Shown here: one piece after another, positions 1-55,935 of the stretch | Position numbering within the stretch: the first letter of the stretch is position 1 | How the letters are laid out: each line of letters opens with the position of its first letter | From: Chiloscyllium plagiosum | Lineage: Eukaryota | Length of the DNA stretch: 55,935 nt | Assembly (NCBI RefSeq): GCF_004010195.1 | Contig: NC_057718.1 | Coordinates: 79,260,496-79,316,430 of the forward strand | Reading direction: 5' to 3' | Translations under genes and position numbers: made by a program | Notes under the pieces: generated by a model | Seen by the model: only the letters and a program-made list of their open reading frames with translations | Told to the model about the DNA's origin: nothing | Databases searched by the model: none

Positions 1-140
1 CCGGAGCACCCGGAGGAAACCCACGCAGACACGGGGAGAATGTGCAAACTCCACACAGTCAGTCGCCTGAGGCGGGAATTGAATCCGGGTCTCTGGCACT
101 GTGAGGCAGCAGTGCTAACCACTGTGCCACCGTGCCGCCC
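1..140 (-). mobile_element. tRNA-derived V-SINE (HE1-like shark SINE), 5' part; continues beyond the window start
   Basis: Minus strand reads GGGCGGCACGGTGGCACAGTGGTTAGCACTGCTGCCTCACAG...GGATTCAATTCCC (Pol III A/B boxes), then the V-domain TGTGTGGAGTTTGCACATTCTCCCCGTGTCTGCGTGGGTTTCCTCCGGGTGCTCCGG. Other copies occur in the window. Confidence 0.9.
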
Positions 141-142
141 AG

Positions 143-198
143 GTCGAACCTCCTAGTGGTTCCCCCCCGGTAACGGCCTGTAAGAGGAAGCTTTTGAC
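143..198 (+). ncRNA. HDV-like ribozyme core of the R2 5' end (P1 5' strand not present in the window)
   Basis: P2 GTCGA(143-147)/TTGAC(194-198); P3 ACC(148-150)/GGT(158-160) around loop TCCTAGT; pyrimidine P1 3' strand TCCCCCCC; GG(169-170) for P1.1; P4 CCT-GTAAG-AGG; candidate catalytic C191. Matches the R2 ribozyme pattern ACCTCCTCGTGGT..CCC..GGTA. Confidence 0.7.
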
Positions 199-663
199 AG
201 GGAGGCAATTTTAAATTGTCTAGGGGTTGTTTTAGTCTGGTTTTATCAGTGGTTTTACCATCGATTTTATCCTTGGTTTTACCGGTACTCTACGCCACTG
301 GCAGTTTTATTGTTTCTCCCTGTCTTTTGAGCAGTACTCTGACCAGGCCGGCGAATACGACCTCAGAAAAGATACGAGACAGCTGGTGACCATTCGGTCT
401 ATATTAGAAACAAAATTTGGCAGCGGCGATTATGGCCAATACCAAAAATTCCAGTTGGGTGGGAGACCGGGTAAATAACCACCCCGCATGGTTGCTATTG
501 GCAGCATCATGCGCAAAATGTGTAGACCAAAAATGGACTGGACAATCCGTCTCGATGCAGACAGAAGAGACTAAGGATTATTCCGGCAAGGCTGTCCTCG
601 GGCAGGCACGAGGAAGCCATTAATATCGTCCAGAATGATCAGGACGCAAGTCGAAGAGAATGA

Positions 664-3600
664 CTAGTAGAGAAGGCCCCTCTGCAGTCGAGTTCATTTA
701 ACAGCCGGACAATTTTTAATTCGAATTTTAACGGGCCATTTGATTTTAGTCGATGTGGAGAATCAGAGAGAGGCGAGGAGAGGTATGAAGGTAGAATTAT
801 CCACCCAATAATTAGGGAAACCGATAAAATAGAGGTAATAATTAAATACCCGGTAGTTAATTTTAATTGTAATTATTGTAATAAGATTTATAACACTACG
901 GGCAGGTTTAGGCAGCATTTAAAGATATGTAAGGGAATTAAATCAGTTAGTTAGAGTTAGATGTAGTAAATGTGAGTGGGAAGGGAATTACCAAGCCGTA
1001 GCACGCCACTATCCTAAATGTTCTAAGAATGAGAATAATGGTAATAGTAATAGTGATAATACTAATACTAATACTACTAATAAGGAAGGAGAGTTAGAGA
1101 AACGATACCAATGTGAATTATGTCCTTTAAAATTTAAGACAACCAGAGGATTGGGGCAACATGAAAGACATGCTCATCCCATTTTAAGAAATGAGAAGAG
1201 GAAGAGAGGAACGGTAGAGAGTAGGAATAAGATGGAAAATAAGGAGGGTACTAAGAGGGGAATATGGTCTCATGAAGAGGTGGAAATGTTGCAACGACTA
1301 GAAGTAGAATTTAGTGGCTGTAAAAATATTAATAAAGTTATAGCTGAGAAATTAGGTACTAAAACGGCAAAACAAATCTCAGATAAAAGGAGGTTATTAA
1401 ATAAGCAAGGTAAAAGTCACGATAACGGTAAAGGTATAGATCAAGAACTGGTTCTTAATGAGTGATAGTGATGAAATGGATAATAGTGATCAGGAGATAA
1501 ATAGGGAAGTAGAGGAAGAAAGATTAAATGGAAAGAGAGATCAAGATAGTAGTATTATTATGGATAGAGTAGACTATAAGAGCAAGTCACTAACAGAATT
1601 AATTAAAATAGTAGAGGATGATATGGGAAGGAATAAAGGTATTAGTCAGGAATTTGAGAATATAATGGATATGATAATGGATAAATTGGGAACGAGTAAG
1701 GAGGGTGATAAAGGTAAGAAGGAGACTCATAGTAAACGAATAGGTTTGAAGCAAAGGGATAGTGGACTAAGAATGAAGAGGAAGGAAAATAAGGCTAAGA
1801 GAAGGTATAGTAGAAAGAAAGGTAAATTTAAAGAAATTCAGGTCTTATATAAAACGAAGAGGCAATACCTGGCAGGAACCCTAATGGGGGCTCCAGTTAG
1901 ATGTGAATGCCCCCTAAGTAAAGAAGATTTAGAAGACTACAATAAAGAAAGATTAACTAACTCTAATGATAAAAATAATTTGAGAGGTTTTGCCAAATAT
2001 AAAAGGCAAGGGGAGGGATCGGTGAATAGGACTCTGACAGGTCCTGTGACAGTAGAGGACGTTAAGGCGATGGACGTAAAAACTGCTGCAGGGCCAGATA
2101 GGGTAACACTGAAGGAGATAGTGAAGATATTTAATAAAGATAATACAGTACTTCCTAGAATATATACCCGATTTCATCCAAATAGTATAATACCGGATCA
2201 AATGAAAATAAGTAGAACTGTATTGATTCCCAAAGTGAGCGATGAAGACGGGTTGAAGGATATTAATAATTGGAGGCCAATAACTATAGGGCCAATTATG
2301 CTCAGAATATTTACTAAAATTATCGCCAGTAGACTAAGTAAAGTAGTAAATCGGAATAAAAGACAAAAGGGCTTTATGGCTGGTGTAGCAGGTTGCGAGG
2401 AAAATATCAAAATTCTGGAAAATATTATTAATGGGGATAAAACGAAAAAGAGATTTAGCGGTAGTTATCGTGGATTTAGCAAAAGCGTTTGACACAGTGG
2501 GCCACAAATTAATTATAATAGCTCTTAAAAGACTCCAACTTCCGTCAATATTTATTAATTTGGTTACAAATTTATATGATAATAATTTTACTCAAGTGGA
2601 AGGTTTTAAAAGTAAAACTGGAAAGATTAAAATTTTAAGAGTGGTTAAGCAAGGTGATGCATTGTCGCCGATTCTTTTTAATATTGTAATAGACCCTCTG
2701 ATAAGTACCATCGAAGAGAAGGAGAAAGGAATATTTTTAGGGATAGATAGGAATAGCTATCACTGCGTAACATTAGCGTTCGCAGACGACATAGCGTTAG
2801 TTAGCCAACCGTATGATAGTATGGTATATAATCTTAAACTTGTAGAAAAATTTTGTAAAAATACGGGAATGGAGGTTAATATGAAGAAAACGAAAGGATT
2901 TTACTTTACATATAAAAATAAGACATTTATATATAATGATAAAATTAACTGGAAGTTAAATGAAGGGAGCTTATAGTTTATAGAGCCAGGTAGTACGGAT
3001 AAATACTTCGGTGCCAAGATAGATCCGTGGATTGGCGTAGGCCAATCAAACTGGGAAAGCCAATTAGATATATGGTTAGGAAATTTAAAAAGATCCCCCT
3101 TAAAACCAGTTCAAAAAAGTAGAAATGTTAAAAACATATTTTATTCCTAGACTATATTATTACTTAGTTTTATCTGAAGTCTCTATTAATTATCTTAATA
3201 AATTAGATAATAAAATAAAAAGTGTAGTTAAAGAAATTTTACACCTCCCGCAATCCATCACGGATGGAGTATTATATGCCGTGATGGTGGCCTTGCTTTA
3301 AATAGACTGTCAACCTTTATTCCAATCTCAATAATGAGGAAGTACGGGATGCTACAGAAATCGGAGGACGAAATTTTGCATGCATCATTTCGTTTCGAAG
3401 GTGATAGTGTGGCTGCAAAAATGTATAAATTATGTAAACTTAGTGATGGAAAACATCTGGAACCCAAATATTAATCGGCGATTAGGTGAAGAGGATACTA
3501 TCAGGGAAGGCAGTGAAGATGAGATGGAAGAGTTTGGCAGTACCAACTATGCTAACTGGAGAAGTATTGAGATACAGAGATGGATGGCCCTCCCCTGTCA

Positions 3601-4277
3601 AGGAGCTGGGGTTCATTATTATAAGAATGATAGTCAACCATCCATTGGATATACTAAGTTACAATATATGAAGACATCTAAAGTTATCAATTCAATTTTA
3701 TTGAAAACAAATTTATATCCAACAAGAGTGTCAATGTCGTATGGAAGGCCATGTAATATCAAGAATTGCAGAAGGTGTAATGATACATCAGAAACGTCTG
3801 CGCATATCTCAGGGTGGTGCCCTTATGTTAAAAACATGAGCATCAAGAGGCATAATAGAGTTGCAGAAGAATTAGTTAAGTATGTAAGGAAGAATGGGTG
3901 GACAGTATATATAGAACTGAGAATTAAAGACGAAGCCGGGAAACTTTGGATACCGGATCTAACTTTTAAGAGAGAACACCAGGTTGTTGTTGTGGATGTA
4001 ACTGTTAGAACAGACCTTCAGATCAACTCGCTTGAATCAGCATGGGAAGAAAAGACAAACAAGTATAAACATCTAGGAAAAGAGATAATGGACCTCATTG
4101 GCAGAGGAACGATATCCTTTTATGGTTTTGTGATAAGAGCCAGAGGGAAGTGGTTCGAAAAGAACACAGAGTTGATGAAAGACCTCGGGTTCTCGAAATT
4201 TAAATCTTTTGCAGAGTATCACAACCCTTGTTTTGTCTTTGACCCTTGAACTTTTACGGATTTTTATGGACTCTTAA
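664..4277 (+). pseudogene. Disrupted R2 ORF (ZF-Myb-RT-CCHC-RLE polyprotein); true start uncertain
   Basis: Pieced together from ORF-track segments 1151-1465, 1458-2492, 2431-2976 and 3380-4249 plus hand translation. Frameshifts near 950, 1460, 2440, 3118, 3278, 3480 and 4220; in-frame TAG at 2974-2976; R2-like C-terminus LELLRIFMDS* ends at 4277. Confidence 0.85.
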
Positions 4278-4670
4278 TTTCTCCTATTGACGTTATTTAA
4301 TAATGTTTTAATAAGTTTTAGGTATTTTAATAGTTTTAATTAATGATTTTAATAGATTTTAATGGTTTTAATAATAAAACTATAGTGTTTTAGATCACTT
4401 AGTTAAAAAGGTGGTGGGTAGATAGGGGTGTTAAAAATTAAAGAGCACGCTTCACACAACAAATGATGAGCAGTCGCCTAGTCTAACAATTGATAAGCCC
4501 AGCTCATCCCTTGCCTCGCTGAGATTATGATTCACAATGTATTTTACCGTTCCCTTAAGATCATTCCGGCTGTGGTTTCGCTGGATAGGGGTATCCATGC
4601 GTCGACAAGCGACGTTAAGATCTCGAAAAGGACATGATCCATCGCGTATGGCGAGTGCATAAAGTTAGCC

Positions 4671-5440
4671 AAATATGCCACCTAGTTCTAAACTCACCCA
4701 GGCTAGTTGAAAGACCTTTGCTATTTACCTTATCTATGCCCTTCATGATTTATAAACCTCCAAGATCACCGCTCAACCTCCTACACGCCAGAGAAAAAAG
4801 TCCTAGCCCATCCAGCCTCTCTTGATAACTCAAGCCCTCTACACCCAACAAGTTTCTCTTTTCTGAACACTCTACAATTTAATATTATCCTTCCTATAGC
4901 TGGGTGACCAGAACTGTATACAGTGCTTCAAAAAGCAGCCTCAACATCCTGTACAACCTCAACATGACATCCCAACTCCTATACTCAAAAATCTGAGCAA
5001 TGAAGACAAGCTTTCCTTCTTAACCACCCGGTCTACCTGTGATGGAACTTTCCCAAAAAAAAACTAGTGTATTTCTCTATTCAACAACACTACCAGAGCT
5101 CTACCATTAACTGTTTAAGCGCTACTCTTATTTGCCCTACTAAAATGGAAAACCTCACATTTAATCGGAATTAAACTCCATCTGCCACTCTGCAGCCCAC
5201 TAGCCTAGCTGATCCCATTGTTATCTTAAATAACCTTCATGTTGACTAGATCACCAATTTGTGTAATCTACAATCATATTAAAAATGCCTTCTAAATTCT
5301 CAACCAAATCATTTTAGAATACTGAACAGTGGACCCAGCACCAATTCCCGCAGAACACCATTGGTCATAGGCCTCCAGTCTGAAAAACAACCCTTTGCTA
5401 CCACCCTTTATCTCCTAGCATCAAGACAATTTTGTATCCA
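4671..5440 (-). mobile_element. CR1/HER1-type LINE fragment abutting the R2 3' end
   Basis: TATGCCACCTAGTTCT...GACCAGAACTG...CCTGTACAACCTCAACATGAC...TAAACTCCATCTGCCAC is colinear with the CR1 copies at 15.8-16.6 kb and 51.2-52.0 kb. Confidence 0.8.
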
Positions 5441-5757
5441 ATCACCACTTGCCTTCCCACCTATTTTTGTCATCTGCAAACATGGTTATAGCGCATTCAA
5501 TTTCCTCATCCAAATCCCCAATCGTAATACTCTAACTCTCAATTGCCCTGAGGAATTAGATACAGGCAATAAATGTTGGTATATCCTGCATCACCCACAT
5601 TCCATGAACAAATACATTAAAAAAAGTCAAGATTAGGTCAGTTGTAATAATTTTTTTTTTTAAAAAGTACACAACATTGAAAGGAGATTAATGATTTGGA
5701 AGGATCAATTTCATGATGTATGTGTAAAGAATTCCACCAATTAATAACAAGACTTAC

Positions 5758-5927
5758 CCCCAAAACACCAAATCTTTCACAGAAGTCCCATCCACAAAGG
5801 AAATCAATCTCATAGTTATGATTGAGAATAACTATGGCATTCTCTTTACCGTACTTAATATAATTCCTTTGGTCAGTATAGAGGGTACATTCTGTACCTG
5901 ACCACCATTCCAGCAACCACACCAATT
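5758..5927 (-). CDS. AGPAT4: 1-acylglycerol-3-phosphate O-acyltransferase 4 (LPAAT delta), second coding exon (170 bp)
   Basis: Encodes (Q)LVWLLEWWSGTECTLYTDQRNYIKYGKENAIVILNHNYEIDFLCGWDFCERFGVLG with the acyltransferase NHxxxxD motif. Acceptor ttctttaaatttcAG, donor GGG|GTAAGT. Phase matches the upstream exon (C|AA = Gln). Confidence 0.92.
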
Positions 5928-5955
5928 CTGAAATTTAAAGAAAAACAAAAAAAAT

Positions 5956-6132
5956 TAGTTATGCCACCAACATCTTGTCCACTACCACCAAAAAGATAAC
6001 AGACATGGGTAAATGGTTTTATTGGGCTATGGCATACCATCGGTATTCAAAGTTTCCATTCGCCTAACCTCTAGTTTGGAAGGTCAACAGATGGGTTACA
6101 TGGGCAGATTTGGCAATAGACAAATCAAGTCT
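5956..6132. repeat. Local direct repeat, copy A (partner 8531-8715)
   Basis: TAGTTATGCCACCAACATCTTG...GGCAATAGACAAATCAAGTCT occurs twice with scattered substitutions. Confidence 0.9.
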
Positions 6133-6949
6133 GGAGATGGGGCTGAAAATTACAATAGATAGAGGGCTGTAAGTTTCCATACAAGTTAAAAAACACAATC
6201 CAATTTCTAATGGCCATAAGCTCAAATCAAACGACTTGGAACTGATTAGAAATTTCATTTAGAGGCTACAAAATAACCTATATGAAACAGTGTCACACTG
6301 ATCCTGCAAGACGTAGTCCTCAGTTTTGGCTAAGGCACGTTGCTGAGAAGGGCATGAGTCTGCTGCTTAACCCAAATAGGTATTGCTGGGTTTTTTTTAG
6401 TAAACAAAAAGGAAGAAATTCCTCCAAATCCCACTACATTGGTAAATGAGTGTAATGCATTAAAATTTAACTTAATTGAATGGATTAATTACACATGCAG
6501 ATAGAAAGAAACTATAACCTTTAAAATTGGAAAACTATCCAAGAGCCTTAAATCAAAAAAGTTTAATACCAAACCAGAAGACACATTAGAATAGCGAGTA
6601 TAGGCTTAAAGTGGATACATATTTTAAAAAGGGTGTGTTTTAAAATAAATCCTTTCAATGGAAAGTTGCACAGAACCAAAACAAAGGTGCTATAATTGGA
6701 TAGAAAAGGAACAAGGTAACAAAGCAAATCATGATCCTCATATTTTAACTGATGCAGCTTAAAAGGCCTCAGGCTGAGTAAGTAGACAGGAGGAGATGCT
6801 ACATTTCAGGGACATGAGACCCAGGAGGCCATCAGAAGAATATTTCTATTAAAAAAAGGAATAGAAATAAAATGGCCACAATGGTAAACTCCCAGTTTGG
6901 TGTCTCTAGGACTTGATAGCAGTGCCAGATATTTCTGATCAACCTGCTT

Positions 6950-7050
6950 TAAAAAGTGTCATTACACACCTCTAGAGCAGGTGGAATTTGAATGTAGGCC
7001 TCCTGGTTCAGAGGTATGAACACTACACTACACTACACTACACCACAACA
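6950..7050 (-). mobile_element. Short tRNA-derived SINE head, degraded
   Basis: Minus strand TTGTGGTGTAGTG...CCTCTGAACCAGGAGGCC..TTCAAATTCCACCTG resembles A/B-box SINE heads. Confidence 0.45.
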
Positions 7051-7190
7051 ACCCTTCTTGGCAACAGTAGCAAAAGGTGCTGAATAACTGACCAGCTGCA
7101 TACGATTAATGAACACAGGTAATCAAAGTTAATAAACAAATCATTAAAACAATTGCTTATATCCACCATACCATTTACATTTCTTAGTAC

Positions 7191-7779
7191 TGTAACAATA
7201 CTGTCACTATAAAGGTTATTTTGTCCTGGAGTCTTAAAGAGAGGTTACAAAGGTAGAGTTGCCAAGGTGGCTAGGGAACCAGCCTTAAACTGTTGCTTTT
7301 TTTAAAAAAAAAATTGTTTAGTAATGGAAGGGGAATGGCCAATTCTCCCAATTCAGGTTCCAGTACTTAAGCTGTAGCAGTCACAAGATGGGAGTGTACC
7401 AGAAGGGTTGTAAGCTTCAGTAAATGATTCCTAACTGACTTTCTTTGAAATCTCTCTGGATGTTGTTTCCTCCTGCCTGTAAGAATCATTGTTTGAATTT
7501 CCCTTTTTGAAAGTGGTGTTTACTATATTGGAACAGTTAATTAGTAATAGTCACTGTATCAGGTCAATTAAGTTTTCCAATAGTCAAGTTATTCTAAATT
7601 CTACTTTTTATTAGTGTTTCAAACATATTATTTAAATAAATTCTGTTTTGCTTAAACTGGTTTGACCAGTTGCATCATACCTGGAACACCCCCTTCTCAT
7701 CTACCTTGAAGAAGGAGAGAGTTAGTGTCTAGGCTACCATCTTAAAATATTTGGAGGGGGTCTGGCCTGGTCCATAACA
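7191..7779 (+). mobile_element. Solo LTR (TG...CA termini, 4-bp TSD GTAC)
   Basis: Starts TGTAACA, ends ATAACA, GTAC on both sides (7187-7190, 7780-7783), internal AATAAA near 7635. A related copy lies at about 40.93-41.39 kb. Confidence 0.8.
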
Positions 7780-8450
7780 GTACAATCCAACCTCACTCAA
7801 GTACTTATCAACATCTGGGCCTAAATGTTCAGCAGTCAAGACTTCAACTCACCCCACATCTTCCATGTTCACATCCCTCACTGCCTCAGACAGCAGATAG
7901 TCATCCATGGTGAGCACATCTGACCTGAACAATGCAACACCACTGATATTCTATCATCTATTTTTCAGGACAAGGTTGTCCACAGCAGAAGTGAGCAATG
8001 CCAAACTAGCAGATAAGCTTTTGTCCCAAACCTGTTGAAGAATATGGTGCTATGCATCATGGAGATGGACTCAACATCGTAACACCAGATGGTAGGGCTT
8101 AGAGCATTCAAAGATAACAGTACATTACTAACACTATGAATCAACTCCCACTTCAATCTCATACTGTATGAGATGTGCAAGTTCCTGATGGTATGTTTTA
8201 GGTATCTCTTGCTTGTCAACCCAGTCATCATTTTTGATTTTCTTTCAGAAACCCAATAATTTGCACGTGTCCAGCCACAGCAGTCTTCTTAGGAAGACTA
8301 CAAAACCTCAATATACCTCAAAAGAAACAAAGACACTTGATCTCACACTTTCAACAACCAGCTCAGATTCTTGCACTATGTAAACAAACTTTGAAAACTG
8401 ATAATGGCTATATAGTCCATGTTCTGTTTCATAGCCAGTGGACGGAGGGG

Positions 8451-8478
8451 AACAAACAAACAAACAAACCAAACAAAC
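8451..8478. repeat. (AAAC)n microsatellite
   Basis: aacaaacaaacaaacaaaccaaacaaac. Confidence 0.8.
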
Positions 8479-8530
8479 ACTCAGGATCTAACCTGTAAAA
8501 CACTTCACAACTTAACGTTTCAATCACATA

Positions 8531-8715
8531 TAGTTATGCCACCAACATCTTGCCCACTACCACCGAAATTTAAAAGATAACCGACATGGGTAAATGGTTT
8601 TTATTGGGCAATGGCACACCGTCACTATTGCAAAGTTTCCATTTGCCTAACTTCTAGTTTAGAAGGTCAACAGATGGGTTACATGGGCAGATTTGGCAAT
8701 AGACAAATCAAGTCT
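8531..8715. repeat. Local direct repeat, copy A' (partner 5956-6132)
   Basis: Near-identical to 5956-6132. Confidence 0.9.
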
Positions 8716-9024
8716 TCATCTAAATTCCAGAGAGCATAGGTTCAATTTATTCAGCCCATCACTGGACAACATTCTGAATCCATGAACTAAACTATATCTA
8801 GTGAACCTTTACTGATTATCTCAAAGGCAATTAATTCCTTGTTTGAAATGGTCTCACTAACACCTACACAACTGTAGCAAGACTTCTTTATTGTTGTACT
8901 CTTCTGGCAATAATGAACAACATGCCATTTGCCTTTGAATTGCAAACTATACCTGCATACTAGTTGAGTTCCTTGCCTATGTACAACATAAATAAAATTT
9001 TCATCACCCCCACCACTCCCCAAA

Positions 9025-9101
9025 CATCACCTTGAAGAAGAAGAGAGAGAGTTAGGTGTCTAGGCTACCATCTTAAAATATTTGGAGGGGGTCTGGCCTG
9101 G
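9025..9101 (+). repeat. Copy of the 3' end of the neighbouring solo LTR (7698-7770)
   Basis: CCTTGAAGAAG..GAGAGTTAG..TCTAGGCTACCATCTTAAAATATTTGGAGGGGGTCTGGCCTGG is shared. Confidence 0.85.
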
Positions 9102-9102
9102 A

Positions 9103-9560
9103 TTGCTGAAGCCATCGTGTATGTCTTTATTACCTCTGAATTTGCCTACACCAATGCCTTCTTGGCTCATCTTCCACATTCTGTGCCTCAAACTTGGTCA
9201 GCCAAATCTCTGCTACCAATGTACCGACTTACGTCAAATCTTGTTCATCCATCACACCTGTGCTCAAGGATGTACAGTGATTCAAAAATTAAGCAACAGC
9301 TGATTTTTTCGTCAACCAGTTGCCAAACCCATATAAAATATTTGCACTCCTCTAATTCTGTCCTCTTGAGCTTCCCCAATTTTAATTGCATCATTAGCAG
9401 CTGCAACTTCAGTTAAACCTCAAGCTCTAGAATTCCCTCCTAAAAGCTTAATTCTCTACCTCACGGTTTTTAATGAGCCCTTTGTTAAAGGAAGACAGAC
9501 TTCTTTAACGTGTGGTGTCATTATACTTCTGGCGAAGCCATTTCAGAAGAGTCCTAAATA
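9103..9560 (+). mobile_element. Old L2-clade LINE 3' remnant
   Basis: Translation EAIVYVFITSEFAYTNAFLAHLP resembles the L2 ORF2 C-terminal motif ETLIHAFVTSRLDYSNALLAGLP. Confidence 0.55.
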
Positions 9561-10139
9561 CATCTAAAGGTAATCGAATTAGTTAGGACAGAAATGTCTA
9601 TTTGATTTGAGTTGGTCTTAAGCTGAAGTTCCAGTGCAATCAATAGCAGTACTGCAAAACTATTTAAACTTCCACAAATTTGCACATCCTGGAAGCATGG
9701 CACTTTTCTCAATTCAATTTCACCAGTCATTTTTCTACTCTGCAACAAAGCATACTGTAACAAAAAGAACTGCCTATTAAAAAGTTACTCTCCCTTTTCA
9801 ATAAAGAGTGCATTAATTTTCAATATACTCTGATAATCAAACTTGGGTTTGCAGCCTTTCAGGAGTAGACTGCCCTTTGAGTCTATGAAATCGGTTTACT
9901 TTATGGCAGTTTTAAAAGCTCTGGCTACCAAATTGGTTTGAACATAATTTCATTCACAACACGCAAATTAAACAAAAAGCATCGATTGGGTTAGAAAAGA
10001 GATAATACCATAAAAATGGCAAATTTATGATTGAAATTCACTCTACTTGTCGATCTTCTTCCCTTATTGTCAGGCTAGATGCAGCAGCATGCTGGAATAT
10101 ACTTTGGTAAATGGCATTACTTCACATCATTTACATGTC

Positions 10140-11762
10140 TCAAAAGTTGATCAGGAAGCTGATTACCATTAGAATGGTGCTAGAAAAGCACAGCCGGTCA
10201 GGCAGCATCCGAGGAGCAGGAAAATTGACGTTGAGCAAAAGCCCTTCATCAGGACTGAAAGCAGGGAGCCTCCAGGATGGAGAGATAAATGGGATGGGGG
10301 TGGGGGTGAAGGTGATAGGCGTGGGGGAGTGAGAGGAGACAGCGCGCGCGAGAGAGAGAGAGAGCGCGAGAGCAGCGAGATGAGGAAACTGAAGTCCACA
10401 TTCATGCCCTGGGGTTGAAGTGTTCTGAGGCAGAAGATGAGGTGTTCTTCCTCCAGGCGTTGGGTGGTGAGGGAATGGCGGTAGAGGCAGCCCAGGATCT
10501 GCAGGTCTGTCAGTCATCGGCAGAGTGGGAGGGAGAGTTGAAATACTGGGCCTCTGAGCGGTGGGGTTGATTGATTAGATTAGATTCCCTATAGTGTGGA
10601 ACAGGCCCTTTGGCCAAACCAGTCCACACCGACCCTCTGAAGAGTAACCCACCCAGACCCATTTCCTTCTGACTAAATGCACCTAGCACTACAGGCAATT
10701 TAACATGGCCAATTCACCTGACCTGCACATGTTTGGACTGTGGGAGGAAACTGGAGCACCCAGAGGAAACCCATGCAGACACTGGGAGAATGTGCAAACT
10801 CCACACAGACAAACAGTCACCCGAGGCATGTGCAGGTGTTCCGGAGATGTTCCCTAAAGTGCTCTGTGAGAAGGCGTCCAGTCTCCCCAATGTAGAGGAG
10901 ACTGCATCGGGAGCAACAGATACAATGAATGACATTGGTGGGTGTGCAGGTGTAAAAAAACTTTGATGGATATAAAGGCTCCTTTGGGGCCTTGGATGGA
11001 GGTGAGGGGGGAGGTATGGGCACAGATTTAGTGATTCCGGTAGTGGCAGGGGAAGGTGCCAGGAGGAGGGGGAGGTGGCAGATGACAGGGTTTATGCAAA
11101 AGGTTGGTGTGATGGAACTGGTCCTCATGGGAGCAGATACGGTGGAGGCAGAGGAATTGGGAATACGGGGTAGCATTTTTGCAGGAGGTAGGGTAAGAAG
11201 AGGTGTAATCCAGTAGCTGTGGGAGTCGGTGGGTTTGTAAAAAATGTCAGTGTCAAGTCAGCCGTCATTGATGGAGATGGAGAGGTTCAGGTGAATTTAA
11301 AAGTCGGGGTGGAATGTTGATGAATTGCTCAACCTCCTCGCGGGAGCAAGGAAGAGGTGGGGAGTGGTGCTGGCGTAACTACGAAAGATGGACTATTCTA
11401 CGTAGCTGACGGAGACAGGCATAGCTGGGCGGAGGAAGAGGTGCCCATGGCTACCCCTTTGGTCTGGAGAAAGTGGGAAGATTTGAAGGAGAAATTGTTA
11501 AGGGTGAGGACCAGTTCAGCCAAAAGAATGAATGTGTCAGTGGAAGGGTACTGTGGGGGATGTCGGGAGAGGAAGAAAAGGAGGGCTTGAGGCCCTGGTC
11601 ATGGTGGATGGAGGTGTAGAGGGATTGGATGCCCATGATGAAGAGGAGGCATTAGGGGCCAGGGAAACTGAAGTCTTGGAGGAAGTGGAGGGCATGGGTG
11701 GTGTCTCGAATGTATATGTGGAGTTCCTGGACTAGCAGGGATAGGACAGTATTGAGGTAGGT
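10140..11762 (-). mobile_element. Penelope-like element (RT + Cys-containing GIY-YIG), degraded, interrupted by a SINE
   Basis: Minus-strand fragments MGIQSLYTSIHHDQGL and NNFSFKSSHFLQTKGVAMGT (PLE RT), NVIHCICCSRCSLLYIGETGRLLTEHFREHL (GIY-YIG). Terminal CCTGATGAAGGGCTTTTGCTC hammerhead-like remnant near 10230-10253. Confidence 0.85.
10573..10827 (-). mobile_element. V-SINE (HE1-like) nested in the Penelope-like element
   Basis: V-domain GGGAGAATGTGCAAACTCCACACAGAC and (AATCT)n tail. Confidence 0.85.
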
Positions 11763-13993
11763 CATCACAGCCAAGACACAATCCTATCAGCTTTATATGT
11801 GTAGTGTTTAATGTGAATTGTTAAAATGGCGAAGGGATGGGTTCCGCAGAATGAGATTACTACTACACTGAAAAAAGAAAAAACAAACTAGAAAACCCTT
11901 AGAATAACAAAGAGGATTTCAACCTAGAGCTATCATAGTATGCATAGCTTCGTTTCTCCACTTGCAACTAATAATTTTTTATGGAATTATTTCAGGAACT
12001 TTAAAAATCAAGGAGTTTCTTGCCAATAGCACACATTCAAAACAAGATACTAAAATGGAGACTAGTTTGCCTAACAAAAACTGTTGCATTTTTGTGAAAA
12101 ATCCATTGTACATTAGAAAGCACGTTACCACCAAAAGCAGTGTTGAGGTTAGACTGGATAAAAGGGGAGATCATTCTCCTTAAGGAAACATTTTCAAAAT
12201 CAGGAGCAGGCTGAATAGAACAGAACAGATGAGGGAGAAAACTGTTCCTGCTTGTAAAAAAGCAAGAAAGAAGAGAGAGCGCGCAACAGGACAGATTTTA
12301 AAAAGTGATTTGTAAAAGAAGCAAGGGTGATCGGAAAAGAAAAAGACTATTTTCATTCAGCAAGTAGTTAGGATACAAAATGCCTCACCTGGAATATAGT
12401 GGAGCAAGGATTAATTAAGGCTTTTTACAAAAGGCACTAGACAATATTTGGATAAAAATAACATACAAAAAGGTATGTGGGGGAAAAAAAAAGGAGATTG
12501 GTACTACTTAATGTTATTTGAAGATCTAGTGCTGGCACAATGAGTTGCTGCATTATGAACATATCAGTCTTCTGCAAAGAATATTTTTCATTAATTCACT
12601 GCTTAACAATTCTGAACTTTAGCTAGTTGAGGATGTAAAATATTGATGCAGAGCTAGATGTGATCTGAAAGCAATTGAAATTACCTTTGAGTGGCTGTTT
12701 AACTTCCAACTTTAATTTCCACCTATCCAGCTGTTTCATTCAATTAACAGAGCTTTGTTTACAATCCAAGACTATCAGCAACAACCAACAAGTTCAGGAT
12801 CCAGAGGAAAAAAAAGAGTTTGTCTATGCATCAACCTCCTATGTTGAGCGGAATCTGTTTCGCTTTTCAAAACAAAGTGTTTTTCTTTTCAGAAGGGATG
12901 ATCTGTAGATATATTCAAGTCCATTTCCTAGGGTGGTTCTCATGGTTGGGGGAAAGAAACCAAAATACATTGTTTTGGCATAGGGTTGTATGACAACTAA
13001 ATAGAGATAGGCAGAGAGACATTTGTATATGCAGAGTGCACAACCTCAGGAGATTGTAAAATGCTTTACAATCAATAAAACACAGTCGAAACAGTTACAG
13101 TTATAACACAGGATACACAACAGCAAGGTACAAAACATTATGGAATATTTATGCAAAAACCAAAAAGACCAGAGAGGGCCTTTACAACAGATTCTTTTCT
13201 CAGATCTTTCAGCAAGGGGATGATAACTAAACAGCAAAGCCCGAAAAGAAAGCTTTCCAGTTCAGCAAATTCAAAAGCAACAGACTGCCTCCTGCCCCAT
13301 AATCCAAGTCAGCATTAATTCACTTTTTTTGTTCCTTTTTTTCTGGCTGGCCAGCACTAGGCCTCCTTTGATTGACCAATTCAGATGAATCTCAGTCGTC
13401 GACAACATCTCAGTGCTGTATCATCTAGTGTCTTTGGAGTAGACATTAATTTGTATTCTCTTCCCAATCGAGTTAGAGTTCCCAAAAGCAAACACATTCT
13501 TTTATTTTTGTTCAAAGTTCAATTCTATATTATCTCATTTTTGGTTTTGACTGGAGTTGCAAAAGTAAAAAGAAAAATAATAATGGTCTCAACAATATGT
13601 AGGAGCAAGGTGACATTACCAAATGTCATCACATCTTTTAGAGCTTCTTTGACACTTACAATCACTGGTCAATTTAGAATTGAACTATTTTTAAATTAAG
13701 TAGCAAGGAAGACCTTACAATGTGAAAATCTAAGTCATATGTTTTATAAAGACTTTATTCTGTGATCAGTGCCACCACTGGGTGGAGCACTTCACCAATA
13801 TGCACAAAATTGAAGTGACGTGGTGGTGGTTTCCTGAAAACATCAATTAAATTATTTCTACAGCATAATGGTGGCATTTTTATCATCTAAATCACTTCCT
13901 CATGAGAAGTGAGAACTACAGTAGCTGTAGAAGCCAGACTCATCTTTCCTCCACCAAACCTCTCGTAATCAAACTATTCTAAGCCTCAAACTA

Positions 13994-14190
13994 GACCCTC
14001 CAAAGTGACCCACCCAGACCCATTTCCTTCTAACTAATGCACCTAACACTATGAGCAATTTAGCATAGCCATTTCACCTGACCTGCACAACTTTAGATTG
14101 TGGGAGGAAACCGGAGCACGCGGAAGAAACCCACACAGACACGGAGAGAATGTGCAAACTCCACACATACAGTCGCCAGAGGCTAGAATC
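13994..14190 (-). mobile_element. V-SINE (HE1-like), partial
   Basis: Same V-domain and body as 1-140 and 10573-10827. Confidence 0.85.
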
Positions 14191-15814
14191 TTTGTTGATG
14201 TTCAAGTGAACACTGTCAGAACTCAAGTGACCTGAAATCACCCTAATTTTTTGCACTGGGAACACTGGTTCCATTTGGTGAGTTAGTTAACAATTTGTGC
14301 TGCAATTTTGTATTAATATATTGTGGACAGCATCAGAAAGTGTTGAACCCACCCTCAAAGTTAAATCACTCCACCACTGTATTTACAACATTTTGCCAAA
14401 ATTGCTCAAAGCAACACAGGTGAACCTGATGCATTTAAATTTTATGTATTAAGACCTTTGCATGCACATATGTACATTCATCCATCAAAAGCCATGATGG
14501 AGAAGTATGATTGAACCCAAGGGTATAATAATCTTTTTGTCAGCTCCGAAGCCCTCGTTGATTTTTCATTATTTTCATTTTATTCTTTTACCGATTCTGG
14601 TTTGAAACAGTGAGCTGGAACTAAGCTAAAACTGACTTTTAGACTTCAGGTAATAACTTGTGTTACAGAGGAAAACTGACCAAACGAGCTTATGTTTACT
14701 CATGAGGGCAGGTATGGACATTAACTGCAACATGTACCTGATCAAAAATGTTCTGCAGACATTTCGTCAGTGGGGGATGAGCATTAGGTTTAACAGATAG
14801 CACTCGTTGGCTATTAAAAAGGTGAATCTGGGAACTCCTTCCAGCAAGGCTGGAAGAGGTCTTGTGGTCAAACAGATGACAGATGTTGAATGGTAACTGG
14901 AACCTAGTGGAAGGAGACCGTCAGTCAGTGTGTTCAGTTTGAATTGGGTTTTGGAAAGAAGAAATATGGCTATTGGTGATACAGCATGAATACTTGAAAG
15001 CTCCCTAACCAACCACCTGTTAGCCGCACGTGGAAGATCAGAAAATAGAAAACTAAACATATTACTGCCTTTTGAGTGAACTACAAAAAGGTGAGCCTGG
15101 CTGACATCTTCAGAAAACGAAGAAAAATTTATGCTGGTGAAATGATGCTTCATGAAACTACTTGCTCATCAATTTATCTCTTCTCTGTTTATCACGGTCT
15201 TGAAAGAGCCCTTGACTGAAAATAACAGTTTCTGGGTATACAGTGTAGACCAGTTAGATTGCTTTGTTGTTAATAAGTTGCCATGCCTTTTGTTTGTTTA
15301 AGAACCAAACTGGTGATGAGAATTATCCACAGAATCTGGGATTGGTTACTCAAGTCTGGTTAGGAACCATGGGGTCAACTTGGAGTGTCTTTGAAGACTC
15401 TAAACATTAATGCGTTGTGAATAGGAGTGAAGATACTGATTCAGCTGTCTGCCTCAGTGTCGCAACATAGTTTATACTCAAGTGATGGCTGATCTTGCAT
15501 GATGGTCGACCATTAACTTTTCGCCAAAAGGGGAAAAACACATACTTGCTGTCAACACCAAATGCAAAACCTCATTCGAAGGGTGACAGTTTGAATTCCT
15601 CATATCTGCTCAGAACGAGAGAGGTACTCTATCTCCTTTTGTGATAGTCTTGGGGGTAGGGTTGGCAGGAACATTAACTGACCTGCCAACATTGAAGGAC
15701 CGCAACAGTCATCCAGGTCCTCACCTAGAAGGGAAGAATCCTTGCAATCACAGGAGAAGACAAAATGACCTCTCCTGCAGGGTTACTGAAACATCCATGT
15801 CTCACTGAACAAGA

Positions 15815-16620
15815 TTAGAGTCATAGAGTCATGGAGATGTAAAGCGTGAAACAGACCCTTCGGTCCAACCCGTCCATGCCGACCAGATATCCCAACCCAG
15901 TCTAGTCCCACCTGCCAGCACCCGGCCCATATCCCTCCAAACCCTTCCTATTCATATACCCATCCAAATGCCTCTTAAATGTTGCAATTGTACCAGCCTC
16001 CACCACTTCCTCTGGCAGTTCAATCCATACGTGCCACCCTCTGCGTGAAAACGTTGCCCCTTAGGTCTCTTATTTCTTTCCCCTCTCACCCTAAACCTAT
16101 GCCCTCTAGTTCTGGACTCCCTAACCCCAGGGAAAAGACTTTGCCTATTTATCCTATCCATGCCCTTCAATTTTGTAAACCCTCTATAAAAGGTCACCCC
16201 TCAGCCTCGGACGCTCCACGGAAAACAGCCCCAGCCTGTTCAGCCTCTCCCTATAGCTCAAATCCTCCAATCCTGGCAACATCCTTGTAAATCTTTTCTG
16301 AGCCCTCTCAAGTTTCACAGCATCTTTCCAATAGGAAGGAGACCAAAATTGCATGCAATATTCCAACAGTGGCCTAACCAATGTCCTGTACAGTTGCAAC
16401 ATGACCTCCCAACTCCTGTACTCAATACTCTGACCAATAAAAGGAAAGCATACCAAATGCCTTCTTCACTATCCAATCTACCTGCAACTCCACTTTCAAG
16501 GAGCTATGAACCTGCACTCCAAGGTCTTTTTGTTCAGTAACACTCCCTGGAACGTAACATTAAGTGTATAAGTCCTGCTAAGATTTGCTTTCCCAAAATG
16601 CAGCACCTCGCATTTATCGG
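15815..16620 (-). mobile_element. CR1/HER1-type LINE 3' end
   Basis: ORF fragments EVMLQLYRTLVRPLLEYCMQFWSP, RTRGHRFRV; (CTATGACT)-type tail at 15815-15832. Confidence 0.9.
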
Positions 16621-16771
16621 ATTTCCTTCATTCCATTACCATACACCTATTATTTGCGATGTCAGTCTCAGTCATTGCAAACCACATCTAACCACTAGCT
16701 ATAATGCACTCTCTCATGTCTTGCAGATTCCACTAATCTCCCCATGGCACTGAAGAAAGGTCCAACACCTC

Positions 16772-16869
16772 AGAGCGAGGGGCGGGCGAGGGGGGCCGAG
16801 AGCGAGGGGGGCCGAGAGCGAGGGGGGCCGAGAGCGAGGGGGGCCGAGAGCGAGGGGGGCCGAGAGCGA
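16772..16869. repeat. GC-rich minisatellite, 16-bp unit GAGAGCGAGGGGGGCC
   Basis: Four perfect units plus partial or degenerate units, read directly. Confidence 0.9.
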
Positions 16870-19800
16870 AGCAGATCAAAAAAAAAGTACCTTGGTTGTG
16901 TGTCACTGTCAGCTTATACATAAAAATGCTCCTCAACCTGGCTGTCATGGTGAAGAACCTGCATAGACACTAACCTAAAGTACCTCTGAGACAGAAGAGG
17001 CTCAAAAGGATGGAAGTCTACACTAAAAGCTTACACCATCTGAAAATAGGGGGCAATGTGTATAGCTGACAATGGGTTACGCTGACACCTTTGAACTTTT
17101 GTTCAACATCTTCAATATTTGATTCCTACCATGATGAAAAAGGTGCAACTGTTAAAAAAAACGTTGCTTAACAGTGGCTGAGCCAGAGACGTGCAATGCT
17201 ATAAAATGGCAAGAGAATCGGCAGCCTGCCTGCTTTACATACAACTTTGTTTCCCTTTCAAAGCCTTACGATCAGTGGTTGCTGCAACCCTCTCCCTCAG
17301 TCATTGCTTACCCAACCGCTGTGTGCTCACAGCCATTTCACCATTCCACAACTGTAACTGCATCACAATGAAAGGTGATAATGCTCCTCAGTGGCTTTCA
17401 GCTATAATCTGAAATGTGCCAGTGAGCCCCCAAACTTCAACATCTTCTTAGTGACCCATCCCAAAGGTTTCACACTTCCAAGGCTGCACCCAACCCTTCA
17501 ACATGCACCTACAACTGCCTACCTTTCTCACCTAGTGCCTGGCATATGAGATGACCATGCCTGGTATGGTCATGCATTTCTCCACCTTAACTCGCAAAAC
17601 CAGGGTTCTCCTGACTGGGATAACCAGTCCTCCCATAATACACCCTTGCCAGCAATGCTTTACTGTACCCTGTCCTTGGAGATCATGCTTGCCCACAGCA
17701 GCTGCAACATAGTTGGTGGAAAGCTGGTGATCATCAAGTATATTGTATACAATCTTCAAGAATGATGTCAAGCAGTCCAGGGTCCACTTGCAGATTAGGC
17801 TAGTGATCTAAACAGCAAGAGCAAGGTAACTGGAAGGAGGAGTACATGCCAGGAGTGGAAGCACAAATTCAAACAGAAAACTTTGTTTACCACTGAGTTG
17901 CTATCCCAGAGCCATACCAGAAATCCTTAAAAAACAGATATACATGCTGCTGAGACCCTCTGGAAATCATTTTGAACAGTTGGTGTCCACAGTTATGATC
18001 ATAGCAGTCTGAGTTTGCAAACAAACATACCGAGATTTCACAACATCATCTAAAATCTTTGACAAAAGTTTTGGCATCAACCATTCAATGCTATACGGAT
18101 GGGTTCTGGTGGACAGATAAGTCAATTCCTGCTCTAACCTGAAAGGATGATTTCAAAAGCTCTATGCAAGATGGTTTGCCAAATTAGAGCTGGACTCAAT
18201 GCTCCCAAACATTGAAAACAACTATTTTGGTAAGCTTTGTAGTGCATGAAGCATTTAGTCACATATATCCATCAGCCTTCTGCTGTAGCCAGTTCCTGAG
18301 ATCATCGGACTTCTCTGCATCAGAAACTGAGGTTACACTCATTGGCCAATTGAGCTGGCATCTGTATCCTCTTCTCCCTTCCCAAACAGGGCATATCCTT
18401 TGGTTCCTGTGCATTTGTACCTGATGTTTTACCACATGTTTCTTCTTCCACCCAAATAAATATACCTTACTTTTTGTCATCAACTCAAAGGCCAAGTAAT
18501 CATATGCAGTCACCTTTGCTATCTTTCTCCCCCCTCTGGAAGAGCTTGTTCTAGTTGAGTATCTGAAATGAAAGTAAAAGTTGTGTGGTAGGGGAGAAGA
18601 GAAAGAAAGTTGTGTGTTGACATCATCCAAAGCTAGTCAGATAGGAAAGAAAAAGATTGTGGGTAAAAAGTGAAAGAATTAGTTATGCAGAAAGCACTGC
18701 ATAATCCCTCCAGCACTGATGAGGATGACCATGATTTCAGTGATGCCCTCCCCTGACATTTAGCATTATCCTTGCCACACAAGTCCTAATATATGAACAG
18801 AATTGTCCTTCATTATGTACCCATGTTCCATGTACTGCTGCAAGCAAAAGAGCAGTGTGTCATTGAGTGCTTTACTGTGTGCTTACAGCTGTCAGCAAGA
18901 TCCACCTGAAAGGGCTCACAACAGTCTTAAGCAGGAAGTAAAAACATCAAAGGAATGAGTGCTACCTTGATAGAAAAATTGTTGATAGGTGTGTGTTAGA
19001 GATGGTCTGAATTAGGCCGTGGAGGCAGCCAGTGGTGCAGTAGGTAAGTTTTGCGATTTAAAGACTAGATTGAATACATGTTCTTGGAACAATGGACCTT
19101 TGCAGATTCTTGAACACCTCTTAGTTGGGATCTCCTGAATCTCTCCACCCCTATCATCATGGGGCAAAAAAAAAAAGAGACTTCTCCAGGCCTTGAACAA
19201 AGGCCACTAATGTTTCTGGACAACCCTACCATTCCATATCATCTCACACACAGCCTCGTTTTAATCTTACAGCAAAGATTTAGTTCATGTATGGCAAGAA
19301 AAACAGTTTAAAAACAAACAGATTACTGCAGGAACGCCAATCATCAGGAACCAACGTCTTACCCTCTCCCCAACCCTAAATTCGTAACAAAGTAGGTTTA
19401 ACATTGATTTGAGAGTCAGTAAAGTAAAAAGCTGATTTGTTTTTAAACTTTAAATAGTTGTTCAGCACAATGAATGTTTGTCTCAGTATGCACGCACCTG
19501 GAAGGTACATAGTCCTATATTACATAGGAGGCTCAGATTTGATCAACAACAACAAAAAAATCATTGCATCTTTTATTCAATCCTACTTTGCAAAAGCACA
19601 TTCCAGAGTGAATTGGATGACAGTCCACTAATTTTCTACCACAGCCAACTGGAGGGGATTGTGCAGAGAGAATGGATTCCCACCCTAGCTTCCACTCACT
19701 GTTCTTTTAGGATGCACTATTGTTTATTCCACAAGCTAATTATATGCCAGAGCACAAAGCCCTAAAAAGGAATAAAAATATCTTCAATGTGATCAGTGAG

Positions 19801-20499
19801 GCTGAGTGTTCAAATACAAGGAGGAATACAATTTGTCACTGAAATGGCTGAATGGGCAAATAAAAAAAAACATGATACCCAGAACAAACTCAGTGAAATG
19901 TTTGATTCACAACCAATTATTTTTGGCAAACTGTCACAAGCATTCCACCATCCATGTATGGCAAGAAAAACAAACAATTTAAAAAAAAAGATTATTGCAG
20001 AAAGCCAATCATCAAGAACCAAGCTTTGTAAAACTTCACATGGTCAGACAAAATGAGCAGCATTTTCATATTTATGAAGTTAGTCTGCAAGCCGACTCAT
20101 TTAAAATCCATTGTGCCTCCACAATTATTCATGAATTCTGACTCAGCAGCATTGTTAAAACACCATTATGATTAGAACATTGAACTGCCAATTTGCATTA
20201 AAATTATGTACTATACTATGCTCCTTTGCTAAGTTTAAAATAAGCCAATAAATATTTCTAATATTAAAAAGGAACTGTTATGAAAGGATAATAGAACCAC
20301 CCAGAACACCATTCTACAGAATCACAGCAGAGACTAATCTTCACTTCAATACTCACCTTTATTCTTACGTGCTTGTGACAAACAAACCTCCTGATCTCAG
20401 TAAATGCTGTACATCAAACTTTTTGAAAAGCCTTTTGGGAGACCAGAAAACAGTATCCATCAATGCTCGCGATATCCTCAAAAAGATTCACTTACGTTA

Positions 20500-20645
20500 G
20501 TCAGAGTTAGATGTACAGCATGGAAACAGACCCTCTGGTCCAACTCATCCATACCAACCAGATATCCTAACCTAACCTAATCCCATTTGCCAGCACTTAG
20601 CCCATTTCCTTCTAAACCCGTCCTATTCATACAACCATCCAGATG
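20500..20645 (-). mobile_element. CR1/HER1-type LINE 3' tip
   Basis: AGATGTACAGCATGGAAACAGACCC...CCATCCAGATGC matches other CR1 3' ends. Confidence 0.8.
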
Positions 20646-20949
20646 CTCAGCTTCTGCTTGTTCAAATATATCAGATGCAATTTACTTCAACTATCATCAC
20701 AGCAACCCTCTAGTGATACAGGTTTAAACACAAAACATTCAAATAGTGCTTCAGAAGAACAAATAAAGGCAAAACCTGACTATTCCACATAACACAGTAA
20801 CAGGCCAAAAGCTTGATCAAACAGGGGGTTTTAAAAGGCATATCTTAAAAAGGTGTTAAGACTGAATGAAGTGTTGGAAGAGAATGCCACAAATTAGACC
20901 AAAGAGTAGACTGCATGGACACTATTGTCACAGCAAGTTTATTTGGAAC

Positions 20950-22750
20950 ATATGCTTACAGCACAAAATAAGTCATATGGCCATTGTGTGTCAGTGCTAG
21001 TTAATATAGATCTGACTACACAAATCTCATTTTTCAACTCTTGGCCCATAACTCTGGAGGCAGTTGCAATGCAAGTGAATATCTAATTACTAGTTAAATG
21101 TTAAGGTAGACTTTCTGGGCTCAACCATCTTGTCATGCAGTGATTGAAACATTCACCACCCTCTGGATGAATTCTTTTCACCCAGAAACAAAAACACTTT
21201 TCTTAGCCTTCTGCCTCTTACTTGGGTGTTTATGCTACCTGCTTGTTGACTCCACTCAAATGAGAAGTGCCTCAAAAAGTCCCTCATTTTAAACAACTTT
21301 TTACATCCCTTAACTTTCACTGCTCAAGGAAAATCATCTTCAACCTATCCTCAATATTCAGACCCTTCAGCATAGGTAGTATCCTGATAAATCTCCTCTG
21401 TGCCTTCGCTAGTGCGATCACATATTTCCTGTGATTTAGTAAACAGAACTGCATGCATTTCTCCAACAGTGGCCTAACCAGCACTTTATCTAAGTTCCAG
21501 CGTAACCACCTTATTCTTGTACTCTATGCAGAGTTTACTAAATGAAAGTATTGCATATGCTTTCTAAACCACTTTATCTACCTACTTTTCGACCTTCTGG
21601 GATCACTGGATGCACTCTAAAAAAGGTCCCCCTTCGATGTGGCAATTAAGACTGCCACTTAACCATATAATCCCTTGCCATGTCAGACTTACCCAAGTGC
21701 ATTTTCTCACACTTTTCCAGGTTGAATTCTATTTGCCATTCCCCAGCCTAGCTGATCAGTCCATTGATAACCCCATGCATTTTACAGCTATCCTCATTAT
21801 CTACCACCCAACAAATTTGTAGATCTTTCACAAACTCCTTGATCATACCTGTGACATTTAAGATAAAATATTAATGTACACGTCGAAACAGCTAGGGGCC
21901 CCAGAACTAAATCCTACAGCACCCCAATCGAAACAGACTTCCAGTCACAAAAACAAGCATTCTATGATTACTTTCCATTTCCTACCTTCCAGCAAATTTT
22001 AGATGAAATGTGCCACTTTTTGCCTTGGATCCAATGTTTTTTTTTCTCCTTGATCAGTCTACCATATTAAAAGCTTTGTTGAAGTCCATGGAGACCACAA
22101 ATCAAATACATTACCTTGCCTGAATACTGTTTTTCAACAAGATAGTCAAACAACCTCCCTTTAACAAATCCATGCCTACTATCCCAGATTTATCAATCAC
22201 TCTCTCCAAGGAGAAATACATTTGGTCTCTCTGAATTCTCTCAACTTGTCCACCAAAGGTTACACTGACTGAATAGTGATTTCCTGCTCCATCCTTACAT
22301 ACCTTTGGTTTTAAATAACAGAATGTTAGCAGTCCTCCAGTAGTCTGGCGCATTACTTGCCACTAAGAGCATTTGAAGATACTGCCAGGACCCAGATATC
22401 TTCTCCCTTGCCTCTCTCAAGAGCTGGCATACATCTCATCTGGACCTGCAGATAAATTCACTTTTAAAAGACTGCTAAACATGTTACCGCATATTTTCTA
22501 CATAATGAATATTTCACGGTTCTCCACCCTGTTGTCTATAACTACATCATCATTTTCCATTGTAAAGACTGATTCGAAATATTCATCAAGTATTGTGCTC
22601 ACATCTTCCAGGTCCACACACAGATGACCTCCATAGTCCCTACATTTTCCTTCGTTAACCTCTTGCCCTTGTGTATTTAAAGTAAACTTTGGTCATTTCT
22701 TTTATTCTACCCTATCAATGCTTTTTCCATACTTTGCTTTCGTGATTTTA
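20950..22750 (-). mobile_element. Older CR1-type LINE, degraded
   Basis: Colinear remnants of CR1 ORF2 (CAGAACTG..CAGTGGCCTAACCA; GAAGTCCAT; ACAAATCCATGC). Confidence 0.6.
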
Positions 22751-24139
22751 AGCTCCCCTTTGCACTTATGAAGGCTCCCATACAATTGGTATAAGGAACC
22801 ATTGGAGGAGTGTCCTAGAAAATTCATAAAAGTAAATATTTAGAAGCCAAAAATGCACCTGCCATCTATTGTGCTTTATTAGTACAACACATACAGAAAG
22901 TCAACTTCAAGCATGACCCATCCCCTCTTACAGGTCAAGTAATTAAAACTTCCTAGTGAAAGGAGCTTGTAGTGACTGAATCTGAAAATTACCCCAAAAA
23001 GATTTATGCTAGTGTTCATTTAGTCAAAAGGATAACTCAATTACACTTCAGAAATTTGTGACAAAGAATCCAATTTCATAATGTCAAGCTGACAAATTAT
23101 TAAAAATATCAATGAGTCAAAAAATTTAACAGGACTACTTGATCTGATGATGCTTACAGGAATTAAAATTTTATAGAATTGATTTATATCTATCAACTAT
23201 CCCCCAACACTCATGCACAATTTTCAAAAAGGTTGAAAAAACATTGAGTACACAAGAACATTTAGAGGCATGGAAACCTGGATACTAGAGTTTACTGGTA
23301 ATGGCAGAAGTTCAAAACTATTTCCAAGCAGTTCAGTGGTATAATCTTAGACAAACATCACCACTCGAATTTGTTCGTTTTCACTAACTTGGCTACAAAT
23401 ACTGTCCATTGCTCAAATCATTCCCCAGAACTTTGAATAGCAATAAGTATATACACTCAATACTGTCACTTCTGATCACAATATTCCAGGTAGGCCTATG
23501 CCAATGGCCTTTCCCCTGATCTGTAAATGCTTGAAAATCCTATCCTCAAAGATGTTGGCTGTACTTTAAGCATGCATCTTCGTAGTATGTACCCAGTGGT
23601 ACAACTTAAATTCTATAGAATCACTGGTTTTCAAAAACTGTTTACTCCCAGTCTTTTGGCACACTAAAATCTCAGCTCAGTCACCAAGAAAGCACTGTCC
23701 ATGCTTGAACCATCATTTCTACTGTGCTCTACTTTGTCACAGCCTTGTAACCCTAAAATTCAGTTTCCAACACTCCAATCACCGTATCAGGCAGATCTAC
23801 CTCAGCTTATCTGCCACTAAAACACTCACCTTTTCCTTTTGTTACCTCTGAAGTTTGGGCAAGCTAATCATTATGGAGGCCAACATCCTGATGACAGTTT
23901 AAATTTCATCAACTCCCATTTACTCCTCTTCACTGCTCCTGCTGAAGTACACTGGCTCCACTATTGGGTACATGCTACAACAATTCATTGAAATGAATGA
24001 GAAAGATGAGAAATGCCTCTGGGCTAAGCACCGACCCTAGTGGCACTCCACTAGTGACAGCCCAATATTCCAAATCAACCAGTTTAAGAGTTAGAAAGTC
24101 CAATTCATACAACATTTAAAAACACCTCTGAACAATAAG

Positions 24140-24835
24140 ACCTTGGACTGCATGTTCATAGTTCTTTGAAAGTGGAGTCACAGGTAGATAGGATAGTGAA
24201 GGCAGCATTTGGTATGCTTTCCTTTATTGGTCAGAGCATCAAGTATGGAGTTGGAAGGTCATGTTGCAGCTGTACAGGACATTGTTTAGGCCACTTTTGG
24301 CATATTGTGTGAAATTCTGGTCTCTCGCTTATCGGAAGGATGTTGTGAAACTTGAAAGGGTTCAGAAAAGATTTACAAGGATGATGTTGTCAAGGTTGGA
24401 GGATTTGAGCTAGAGGGAGAGGCTGAATAGGCTATTTTCCCTGGAGTGTCAGAGGCTTAGGGGTGACCTCAGATTTATAGAATCATGAGGGGCATGGATA
24501 GGGAAATATAAAAGGTCTTTTCCTGGAGGTGGGAGAGTCCAGAACTAGAGGGCAGAGTTTTAGGGTGAGAGAGAAAAGATTTAAAAAGGGATCTAAAGGG
24601 GCAACTTTTTCAAGCAGAGGGTGGTGCGTGTATGGAATGAACTGACAGAGGAAGTGGAGGAAGCTGATACCCATCCAAATGCCTTTTTGAATGTTGTAAT
24701 TGTATGTGAATAGGAAGGATTTTGAGGGATATGGGTGAAGTGCTGGCAAATGGGACTAGATTAGGTTAGGATATCTGGTCGGCATGGATGAGTTGGACCA
24801 AAGGGTCTGTTTCTGCGCTATACATCTATGACTCT
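24140..24835 (+). mobile_element. CR1/HER1-type LINE 3' end with an internal micro-inversion
   Basis: Colinear with 42845-43547; ends CTATGACTCT. Confidence 0.9.
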
Positions 24836-27411
24836 CAACCAAACATTCCAAATCTGACTTAGTGCATATGCTAGCAATTGACTGATATCCCTCTAAACCC
24901 TTCCTATTCATATACCCATCCAACTGCCTTTTATATGCTGTAAATGTACCCACTTCCAGCTTCTAGTTCCATATGCTGGCTTTGTCCTTTACCCATTTGC
25001 AAAACACTACCAATTCCATGAGCCCTCATCTCATGCAAGAAACTTGTGAGACAGCTTTATGGTCACATGTACTTAAATGAAGACAGTTAAAAGTTAATAA
25101 CTCACCACTTATGGCACCATCTTACCTACAGATTCTTAGGGAAAGAAAATAAAAAAGACCAGCATTACAGATCAAAAGGAATAAAATTAGAATAAAAACA
25201 AAAAAACAAAAAACAAAAATTCGGTCTCTAGTCCAGATTACAAAGTAAATATGGCTGTCTGGTCTGTTATCACATTGCATCACTATATTTGGGCTTGCAA
25301 CAATCTTTGTGCACCTGATTTCATTTTGGGGCATATTTTCTGATGTCAGTTTCCACTTTGGACAGTAACTTTCTGAATACCTTCTGAAAATAAGACTAAG
25401 AATCACATCCATTAGTTTCCTTTGTTATGCTTAATCTTCAAAACTTTTAATCATTCTTCAAATATTGTTTCCATTCAATAAAACTCAACATTATCCAAAT
25501 CATATTATGGTTTGTGAAGTACTGTATCCCATCTATTAAATGGCAGATTTTAAGCATTGCCTGACGTTTGGGGTTGGGGCAAACTAACCCATTTTTTAAA
25601 CTCAGTCCATTTAAAACCTTTGGTTCTTGTGGATTGAAACAGCAACCTCAAAATGTAGGGAATTCTGGAGGATCAACACCAAATATACACTAGTATAATG
25701 TCTGTAGAAAAGAATTAAACAGCCAATTTTAGAAATTTATTAATAAATCCAACTGGCAGTTGAGAAGAAACTGCTTTACCCACAAAGTGGAATGTGAAAC
25801 ACTGTCACAAAAGTAGTATTTAGCATGGATGCAATGGAAGAGGAAAGCCTGGCAAACATACTGGAGGAAGGAACAATTTTAAAAAAAAAGTAGTTTGGCA
25901 TACTTAGATTAAAAATCAATGGAAAGAGGTTTGCTTGCATGAAGCAAAAACCAGACTCATGCTGCTAAAACAAACAGGCCACTCCTATACCTTAAGTGCT
26001 AAATAATACAACGTAATAATTCAAACTACTTCAAAAATGTTCAAGAGTTGCTGGGACTTGCTGGCCCAGTGTGGCAATCTCATCCAGTCTAAGTGTCTTG
26101 TATTCCACCTTGGGAGTTTTGGTGTCCTGTTGCGACGGCCTCTGCTCTGTAATCTTTGGCAGCTGCTTCCCAGTATTCCAGCGATCACTTAGTCAAATTT
26201 TCCCCAAACTGAAATTGATCGGAGATGAACTTCATCTTAATTTTCACCTTTTTCTTTTTTACCTAGGACTTCTGTGATTAATATAGTTGCCCATGATACA
26301 GCGACTTACCAAATTTTTCTTTGTAAAGATACACATGACAATAAAATGCTGTTCTATTCTTAGAATGCAAGTCTAGGATTGCCACTTAGTTTTTTTTAAA
26401 AAAACGTCTTCATACTGACATTACCTATTAATTGGCATATTCTGGATCAAGATAGTCATAATAAAAAGGAGGAAGTGATGGTAAAAAGAACCATTGTGTG
26501 TGCAGCAATTATAGACCAGAAGTAGAGATTGAGTGTAGTATTGCACATTTGACCGGTTGCTTTAAAATGTTTGTGTTTTGCTAGCTGACTACATTATATA
26601 TTTGTATTACAGTGAAACTAAAATTTAAAAAAAGTTAGAGGAACCAAGTGATACAATTAGCTTCACCTCCAAATTGGGATCAGATTAATTCTCAAAGCCG
26701 GCTCGTTGCCACAAATCAGTGGCATTAGCTACTCAAAAACTGGGAATCTTGTTTGGAGAAGCACAAAAACTTCTATGGTGTAAAATGCAAAAAGAAGTGG
26801 TGCAGTTGCTTTATCCTTCTGTCTTTAGTATTAAAGATATATTGTTTGTATAGAGGGATGGCAACAGACTCAAGTGTGCCAAGTGTTTTTCTTCTGTGCT
26901 GTAAAAATGCCTCCACCCAAATCCTTGGCTCCCTCTCACCATTACCCTATTCGGAAAAAAGGTCTTTCTAACCATACTACTTCTAAATCTATAGTAATTT
27001 GTTACATGTATTTATGAAAATGTGCGCAAGTCACCATATTTAATCCAGCACCAGTTTTATTTACTTGAATTTTTTTTAAAAATGCAAAGTTAATTTTATT
27101 TTTATTCCAACCACAGCTTCTTGATTTCATAAATGGTTGCCTTACTCTACAGCTGTCAAAACTGTCCGTGAGACCTCAATAGCTTGCCTATATATTCCTG
27201 ACTCAGGAGCCTACCTTAATTCAAGTTTAAATACCCTTCTTCAGGAATTCAGAATATGACTGCAATATTCCACAAGACAGCATGTAATTACTCTGTAGGC
27301 AACTTTTCACTATCTTTTGTAGTGATAAGTATTAAGAGGCTATCACATATACATATCCCATTTTTTAAATAAAACATCTAGACCAGAATAACTTAGCAAC
27401 TTGTATGACTT

Positions 27412-28061
27412 CAAAGTTTGTGCGAAGATTTGTAGCTTGGGTGCTCGTTGTTGTGGTTCTGTTCGCCGAGCTGGAAGTTTTTGTTGCAAACGTTTCATCC
27501 CCTGGCTAGGCGACATCAGTGCTTGGGAGCCTCCTGCGAAGCGCTTCTTTGATGTTTCCTCCGGTGTTTATAGTGGTCTGTCCCTGCCGCTTCCGGTTGT
27601 CAGTTTCAGCTGTCCGCTGTAGTGGTTGGTATATTGGGTCCAGGTCGATGTGTTTGTTGATGGAGTTTGTGGATGAATGCCATGCCTCTAGGAATTCCCT
27701 GGCTGTTCTCTGTCTGGCTTGCCCTATGACACACACGCAGACAACAAGCAACATGAATTCGACTGGGACAACACTACTATCATAGGGCAAGCCAGACAGA
27801 GAACAGCCAGGGAATTCCTAGAGGCATGGCATTCATCCACAAACTCCATCAACAAACACATCGACCTGGACCCAATATACCAACCACTACAGCGGACAGC
27901 TGAAACTGACAACCGGAAGCGGCAGGGACAGACCACTATAAACACCGGAGGAAACATCAAAGAAGCGCTTCGCAGGAGGCTCCCAAGCATTGATGATGTC
28001 GCCTGGCCAGGGGACGAAACGTTTGCAACAAAAACTTCCAGCTCGGCGAACAGAACCACAA
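27412..28061. mobile_element. Penelope-like insertion forming an inverted repeat, 15-bp TSD
   Basis: Arms about 27448-27728 and 27779-28065 are near-perfect reverse complements. Encodes a GIY-YIG C-terminus HEFDWDNTTIIGQARQRTAREFLEAWHS..INKHIDLDPIY. CAACTTGTATGACTT at 27397-27411 and 28062-28076. Confidence 0.9.
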
Positions 28062-28279
28062 CAACTTGTATGACTTGTCTGTAGCAAAAAGAAATACCTC
28101 ACTAGAAAAAAAATTACAGCACTCAAAGTAACATGTCCTTTGAATAAGTGAGAAGGCACAATCTTTGAATAGTTTTGCCATTTCTTAAGTTTTCCCACTA
28201 ACTCACCACTCATCCAGAAGAGACAGTAATCACATCACTAGACTAGCAATCTGATTCCCAGTTCAAAATTCAAGGGGAA

Positions 28280-28530
28280 ATGGTTTATTGGTATTGTCCC
28301 TTATTAATGCAGGTTATATTCTGAGACCCAGGTTCAAATTCTGAAATGGAATTTGAATTCAATGACCATGAAACAAAATTGTCAATAGTGGGGGAAAAAA
28401 CCCACCTGGGCCACTAATGTTCTGCAGGGAAGGAAACTGCTGTCCTTACCTGGTCAGGTCTACAGCAATATGGTTAAGCGCTAAATGCTGGCCGAGGCAA
28501 TGATGCCCACATTCCATGAATGAATAAAAA
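28280..28530 (+). mobile_element. Old SINE (SacSINE1/DeuSINE-like) with LINE-derived tail
   Basis: GGTTCAAAT B-box, CACTAATGT..GGGAAGGAAA..CCTTACCTGG core, tail GATGCCCACATTCCATGAATGAATAAAAA. A reverse copy lies at about 30890-31170. Confidence 0.6.
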
Positions 28531-29275
28531 CTCACACGGTCACATCCCAGTCACAGGCGCAAATTCCCAACACCAACAAATGTCGCAACTCCAAAAGAGC
28601 TCACCAAAATGAAATTCTGTCCCGTGTTATGCATCATTTTGATAATTGCATCAAATGAGAAAAATAGAAGGAATAGGACCAAATGACATTACAGCCCATG
28701 ATTAAAAGCTATTCCCAGTACCAAAAATGATCAAAAGATTTCACTGCTGAGCTCACAATGAGTGACCACTAGGACTGGTGCCTTCAGATCAGGTTTAAAA
28801 AAAGCAGCTCGTAGGGCAGGATTCAAGAGGGGAGGGAAATGACAGTAGCACATTTATTTCAATTTATTGGACTCTGGAAAAAAAAAATTCTGTTTAAAAA
28901 CTGCAACATTACTCCTATGATAGCAAACCTTTCTCATGGTTCCACAGGAGAACATGGCTATCTCATGGCTAAATTAAATATACTGATCAAGACAGAAATT
29001 AAATTCAATGTCTAAAATGCTTAGGTTTCCAAAACATAAATAATATTAATTTCTAATACGACACTTTCCACAGCTGGTCAACAAGCAAAATATCAGACGG
29101 TCACTATTGTGCTCATTGGTGTTGAATAGAGAACACGCATTTCAAAAATTGAATTCACATAAATCCAAACTATATTAATCTATCATAAAAAAAACTGCAC
29201 TTCATAACATTGCAATTCAAACAATTATCCAATACTATAAAGACAGAATAAAATTTGAATAAAAGGCTTCCTTAC

Positions 29276-29453
29276 GGCTGGCAATACAGTACGCCAATCT
29301 GCAATTAATTCGCCTGTAGAGTTGCTTATTGATCGGCCATATTATCAGGGTGCAGAACTGAAGGAAGTTGATGATGAGTCCAGTCACCACAAAGATGTAA
29401 CATATGAGAAGGTGGCAGATAAACTGCGATTTCAAGGCAGCTACAATACCCAT
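29276..29453 (-). CDS. AGPAT4: AGPAT4 first coding exon (178 coding bp)
   Basis: MGIVAALKSQFICHLLICYIFVVTGLIINFLQFCTLIIWPINKQLYRRINCRLAYCIAS, donor AGCC|GTAAG. The residues KSQF.CHL, CY.F, WPINKQL and (next exon) WWSG, KYGKENAIV fit AGPAT4 better than AGPAT3. Confidence 0.9.
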
Positions 29454-31954
29454 TGCTTACAAAGCCTCCAATATGTCCAAAATGTCCAGAGTTCATAAAG
29501 AAAATCTGTAACATACAAGTCATTTGATACAAATCAGTCATCAACTGGTAAAAGAGATTAGAATTGATTCCTTTCAAAAATTAGACTGCAAGTTGAATTT
29601 TGACAGAACAAAAATTCCCTTGATCCTGAACAGAAAAACATGAATTTGTTAGTTGTTTCTATAGAGTTTCTACGTAACACACTTGGTATTTGGACCACGT
29701 GCAGACAGATGGAATTAGTTTAGAATAGCATCATGGTTGGCGCAGATACGAGCGACAAAGGGCTTGTTCTTGTGCAGTACTGTTCTATGTTCTATTGTAG
29801 TACCTCAAAATAGTTAAGAGTGGGACAGAGAGGGAATCTTAATTTTTCAAACAGTTTTGCTCCTATCAAATTGAAGAAGTGACCTAACATCAGCCATAGG
29901 GTGGTCTCAAGGTCATGTCTCCTGTGGTACAGAACTTCAAAATGGCTTTTTAAATGAAATGCACAAAAAGTGGTAAGATTGAATCATTATTTCAAGTCAG
30001 TTAAAAGAAGCTTTACAAACTCAAATGCATAAAATCAACTTTCAGTGCAAGAAGTGGACTGGGAAAGGACAGAACACAAGCATGGTTTAAACAAAGTCAC
30101 AGCCACAAAATAAGTCATAAATTGGTTTCCAAAAGCTACTTAAATATATTTTTTTTAAAAATGGACTTCACTGGTAGAGATCTCACGACTTGCAAGTTGG
30201 ATACAGTTCTAGTAACTGTAGATTTCCAAAACAATCCTAAACCATCCACCCCTTAGAATGTCACACCTATCACTGTGTGGTCACATTACATGAACAGAAG
30301 GATAAAAAGCAGAAACATCTAATCTTGGAAATAGAGACCTAAATCAATCATTATGCTGGCAGAGACACCAACTGTCTACACTACCTAAACTGAATACCAG
30401 ATTTTCACCATGGATGAAATAATTTTTTTTAATCTGCTTAACCATGACCTGGTTTTTGGAGAACTTTAATTGCACATTTCTAAACACCTAAAACATATAG
30501 CCTGCCTACAACTGCATCAATAGAAATCAGAACTTCACATTTGTAGCCAAGTCTGTTGAACTTAAGACTCAATGAAACCCAATTTCAGAGAGCATCTGGA
30601 TTGTCTGTTCATCTGCAAAAGCTGACCAGTTCCTTCTTTACAAACATTGTATTGCTATGTCAATTTTAAAGGTATTCACAGCCAGCTGGAAAAGACCTGA
30701 ACTTTTACTTTCCAAGTGAATGAAACTGGACTCTGACACCATGTGAATTAATATCTATAATTTGATTTGATTATTTATAGCTGTAAAACTCTTCTTTCCT
30801 AAAATCACTGTTGAGCAAATGAAGTTGAAGACTAAGATAGATTCAAACAAGTGAATAAATAATTCTTTGGAGAAAAAATTTCAACCACTTATTCATGGAA
30901 TGTGGGGGTCACTAGCTAGGCTAGGCTAAACCAGCCTGGCCTAAAAATTGCCCACAAGGCAATTTGGAGTCAACTATATTGCTAAGAGTCTGGAATTGCA
31001 TGCAGACCAGAAGAATAGCAGATTTTCTTCCTGAAAAAAAAATACCAGTGAAACGTGTGTTTTTATGACAACAGTAGATACATGGTCACTATAAGGCTAG
31101 CCTAAATCCAGATTTATACTGAATTCAAAAATTTCACCAGTTCTAGTGATAACTACCATTACACCACTGCCTCTCCAGTTTTCAAAACTGACTGCACAAA
31201 CAATAGTTTTAAAAAAGACCAAATGACAATAAACCACTATTAAAAAAGATAGAAAGCCAGGGAGAATAAAAGAACTCAGTCAGTCTCCCCAACCTATGCA
31301 TAATAGGAAGTTAGTTCAATCTATTTAACAAGCAATGTAAAACTAAAATTGCACTGGAGTGCAAACTTCAGAGGAATGGTATAATTGAACTCCAGTCTAG
31401 ATCATGGAATGTAATCAGATTATGATTTCTGTCAATTGTAACAAAAAAAAGTGAGCAAAATTAAAATGGATTAAAACTAAGCCAAGAATTTCATTCGTGC
31501 ACATATTGTATAGTTAGCAATTTTTATTAACTTCAAGTATGTAAGACATGGGAAAAGGTTGATTGTCATCTTGATACTTTTCCCTGGTTTTTGCCTTTTA
31601 CTTAATATATCTCCAGTTTGTTGCTTTACTATGTATTTGGTGCTGTTGCATATTCAAAAATCTTTGATAATCTTTTCCTGGACAATCAAAAACAACAATA
31701 TACAGAGCACATTCAATAGGTCCAGTGAAGGGATCAGCAATCTTTAGTGTTCTTGGCAAAGAGTTTTCAACTGTATATGCCCAATCCTTTACTGTACTGT
31801 TTTACCACACTAAAGCAGGGTGTAGAGACTGTTATTCAACTGGATAATTCTTGACTGTACAAAGAAACATCTCTCCACCTCTATACATATTTTCTAAAAC
31901 TGAAAACGAAAGGCATGAAAGTGTTTGGCAAAACACTAAATAGTTATTTTAGCA

Positions 31955-32880
31955 GCAGTGTCCTAAAAAGGTTTATCTTTAACTTCATCCCTCCATCATA
32001 AAAAGGTCAGATGTGGAGATGTTCACCAATAATTGTACAACTGTACCATTCACAACTCCCTGGATTCTGAAGCAGTCTGTGTCCAAACGCAATTAGATCT
32101 GGACAACATCCAGGCTTGGGCTGACAAATGGCAAGTAAAATGCCAGGCTATGACCATCAAGAGGAGATTATCTAACCACTACCCTGTGACATTCAATGGG
32201 TGTTACCATCATGAACACCCATAGTTAACATCTGGGGGTTATCATTGATCAGAAACTCAACTGGATTCAACACAGTTGCCGCAAGAGCAGGTTAGAGGTT
32301 AGGAATATGAGAAGTAACACCTCCTGACTCACCAAAGCTTGACCACCATCTACAAGGCATAAGTCAAGAGTGTAATGGAATACTCCCCACTTGCCTAGAT
32401 AAGTGCAACACTCAAGAAGCTTACTACCATCCAGGACAAAGCAGCCCACTTGATTGGCACTACATCCACAGGCATCCATCCACTCGCTGTACCACTGATG
32501 CTCAGTAGCAGCAGCAGTGTGTATTGTCTACAAGATGCATTTCAGAAATTTCAAAGATCCTTAGACAGCAACTTCCAACCCACAACTACGTCCATCTAGA
32601 AGGACAAGGACTGTAGATATGTGGGTACACCATCACCTTCAAATTCCCCTCCAAGCCACTCACCATCCTGACTTGAAAATATAAAATCGCTGTTCCTTCA
32701 TTGTCACTGGGTCAAAATCCTGGAATTCCCTCCCCAACAGCATTGTGGGTCAACCCAAACCAGGTGGTGGACTGCAGCAGTTGAAAAAAAAAGGAAGGCC
32801 ACCACCACCTTCTCAAAAGGCAATTAGGGACAGACAATAAATACTGGCCAGTAGTGACACCCACATCCCACAAATGAATA
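31955..32880 (+). mobile_element. CR1/L2-group LINE 3' portion, degraded
   Basis: DLDNIQAWADKWQV..KCQAMTI RT-end motif; tail GACACCCACATCCCACAAATGAATAA shared with the old SINEs. Confidence 0.7.
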
Positions 32881-32959
32881 AGTAAGGAAGAAATAAATCC
32901 TTAGGATTCCAAGCCAAAATGTTCAAAAGTTGGCAACCAAAAGTGAAACTAAGTTGGAT

Positions 32960-33485
32960 ATTATTAAACTGGAGAGGGTTCTGAAAAGATTTAGCATTGA
33001 TATTGCTGGGAATTGAAGGTTTGAGTTATAAAACTAGGCTAGGACTTTTTCATTGGAGTGTAGAAGGTCCAGAGGTGACCTTAGAGATTTAAAATCATGA
33101 GGGGCACACAAAAAGGTAAATAATCAAAGTCTTTTCCCCCCCAAGGTGAGATGGTGTGGGGGGGGGGGGGGGTGAAAAGTAGGGGGCATACATGTTTTTT
33201 TAAAAAAGGTGACAGGAACATTTTTTTTAAAAAACAAAAATGTCAGGAGGGGCAATGGCTTTTCAAATTTAAAAAAAAAAGTGGTTAGTGTGTGCTGAAT
33301 GAACTTCCAGAGGGACTGGTCGATGCAGGTTGAGTTAAAATATTTGCAAGACATTTGGAGAAAAAGTACATGAATAGGAAAGATGTAGAGGGATAATAAT
33401 TGGCTAAAATGCAGGTGGAACTAATTTATTTTGGGAACATGGCTGGCATGGACTAATTGGATGAAGGGATGTGTTTCCATGAGGA
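32960..33485 (+). mobile_element. CR1-type LINE 3' end, degraded
   Basis: GAGGTGACCTTAGAG..AAAATCATGAGGGGCA etc., colinear with other CR1 ends. Confidence 0.65.
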
Positions 33486-34435
33486 AGACAAAAAAAAAAT
33501 TGAAGCAACACAAGTTGTATCAGCCTATAAGAACAGGTTCTCATCAATAACAAAAGTACCCAGATGAAGGTCAGATCTGGGAAAATAAGATTCTAAAAAA
33601 AGATGCCAAAATGTAATCTCTCAGTCATAACTATACATTTATATTTGTTGTTGCTAATTCTCTTGGTCCGTTCTATTTCCTTATCATTGATTTTGTCCAC
33701 ATTTTAATTCCTCCCCTCAGCAGCCCAATACTGTTATCTCCCAATTTTGGTTGTACTTGTTGCCAAAAAGCAGTCACATTTACTCAAATGCTTTCTTCTC
33801 CTGGCCTTGCAGGCAAAAATTCAATGTCTCTCTCACATCACATTTCTCTTTTTAAAGCATCAAAATCGCAGGATCAATTTTGTCCAGAAACACAATGCTC
33901 CCAGTTAAGGGAATCTTATCCAGCTTTTTCCTATCTTGACTACAACTGAATGCAGATGCTCAACTAAATTAGTATATTCAATTCCAAATTGGATACCTGA
34001 AAACATTAAAAGATTACAGTTTAAGCTACTTCATTAAAAATACTTCAGGAATAATATTGCATCCATTTAAATTTACCTCTTCAAATAGAAAATAAAAGTT
34101 TGAGGAAGGGCCACTGAAGAGAATCAGTTAATGTTTCAGGTCCACAAATACTACCAGACCCCTGCTGAGCTTTTCTAGCAATTTGTTTTTGTTTCTGTAA
34201 AATAAAAACTTTTGACTGTCTCAAAATCAGAAATCTTGACTTATCTCTCAAGGTATTTGGAATAATGAAGGTAGAGTTGTTAGCTTCAAGATTTTTTTTT
34301 CCCCCACAACTAGAAAGCCCCAAAATCCTTAAACCATGCACTGAATTCTTCAAATGATCTTATTTTGACCTTGTCCAAGATTAGCTGTTTGGTTTTTTTT
34401 GGGGGGGCGGGGGCAGCAGGCAAAATGATACATAA

Positions 34436-35075
34436 CCTGAAAGTTACCACCCAAGTTAACAGGGTTGTTAAGAAGGCATACACTGTTAGTTTTTATTGGT
34501 AGAGGGATTGAGTTTCAGAGCCACGAGGTCATGTTGCAGCTGTACAAAAAAAAACTCTGGTGTGGCCACACTTGGAGTATTGTGTACAGTTCTGGTCGCT
34601 GCATTATAGCCGAGGATGTGAAAGCACTGGAAAGGGTGCAGAGGAGATTTACTAGGATGTTGCCTGGTATGGAGGGAAGGTCTTATGAGAAAAGGCTGAG
34701 GGACTGGAGGCTGTTTTCATTAGCGAGAAGAAGGTGGAGAGGTGACTTAATTGAGACATCTAAGATAATCAGAGGGTTAGATAGGGTGGTCAGTGAAAGT
34801 CTTTTTCTTCAGATGGTGATGGCTAGCATAAGGTCTCTAGCTTTAAACTGAGGTGATATAGGATAGATGTCAGAGTAGCAAGGACATGAAACACCCTGCC
34901 TGCAACAGTAGTAGACTCATCAACTTTAAAAGGCGTTTAAATGGTCATTGGATGACCATACGGATGAAAATGGAATCGCATAGGTTAGATGGGCTTCAGA
35001 TTGGTTCCACAGGTCACACAACATCAAGGGCCAAAGGGCCTGTATTGCGCTGTGAATGTTCTATAAAAATGTTCT
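34436..35075 (+). mobile_element. CR1-type LINE 3' end (different subfamily)
   Basis: ALERVQRRFTRMLPGMEGRSYEKRL..RGDLIET; TGTTCTA tail. Confidence 0.85.
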
Positions 35076-36860
35076 AAACCAGGTCTGATTGAATTATTTA
35101 CTTTAATTTATTCTTCACTCTTATTTCAACCCTATATTTTACTTTTGGCAGCAGCTAAACATTAGCTTGATGCCATGCAGGATCTACAGGTTGTAACCCA
35201 AAATTCCTTTCCTCATCTATGTCTGCCAATAGTGGTCTATTGTTGTATGTGCTTTTCATATTCCTTAAAAGTAGATTTTAACACAAACATTTGGACACAA
35301 ACTACATTTCAGAAATTTTTTTTAAAAAATCTAGGTTCTCAAAATAGATTCTAACCTCTTCCCTTTAAAAGTATTCCTATTATTTTAGCAGTGGTAATCT
35401 ATAAACCTTTCTGCTGCAGTTACTGCCACCCTCTCCATCTTGTTTTATAAAACATTGATCAGTATTGATACTGGCACAGTGACCGTTCACAATTTCATCA
35501 CCCCTCCCCATCCAGAACACATCCTTTTCATATAGAATTGCTGTTTTGTCATCATTCATGTACAGGTTGAGAAATAGCATATAAGATGACTCACAAAATT
35601 GCATTACAGAGTACAATGTGTTTCACTCTTATCCATATCTTTCTTCCATTGTCTTGACATAGACAATGCATTTCAGAAATTTATTTGGTCTTACAGTCTG
35701 AATATACTTAGCTACCAGGTCTCCTAGTCCCTGGGAAAGAAAGAATTTTGCATCTTCTATTCTCCAATACCCCAATGTTATGCCCTTTCAAGTCAACTCC
35801 AGCCATCTCCACTTATGGTATTGCTACCCTTTCTGGATTGGATCCAGCACCAAATCAATGTTAGTCTTTTGACTGACAAACATCAGTGCTCTGTAGTGTT
35901 TCTTCCCACTTGTATATCATTAAATAAAAATTGTTACATTCAAATATGTTATCGACATTCACATCTTCACGAAACAGAACTATATTTATGATCTAGTACA
36001 ATTTTCATTCTGCTTACATTTAAAAACATTTGCCAGTTCTATATTTTCCTAGCAATTTGATGCTCAAATATTTGCTTTGTTTAGCCAACTACATATTTTC
36101 CCTACGAATCAGAATTATACATCAACTGTCTATTCCAAAATCATAAAAAGTTCAGCTGGCCCAAAAAGAGAAAATACTGGAAAAATAAACAGTCAGCATT
36201 AGTTTCTCTTCACAAATATAACCCAATCTGATTATTCCAGAATGCTTTCTTGCATGTTTGACTTCACAATTTTCTTCCTAAACTAGAACTATTTAAAATC
36301 AACCATTATTTCACCCTTCCTCATACAGCTCATGCATACCTTCTGTTAAAATCTGCCTTGCCCAACAGCTGCTTATTGCCTCCCACGCAGCTATTCTGAA
36401 ATCTTATCACCTGTTTTCCCAAACAATTCCAACCCCAACAGCTATTACAAAAAATCATTTATGTTAGAATGACAATTTGCCCAGTCCTTTCATGCAACTC
36501 ACTCTTCTGATCTAGAAATTTCTCTCAACAACATGGACTAGCCATTCAAACACTGTCATAGCCAAAATGCTGCAATTAGAAAAGTTACTTTTGAATGATT
36601 ATTGCTTTTCTTCTCTAAAATATCCATTCAAATGTCACCTCTAAAGTTTAAATTACCTGCAGCAAATTCCCACCTGAATTATTTGTTAGTTAACTGTGTT
36701 CTAATTGAATTGGGCCAGAACATTTGCATTCAAGACTCACCTAATCCAGATATATCAAAATTAAAAATATCTGTACAACTGATTCCATTTTCTCACTTGA
36801 CAACCCATTTGTGTTGCTGCCTTATTAATTTCTGGGCATCATTGGCTGGGACAGCATTTG

Positions 36861-36955
36861 CTGAAAATGTGTTGCTGGAACAGCGCAGCAGGTCAGGCAG
36901 CATCCAGGGAACAGGAGAATCGACGTTTCGGGCATAAGCCCTTCTTCAGGAATCA
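36861..36955 (-). mobile_element. 95-bp Penelope-like terminal fragment with hammerhead motif, 14-bp TSD
   Basis: TGGGACAGCATTTG at 36847-36860 and 36956-36969. Minus strand CTGAAGA-A-GGGC-TTAT-GCCC-GAAAC-GTC. Confidence 0.85.
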
Positions 36956-38444
36956 TGGGACAGCATTTGTTGACTATCCCTAGATGACATTGATGATGGT
37001 GTTGATCTGCCTTCTCGAATGATGGGTTTAAATTAAATTAGGGAGGGTATTCATGGATTTTCATCCAGCAACACTGCAGGAAAAAAGTGATGTATTTCCA
37101 AATCATGATGCAAGCAACCTGGGAGGAGAATAGCATGTGGTGATGCCAACCTCATCCTTCTAGATGTAGATGTAGTATTTTCTGGGTTTGTAAGGTGCTA
37201 CCTGAGTGCATCTTCTAGATTGTGTACACTACTGTTTCTGAACAATAATGGTGGTGGGTGCAGATGTGGTGTTAGCCAAATGGGCTGCTTTAACCTGGGA
37301 GGTGTCAAATTAGTGTTGTTGGAGCTGCACTCAAGTACATAGGGAGTATTCCATCACATTCATGAATTGCATCTTGTAGATATTGGATAGGCTTTGGTGA
37401 GTCAAGATGGGGAATTCACTTGCTGCAAGATTTCTAGCCTTTGACCTTCTCTTGGAGCCACAATACTGACATGGTCAGTCCAGTTTCTGGTTAATAGTAA
37501 TGCCCAAAGATGTTGATAGTAGGGGATTTAAATGGCAATGCCATTGCATGCCAAAAGCCTTCTTCTTTTATTGGAGATAATAGTTGACTGGCACTCAAGA
37601 AGCATTTGTGCCAGGTAACCAGAAGTGAAAGCTCAAACCTGGATATTATCTAGGTCTTGCTGCATTTGTACATGGACGATTTCAGCATAGGAGTCACCAA
37701 TGTGCTGAACATTGTTCAGAGACTGCACAAATATTCCCACTTCTGACCTTATGATGGAGAGAAGGTCATTGATGAACCTGAAGATTGTTATACCTATGAC
37801 ACTACTGAAGAAAAACTGCGGTATCCAGGAGCTGAGAACATTGTTGTAGTTATTGTTGCCAATCTTCCTTTGTGCCAGCTACCCACCGCTGCCCCCCCCC
37901 CCCCACCCCCAAACCAATTCCCAGTGACTTGGGTTTTCCTAAGACTCCGACATTATGAGTAGTCACTCTCACTTTACCTCTGGAATTCATAGAACTCAAC
38001 TCTTTTGTACATGTTTAAAATCAAGACCATAATGAACTAAGGTCAGGAGATAAGTTGCTTTAGTGGAATCAAGCTGAGCCTCAGCAGGCAGGCTATCACG
38101 GAGGAAGACTGGAGAACAGATTGATGGGGCAGTAACTGGTCAGGTGGGATTCATCCTGCTTCTTGTATAGAGGTTATACTGGAGTGGGTAGGTGCCAGCA
38201 GTGTAGCTGCACTTGAACAGGTTGACTAGGGGCACAGCAAGCTCTGGAGCCTCAAGTCTTCAATATTATTTTTAGAATGTTGTCATGGACCATAGCCTTT
38301 GCAGTACCAGATGCCTTCAGAAGTTTCTTGATACTACAGAGTGAATCAGATTGGCTGAAAACTTAAATCTAGGTTGAGGACCTTTGGGAGGAGGCAGAGT
38401 CAAAAATCAGCCGCTGAAAATTGTGGCCAATGCTTCAGCTTTAT

Positions 38445-39129
38445 TTGGTTTTGAGAAGACTTGTAGCTCAGGTTCAGGTTCTGGATATAGGTTTGGCTTG
38501 CTGTGCTGGAAGGCTCGTCTACAGATGTTTTGTCACCACACTAGGTAACTTATTCGGTGAGCCTCTGAATGAAACACTGATGGTGTAGCCTGCTTTCTAT
38601 GTTTGAGTTTCCTAGGGTTGGTGATGTCATTTCCTGTGGTGACATTATTTCATCTGGTGATGTCATTTCTTGTTCTTTTTCTCAGGGGGTGGTAAATGTG
38701 ATCCAAGTCAAATGTGTCTGTTGAGAGAGATCTGGTTGGAATGCCATGTTTCTAGGAATTATCCTGTTTGTTGTTTTCCTCCTCTTTAGTGAATGGTTTT
38801 TCTCAGTATCCTTACTTATGGATGAGGAAGAACACCACTTCAACTGGGACAACACATCCATCCTAGAACAAGCCAACAGAGACAAGCACGAGAATTCCTA
38901 GAATCATAGCATTCCAACCGGACTTCTATCCATAAACATGGACTTGGATCCCATTTACTACCCGCTGAGAAAAAGAATAGGAAATGACATCACCTACCCT
39001 AGGAAACTCAAATATATACAAAGTGGGCTACACCACCAGTGCTTCAGAGGCTCACTGAAAATGTTACCTAATATGGGGACAAAATGTCTGAAAACAAACC
39101 TTCTAGCTCAGCATGCAAACTTACATCCA
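38445..39129. mobile_element. Older Penelope-like inverted insertion, 13-bp TSD
   Basis: Minus arm about 38445-38775, plus arm about 38815-39129 (HHFNWDNTSIL, DLDPIYYPL). GCTTCAGCTTTAT at 38432-38444 and 39130-39142. Confidence 0.8.
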
Positions 39130-40929
39130 GCTTCAGCTTTATCTTTTGCATAGATGTGCTAGGCTCCCTCCTTAACGAGGACAGGGATATTTATGGAACC
39201 ACCTTTTCCAGCGAGTTAATTTTTCTTCATTTGACTGGATGTGACATCGAAGCTCTGAAATAATTCATTCAACCTGTAGGCTGTGGAACCATTTAGCTGT
39301 GTCTATCACTTGGTGATAATGTGGTTGGACAGGCAAATAGTCCAATGTTGTAGTTTCACCAGACTGCCACCTCATTTTAGGTATGTCTGGCATTATACCA
39401 GATATGTACTCTTCATTGAGCTAGACAACTATGAATTAATTCCTTCTGATCTAAAGAACTCCTCCAATTTCTGACTTTCACATTGTATTTTCCACTTATG
39501 CTAACTTTTTTTTCATTACAGTAACAGGTCTACCTAACCTGTTTGCAATTCCCCTTCTAAATTTTGGCTCAGCCATGGGTTCAGCTCGCAAAACTTTTGC
39601 CTGAGGCAAAGCATTGTAGGTTGAGGTCCAACTCTTACACTGGAGTACAAAAGGCTATAGCCAACACCTCTAGTACAGTACCAGGGAAGCAATGGTACAT
39701 CTATTAGAGTTTCCTTTGGATGAGGTGTTAAATTGAGGTTCTTCCCCCCGCCCCCCCCCAACTTTTCACTCAGGTGCATGTAAACAATCCTATCACTCTT
39801 GAGTGGGAGAGTTATCCCATCATCTTCACCAATAGTTACCCTCAGCCAACAGCCGCAAAAAAAGTTCCGATCACCACAATGTTGTTTTGATACAGAAAAT
39901 GCAAGTCAATTGTACACATTACAAAAAATAATTCAAAATTATATCATTGCCCATAAACTGTTAAAGTTATCCAGTGGAGATGAAAAGATGCTACATAAAA
40001 GGAAGTCTTTTTACCCCCTCCATCTTCTCCCTAACATTTGTGTACAAATGGTCTTCCTGTATTATGACATTCATTTATTTAGTACCTGATCCTGTGTATC
40101 TCATTTCTCTACTCCTCAGAGTAAGAACACTTTGCTTCCCATCTCTCTTCATTCAAAAAAAAAACTTAATATTTCAAAAAAAAAATTTACTTGTATAAGT
40201 TTGAGTAAATTTATAGTATATATAAACTTTATAAATCAATACTACATTTCAGTATAATGCTGGGGGATTAAAAAAAAGGAAATTTTTGTTCCTGCAAACC
40301 CGTGTACTACTACTCCCACTCCAATCTGGCCACAGAATACCAAATCCATGGTGGGAAATTTAGATGGGCTGATTGATTTCCATTTCCTCCCCATAACTAA
40401 TATACCACTGAGTCTTCATTATTACACTCACCTGAATCCTTTTCCTCAGTATCAAAACTCAGATCATGTTTTTTTTTAAAACAGTGACACACCTTTCCAA
40501 GTTAGCTGCTTTCTCCACAAAAGTGCAGCTAATGCCACTACACTGCCAAAGCCCTGCATTTCTATCCTCACTAAGTTTCATTTGTTTTTGTCTGCCATGA
40601 AGGACAGCTGTTGATCTGACCTTCAACTATCTCCTAAATTCCATTTTATATGAACATGCGTGGTTGGCAACAATTACACCTTAAAACATGTCTCCCTAAT
40701 CTATACTGCATCACTTTTTTTCATTCCAAGAACTCTCATGCACAGCTTCTCTATTTCCAAAAGTCTAAACACTCATCATTCTGTTGTTCTACCAATGCAG
40801 TATTCTTATTGGATCTATAAAACACTTACTTACACACTGGAATTTGTGACGATGCTGTCACTTAAGTTTATTTTGTCTTTGCCTTTACACCACTTGCCCA
40901 AAAAAAAACACAAAAAGGTGGCAAAGTGA

Positions 40930-41390
40930 CTAGTTTAACAATGGAAGGGGAATGGCCAATCTTCCAGTTCAGGACTTTGGTTTTTTTTTAAAATCTGTAG
41001 CAGTCACCAGATGGGAGTGTACTAGAAGGGTTGCAAGCTTAAGTGATTCTAAGTGACTTTCTAAAATCTCTCTGGATGTTGTTCCCTTCTGCTTGTAAGA
41101 ATCAGTGTTTGAATTTGTCTTTTTGCCAAGGGGTATGTCTATGGAATGTTACATTATTGGAACAGTTAATTAGTAATAGATTTTATTGGATCCATTAAGT
41201 TTTCCAATGGTCAAGTTATTCTAAATTCCATTTTCTTCTGTTTTTCAACTATAGTGTTTTGCTTAAAGCCGTATGGTTTGACCAGCTCCATCACACCTGG
41301 AATTCCTATTTCATAGGAGCCTTTAAAAATAAAAAATTAGGGTCGAGGCGACCTTAAAATAATTTGAGGTTGTCTGGCCTGGTCCATCAA
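40930..41390 (+). mobile_element. Partial LTR of the 7191-7779 family
   Basis: AATGGAAGGGGAATGGCCAAT...CTGTAGCAGTCAC..GATGGGAGTGTAC...GTCTGGCCTGGTCCAT shared. Confidence 0.8.
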
Positions 41391-42039
41391 TAATTTGTAA
41401 ACAAACTCTTGGTATTATCATAGCTGCAGTAGTTGACATAAATCAGTGAGTAAGTGAAAAGTATTGAACCTTTCAAATATTTGTTTTAAAAAAAAACCAA
41501 ACTCTATTTTTGTTTTAAATCTTTGGGTCTCCATGTTAAGCTCTCCACCAAACTCAGTGCCTCCAACTGTGCAACAGCATGTAAAGTCAAGAAAATTAAA
41601 CAACTTAACCTTTTTATTAGCAAGTTTATGAAGGGTTGATAAGTGTATAAAATGGCAGAAACACCAGCAACCAGAGGACACCAACCTAAAGTAAACTTAG
41701 CAAGAAATGAGGGGGGAAATGAAAGGAGATTTTAAGAAAAAAAGAATGCAGTATTTGAAAGATTGTGGAAACAGATTTATTGGGAAATTGTATTCATACA
41801 CGAAGAATAAAATGCAGGGCTTTAGAGAAAACAGCAGGAAGTGAGTATAATAGGGGAGCTCTTTCAAAGCTATATTTATCCACTTAAATTAATCTCCTTA
41901 ATGCTGTTGTAAATCACCCAACCACACCCCCTCAAAAAAAATTCTGCTCCTGAAGCAATCATACAAAACCTCCTTTCAACGTAGACATGAATCTTATTCC
42001 CCTATCACAGTAACAAATGTTAGTCATTTTTGAGATACT

Positions 42040-43547
42040 AAAGTAACTCTGTGGGAAGCTAGAGAAGCGATTGCTGGGCGTCTTGCTGAGATATTTGTAT
42101 CATCGATAGTCGAAGACTGGATGCTGGCTAACATGGTGCTACTGTTTAAGAAGGGTGGTAAGGACAAGCCAGGGAACTATAGACCAGTGAGCCTGACGTC
42201 GGTGGTGGGCAAGTTGTTGGAGAGAATCTCGAGGGACAGGTTGTACATGTATTGGCAAAGGCAAGGACTGATTAGGGATAGTCAACATAACTTTGTGTAT
42301 GGGAAACCATGTGTCACAAACTTGATTGAGTTTTTTGAAGTAGTAACAAAGAAGATTGATGAGGGCAGAGCAGTAGATGTGATCTATATGGACTTCAGTA
42401 AGGCATTCAACAATGTTCCCCATGGGAGACCGGTTAGCAAGGTTAGATCTCTCAGAATACAGGGAGAACTAGCCATTTGGATACAGAACTGGCTCAAAAG
42501 GTAGAAGACAGGATGGTGGTGGAGGGTTGTTTTTCAGACTGGAGGCCTGTGACTAGTGGAGTGCCACAAGGGTCAGTACTGGGTCCTCTACTTTTTGTCA
42601 TTTACATAAATGATTTGAATGAGAGCATAAGAGGTACAGTTAGTAAGTTTGCAGATGACACCAAAATTGGGAGGTGTAGTGAACAGCAAAGGAGGTTACC
42701 TCAGATTACAACAGGATCTTGACCAGATGGGCCAATGGGCTAAGAAGTGGCAGATGGAGTTTAAATTCAGATAAATGCGAGGTGCTGCATTTTTGGGAAA
42801 GCAAATCCTAGCAGGACTTATACACTTAATGGTAAAGTCCTAAGGACCTTGGAGTGCAGGTTCATGGCTCCTTGCAAGTGGAGTCGCAGGTAGATAGGAT
42901 AGTGAAAGTGGCGTTTGGTATGCTTTCCTTTACTGGTCAGAGTATTGAGTACAGGAGTTAGGGGGTCATGTTACGGCTGTACAGGACATTGGTTAGGCCA
43001 CCGTTGGCCTATTGCGTGCAATTCTGGTCTCCTTCCTATCGGAAAGATGTTGTGAAACTTGAGGGTTGAGAAAAGATTTACAAGGACGTTGCCAGAGTTG
43101 GAGGATTTGAGCTATAGGGAGAGGCTGAACAGGCTGGGGCTGTTTTGCCTGGAGCGTCAGAGGCTGAGCGGTGACCTTATAGAGGGTTTACAAAATTGTG
43201 AGGGGCATGGATCGGGTAAATAGACAAACTCTTTTCCCTGGGGTCAGGGAGGCCAGAACTAGAGGGCATAGGTTTAGGGTGAGAGGGGAAAGATATAACA
43301 GAGACCTAAGGGGCAACTTTTACACACAGTAGGGTGGTAAGTGTATGGATTGAACTGCCAGAGGAAGTGGTGGATGCTGGTACAATTGCAACATTTAAGG
43401 AGGCATTTGGATGGGTATATGAATAGGAAGGGTTTGAAAGGATGTGGACCGGGTGCTGGCAGGTGGGACTGGATTGGGATGGGATATCTAGTCGGCATGT
43501 ACGGGTTGGACCGAAGGGTCTGCTTCCATGCTGTACATCTCTATGAC
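42040..43547 (+). mobile_element. 5'-truncated CR1/HER1-type LINE with RT domain (frameshifted)
   Basis: [57 protein letters not shown]; ends CTCTATGAC. Confidence 0.95.
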
Positions 43548-44291
43548 ATTAGAGACACAAACTTTACATATATGAAGAAAGAGGAGAAAAGATGTGGGGG
43601 TTATTTCAACCTTTGTCCACAGGTGCTGTCAAGTTAAATTTTTTTTTTAAATTGAAGTACTTATGCCCATATTCTAGCAGCTGCAGAACTTTGCTTTCCC
43701 ATTCAAAGTAAAATGCATCAATGTTATACATTTGCTCAGAATGTTCAATTAAAAATATTTGAACCTTTAATTCAGAACCTTTTGCTGAACAAAAACAAAG
43801 GACATTGAGCTGAATCTTAGTTTTTAGGCCAAATGCAAATTGCATCAAGTTTACTGGAGTAATTATTACCACAAGGCCAAACAAGCAAGCGTGAGTTACA
43901 TCTTATCAAACTCACCATGTTAAAAGGCATTTCACCCCTCATGGCAAATATCACATTTGACATTCAAAACATCTTACTGAGCACCATTCATGGAGCAACT
44001 CACTACTGACCAGCATATCCAACACAGTACCATATTTAAAAGGCTATCAAGCACACTGGAAGCATGGTTCTAGACTTTTGGCCCATACAAAATGCAGACA
44101 AGGACTGAAACAACGCCCTGCTTTGCAGGTCTGGACTTCAAGCTCCTGCAAAATGGGTAGGCAGAATTTTCTCTTTTGTTCCACCCCCCAGGACCAGTGA
44201 AACCTGACCATTCCAGCCTAGACAGAGATTGCCATCCATGTTGAAGCAATCCAGCCATCTGAGAGGAATGCTTGGCAATGAAGACAGACAA

Positions 44292-45375
44292 AAATAAGTG
44301 AGGACTGCAGATGCTAGAGATTAGAGTCATGAGTGTATTGCTGAAAGGCTTAGCAGGTAAGGCAGCATTCAAGGAGCAGGAGATTTGACATTTTGGGCTT
44401 GAGCCCTTCATCAGGAATGAGGTTGTGGGCCAGGGGGCTGAGAATGCAATAGGTAAATGAAGGTGGAGGAGAACGAAGGTGATACACCGGAGAGGAGGGT
44501 TGAGCAGATAAATGGTAAAGAAGATAGACTGGTCAAGAGGGCAGTGCTGAGTTGGAGGCTTGGGACTAGGATACAAAAAAAAAGATGGTTTGGTGGGGTG
44601 GGGGTGCAAAACAGAGGAAACTGGTTAAATTTTCATTAATGCCATGTGATTGCAGAGTCCCAAGGCTGGGGACGAGGCATTCTTCCTCCAGGCATCAGCT
44701 GATTAGGGTTTGGTAAATGAGGAGGCCTGGACCTGCATGTTCTTGGCGAAGTGGGAGAGGAAGTTAAAGTGTTAAAGTAGTCAGGTCAGTCACTGGTGGG
44801 TGCAGGTGTCCAGAGATGTGCTCCGAAACAATCCAAGATAGGATGCCAACTTGCAGATAATTTCAGAGAACATCTCTAGAACACCCATACCAACCAACCC
44901 CACTGTCCAGTGGCTGAATACTTCAACTCCCCCTCCTAATCCACCATAGGACATGCAGGTCCCGGACCTCCTCCATCGCCAAACCCTAATAACCGGACGC
45001 CTTGAGGAAGAATGCCTCATCTTCCGCCTTGGCACTCTGCAACCACACAGGATGAACGCGGATTTCACCAGTTTCCTCATTTTCTCCTTCTCCCACCTTC
45101 TCCTAGTCCCAAGCCTCCAACGCAGCACTGCCCTCTTGACCTGTCCATCATCTTTCCCATCTATCAGTTTCTCGCTGACCTATCAATTTCTCCCCCACCT
45201 TCATTTACCTATTGCATTCTCTGCTACCTTCCCCCCAACCCCTCCAGCTCCACCCATTTACCTCTTAGACCCCCTATACACAAGCCTCATTCCTGAAGGG
45301 CTCATGCCAGAAACGCTGATACTCCTGCTTCCTGACCTGCTGTGCTTTGCCAGCACCACATTCTCAACACTGAAG
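44292..45375. mobile_element. Penelope-like inverted insertion (family of 10140-11762)
   Basis: Minus arm about 44292-44830, plus arm about 44855-45375 (RLEEECLIFRLGTLQPHRMNADF, GIY-YIG C-terminus). Possible degenerate TSD GAAGACAGACAA/GAAGGCAGTCAA. Confidence 0.8.
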
Positions 45376-47009
45376 GAAGGCAGTCAATGTTATTCTGCCC
45401 TGTGCCAGCACAAGTGCCACCATTTCCCAGATACCTCAATTTCGGCTTCTGCACCCACCTCCCAGTAATGTTCATGCTCTACCACTCTAATGTATGCAAC
45501 AGGTTCCCTATTCAACCTCACCCAGCCTGGGGCACCACTGACTCAGCACACTTTTCTGTACTGCCTATTCACACACTTCAGCAAGCTGCATCACCAATAA
45601 TGTGTTACCCACTTTCATCTTCGAAACCACATGCTTCTCCATTATTCTAGAAGGAAAAACAGCCCACAACAGGACAAGAGGAGTCAACAGGGCAGTGTGC
45701 TGCCTCTCATTCAGCATCTTGCTCTGTAGGAGGATAATGACTAAAACCTTGCCTCAAGCAGGGCCTAGACTGATATTGGAAGTTTAATCTTGGAAGCTGT
45801 GCCAGGATCCCAAAGTGAAGACTACCCTCATTGATAGATCAAAAGCCTGATAACTGTGGCAAGCTTCCTGGTTGTATGTTGGCACTAAATAGCAGGACAA
45901 GACTCTAGTTACATGAAGGAAGTACCTCTGAGTGAGGGCAATGCAAGAGAGCTGGGCTGGAAGCATTCAGTTGAGTTCAGAGTAAGTGAGCATTATGACA
46001 GTGAGTAAAGAGCCTACAGATGCAGCCTGATCTAAACCAAGGGTTTGCTGAGCATCCCTAAGCATAAAGCATCCTTGCTGCAACATTAACAATAGTTGCA
46101 GGTCCAGCTCAAGATATAGCACAGATATGTAGTGTCCTGCAGGTGAATCAGATGAAACATGAAAGCTCAGAGGCTGGCACGTCAAATACAATGTCCATAG
46201 ACATGTGGTGGGTGGGGCTATCGCCCATCCCTATGAAGTATGCCCAAGATATCAGTGCCTGGTATTCAACATGGAAGTCCTTTGTGCAAATTGAATCCAC
46301 CAACCATCCAGCTTTCCCCAGTGCTAGCTTGCAGATTTGTTTTTAAAACATGTCTGAATAGGTCTTCTGGCCCAGAGGTTGAGATATTACTGTGCTACAA
46401 CACCCCAGATGATGGCTAGTTTGTACGGAGTGTTTGACAAGATCACAGCACATGGCATGTCAGACTGTTAAAACACCTTGTTAACAAGAAGTAATACTCT
46501 CAATTGGAGCATATAAGATGTGGTGAAAAAAAAAATCTAATGCTGATGGCCTCCTGGCTCAGTGCTAGGGACCAGTTAAGTTCTACTTGTCATGGACATA
46601 CGTTATAACATTTCCAAATTGGTGGACTAAAATAGATTACAAGATTCAGCAAGATGACCTTGAAGTGACGATGGCCCTCCCAAACATCTTGTCTGATACT
46701 ACCATTAATCATGCCATGCATAAAAAAATTCTGTATATTTTGCAGTTTTGTATCTTGCACAGATGGAAAATGTTACTGCCAGAGTTTGCTTACCAACTAA
46801 ATTACTCTCCTCTCACACAAAATAAATATTGTTGTTCCATTTAAAGTGTATTTCTTTTCAGCTTTCTTAATAAGCACAAGACAAAAAGCTTCAACAAAAT
46901 GCATGTTTCCAGCAGTTAGAGAATGTAAACTTTTTCAATGACCTCTGTTGCAGATATACCCAACTTGTAATGCTCATGTAATACCAGTATAAATGGCAAA
47001 CTATTAAAA

Positions 47010-47225
47010 CCATAAAATGAAATTCCTACAGTGCAGATAGAAGCCATTTGGCCCATTAAGTCTGCATACCCTCCAAAGAGTATCCCAACGAAACCTAGCC
47101 CCCTACCCATATCCCCGTCATCCCCACATTTATCATGGTCCATCTTTGGGCTGTGGGAGGAAATCCCGAGCACCTGGAAGAAACATTCAGACACAGGGGC
47201 GATTGTGAAAACTCCACAGAGAATG
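47010..47225 (-). mobile_element. V-SINE-like element, degraded
   Basis: CTGTGGGAGGAAATCCCGAGCACCTGGAAGAAAC...AAACTCCACAG. Confidence 0.65.
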
Positions 47226-47559
47226 TTAGCAATTGGAAACAGAGTGCTGGAGAAACTCAAATTAGGTCTCGTAGCATCTGTGGAGAAAGAAAGTCAATAT
47301 TTTGAACTCAATGACTCTCCAGTATCAAATATGTTTGAAAATAATGCACATTAATTTCAAAGAATTCTCCATAGGAGGTTAAAAAGGTGCTGACTTTTAG
47401 ATAAGATTAATTAAATAGAAACAAGGTGCAAGTGAAAAAAATTCTGAAGAATAGGTTTTATCTCCTGACCAATTAGGTACAAAACAATCAACTGCACAAA
47501 GCAGATTATCAACAGGACATTGAATACCATATTCCAAAAGTGACCTAACCAATCTTGAT

Positions 47560-48065
47560 CACCCTGCTATTGGAAGGATGTTGTGAAGCTTGAAGGGGTT
47601 CAGAAAATATTTACAAGGATGTTTGCCGGTTTTGGAGGGTGGGAACTACTGGGAGAGGCTCAATAGGTTGGAGCTATTTTCTCTGAAGTGTCAGAGGCTG
47701 AGGGGTGACCTTACAGAGATTTATCAAATCATATGGGGCATGGATAGAGTGAATAGTCAAGGTGTTTTCCCTGAGAATTGGAGGGGTGGGGTGCAAAACT
47801 AGACAGCATTGGTTTAAGTTGAAAAGGGAAAAGCACGTCAGACTGTTTGAAATGAGCTGCCAGAGGAAGTGTGGAGGCTTTACTACTTTTTTAAAAAATT
47901 ACAACTTTTAAAAATGGCACATGGATGGGTACATGAATAGAAAGGGTTTAGAGGGATATGGGCCAAGTACTGGCAAATGGGACTAGATCAATTTAGGTTT
48001 TCTGGTCAGCATGGACGAGTTGGACCGAAGGAAGGGTCTGTCTCCAAGCTGCACATCTGACTCTC
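47560..48065 (+). mobile_element. CR1/HER1-type LINE 3' end
   Basis: ERLNRLELFSL..RLRGDLTEIY; typical 3' UTR. Confidence 0.85.
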
Positions 48066-48315
48066 TGGTCATCGCCATGCTGCTGTTTGCGGGAGTTCGT
48101 TGTGTGCAAGCGGACTATTTGGTTTCCAACTTCACAACTATGAAGTACAGGTACACGTAAATACTTTATAGACATTGAAGTACTTTTGCAGACCTCGAGT
48201 AGGCGCTACACAAATATACAGCTTACACTAAATTCATACACTGCAACTCAGAACAAAATAAAATGTGCAACACGAAATAGGGTTACTTTTTTCTTAAAAA
48301 AAAGTCCATGCTTAC

Positions 48316-48790
48316 CTATATACCATCAGGTGGAAATCAAACACTTGGCTTTCCAATGAAGAGCAGGTTAAAGTACATTCCCATTCTCTTCAGATTCCGT
48401 TCCAGTCACGTCTGAAGAAGTGCCCTCCTGTTTGATGAGAATAAAACCTCGGAACGTTCCTGGCTTGCTTCTGCCGTTGTTTGCACACTCGGCGGTTTAT
48501 TAGCTTTAAAGTCAGCGCCTCTGCCCCCAGATGGTTAGGGTGTCCGATTTAACTGGCATCTGATGGAGGCGGTTACCTTCAAAGAGGACACGTCCATTTG
48601 CCGCCGACCTACTGCCGGCTCGGCTTCGATGTTGAGGCCCATCCCCTTTGCCTCAGCTTCCCGCCTCCCACTGTGCGCGCGCCCAGCCCATCGTCTCGAG
48701 AGTGTAGACGGTTAGAACAAAAACAAAGTCCGGTTTGAATTAACGAAGCTCAAGCCACCTCGGCAAGATACAGTTCTCCGAGGGCTGCGT
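48316..48790 (-). promoter_or_regulatory. CpG-rich non-repeat region: probable AGPAT4 promoter and non-coding first exon
   Basis: The clearest CpG cluster outside repeats (GCCGCCG, CCCGCC, GCGCGCGC). Minus-strand donors AAG|GTAACC (exon end 48577) and TAG|GTAAGC (exon end 48316), upstream of the first coding exon. Confidence 0.55.
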
Positions 48791-51159
48791 AGGTTCTGAC
48801 AGTTAACTACTTTGCTTTGACTGGTTCAGCATTTTGCTGATTTATTTTTGAAAGGTCAGTGACCTGAAACATTACCACAATTTTCTCCCCAAACTCCATA
48901 GATGCTGCCAGATCTGTAGTTATTTTGTGTACCATTTTCCTCCTCAACAGTTGCTTTGAATGCTCATTTTCCACCTTCCCCCTCTAGGCTATAGATGCCG
49001 GAACATTATGAGTTTTATGCCAGTGCTGTCTTCGCGATACTGCACATATCAGGTTTCCAACTGTTCAGGAGCTTCTGTTGATTCCTCCACCCTCTGGCCA
49101 AGTAGGTTGTGGCCAGTTGTGGAGTGACTGCCAGCAAATTATACAACCATGCCACTACCAACCCTAAGGATTGATATACAAGCATGACTTTTGGACATTC
49201 AAAAAAAAAACGTTCACAGCCTGGCAGCTGTCAAGTTTTTTTAAACTACCTCAATGGAGGAGGGGGAAGAGGGACACAGGTCTCTAATACCTTCAGCTCC
49301 AAGACTAAAATTTCAAACAGCTGAAAGCAAAACTAAAAACCTTGGGTCTGGTAAAGCCTGATTTCTACCCCCTTCTTTTTTGTCTCATTTTGTAAAAAAA
49401 AAACTATTTACTCTGCTTTCCATGGAACATGATTTGGGAGGTGCCAGTGTTGGACTGGTGTGTAGAAAGTTAAAAATCACAATACCAGGTTATAGTCTAA
49501 CAGGTTTATTTGGAAGCATGAGCTTTCAGAACAGAGACACTGCACCAGGTTTACAACATCCCTCTTTAAGGAGGAAGAGATCAGAACAAATCCCTCTTGA
49601 AAAGGCACAAATCATCACAATGTGTAAATACTTTCAACCTCGGTGGGTACAAAAGATGGCTAATTGAAGTGCTTATAGAATGTTTTGGGACATGTTTATT
49701 AAATAGTTCTTTCTGGAGATAACCAGAAAGCAGACTATACTAGATGGGATATGAAGCAATCTGTTAAGATTGAAGATCTCTAAATAACTATAATCATATT
49801 TTACATTTAGTTTGGAGGAAGAAGGGAGTGGATCAAAGACTAGAATGGTAATTTTTTTTAAAATAAAAAGGGCAATTATGAAAAAAACTCCAAAGTGAAC
49901 TGGCAAATTAGGTTAATGGTATAAGAAGTCAATAGAAATGCCATGTTAGACATTTTAAAAAGGGGATATTTCAGATAATGTTCCAATGAGAAATAAAAAT
50001 TCCAAGGGTAAGTGGTTAGCTGAAAAAAAAAAGTTAGATAGTATCAAAATAGAAAAAAAAGCATATTATTGCACAAAAACAGGTGGCCAGTCTCACTATT
50101 AAACAATGCAAAAGACTAAGTCAGGGAGGGGAACAACTAGGGTAGAGAAAGCTTGCTGGAAATAATCAACAAGAGTTTCTGTAAATAACAAAAGAAGTGA
50201 ACATTGCTCAGAGAGAAAAGTCTGAGAAAAACGAAAATTGAGATAGCAGATAACGAGAAATGTATTTTATAGTTATCCTCCCTTTCAGGACCAAAGTAAC
50301 TTCCCAGAAATGGAAGGGGGAAGGACCCCAGAAAATTACAACCACTAGGAAAGCAATACTGAATAAATTGTTGGACCAGTTGGTTGTCAAGTCTTTTAGT
50401 TATTATCCATTTTGGCAGAAGAGAAACAGCACATCATCCAAATGGTGTGAAATTACCATGTTGCAGCAGATCTGGTAGAATCTGTGAAACAAACATTTCA
50501 AGTCTAATGATTTCTTTAGAACACAGACAGTTCTGAGGAAGGTCACAAGACCCAAAACATTAACTCAGATTTCTCTTCACAGAAGCTGCTAGACCTACTT
50601 AGCTTTTCCAGCAACTTCCGATTTGGTTTCTGATTTACAGCATCCACAGTTTTTTCGGTTTCTGTTTCACACCACATTGCATCAAATGCTGTCTTGATGG
50701 CTAGGCCATATACCTCCTCCAGTAAGCTCAGTATTTTGTGTTTGGACCAAGGCTATGGAAGTCAGGAGCTAATTCACATTGGCAGAATCCAAATGCAGCA
50801 TGCCAGGTAGGTGCTGCTTTAAGTGTTGTCAATTACCCTTTGTACCAGTTGGACAACTGCTACATTGTCAGGTTGATTCCAGTTTTTCTAGTGCAGCTGC
50901 AAAACTTGCCTTGGGGTGTTAGTATTAAGACTTAAGCTTCATAACTGCCATGACAAAGATATTATAAAGGCCCAAAGGCTTCAACCATTTCTCAACAACA
51001 TGGAGTGAATTTGGCTGGAGACCAGCAGTGATGCTGGGGAACCTTAGAAGGTCAAAGGGGATCATCCACTTGTAACTAGCATCAGCCAAAAATATGAAGT
51101 GCACTACCTGCGTCTTTACACTGATGCGCTGATGGTGATAATTGTGAAACCTCCAGTTA

Positions 51160-52020
51160 GCCATAGAGATGTACAGCACGAAAACAGACCTTTCAATCCA
51201 ACTCGTCCATGCCGACTAGATATCCCAACCTAATCTAGTCCCATGTGCCAGCACCTGGCCCATATCCATCTAAGCCCTTTCTTTCATTTACCCATCCAGA
51301 TGCCTTTTTAAAAATGTTGCAATTGTACCAGCTTCCATCACTTCCTCTGGCAGCTCATTCCATACATGCACCCCTAAACCTATGCCCTCTAGTTCTGGAC
51401 TCCCCCACCCCAGGGAAAAGACTTTGTCTATTTATCCTATCCATGCCCCTCATGATTTTGTAAACCTCTATAAGGTCACCCCTCAACCTCCAATGCTCTA
51501 GGGAAAACAGCCCCAGCCTATTCAACCTCTCCAGAAAGCTCAAATCCTCCAACATTTACAAGGATGTTGCCAATCTTTTCTGAACCCTTTCAAGTTTCAC
51601 AACATCCTTCCCACAGTAAGGAGACCAGAATTGCACGCAACATTCCAAAAGTAGCCTAACCAACATCCTATACAGCTGCAACACAACCTCCTAACACCTT
51701 TACTCAATGCTCCAACCAATAAAGGAAAGCATACCAAACACCTTCTTCACTATCTTATCTACTTGCAACTCCCCTTTCAAGAAGCTATGAACCTGCACTC
51801 CAAGGTCTCTTTGTTCAGCAACACTCCCTAGAACCTTACCATCAAATGTACAGTCCTGCTAAGATTTGCTTTCCCAAAATGCAGCACCTGGCATTTATCT
51901 AAATTAAACTCCATCTGCCACTTCTCAGCCCATTGGCCAATCTGATCAAGATCCCATTGTAATCTGAAGTAACCTTCTTTGCTGTCCACTATAATTCCAA
52001 TTTTGGTGTCAACTGCAAAC
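51160..52020 (-). mobile_element. CR1/HER1-type LINE 3' portion
   Basis: ERLNRLGLFSLEHWRLRGDLIEVYKIMRGMDR..RTRGH. Confidence 0.9.
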
Positions 52021-53191
52021 TGCTAGTTGAAACAACCGTGGATTTTTGTTTAATTATCCACTGATATTGTAGCTTAAGCTCTCTTAAAAGTTTAATTATG
52101 AGCAAATGTTGACAACTGATGTGACCAAATCACCTCAAGATGTTTGTGCAGTTAGAAGATCATTTCTTAACGAGAAAGTCAAGGGCAGGAGGATAATTTG
52201 GTAGGATGAATATAAAATCACCTGGAATCTAGTCAATATAATAAATTTATGGTTGAATTGGTAGGAAGAGATACCTGGAAGGGATTGGTTCTATTCAGCG
52301 TGACCACAAAAACGACTGAATAGAAGTGGGGGAAAAAAAAAAAGGTGAACTGCGGTTCCACAAATCTTCAAAAACTTTTCCACAAGCCATTAAATTGTGC
52401 ATAATTAGTTATTTATTTTCCTTACTTTTACCTCAAACTTTTGTAGGCATACCACTTCCAACATAGCCAAAAGTGAACATTTTTAAAAGATTATAAATCG
52501 GTGTTCCTTGGAGGCCCTCGAAGGAAGAAATGAAAATCTCTAACAACCTTTATCAAGTTACTTCATATTTCCTTTGTTCTACTGGTGACAGCCACAAGTT
52601 TTCAATTCTTCCTTCATACTTTTATTTACTCATTCCATAAAGCATCCTAGCAAATGTCCATTATTCTAACCACTTAATATCCATCAATTAAAAGACATGC
52701 CTTTGCCTCGGAAAACCACTGGAATAAAAAATGAAAATATCACATCACCAACCAACAAACTGGAGATTCTAATTGAAAATTCAAATTGAAGGTTCAGCTT
52801 TGGTATGGCTATGTATTTATGAAAGAATTTTTGGTTAAATTAAGCAAGTTGAAGAAAAAGTTTAAGTCCTGCTTGAAAATGATAGCACACTCTCCAGATA
52901 GACTGACTCTCCAAAAACAATCCAGCAGAATCACATTGAGATAATGTTTCATTTTTTAAAGTTCATGTTAATTTAAATGGTTTTTGTTCTTTTAACATTG
53001 GACTTTTGGGAAAAAAAAGCATTAACTATTTTGACAAGGAGTTGCTAACTAATGTTGGTAACCTAAGGTCCTTTCATTAACAGCAGTACAGACACATGGG
53101 TAAAACAGTTTTTCTCAGGAAATCCATAAATGTGCATGTGTTGTTTTGTTATTGATACACCATTGCAGCTCAAGATAGAATCTGACTATAC

Positions 53192-53238
53192 ATAATATAA
53201 TATAATATAATATAATATATAATATAATATAATATATA
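53192..53238. repeat. (ATAAT)n microsatellite
   Basis: Read directly. Confidence 0.85.
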
Positions 53239-54143
53239 TGGTTGACAACTACTTTGATTCAGATTTACAGCAGAAAAAAAAAGGTGAAGTGAAGCCACCA
53301 TGATTTGTTAACACATTTGATAACTGAACAGTTGTTCAATTTTGACAAAAAAAAACACAATGAGCTGGTTTGAGTGGACGATAGAAAAGAGATCACTCAA
53401 TTTCTAGGGTTAACTCAGCAACTCGTTTTCCAGACAGCATCAAATACAGATCTAGGTTTTGCCCACAATTCCTTAGCTGCCTCTCCAAAACCATATGGCG
53501 GACTAGGATTCCTGATGCAGAGAAAGATGGAAGCTTTATATAAAAAAGGTATTTCTCTGTATGAATTTTAGTGTCACTAGCTCCTAATTTAATTCATCGA
53601 TTAATAACTGAAGGGAGAACAGTAAGGTATTACCTGAGACTTCAGTTTCAGCTCAAATTTAGCCCTCAGCTACAAATTTCCTTCAGCCTTGCAATTCTTA
53701 TTATGTCCAAATATTTTCCAGTGAGGGAGGTCACAAAGTTAAAATCCTGGAACTCCCTCCTTAAATAGCACTGTAGGTGTATTAGTTCAGGAAGGCAGTT
53801 CTCCACCTCCTCCTCAGGGTTGTTCAATATGCATATTTAATACTGGCATAGTCATCACGCATTTTCCACAAATTGAATAATCTTGGAAATAAAACAAGTC
53901 AACATTTTTTTGGGAGCAAATTAAATTCAATCTCTGGATGTTTGCTGTCGCCATAAGTTGTTTCATTACTACTTTTCTGGATCCTAATGTCACAGATTGA
54001 TGAATCAGCTCCAATCACAAATAAAATTATACAGGTAAAAATACTGCAGATGATAGAAATTTGAAGTACTCAATCAGTTGATAAGCACCAGTAGAGGAGA
54101 GAAAAAAAACACTAGGGTTAAAAAGGTTTAAGTTATGAATTCA

Positions 54144-54484
54144 GGGTGGCACGATAGCTCAGTGGTTAGTACTGCTGCCTCAGCACCAGGGACCCAGATT
54201 CCATCCTTGGGCAACTGTCTGCATGGAGTTTGCACATTCTCCCAGTGTCTGCACGAGTTTCTTCTGGGTGCTCCAGTTTCCTCCTATAGTCCACAGATGT
54301 GATGGTTAAGTGGACTGGGCAATTTATCATAGCCAGAGTCTAGGGAAAAGGGGGCTAGATTGATTAACCCTGCTATAGTGATTAACCCTCCATGGCTATA
54401 GGGAGGGTGGGATACCTCTAGGGAGGGCTGGTGTGGACTTGATAGGCTGAATGGCCTGCTTCAACACTGAAGGGAATCCTGTGA
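54144..54484 (+). mobile_element. V-SINE (HE1-like), roughly full length
   Basis: GGGTGGCACGATAGCTCAGTGGTTAG A-box, V-domain GGAGTTTGCACATTCT, tail GAATGGCCTG..CACTG.AGGGA. Confidence 0.85.
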
Positions 54485-54949
54485 TTAGTGCTGTTTCTGT
54501 CCACAGGTGCTTCCTGCTTGGAAGAATATTTCTAGTTTTATTTTATTCCTTATGACTATCACAGAGATTAAAGTTTAATTGAATCTAGATGAATTAAATG
54601 GCAATCCTCAGGCTTTTTGCATCATTGCTATTAACTTTATTTTTCACCAGCAATTTCATAAATAACTCCCACGCCACTCGTTACTTTCAGCTTCTAAATG
54701 ATGATTTTTTTAACAGAACTCAAGTATACAATTTTCTGCGTTTCAGCAAGCCTAAAAATAATTGATGAGCAAAGTATCAAATAACTGCACAGCATTAAAT
54801 TCATTTTTAACTATCCAAAAATTCATATTTTTCCGTATTTAATGGGAACAGAGTCAGCTGGGATAGGACTTCAAGGAATGGATTAGAATCTGCAATTAGT
54901 CCCTTTCAGTATGACAGCAAGAATAGTGGACAGGCTCACATGATTTAAC

Positions 54950-55935
54950 CAAATGTTTTGCAAGGTTTGTAGCTCAGGTTGAGGTTTAGGGTGTTGGTTT
55001 GCTCGCTGAGCTGTCGGTTTAGTATCCAGACGTTTCATTACTTGGCTAGGTAACATCATCAGTGGCAACCTCCAAGTGAAGCGAAGCTGTTGTCTCCTGC
55101 TTTCCATTTATAGGTTTGTCCTGGATGGGGTTCGTGGTGATGTCATTTCCTGTTTGTTTTCTGAGGGGTTGATAGATGGTATCTATATGTTTGTTTATAG
55201 CGTTGTGGTTGGAGTGCCCGGCCTCTAGGAATTCTGAGATGTCTTTGCTTAGCCTGTCCCAGGATAGATGTGTTGTCCCAGTCAAAATGGTAGTTTTTTT
55301 TTCCTCCGTGTGTAGGGCTACGAGGGAGAGAGGGTAGTGTCTTTTTGTGGCTAGCTGGTGTTAGTGTATCCTGGTGGCTACCTTTCTTCCTGTTTGTCCT
55401 ACGTAGTGTTTGTGGCAGTCCTTGCATGGAATTTTGTAGACGACGTTAGTTTTGTCCATGGTTTGTACTGGGTCTTTTAAGTTTGTTAGTTTGACAGCGT
55501 TGGTGAGTTTGTGCGCTATTAGGATTCAGAGGGGTCTTAGTAGTCTGGCTGTCATTTCTGAAACATCTTTGATGTATGGTAAGGTGGTTAGGGTTTCTGG
55601 CTGTGTTTGGTCTGCTTGTCGTGCTGCAGTGTGAGGTGGCTCGTTGGAATAGTGTTCTATCCCAACGAGCCACCTCACACTGCAGTTTAGATGAACTTCG
55701 GAAAACAGGAGAACCACCTATACAACATATTCAAGAAGAACGGATACTCAAAATACAGTCCGCAGATTCCTCAAGAACAAACCATGACAAGCAGACCAAA
55801 CACAGCTAGAAACCCTAACCACCTTACCATACAAAGATGTTTCAGAAATGACAGCCAGACTAAGACCCCTCGGAATCCTAAGAGCACACAAACTCACCAA
55901 CACTCTCAAACTAACAAACTTAAAAGACCCAGTAC
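54950..55935. mobile_element. Penelope-like inverted insertion running off the window end
   Basis: Minus arm about 54950-55652 (TLPYIKDVSEMTARLLRPL, HFDWDNTSILGQ), plus arm from 55657, hairpin junction. Confidence 0.85.
55026..55065 (-). ncRNA. Minimal type I hammerhead ribozyme motif in the Penelope-like terminal repeat
   Basis: CCA-CTGATGA-T-GTTAC-CTAGCCAA-GTAAT-GAAAC-GTC-TGG: stem I CCA/TGG, intact core, stem II, ACGT palindromic stem III, GUC site. Confidence 0.7.

What the first reader, a model, noticed from the sequence alone, without database searches (positions are those of the whole stretch)
141..4674. Near full-length clade-A R2 retrotransposon outside rDNA, in an AGPAT4 intron
Seen: complete R2 domain order (3 zinc fingers, Myb, RT, CCHC, PD..D RLE), both UTRs, and no rRNA gene in the window. 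The flanks are a SINE and a CR1 fragment; the element is antisense to AGPAT4. Established: R2 normally inserts at one site in 28S rDNA (TTAAGG/TAGCCAAATGCC), and only some lineages are known to have lost or changed specificity. Inference: this is either a rare ectopic full-length insertion of an rDNA-resident shark R2, or one copy of a shark R2 lineage with relaxed or new targeting. Either case bears on R2 target evolution and R2-based gene insertion tools.
Basis: partly seen in the sequence, partly recalled or inferred. Interest (0 to 1): 0.9.

Follow-up and report, generated by a model that had tools for sequence, protein, structure and literature searches.

The report
Stray, decayed R2 retrotransposon copy
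A broken copy of the R2 jumping gene, which normally lands only in ribosomal RNA genes, sits in an intron of the AGPAT4 gene of a cartilaginous fish; it is one of dozens of such strays in this genome, and many still carry a few letters of the ribosomal gene they came from.

Summary
The element is real. It is a structurally full-length A-lineage R2, on the + strand and antisense in an AGPAT4 intron, with no rRNA gene in the window.

- Position 141 is not the R2 5' end. A 319-nt SINE-like repeat sits inside the 5' UTR, and the first 95 nt of R2 lie upstream of it on unplaced contig C87935.
- The copy is dead: 8 frame changes and 2 premature stops.
- The 3' junction keeps TAGCCAAAT (4666-4674), the first 9 nt of 28S downstream of the R2 site.

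It is not a one-off:
- The R2 3'-end motif occurs 49 times in this genome.
- I found 17 distinct non-28S 3' junctions plus one amplified event, beside 14 copies in 28S.
- 10 of 18 ectopic junctions start with at least 3 nt of 28S (P about 2e-8).
- The flanks otherwise do not resemble 28S, and no alternative target is shared.
- Ectopic and 28S-resident copies interleave in the tree.

Best reading: a fossil of off-target target-primed reverse transcription from a 28S co-transcript. This has happened repeatedly in this genome. It is not retargeting.

The kind is known (non-28S R1/R2 copies in flies, R2NS families). It is moderately interesting as a natural vertebrate record of R2 off-target insertion.

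The parts
1..140 (-). Head part (140 of 319 nt) of a SINE-like repeat inserted into the R2 5' UTR after R2 arrived. The rest of it lies upstream of the window.
   Evidence: C87935 shows the whole repeat between the two R2 pieces. (319 nt long; other copies at window 10573-10827, 14008-14189, 54144-54321 and 47141-47221). ARAGORN finds no tRNA in it.
141..431 (+). Distal part of the R2 5' UTR. The first 95 nt of R2 lie outside the window, upstream of the SINE, on C87935.
   Evidence: No Rfam ribozyme hit.
432..4277 (+). R2 ORF remnant. It aligns to residues 1-1269 of a 1289-aa Chiloscyllium punctatum R2-like protein, with 8 frame changes (3>1>2>3>1>2>1>2>3) and in-frame stops at 661 and 2974.
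862..930 (+). Zinc finger 3 (C-x2-C ... H-x3-C).
   Evidence: weak C2H2 hits, residues 67-87 of piece 664-954. (generic C2H2 fingers, best E 6e-5).
962..1177 (+). Zinc fingers 2 (962-1021) and 1 (1106-1177).
   Evidence: aligned to the fingers of 9nl3_A and 9dou_A, E 5e-25..
1256..1408 (+). Myb-like DNA-binding domain.
   Evidence: PF00249, E 0.0036. (aligned to the R2Tg Myb region).
2256..2916 (+). Reverse transcriptase domain, with the active-site motif FADD. It is split by a frameshift near 2440-2453.
   Evidence: RVT_1, 2e-25..
3766..3819 (+). CCHC zinc knuckle.
   Evidence: aligned to R2Tg. Sequence.
3841..4080 (+). Restriction-like endonuclease (PD at 3953-3958, D at 3995-3997, then K).
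   Evidence: E 1e-44 to 9nl3_A and 9dou_A..
4278..4664 (+). R2 3' UTR, ending ...GTGCATAAAG(T).
   Evidence: 43 matches in this genome..
4666..4674 (+). TAGCCAAAT: the first 9 nt of 28S downstream of the R2 site, carried to this non-rDNA locus.
   Evidence: identical to the start of the 28S flank in 28S-resident copies. (not part of the flanking repeat's consensus). (statistics).
4675..5300 (.). Downstream flank: an old interspersed repeat, 65-70% like four other copies in the window. It is probably the antisense 3' part of a CR1-like LINE (recalled motif, not tested).
5758..5928 (-). AGPAT4 exon, the context that makes the element intronic and antisense.

Best explanation
This is a fossil of an off-target (ectopic) retrotransposition of a 28S-specific, A-lineage R2.

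Proposed sequence of events:
1. A donor R2 resident in 28S rDNA was co-transcribed with the rRNA (established for R2; not shown here).
2. Its RNA kept a short tail of downstream 28S sequence.
3. R2 protein bound the 3' UTR and carried out target-primed reverse transcription (TPRT) at a nick that was not the 28S site. The nick lay inside an old repeat in an AGPAT4 intron. Priming started within or next to the 28S tail, so nine 28S letters were copied in at the 3' junction.
4. The cDNA was nearly complete; only about 8 nt of the 5' end are missing. About 250 bp of the target repeat may have been lost (inferred).
5. With no rDNA promoter the copy was inert. It has since gained about 5% private substitutions, 8 frameshifts, 2 stops and a SINE inside its 5' UTR.

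The same accident has happened many times in this genome, in every R2 subfamily sampled.
For: R2 IDENTITY
- Searches support it.
- In the protein tree, all three window pieces join a shark R2-like protein (100*), then other sharks, a turtle (99*) and a vertebrate clade (97*).

CANONICAL-SITE RELATIVES
- The copy on C1 is 90-92% identical to the window copy. It has 28S on both sides, at least 1397 nt upstream and 1509 nt downstream.

THE 28S STUB
- TAGCCAAAT lies at 4666-4674.
- Homology to the flanking repeat reaches leftwards only to TATGCC, and the repeat's consensus there does not read TAGCC.

THE PATTERN IS GENERAL
- Of 18 distinct ectopic 3' junctions, 10 start with at least 3 nt of TAGCCAAATGCC (P 2.5e-8), 8 with at least 4 and 5 with at least 5.
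- Longer 28S tails of 55, 76 and 218 nt also occur.

THE TARGETS ARE NOT 28S LOOK-ALIKES
- Upstream flanks match 28S at 13.5 of 36 positions, against 12.9 +/- 1.7 in controls.
- Downstream positions 13-40 match at 10.1 of 28, against 10.4 +/- 1.6 in controls.

TREE OF COPIES (30 rows)
- The window copy sits in a 100*-supported group of 5 with one 28S-resident copy and two ectopic ones. Its end branch is 0.049.
- 28S-resident and ectopic copies interleave in other subfamilies too.

OTHER
- The copies have no poly-A tail and no target-site duplication was found. That fits R2 rather than L1-type mobilisation.
- Precedent: non-28S R1 insertions in Drosophila carry up to 14 nt of downstream 28S, explained there by 28S sequence on the transcript's 3' end (PMC2718515, passages read).
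Against: - No empty site is available. Part of the stub, at least the AAA(T), could be target sequence used as microhomology rather than RNA-borne.
- 5 of 18 ectopic junctions show 0-1 nt of 28S.
- The roughly 250-bp target deletion rests on aligning 45 nt of upstream flank to a 30%-diverged repeat.
- Whether the nick was made by R2 protein or pre-existed cannot be told.
- The 5' junction is known only from an unplaced contig. On C9 the bases just upstream of the window read N.
- rDNA arrays are usually under-assembled, so the share of ectopic copies says little about how leaky targeting was.
- The census is capped at 40-150 scored matches per search.
Confidence: 0.8

Rival explanations
1. The R2 lineage of this fish has truly relaxed target specificity. 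It is a partly non-specific R2 that inserts genome-wide as a normal part of its life cycle, and the window copy is an ordinary product of that.
For: - There are many ectopic copies in every subfamily sampled.
- The RLE-domain search gave at least 155 matches on 39 of the contigs numbered C1-C49.
- Ectopic sites show no 28S likeness.
- One more non-28S 5' junction was seen on C20.
- Non-specific R2 families exist in flatworms (PMC5035012, passages read).
Against: - 14 copies sit at the canonical 28S site, some in the same subfamilies as ectopic ones.
- 28S stubs on 10 of 18 ectopic junctions show that the donors were in 28S.
- All sampled unique ectopic copies are old, with end branches of 0.025-0.12.
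- Old rDNA copies are expected to be lost and rDNA to be under-assembled, which inflates the apparent ectopic share.
- The long open frames cannot be trusted. At least one of them runs into an N-run.
Confidence: 0.13
2. Another LINE's reverse transcriptase (CR1-, L2- or L1-type) copied an R2-28S transcript in trans.
For: - The insertion lies within a LINE-like repeat, and the genome is rich in such elements.
- 28S-R2-28S fragments with truncated 28S flanks exist on several chromosomes.
Against: - There is no poly-A tail, no LINE 3' tail and no target-site duplication at the junctions.
- The junctions fall at the exact R2 3' end or a few 28S letters beyond it, as expected if the R2 3' UTR was recognised.
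Confidence: 0.04
3. A DNA-level relocation of an rDNA fragment (an orphon), or an assembly chimera, placed R2 here.
For: - R2-bearing 28S fragments are scattered on chromosome-scale contigs.
- An N-run abuts the window on C9.
Against: - Only 9 nt of 28S are present on one side and none on the other. Both ends coincide with the R2 termini.
- The copy differs by 8-10% from every other copy, so it is not a collapsed repeat.
- A 9-nt overlap is shorter than any usual assembler word (inference).
- C87935 independently repeats 1784 nt without a mismatch.
Confidence: 0.03

Closest known systems
Vertebrate A-lineage R2 elements: R2Tg of zebra finch and turtle R2 (solved structures 9dou, 9nl2-9nl4), and the Chondrichthyes R2s catalogued by Hassan et al. 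2026 (PMC13188248)
   Same: - Same domain order: three N-terminal fingers, Myb, RT, CCHC, RLE.
- 40-50% protein identity to R2Tg-type chains over all four pieces searched.
- 55-70% identity to a bamboo-shark protein.
- Sister copies sit at the TTAAGG|TAGCC site of 28S.
   Different: - This copy is not in 28S.
- It is frameshifted and split by a SINE.
- The published pipeline kept only hits flanked by 28S (Methods section read), so strays like this one were not described there.
Non-28S insertions of R1, and rare non-rDNA R2 copies, in Drosophila (Stage & Eickbush 2009, PMC2718515)
   Same: - Authentic 3' junctions outside 28S.
- Up to 14 nt of downstream 28S copied in.
- Insertion often into repeats.
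- Explained by 28S sequence on the transcript's 3' end (passages read).
   Different: - Those data are for R1. Fly R2 copies outside rDNA are described as few and often incomplete.
- Fly R1 target sites shared 4-9 bp with the 28S site and made target-site duplications.
- Here the element is R2, many copies are full length, no duplications were seen and the flanks do not resemble 28S.
Non-target-specific R2 families R2NS-1_SMed and R2NS-1_CSi of flatworms (Kojima et al. 2016, PMC5035012)
   Same: R2-clade elements found at many non-rDNA sites (passages read).
   Different: - Those families have lost 28S targeting and have young copies more than 98% like their consensus.
- Here canonical 28S copies coexist in the same subfamilies, ectopic junctions carry 28S letters, and the sampled strays are old.
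Off-target insertions by engineered R2 systems in human cells (review PMC13708176)
   Same: Rare integration outside 28S by an otherwise highly site-specific R2 protein (passage read).
   Different: The review says those off-target sites resemble the rDNA target. The natural strays here show no such resemblance beyond the junction stub.

Membership tests
R2 non-LTR retrotransposons | A single ORF with N-terminal zinc finger(s) and Myb, a central RT, and a C-terminal CCHC plus PD-(D/E)xK restriction-like endonuclease. | tested here: met
   All domains are present in order, but the frame is broken 8 times.
R2 non-LTR retrotransposons | Insertion at the conserved site of 28S rDNA (TTAAGG|TAGCC). 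| tested here: not met
   This copy has a non-28S flank on both sides and the window holds no rRNA. The family meets the feature: 14 copies have 28S at the 3' junction and 4 of 30 loci from the 5' search have it at the 5' junction. So this is a stray copy of an R2 family, not a member of a differently targeted family.
R2 non-LTR retrotransposons | The protein groups with R2 rather than with other LINE clades. | tested here: met
   In the tree (27 rows, rooted on an APE-type LINE) the window pieces fall inside a vertebrate R2 clade (97*). Solved R2 chains score far above L1 ORF2p. Named NeSL, R4 or Utopia references were not at hand, so exclusion of those clades was not tested directly.
R2 non-LTR retrotransposons | A self-cleaving HDV-like ribozyme at the 5' end. 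| tested here: inconclusive
   No Rfam hit in the window or in an uninterrupted 5' end. The 5' G-run and a C-run about 130 nt downstream could pair, with a short hairpin between them (alignment), which resembles the recalled ribozyme layout. No covariation test was run. In this copy the G-run is missing and the SINE separates the parts.
R2 non-LTR retrotransposons | No poly-A tail and no regular target-site duplication. | tested here: met
   The 3' ends read ...GTGCA followed by 5-6 nt and then flank. No duplications were found in the 9 of 10 ectopic flank pairs that could be scored.
R2 lineage A (three-finger type) | Three N-terminal zinc fingers and closer kinship to R2Tg-type than to R2Bm-type proteins. 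| tested here: met
   Three finger motifs are present. For the C-terminal piece, E is 1e-44 to R2Tg-type chains against 1e-10 to R2Bm. Hassan et al. caution that finger number alone does not define a lineage (abstract and passages read).
Non-specific R2 (R2NS-type) | A family whose copies insert without 28S specificity, with no copies at the canonical site. | tested here: not met
   Canonical 28S copies occur in the same subfamilies, and 28S stubs occur on ectopic copies.

The most novel reading that the evidence does not exclude
The A-lineage R2 of this cartilaginous fish is a leaky integrator. It uses 28S as its home but inserts full-length copies genome-wide at sites with no likeness to 28S, needing only a few bases of pairing between the 28S tail of its RNA and a nicked DNA end. 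It does so at a rate far above that known for insect R2. The genome would then be a large natural data set of vertebrate R2 off-target events, and would show that site choice at the priming step can bypass DNA recognition by the N-terminal domains.
Probability: 0.25. Interest if true: 0.7.

Novelty: new member of a known kind. Interest (0 to 1): 0.42.

Why it matters
The locus itself is a dead transposon in an intron and probably has no effect on AGPAT4.

The value lies in the pattern it belongs to. A vertebrate genome holds dozens of datable, full-length R2 insertions outside rDNA. Their junctions show a short 28S tail and no target resemblance. That is direct natural evidence on how a supposedly site-specific R2 goes astray, which bears on safety assessment of R2-based gene insertion tools and on how target specificity is kept or lost.

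It also warns annotators on three points:
- R2 hits in elasmobranch assemblies are not reliable markers of rDNA.
- Pipelines that keep only 28S-flanked copies hide this population.
- Element boundaries can be misread where a later SINE splits the 5' UTR.

Tried and rejected
TOOL FAILURES AND REFUSALS
- The Rfam scan of 28S-flanked loci failed internally twice. I measured 28S extents by BLAST against the C1 copy's flanks instead.
Full-length comparison of all copies was therefore not done. The trees use the 3' 1.9 kb only.
There is no read-level check of the junctions and no test in organism B.
- The look-up of sequencing runs listed no RNA holder.
- Two literature searches were rejected because a term was under 3 characters.

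SEARCHES THAT FOUND NOTHING
- The guessed 5' ends of the copies with 55-, 76- and 218-nt 28S tails were not at the fetched places. Whether those copies are ectopic on their 5' side stays open.
- The guessed 3' end of the C20 copy was not found.
- No target-site duplications. Three of 13 pairs (L058/L025, L048/L066, L046/L061) could not be scored because a motif was not found.
- No 28S likeness of ectopic flanks.
- No tRNA in the SINE by ARAGORN.
- No ribozyme or R2 RNA family by Rfam.
- Earlier findings of the scan gave nothing.

REJECTED READINGS
- I rejected the 13-locus shared flank as evidence of retargeting. R2 and flank are equally diverged, and two members share one 5' truncation point.
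- I rejected the long open frames as signs of intact copies. The C24 case runs into an N-run.


Full report
WHAT IS IN THE WINDOW

Between 141 and about 4664 on the + strand lies R2-like sequence. Read stop to stop under the standard code, it falls into overlapping ORF pieces: 664-954, 923-1465, 1440-2492, 2389-2976, 3104-3301, 3232-3474 and 3338-4249.

Four of these pieces (923-1465, 1440-2492, 2389-2976, 3338-4249) were compared with solved structures. All hit the same chains best: 9dou_A 'R2Tg retrotransposon ORF', and 9nl3_A and 9nl2_A 'R2 retrotransposon protein'.
- N-terminal fingers plus Myb: E 4.6e-25.
- RT fingers region: E 1.9e-35.
- RT palm: E 5.8e-34.
- CCHC plus endonuclease: E 1.3e-44.
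- R2Bm chains score 3e-3 to 8e-19, and L1 ORF2p about 1e-7 to 1e-14.

Pfam gives RVT_1 at 2.2e-25, plus weak C2H2 and Myb hits. The most N-terminal finger hits only generic C2H2 fingers.

A 1289-aa protein of Chiloscyllium punctatum (P0001, 69% identical in the endonuclease part) aligns to the window from the ATG at 432 to residue 1269. The frame path is 3>1>2>3>1>2>1>2>3, with in-frame stops at 661 and 2974 and the natural stop at 4275-4277. The copy therefore has every R2 domain in order but cannot encode the protein.

BOUNDARIES

The 3' end reads ...GTGCATAAAG T TAGCCAAAT ATGCCACC. In copies that sit in 28S, the element ends ...GTGCA plus 5-6 nt and is followed by TAGCCAAATGCCTCGTC.... So R2 ends at 4664/4665, and 4666-4674 are the first nine letters of 28S downstream of the R2 site.

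- In 27 of 30 loci returned by a search with window 100-640, R2 sequence continues upstream of the homolog of 141. The three exceptions are this locus twice and one truncated copy.
- Unplaced contig C87935 matches window 1-1784 without a mismatch.
- It shows the order: flank, 95 nt of R2 5' end, a 319-nt SINE-like repeat in reverse orientation, then window 141.
- The SINE therefore inserted cleanly into the R2 5' UTR.
- On C9 itself the 1400 bases before the window read N. This is a gap or a withheld stretch, and I cannot tell which.
- Other copies begin with (T)GGGGGGATGTGACTAC. This one begins at TGTGACTAC, so about 8 nt are missing.
- Total R2 length here is 95 + 4524 nt.

CONTEXT

No Rfam family reaches threshold anywhere in the window, and nothing R2- or rRNA-like appears at E up to 5 in 1-5200.

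The exon at 5758-5928 (-) is 95%, 93% and 91% identical to AGPAT delta (AGPAT4) of Mobula hypostoma, Carcharodon carcharias and Scyliorhinus torazame. With the Mobula protein as query, exons for residues 1-60 and 29-121 lie to the right of the element, and those for 115-173 onwards lie to its left on C9, all on the minus strand. The element is therefore intronic and antisense.

The host is an elasmobranch. Shark versus ray is not settled by these hits.

The downstream flank is an old interspersed repeat with four other copies in the window, 65-70% identical. I recall its reverse strand as the C-terminal part of CR1-type LINEs, but did not test that.

IS IT R2?

In a protein tree of 27 rows rooted on an APE-type LINE, the three window pieces, entered separately and unjoined, behave as follows:
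- They all join the Chiloscyllium protein (100*).
- They then join two Scyliorhinus proteins and an unnamed one (100*), then a turtle protein (99*).
- They then join a clade of bird, teleost and bichir proteins (97*).
- Arthropod and nematode proteins that sources name after R2 fall further out.

Named NeSL, R4 or Utopia references were not available. More telling, close DNA relatives sit at the canonical site. The copy on C1 is 90-92% identical to the window copy and has at least 1397 nt of 28S upstream and 1509 nt downstream.

THE FAMILY IN THIS GENOME

The assembly (3.56 Gb) could be searched.
- The 3' UTR has 43 matches at 72-90% identity, from 40 scored of 116 candidates.
- The 24-nt 3'-terminal motif, with up to 2 mismatches, occurs 49 times against 0 for the reversed control.
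- The endonuclease domain has 155 matches, from 150 scored of 594 candidates, on 39 of the contigs numbered C1-C49. Most have stops.

I read 3' junctions at 47 distinct places that hold the motif, plus four loci with a diverged motif and one further locus. They fall into these classes:
- 14 lie in 28S. The 28S tails run from 55, 76 and 218 nt to the end of the gene.
- 7 are followed directly by another R2 5' end, that is, head-to-tail arrays.
- 13 share one non-28S flank.
- 17 have distinct non-28S flanks. L029 and L030 share a flank and count once.

The 13-locus group is one insertion that was later duplicated.
- The R2 part and the flank are equally about 94% alike over 650 and up to 1000 nt.
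- Two members share the same 5' truncation point.

Of 30 loci from the 5' search:
- 4 have 28S upstream.
- 5 have an R2 3' end upstream.
- 4 share a flank.
- 13 have distinct non-28S flanks, including this locus.
- 3 could not be read.
- 1 repeats this locus.

THE JUNCTION SIGNATURE

I took the 17 distinct ectopic 3' junctions plus one representative of the duplicated group, 18 in all. With four offsets allowed for the slightly variable R2 end:
- 13 of 18 begin with at least 2 nt of TAGCCAAATGCC.
- 10 of 18 begin with at least 3 nt. Chance is 0.0625 per junction, and binomial P is 2.5e-8.
- 8 of 18 begin with at least 4 nt, and 5 of 18 with at least 5 nt.
- The window copy has the longest perfect stub, 9 nt.

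Beyond the stub the flanks are not 28S-like.
- Positions 13-40 match 28S at 10.1 of 28 on average, against 10.4 +/- 1.6 at control offsets (16 junctions).
- The 36 nt upstream of 14 ectopic 5' junctions match 28S at 13.5 of 36, against 12.9 +/- 1.7.

For the window copy, homology to the flanking repeat runs leftwards to TATGCC. The repeat's consensus before that point does not read TAGCC. So at least most of the stub came with the element.

No target-site duplications were found in the 9 ectopic flank pairs that could be scored, and there is no poly-A. Some ectopic 5' junctions are preceded by letters that match the 28S upstream side, most clearly CCTTAAGG in L050. The variable G-run makes this ambiguous.

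RELATIONSHIPS AND AGE

A tree of the 3' 1.9 kb has 30 rows. It uses the quick method with SH-aLRT support only, and five rows are under half filled.
- The window copy falls in a 100*-supported group of five, with the 28S-resident C1 copy, two ectopic copies (C4, C3) and a fragment.
- That group is unresolved inside. End branches are 0.03-0.05, and the window copy's is 0.049.
- In other subfamilies a 28S copy is sister to an ectopic one (L023 with L025, 99*), or basal to a group of ectopic ones (L013).

Ectopic insertion therefore recurred in each subfamily, and the sampled strays are old. I give no absolute date, because no rate was measured here. The SINE insertion is younger than the R2 insertion.

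MECHANISM

Shown:
- An R2 with exact 3' terminus and near-exact 5' terminus lies at a non-28S site, with nine 28S letters at its 3' junction.
- The same signature occurs at many other loci.
- The targets do not resemble 28S.

Established elsewhere:
- R2 lacks a promoter, and the protein nicks the target and primes cDNA synthesis from the nick (background of PMC13188248, passage read).
- Templates with a 3' tail complementary to the primer are used for R2 TPRT (same paper).
- For fly R1, non-28S insertions carry up to 14 nt of downstream 28S. This was attributed to 28S sequence at the transcript's 3' end annealing to the target (PMC2718515, passages read).

Inferred here:
- The template was a 28S co-transcript with a short 28S tail.
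- Priming took place at a non-specific or pre-existing nick, helped by a few bases of pairing.
- The cDNA was nearly full length.
- About 250 bp of the target repeat may have been lost.

A possible HDV-like ribozyme layout at the family's 5' end is a recalled resemblance only. It consists of a G-run pairing with a C-run about 130 nt downstream, with a short hairpin just before the C-run. Rfam finds nothing, and I ran no covariation test.

WHAT IS KNOWN

- R2 in Chondrichthyes was first catalogued by Hassan et al. 2026. Their pipeline annotated hits flanked by 28S (abstract, passages and Methods section 14 read).
- In 12 of that paper's 16 supplementary files, the terms 'non-rDNA', 'not flanked' and 'outside' do not occur. 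Four files were not searched.
- Kojima et al. 2016 reported an angel-shark R2 3' junction and two non-specific R2 families in flatworms (passages read).
- In Drosophila, R2 copies outside rDNA are few and often incomplete.
- A 2026 review states that engineered R2 systems show rare insertions at sites resembling the rDNA target (passage read).
- My three accepted searches turned up no description of dispersed full-length R2 copies in a cartilaginous fish. The library lacks most subscription journals, so this is weak evidence of absence.
- I recall, but did not see, older Bombyx work on R1/R2 insertions outside 28S and in vitro work on 28S sequence at the R2 RNA 3' end.

VERDICT

This is an ordinary kind of object: a dead stray copy of a known, 28S-specific retrotransposon family. 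Its boundaries are corrected here and it has a clear molecular scar of its origin.

The wider pattern is modestly new for vertebrates. It consists of dozens of strays with 28S stubs, R2-bearing 28S fragments on many chromosomes, and head-to-tail R2 arrays. It is useful as a natural record of R2 off-target insertion. It does not show retargeting.

LIMITS

- There is no read-level check.
- The 5' junction comes from an unplaced contig.
- The searches are capped.
- rDNA is probably under-assembled.
- No related genome was available for an empty site.

Noticed in passing
L044 and L042 (C94519:8498 and 13164, 4666 bp apart); also L043/L073, L047, L052, L076, L077, L079 (unplaced contigs): Head-to-tail R2 arrays with no 28S between units. 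An R2 3' end is followed directly by an R2 5' end, in several cases with a duplicated 14-nt piece of the 5' end at the joint. Seen at 7 distinct 3' junctions.
   Followed up: partly
L015, L016, L018-L022, L026-L028, L062, L063, L074 (C8 at 9.5, 32.2, 32.3, 35.5 and 53.7 Mb, plus unplaced contigs): One ectopic R2 insertion is present at 13 loci with the same flank. It belongs to a subfamily about 76% like the window copy. The flank looks to me like the antisense of another LINE's RT region, which was not tested. R2 and flank are equally about 94% alike, so this is a segmental amplification rather than repeated targeting.
   Followed up: yes
L046/L061 (C26:15.86 Mb), L065 (C1:10.80 Mb), L023 (C38), L069 (C27:12.28 Mb), L013 (C27:3.23 Mb), L067, L068, L070: R2-bearing 28S fragments are scattered over at least 7 chromosome-scale contigs (C1, C8, C16, C26, C27, C37, C38). 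Their 28S flanks are truncated: 55, 76 and 218 nt downstream, and 563 nt upstream. Some carry substitutions relative to one another. They could be rDNA orphons or retro-copies of unprocessed co-transcripts; which one is unresolved.
   Followed up: partly
L032 1-1401 (C9 just upstream of the window) and L031 (C87935): The window starts directly after a run of N on C9, in the middle of a SINE. Unplaced contig C87935 overlaps window 1-1784 perfectly and extends at least 1400 nt further upstream. It probably bridges that gap.
   Followed up: partly
L086/L087 (C24:16.488-16.494 Mb): An R2 copy with a well-preserved 28S 3' flank. The '1555 aa open frame' reported for it runs into an N-run, so the long open frames in that search table are not reliable signs of intact genes.
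   Followed up: partly
L053, L056, L057, L060 (unplaced contigs): Four R2 5' ends share one non-28S upstream flank, with a partial duplication of the R2 5' end at the joint. This is probably another amplified unit.
   Followed up: no
C12:85016559-85035048 (own genome): A paralogous AGPAT-like gene, 43-75% identical to the AGPAT4 query exon by exon, on another contig.
   Followed up: no
window 10001-12000, 16001-17000, 44001-46000: These stretches have G+C of 0.48-0.50 against a background of about 0.37. The first has strong positive GC skew. I did not examine them.
   Followed up: no
window 10573-10827, 14008-14189, 47141-47221, 54144-54321: Further copies, 78-86% identical, of the SINE-like repeat that splits the R2 5' UTR.
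   Followed up: partly

What the first reader, a model, noticed from the sequence alone, without database searches (positions are those of the whole stretch)
143..198. HDV-like ribozyme core at the R2 5' end, missing its P1 partner strand
Seen: P2 GTCGA/TTGAC, P3 ACC/GGT with loop TCCTAGT, TCCCCCCC, GG, P4 CCT/AGG and candidate catalytic C191. Established: R2 RNAs self-cleave from the rRNA co-transcript with HDV-like ribozymes, often using upstream 28S sequence (GGCGGGA) as the P1 5' strand. Inference: TCCCCCC looks like a one-mismatch complement of GGCGGGA, so the ancestor probably relied on 28S co-transcription. The P1 5' strand is either lost or displaced upstream by the SINE that ends at 140.
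Basis: partly seen in the sequence, partly recalled or inferred. Interest (0 to 1): 0.72.

Follow-up and report, generated by a model that had tools for sequence, protein, structure and literature searches.

The report
Broken shark R2 ribozyme, misread register
This is the front end of a dead copy of a shark R2 retrotransposon, carrying a likely self-cleaving RNA of a well-known type that is predicted to be inactive here because its first seven bases are missing and a short repeat has landed inside it, so the feature itself is ordinary.

Summary
The likely catalytic base is C352 (CGAA), not C191. P2 pairs 141-147 with 356-363, and P4 is a rod of about 180 nt (174-350) that contains C191 and TTGAC. 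The window 141-365 fold has z -4.3.

Sister copies carry their own P1 strand: 12 of 26 start with GGGGGGA, a 7-bp partner of TCCCCCC, so the family does not need 28S sequence for P1. A contig bridging the gap before the window shows that this copy's leader survives upstream of a 317-nt antisense SINE but starts just after the G-tract. P1 was lost by 5' truncation, not displaced. The ORF is frameshifted and the element lies antisense in a host intron.

The family resembles published bamboo-shark R2s. Of side interest, only 4 of 26 sampled 5' ends sit in 28S sequence. No cleavage was tested.

The parts
1..140 (-). 5' part of a 317-nt SINE (HE1-like, name recalled) inserted antisense at the J1/2-P2 boundary of the R2 leader, with AG on both sides; the rest lies upstream of the window
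   Evidence: Bridging contig L032; four more partial copies in the window at 78-86%
71..77 (+). GGCGGGA inside the antisense SINE, identical to the 28S -28 heptamer; a possible substitute P1 5' strand with one C-C mismatch
   Evidence: duplex -8.0 kcal/mol; not the best local candidate, two G-rich 7-mers score -9.3
141..147 (+). P2 5' strand AGGTCGA
   Evidence: Pairs with 356-363 in 186 of 189 cells, 184 Watson-Crick
148..160 (+). P3 (ACC/GGT) and L3 (TCCTAGT); family L3 is TCC(T/A)CGT, this copy has A for C at 155; U151 and G156 are retained
161..170 (+). P1 3' strand TCCCCCC, one extra C in this copy, and the P1.1 GG at 169-170
171..351 (+). Long P4 rod with base helix 174-180/344-350; C191 pairs with G331 and GAC 196-198 with GTC 322-324
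   Evidence: Base-helix pair probabilities 0.87-1.0; consensus fold; C191-G331 in 25 of 25 rows
352..355 (+). J4/2 CGAA with the predicted catalytic C352
   Evidence: Across 28 rows, second position T13/G10/A4 between C (24) and A (24), A (27), one gap; CTAA at the same place in four published shark or ray R2s
356..363 (+). P2 3' strand T(A)CGACCT with A357 bulged
664..4249 (+). Frameshifted R2 ORF: three zinc-finger motifs, Myb, reverse transcriptase, C-terminal part
   Evidence: ORF pieces in different frames; weak zinc-finger and Myb hits, RVT_1 E 2e-25; best PDB matches are R2 proteins, E 6e-34
4666..4674 (+). 3' junction TAGCCAAAT, a 9-nt match to the 28S sequence downstream of the R2 site, followed by non-rDNA
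5758..5930 (-). Exon of the host acyltransferase gene (AGPAT3/4-like, name recalled; borders approximate); the next exon lies about 9.7 kb before the window, so the R2 is intronic and antisense
   Evidence: (weak Pfam Acyltransferase hit, E 0.09)

Best explanation
This is a truncated, SINE-interrupted and likely inactive copy of the 5' HDV-like ribozyme of a shark R2 retrotransposon family whose intact copies are predicted to self-cleave at their own first G. In intact copies the element's GGGGGGA pairs with TCCCCC(C/T) (P1) across a 95-nt J1/2. AGGTCGA pairs with T(A)CGACCT (P2), a rod of about 180 nt forms P4, and C352 of C-N-A-A is the predicted catalytic base. Cleavage would release R2 RNA from the rRNA co-transcript with no 28S bases attached, so second-strand priming by microhomology would give ragged 5' junctions. 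This copy likely arose from such an event at a non-rDNA site and lost exactly the 7-nt P1 strand. It then took a SINE in the leader and decayed. Shown: the sequences, junctions, computed folds and family counts. Inferred: cleavage, the cleavage site, the order of events and inactivity.
For: Family G-tract: full GGGGGGA in 12 of 26 leader-bearing copies, 3-5 G in 9, at most 1 G in 5. P1 forms in the nested fold of 5 of 5 full-length copies folded. The bridging contig is identical to window 1-1784 and overlaps the far side of the gap for 1,301 bp at 99.8%; its leader starts at TGTGAC with no G-tract and no 28S match. The variable base after the C fits the extruded U77, and the two As fit the A-minor motif described in PMC3386971. 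Published R2-1_CPl and R2-1_CPu show the same layout, and CPu has an A-T pair for G176-C348. In R2-1_STig the sequence after P2' matches window 364-381 (by eye). Ragged junctions, also in the 4 copies in 28S, fit cleavage at the element end in the model of PMC3774820.
Against: No Rfam HDV-type family matched window 1-3000 (E up to 10) or 8 loci that include full-length 5' ends (E up to 1). C191 is invariant in 28 of 28 copies, while C352 is C in only 24 of 27; two of the three exceptions are C to T at a CpG. Covariation is modest: score reached by 3 of 500 shuffles, but pairs with a double change by 138 of 500; most core pairs never vary, and the structure was partly derived from these sequences. 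R2-1_CPl has an A-C mismatch at that P4 pair. The shuffle patterns were written after the match was seen, and a looser version occurs in 299 of 20,000 shuffles. The upstream junction rests on one contig. No cleavage or expression data.
Confidence: 0.86

Rival explanations
1. One reading: a compact ribozyme ending at 198, with catalytic C191, P2' TTGAC and P1 supplied by 28S GGCGGGA.
For: All letters are present. C191 is invariant in 28 of 28 copies and the 5-bp P2 can pair in 129 of 140 cells. Four copies do lie downstream of 28S sequence, and a 28S-derived P1 is the commonest R2 arrangement (PMC3774820).
Against: No A follows C191 in 27 of 28 copies (CTT or CTC). P2 is worth -2.7 and P4 -0.8 kcal/mol, with pair probabilities 0.0. 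Five copies with TTAAA break P2. The pattern appears in 58% of shuffles and shows no covariation (207 of 500). The 28S heptamer gives a C-C mismatch where the element's G-tract pairs fully.
Confidence: 0.03
2. This copy is a working chimeric ribozyme: the antisense SINE supplies GGCGGGA (71-77) or another G-rich 7-mer as a new P1 strand to the R2 core.
For: GGCGGGA lies 64 nt upstream of P2, within the known J1/2 range of 23 to over 700 nt (PMC3774820). P2, P3, P1.1, P4 and CGAA are intact in this copy.
Against: One C-C mismatch in P1; a one-mismatch P1 gave no cleavage for the horseshoe crab R2 until corrected. With the SINE included, the distal P2 falls to probability 0.02 in the nested fold. 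L3 carries a C-to-A change. The host gene is transcribed on the other strand, and no plus-strand transcription is known.
Confidence: 0.06
3. The fold is a relic in the whole family: the long P4 and competing hairpins prevent cleavage, and the G-tract is only the end point of reverse transcription.
For: The J1/2 leader holds a hairpin that competes for the P2 5' strand in the nested folds. No Rfam hit. All sampled copies differ from the window by 7-24%.
Against: Full-length copies end sharply at the G-tract, as expected of a cleavage site. The core is kept between subfamilies and in two published species. P4 is highly variable among R2 ribozymes (PMC3774820).
Confidence: 0.05

Closest known systems
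R2-1_CPl and R2-1_CPu (bamboo-shark R2s, Table S2 of PMC13188248)
   Same: Same leader, core, long P4, CTAATACGACCT end and three-finger N-terminus by eye. CPu shows GGGGGGAT at its 5' junction.
   Different: They are listed with 28S flanks (CPu on both sides; for CPl the upstream flank was shown). The window copy is off rDNA, truncated, SINE-split and frameshifted. The passages seen give no ribozyme fold for them.
R2 ribozymes that cleave at the element's 5' end (Drosophila; sea squirt B and C; PMC3774820 Figs 7-8)
   Same: Element-encoded P1, variable 5' junctions, and a 5' end resembling a duplicated 28S segment.
   Different: Vertebrate lineage-A-type element, P4 of about 180 nt, many full-length copies outside rDNA.
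R2 ribozymes with 28S-derived P1 cleaving at -28 (zebra finch; by P1' sequence also R2-1_SCa, R2-1_HSa, R2-1_CMi, R2-1_STig)
   Same: Same P3/L3/P1.1 core and C-N-A-A junction.
   Different: Their P1' complements GGCGGG and their P4 regions are about 15-35 nt. Here P1' is TCCCCCY, which pairs with the element's own G-tract.
HDV antigenomic and genomic ribozymes
   Same: Nested double-pseudoknot layout, U-G pair in L3, catalytic C followed by one variable base and two As (PMC3386971).
   Different: Much longer J1/2 and P4, a bulged A in P2, no Rfam match.
Non-specific R2 families R2NS-1_SMed and R2NS-1_CSi (PMC5035012)
   Same: R2-clade elements found outside 28S genes.
   Different: Here some copies do sit at the canonical 28S site and many others keep a short TAG(CC) junction, so specificity looks relaxed, not lost.

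Membership tests
HDV-like ribozyme (family's intact form) | P1 of 6-7 bp starting at the cleavage-site G | tested here: met
   Full GGGGGGA in 12 of 26 copies; 7 of 7 pairs in 9 of those 12 and 6 of 7 in 3
HDV-like ribozyme (window copy) | P1 of 6-7 bp starting at the cleavage-site G | tested here: not met
   The leader starts after the G-tract, 0 of 7 pairs; only mismatched substitutes lie upstream
HDV-like ribozyme | P3 of 3 bp, L3 with the U-G pair, P1.1 CC/GG | tested here: met
   P3 81 of 84 cells, P1.1 52 of 54 cells; U151 and G156 present
HDV-like ribozyme | P2 of at least 5 bp closing the pseudoknot | tested here: met
HDV-like ribozyme | J4/2 with catalytic C, one variable base and two As | tested here: met
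   C352-G-A-A; C191 is followed by TT or TC
HDV-like ribozyme | Match to a curated covariance model | tested here: inconclusive
   No HDV-type Rfam hit; the long J1/2 and P4 inserts may explain this, which was not tested
HDV-like ribozyme | Self-cleavage that depends on the catalytic C | not testable with these tools
   Needs a transcription-cleavage assay
R2 retrotransposon | Zinc fingers, Myb domain and R2-type reverse transcriptase | tested here: met
   the zinc-finger and Myb hits are below the curated cut-offs and the ORF is broken
R2 retrotransposon | Insertion at the canonical 28S site | tested here: inconclusive
   Met by 4 of 26 5' ends and 3 of 30 3' loci; not met by the window copy
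R2 ribozyme with 28S-derived P1 | P1' best paired by upstream 28S, with uniform 5' junctions | tested here: not met
   The element G-tract pairs better, and the junctions differ among the 4 copies in 28S

The most novel reading that the evidence does not exclude
This shark R2 lineage captured its P1 strand from 28S into the element, so its ribozyme can cut R2 RNA out of any read-through transcript. That freed a vertebrate R2 to spread as full-length copies, and perhaps to propagate, outside rDNA, including head-to-tail arrays in which each unit could release itself.
Probability: 0.2. Interest if true: 0.55.

Novelty: new member of a known kind. Interest (0 to 1): 0.24.

Why it matters
The window copy itself matters little: it is a dead element, antisense to its host intron. 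The corrected fold matters for anyone testing it, since a C191U control or an RNA ending near 200 would mislead. The family looks like a vertebrate case of the published model in which a duplicated 28S segment becomes the element's own P1. Its many dispersed full-length copies bear on how faithful R2 targeting is, a practical question because R2 proteins and ribozymes are used for transgene insertion.

Tried and rejected
Rfam scans gave no ribozyme family.

A local hairpin 177-201 seen when only 60-240 was folded (z -1.79) vanishes when the full region is folded.

An intermediate register of my own (catalytic C258, P2' TCGATTT 261-267) was rejected. It paired in 188 of 191 cells but only 123 were Watson-Crick, its probability was 0.0, and it is not kept in R2-1_CPl or R2-1_CPu.

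The second core-like string at 11333 lacks P3 and P1'.

The sequencing-run search found four contig sets holding about half of the words of a 28S-R2 junction; the RNA rows had small or no shares. No reads were laid, so the junction has no read-level check and expression is open.

PMC3308841 was not held. The look-up of earlier findings returned nothing. No covariance model was built, because searching the same copies with it would be circular.

Full report
Observation. Downstream lies a frameshifted ORF with zinc-finger, Myb and reverse-transcriptase parts, whose best solved relatives are R2 proteins. Three finger motifs plus Myb point to lineage A (inference from the classification in PMC13188248). 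Rfam gave no ribozyme hit on window 1-3000 or on 8 of the 30 loci from the first search.

Sister copies. A search of the own genome with 141-480 gave 41 matches at 76-100% identity; only 40 of 79 candidates were scored and 30 loci fetched. Most continue upstream into a shared leader of about 95 nt. Of 26 leader-bearing loci, 12 begin with GGGGGGA, 3 keep five Gs, 1 four, 5 three and 5 at most one. GGGGGGA pairs with TCCCCC(C/T) at -14.3 kcal/mol, the 28S heptamer GGCGGGA at -8.0 with a C-C mismatch. P1 formed in the nested minimum-energy fold of all 5 full-length copies folded. So P1 is element-encoded in this family.

This copy. The window follows an assembly gap. Contig L032 bridges it: 1,784 of 1,784 bases are identical to the window start, and 1,301 bases match the other side at 99.8%. 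In it the leader is present but begins at TGTGAC, directly after unrelated DNA, with no G-tract and no 28S match. A 317-nt antisense SINE lies between the leader and position 141, with AG on both sides; the name HE1 is recalled, and one search gave a listing only. The SINE displaced J1/2, whereas the P1 strand was lost separately, most likely at insertion (inference). This copy also has A for C at 155 in L3 and an extra C in P1'. It lies between two exons of a minus-strand acyltransferase gene, so the host pre-mRNA carries the antisense strand.

The correct register. Published shark R2s gave the lead. In Table S2 of PMC13188248, R2-1_CPl and R2-1_CPu share the leader and core and end in GG-CTAA-TACGACCT; R2-1_STig and R2-1_SCa have CTAA after a P4 region of about 30 nt, followed by sequence like window 364-381 (by eye, cells cut at 400 characters). 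In the window this is C352-G-A-A, then T356, bulged A357 and CGACCT, pairing with 141-147.

Counts across copies. The count used 28 rows (L001 left out as a duplicate of L002, L010 as non-homologous at its 5' part). The distal P2 pairs in 186 of 189 cells (184 Watson-Crick) against 129 of 140 (102) for TTGAC. Position 353 varies (T13, G10, A4) between a C and two As, which fits the extruded base and A-minor adenosines described for HDV (PMC3386971).

Folding and chance. Window 141-365 folds at z -4.33, 0 of 200 shuffles.

Covariation. Alignment A1 holds the window plus 24 loci; L010, L019, L028 and L029 were dropped for rearrangements. RNAalifold recovers P2, P3 and the rod. This is modest support, since the copies are related and most core pairs never vary. 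Against my reading, C191 is invariant (28 of 28) and C352 is not (24 of 27); C191 pairs with G331 in 25 of 25 rows, and two of the three C352 exceptions are CpG transitions. CPu has an A-T pair in place of G176-C348, while CPl has an A-C mismatch there.

Mechanism. PMC3774820 reports that R2 ribozymes cleave either at the element end (variable junctions) or upstream in 28S (uniform junctions), that P4 is highly variable, and that a duplicated 28S segment can become the element's own P1 by a compensatory change in P1'. Here the junctions are ragged even in the four 28S-flanked copies. The element's first 16 bases match the 28S segment from -28 at 12 positions with one gap (compared by hand). 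Six of those matches are forced by P1 pairing, so this is suggestive only. Four other cartilaginous-fish R2s keep a P1' complementary to GGCGGG. By coincidence the antisense SINE carries GGCGGGA at 71-77; a chimeric ribozyme is unlikely for the reasons listed under rivals.

Dispersal. Of 26 5' ends, 4 follow 28S sequence, 6 follow another R2 3' end, 4 share one flank and 12 have unique flanks. Of 30 3' loci (43 matches, 40 of 121 candidates scored), 3 run into 28S, 10 share one flank, 3 are incomplete and 14 are unique; 9 of the 14 begin with TAG or more of TAGCC (two read by eye). The 28S flanks are 85-93% identical to that of L003 and look like dispersed pseudogenes. True rDNA arrays may be missing from the assembly, which would inflate the dispersed share. 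The TAG junctions suggest off-target insertion guided by 28S-like microhomology rather than full loss of specificity (inference). Non-specific R2 families are known in flatworms (PMC5035012) and sponges (PMC13188248).

Literature seen. PMC3774820: abstract and parts 1-5 of 7 of the text. PMC13188248: passages and the Chondrichthyes rows of Tables S2 and S7; its other supplements and all figures were not seen and may bear on the novelty of the fold. PMC5035012, PMC3386971, PMC11331408 and PMC12222951: passages. PMC2911107: listing only. Searches listed no paper that by title or abstract describes this family's ribozyme or its dispersal; the library lacks most subscription papers.

Verdict. A real but ordinary feature: a broken member of the known R2 HDV-like ribozyme class, with the catalytic half misread by the first stage. 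The host is probably a bamboo shark or a close relative (inference from family resemblance). Interest 0.24.

Noticed in passing
L011-L014, L018, L022 (5' junctions): Head-to-tail R2-R2 junctions on unplaced contigs: a 3' UTR runs directly into the next leader. Four have a 23-nt partial leader placed before the G-tract, and two lack the G-tract.
   Followed up: partly
L047, L049, L050, L053, L055-L059, L061 (3' flanks): Ten R2 3' ends share the same downstream flank, mostly 90-96% identical over up to 1.5 kb (L047 about 84% over 0.4 kb). It looks like antisense L1-type ORF2 (recalled motif). Five lie on one chromosome, suggesting DNA-level duplication of one insertion.
   Followed up: partly
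L016, L021, L027, L029 (5' flanks): Four copies share one upstream flank and a 3-G start, probably duplicates of a single insertion.
   Followed up: no
L003, L019, L026, L030, L034, L042, L051: R2 junctions inside diverged 28S fragments, several on chromosomes, probably dispersed rDNA pseudogenes.
   Followed up: partly
L007 and L028, 5' flanks: Non-rDNA insertion sites whose upstream bases partly resemble the 28S target (TAACTAT in L007, CTTAA in L028).
   Followed up: no
window 10574-10827, 14008-14189, 47141-47221, 54144-54321: Further partial copies of the SINE that splits the R2 leader, 78-86% identical.
   Followed up: no
L032 (G000:C87935): This unplaced 7,030-base contig closes the N gap directly before the window.
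   Followed up: yes

Follow-up and report, generated by a model that had tools for sequence, protein, structure and literature searches.

A decayed R2 retrotransposon in a bamboo shark adjoins a CR1-like repeat through nine nucleotides of 28S sequence, possibly copied from a read-through tail

We analysed a window of 55,935 nt from Chiloscyllium plagiosum (the whole stretch of DNA, in whose coordinates all positions are given) and find at its start a decayed lineage-A R2 retrotransposon which is followed by a 9-nt tag identical to the stretch of 28S that follows the R2 nick, and then by an internally broken, antisense CR1-like repeat. The best reading of this arrangement, to which we assign a probability of about one half, is off-target target-primed reverse transcription that started inside a 28S read-through tail of the R2 RNA. 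The mechanism is plausible, and it is read from one junction, on the 3' side of the element. The features involved are the following.

1–140, minus strand: SINE-like repeat that runs off the window, with paralogs at 14111, 54144, 10753 and 47165 (79–89% identity).
141–4665, plus strand: decayed lineage-A R2 retrotransposon, recognised by its protein match and by a by-eye match of its UTRs to R2-1_CPl and R2-1_CPu.
149–159, plus strand: putative core motif of an HDV-like R2 ribozyme, agreeing at 10 of 11 nt with CCUCCUCGUGG (motif from PMC5035012).
432–4277, plus strand: broken R2 open reading frame with frameshifts and stops (stop at 4275–4277), covering three zinc fingers, a Myb domain, a reverse transcriptase (RT, with AFADD), a CCHC knuckle and a restriction-like endonuclease.
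4278–4665, plus strand: R2 3' UTR, matched by eye to R2-1_CPu up to 4596 and ending in CATAAAG-T just 5' of the tag.
4666–4674, plus strand: 9-nt tag TAGCCAAAT, equal to +1 to +9 of 28S downstream of the R2 nick, its last base being common with the CR1-like fragment.
4674–5441, minus strand: CR1-like LINE 3' region (blastn and profile), antisense to R2 and without its terminal ~277 nt.

Compared with longer proteins, the C-terminal reading frame has one match among 879 candidates, P0002 of Chiloscyllium punctatum (65% identity), which is identical in sequence to R2-1_CPu as listed in Table S2 of PMC13188248. A tblastn search with P0002 aligns along 432–4216 in six pieces and three frames at 55–68% identity, and a copy split in this way is therefore dead. 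The RT domain is recognised as RVT_1 (E=2e-25), and the C-terminal part matches the R2 structures 9nl3, 9dou and 9nl2 at E<=1.5e-39. Three N-terminal zinc fingers and a Myb domain can be read from the translations, followed by the RT and then the CCHC knuckle and the restriction-like endonuclease; this set of domains places the element in lineage A. The most N-terminal finger (~866–936) ends in HxxxC, as it does in P0002, whereas the classical description of R2A has two CCHH fingers and one CCHC finger. A metagenome scan with P0002 returned four loci at 33–56% identity over short charged stretches, which we rejected as spurious.

At the other end, position 141 corresponds by eye to about nt 91 of R2-1_CPl, which puts the true 5' end of the element and its 5' junction off the window. 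The 5' half of such a ribozyme would lie off the window as well, and Rfam reports no ribozyme family at the core motif; three sub-threshold Rfam matches obtained at E<=10 were rejected. The 5' terminus of the SINE-like repeat, whose GGG start agrees with the paralog at 54144, adjoins the 5' UTR of R2, and for this reason the repeat probably entered R2 after R2 had been inserted. The SINE label for 1–140 is that of the initial annotation and is tentative. Folding of the R2 3' end gave no signal, with z between -0.2 and 0.7 in all four folds.

The copy does not occupy the canonical insertion site in a 28S gene and has nine nucleotides of 28S only. Rfam found no rRNA elsewhere in the window, and a search of the window for the R2 target site with up to three mismatches gave no match. 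Among its other features, the window holds five fold-back (self-inverted) elements (27447–28065, 38481–39130, 44421–45240, 55465–55935 and 24700–24960; arm identity 67–93%), a 185-nt direct repeat pair that is 90% identical (5956–6132 and 8531–8715), and a GC-rich 16-nt perfect tandem repeat of 5.2 copies at 16786–16869.

Judged from sequence comparison, the 3' end of R2 probably lies at 4664/4665. The first 400 of the 478 nt of the R2-1_CPu 3' UTR were compared by eye and align up to 4596. The remaining 78 nt stand against 69 nt before the tag in the window, and against exactly 78 nt up to the end of the tag. This difference leaves room for two readings, since the relative may have a longer tail or indels, or the tag may be part of the element. 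The vertebrate R2 ends that are fully visible read TAAA (R2-1_STig), AAAA (R2-1_CMi), AAAG (PlaMe) and TAAA (R2Tg amplicon); the end found here, CATAAAG, resembles these four, while two mollusc ends do not. Reads of other copies span 4607, 4619 and 4652, with T in 16 of the 17 reads at the last position, and the sequence of the family therefore reaches at least 4652.

The initial annotation had identified the tag as the first nine nucleotides past the R2 nick in 28S, and this holds: tag and 28S flank (Table S2 of PMC13188248) agree over exactly 9 nt and diverge thereafter. The same annotation allowed for a chance match, and here the outcome depends on the scale. Window-wide the 9-mer is unremarkable, with two matches against 0.79 expected and two or more in 21 of 100 shuffles, yet the chance of finding it within 20 nt placed by reference to the R2 end is 1.5e-4. 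The weight of the tag comes from its position and not from window-wide rarity; the tag is real and probably not due to chance. Should TAGCC alone need explaining, with AAAT assigned to CR1, the chance within 20 nt becomes 1.4e-2. The second match in the window (37273–37282) comprises 10 nt of the 28S downstream flank, in non-R2 DNA with no R2 beside it, and provides a useful control for the tag. In the R2-1_ARu row of the same Table S2, the cell for downstream 28S opens with this 9-mer and then diverges from 28S; what follows looks by eye like open coding sequence of R2 type, and the junction in that row may have been mis-called on a chance 9-mer.

On the other side of the tag, similarity to the CR1-like repeat begins at 4674 by blastn and extends to 5441. 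A profile built with this copy left out matches 4674–5167 (E=2e-64) and starts at model position 278, the start of the profile being the tail; the break is therefore internal to the CR1-like repeat. The missing terminal piece was not found within 1–9000 of the window. The region is 63–72% identical to six paralogs in the window and 53–61% identical to two others, has a read depth of 1e4–1e5, and is oriented by an RT fragment at 42034–42501 upstream of the paralog at 42477–43547. We presume it to be CR1, the label given in the initial annotation; what is observed is a very abundant LINE-type 3' region. In the paralog at 51159, ~50 nt are missing (at 51372) directly ahead of the point that corresponds to the break in the R2-associated copy.

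The initial annotation also proposed that the tag overlaps the CR1 sequence by microhomology and that annealing of AAAT(GCC) guided the event, and neither proposal is borne out. The ungapped overlap is 1 nt (T4674) and reaches 4 nt only with a gap, and T makes up 26% of paralog bases. The bases before the shared T read AAACC in four of the eight paralogs and AAAAC, ACATG, AAAGC and GTT in the others, CCAAA being found in none, and a sharing of (AAA)T would require a 2-nt gap or an unseen CR1 subfamily. The word ATGCC is common to 28S and the CR1 site, but its likeness is at chance level, as a shared 5-nt word occurs at 24% of paralog positions and 13% of sampled window positions; moreover, pairing through ATGCC predicts a junction 2 nt shorter than the one observed. 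A primer–template overlap of at least 4 nt beyond chance is not seen, and homology-guided choice of the site would appear to have no support, the overlap being no better than chance.

None of the eight CR1-like paralogs in the window carries the tag. TAGCC, whose presence before the insertion the initial annotation had left to a comparison with the CR1 consensus and with the empty site in related sharks, is absent from all eight (the comparison covers the window paralogs). Likeness of the paralog sites to an R2 cut site was scored after the site had been seen, in those five of the eight paralogs whose anchor is clear and whose upstream sequence is intact. The nick motif agrees at 5/8 positions in two of the five (background about 3%) and at 4/8 in the remaining three (background 12–15%). 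The upstream motif at -25..-19 is absent, with agreement at only 1–2 of 7 positions, and T stands at -20 in four of the five paralogs, inside a T-rich tract. We regard this likeness to a cut site as a weak hint.

Published elements provide the context for this junction. R2-1_CPu and R2-1_CPl, the bamboo shark elements of Table S2 in PMC13188248, belong to the same family, as the protein identity to P0002 and the matching UTRs indicate, and likewise have three zinc fingers and a Myb domain. They differ in having 28S on both sides, while the window copy is broken, lies outside the rDNA and has 28S as the short tag only. The element is a dead representative of a family that has already been described; to speak of retargeting, as the initial annotation did, is overstated for one dead copy whose nearest published relatives sit in 28S. 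The type of junction is already known from R1. Stage and Eickbush (2009, PMC2718515) describe 118 non-28S insertions of Drosophila R1 whose 3' junctions are intact; many lie in repeated DNA, and some incorporate up to 14 nt of downstream 28S, ascribed to a 28S tail on the template RNA. These insertions resemble the window copy in being an rDNA-specific element in repeated DNA with short downstream 28S; however, R1 belongs to a different clade, and some R1 copies could be compared with their empty sites and read at both junctions, in contrast to the one junction read here.

Natural R2 copies outside 28S are also on record, in five Drosophila species (PMC2718515) and as an R2Bm insertion at a non-28S site that retained both target motifs (Xiong et al. 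1988, as discussed in PMC10499050); the available text of these sources describes no short copied 28S tag for them. R2 is co-transcribed with rRNA, its transcript being expected to run on into 28S, and priming by avian lineage-A proteins depends on such a 3' rRNA tail (PMC11371274, PMC12222951). The PRINT/R2Tg systems of avian R2 described in the same papers share with our case a lineage-A protein, a 28S-tailed template and rare non-rDNA insertion. At their off-targets, however, the target matches 4–5 nt of the tail as well as 19–25 bp upstream, whereas the inferred target here matches 1 nt and has no upstream motif; the match is there supplied by the target itself, and the portions available mention no additional tag. 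Avian R2 remnants (PMC5035012) are, as here, dead vertebrate R2A copies with a scrap of 28S, and the available part of that paper does not analyse the mechanism of the junctions. In the literature covered by our search, which left most subscription papers outside, we found no account of naturally occurring R2 junctions in sharks that carry a short, copied 28S tag.

Based on these observations, we propose the following course of events. R2 RNA would have been released from an rRNA co-transcript with 28S sequence still beyond its 3' end, and the R2 protein would have primed at a nick or break that lay 277 nt from the tail of an old, antisense CR1 remnant. As this target offered no match to the 28S tail from +1 onward, priming would have begun a few bases into that tail, near +9 and with 1 to 4 bases paired. 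In this way 5–8 nt of 28S would have been reverse-transcribed before the R2 3' UTR. The R2 copy would then have decayed and gained the SINE in its 5' UTR.

Several observations argue for priming inside the tail. The tag sits at the probable R2 end, where chance would rarely place it, the AAAG followed by T resembles vertebrate R2 ends, the CR1 paralogs are free of the tag, the nick motif is matched at 5/8 in two of the five paralogs, and both the R1 precedent and the avian need for a 3' rRNA tail make such an event conceivable. Furthermore, the insert comprises nearly the whole R2 and stops 9 nt beyond it, which is more readily expected of an RNA template than of a random piece of DNA. Of the scenario in the initial annotation, the read-through tail and the off-target priming remain the best reading, on the position of the tag, the paralogs and R1, while guidance by AAAT(GCC) is not supported. 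On the other hand, tail priming is weakened by the overlap of 1 nt, as opposed to the pairing of 4–5 nt at engineered off-targets, by the lack of the upstream motif together with the 4/8 nick matches in three of the five paralogs, by the failure to recover the missing CR1 tail in 1–9000 and the off-window position of the 5' junction, and by the remainder of R2-1_CPu, which is 78 nt long in comparison to 69 nt here.

The alternatives differ in where they place the origin of the nine nucleotides. A longer piece of R2 and 28S, either displaced rDNA or a long read-through cDNA joined at a break, may have come to lie beside CR1, and a later deletion may have left 9 nt of the 28S and removed the terminal 277 nt of CR1 at the same time. 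We consider this the main alternative, though less likely than priming inside the tail. A single deletion would account for the shortness of the tag and for the loss of the CR1 tail alike, a 1-nt overlap is what end joining yields by chance, deletions in the CR1 region are known (the paralog at 51159 lacks ~50 nt just before the same position), many decayed R2 copies occur in the sequencing runs, and avian R2 remnants adjoin fragmented 28S or non-rRNA sequence (PMC5035012). Yet a random breakpoint would seldom fall within 9 nt of the R2 end, and the window is free of other rDNA, both by Rfam and by the target-site search. Two readings that begin with CR1 were rejected: a template-switch chimera made by CR1, as the CR1 is antisense and without its tail, and a later CR1 insertion at +9 of the 28S tail, after which the CR1 tail would adjoin the tag. 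The latter needs a further deletion and therefore falls under the deletion just described.

It is improbable that the tag is the family's own 3' terminus, an acquired 28S-like end, which would set the junction at 4674 with no tail copied. The remaining 78 nt of R2-1_CPu do reach exactly 4674 by eye if there are no indels, no large indel falls in 4566–4652 among the 12 of 164 indels listed, and R2 families with 28S-like 3' termini are known (PMC5035012); but the downstream flank of R2-1_CPu opens with the same 9-mer, so that a tandem duplicate would be required, the AAAG that precedes the tag resembles the ends of lineage-A elements, and the published 28S-like ends come from upstream, not downstream, 28S. 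Still less probable is a target, a mutated CR1 copy, which already read TAGCCAAAT and was picked for its 28S likeness, with precise insertion and no tail copied. The initial annotation had raised such a site, and there is precedent in the 4–5 nt of tail matched downstream of the nick at engineered off-targets, in the 4–9 bp of 28S identity at R1 targets (PMC2718515) and in the target motifs kept at the non-28S R2Bm site (PMC10499050). TAGCC is nevertheless found at this position in none of the eight paralogs, such a target would have had to acquire about four changes in 11 nt, and the upstream motif is absent. We give least credence to chance, with AAAT stemming from an unseen CR1 subfamily and TAGCC being untemplated or decayed R2 terminal sequence. 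The value of 1.4e-2 for five nucleotides, the longer chance match at 37273 and the 9-mer within apparent R2 coding sequence in the R2-1_ARu row speak for it; position and register fit a canonical R2 junction, however, and the full 9-mer has a chance of only 1.5e-4.

Finally, the R2 family appears to be multi-copy, with abundant and single-copy members, in organisms B and C as well. Four runs were compared to 141–5000 at 80% likeness, and summed depth is not equal to copy number. In run X1, contigs identical to the window copy have a depth of 21–23, the summed depth over R2 bins is 140–1112, and contigs at a depth of 362–484 differ by 14–17%. Several low-depth R2 members 4–9% from the window copy were observed in runs X1, X5, X9 and X21, from three organisms. 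The 24 loose ends listed, beyond which there are 2230 more, all fall at 4710–4989, in the CR1-like part. We do not read the small word shares of organisms B and C (0.12–0.18) as a sign of an ortholog.

According to PMC12222951, it is not known where R2 RNA naturally ends on its 3' side in host cells. Off-target junctions of natural origin that include copied tags would report the length of the tail and the mispairing tolerated in vivo; a single junction is insufficient for such a readout, but a set of dispersed copies could provide it. It is a speculative extension, which we hold to be doubtful, that tens of dispersed lineage-A R2 copies in the shark lineage were made by priming inside a 28S read-through tail, that the lengths of their tags (9 nt in the present copy) reflect both the natural 3' end and the priming register of R2 RNA in the vertebrate germ line, and that a degenerate nick motif in the abundant CR1 3' region serves as a recurrent secondary target. 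A readout of tail length and mispairing would bear on the off-target behaviour of R2 gene-insertion tools.
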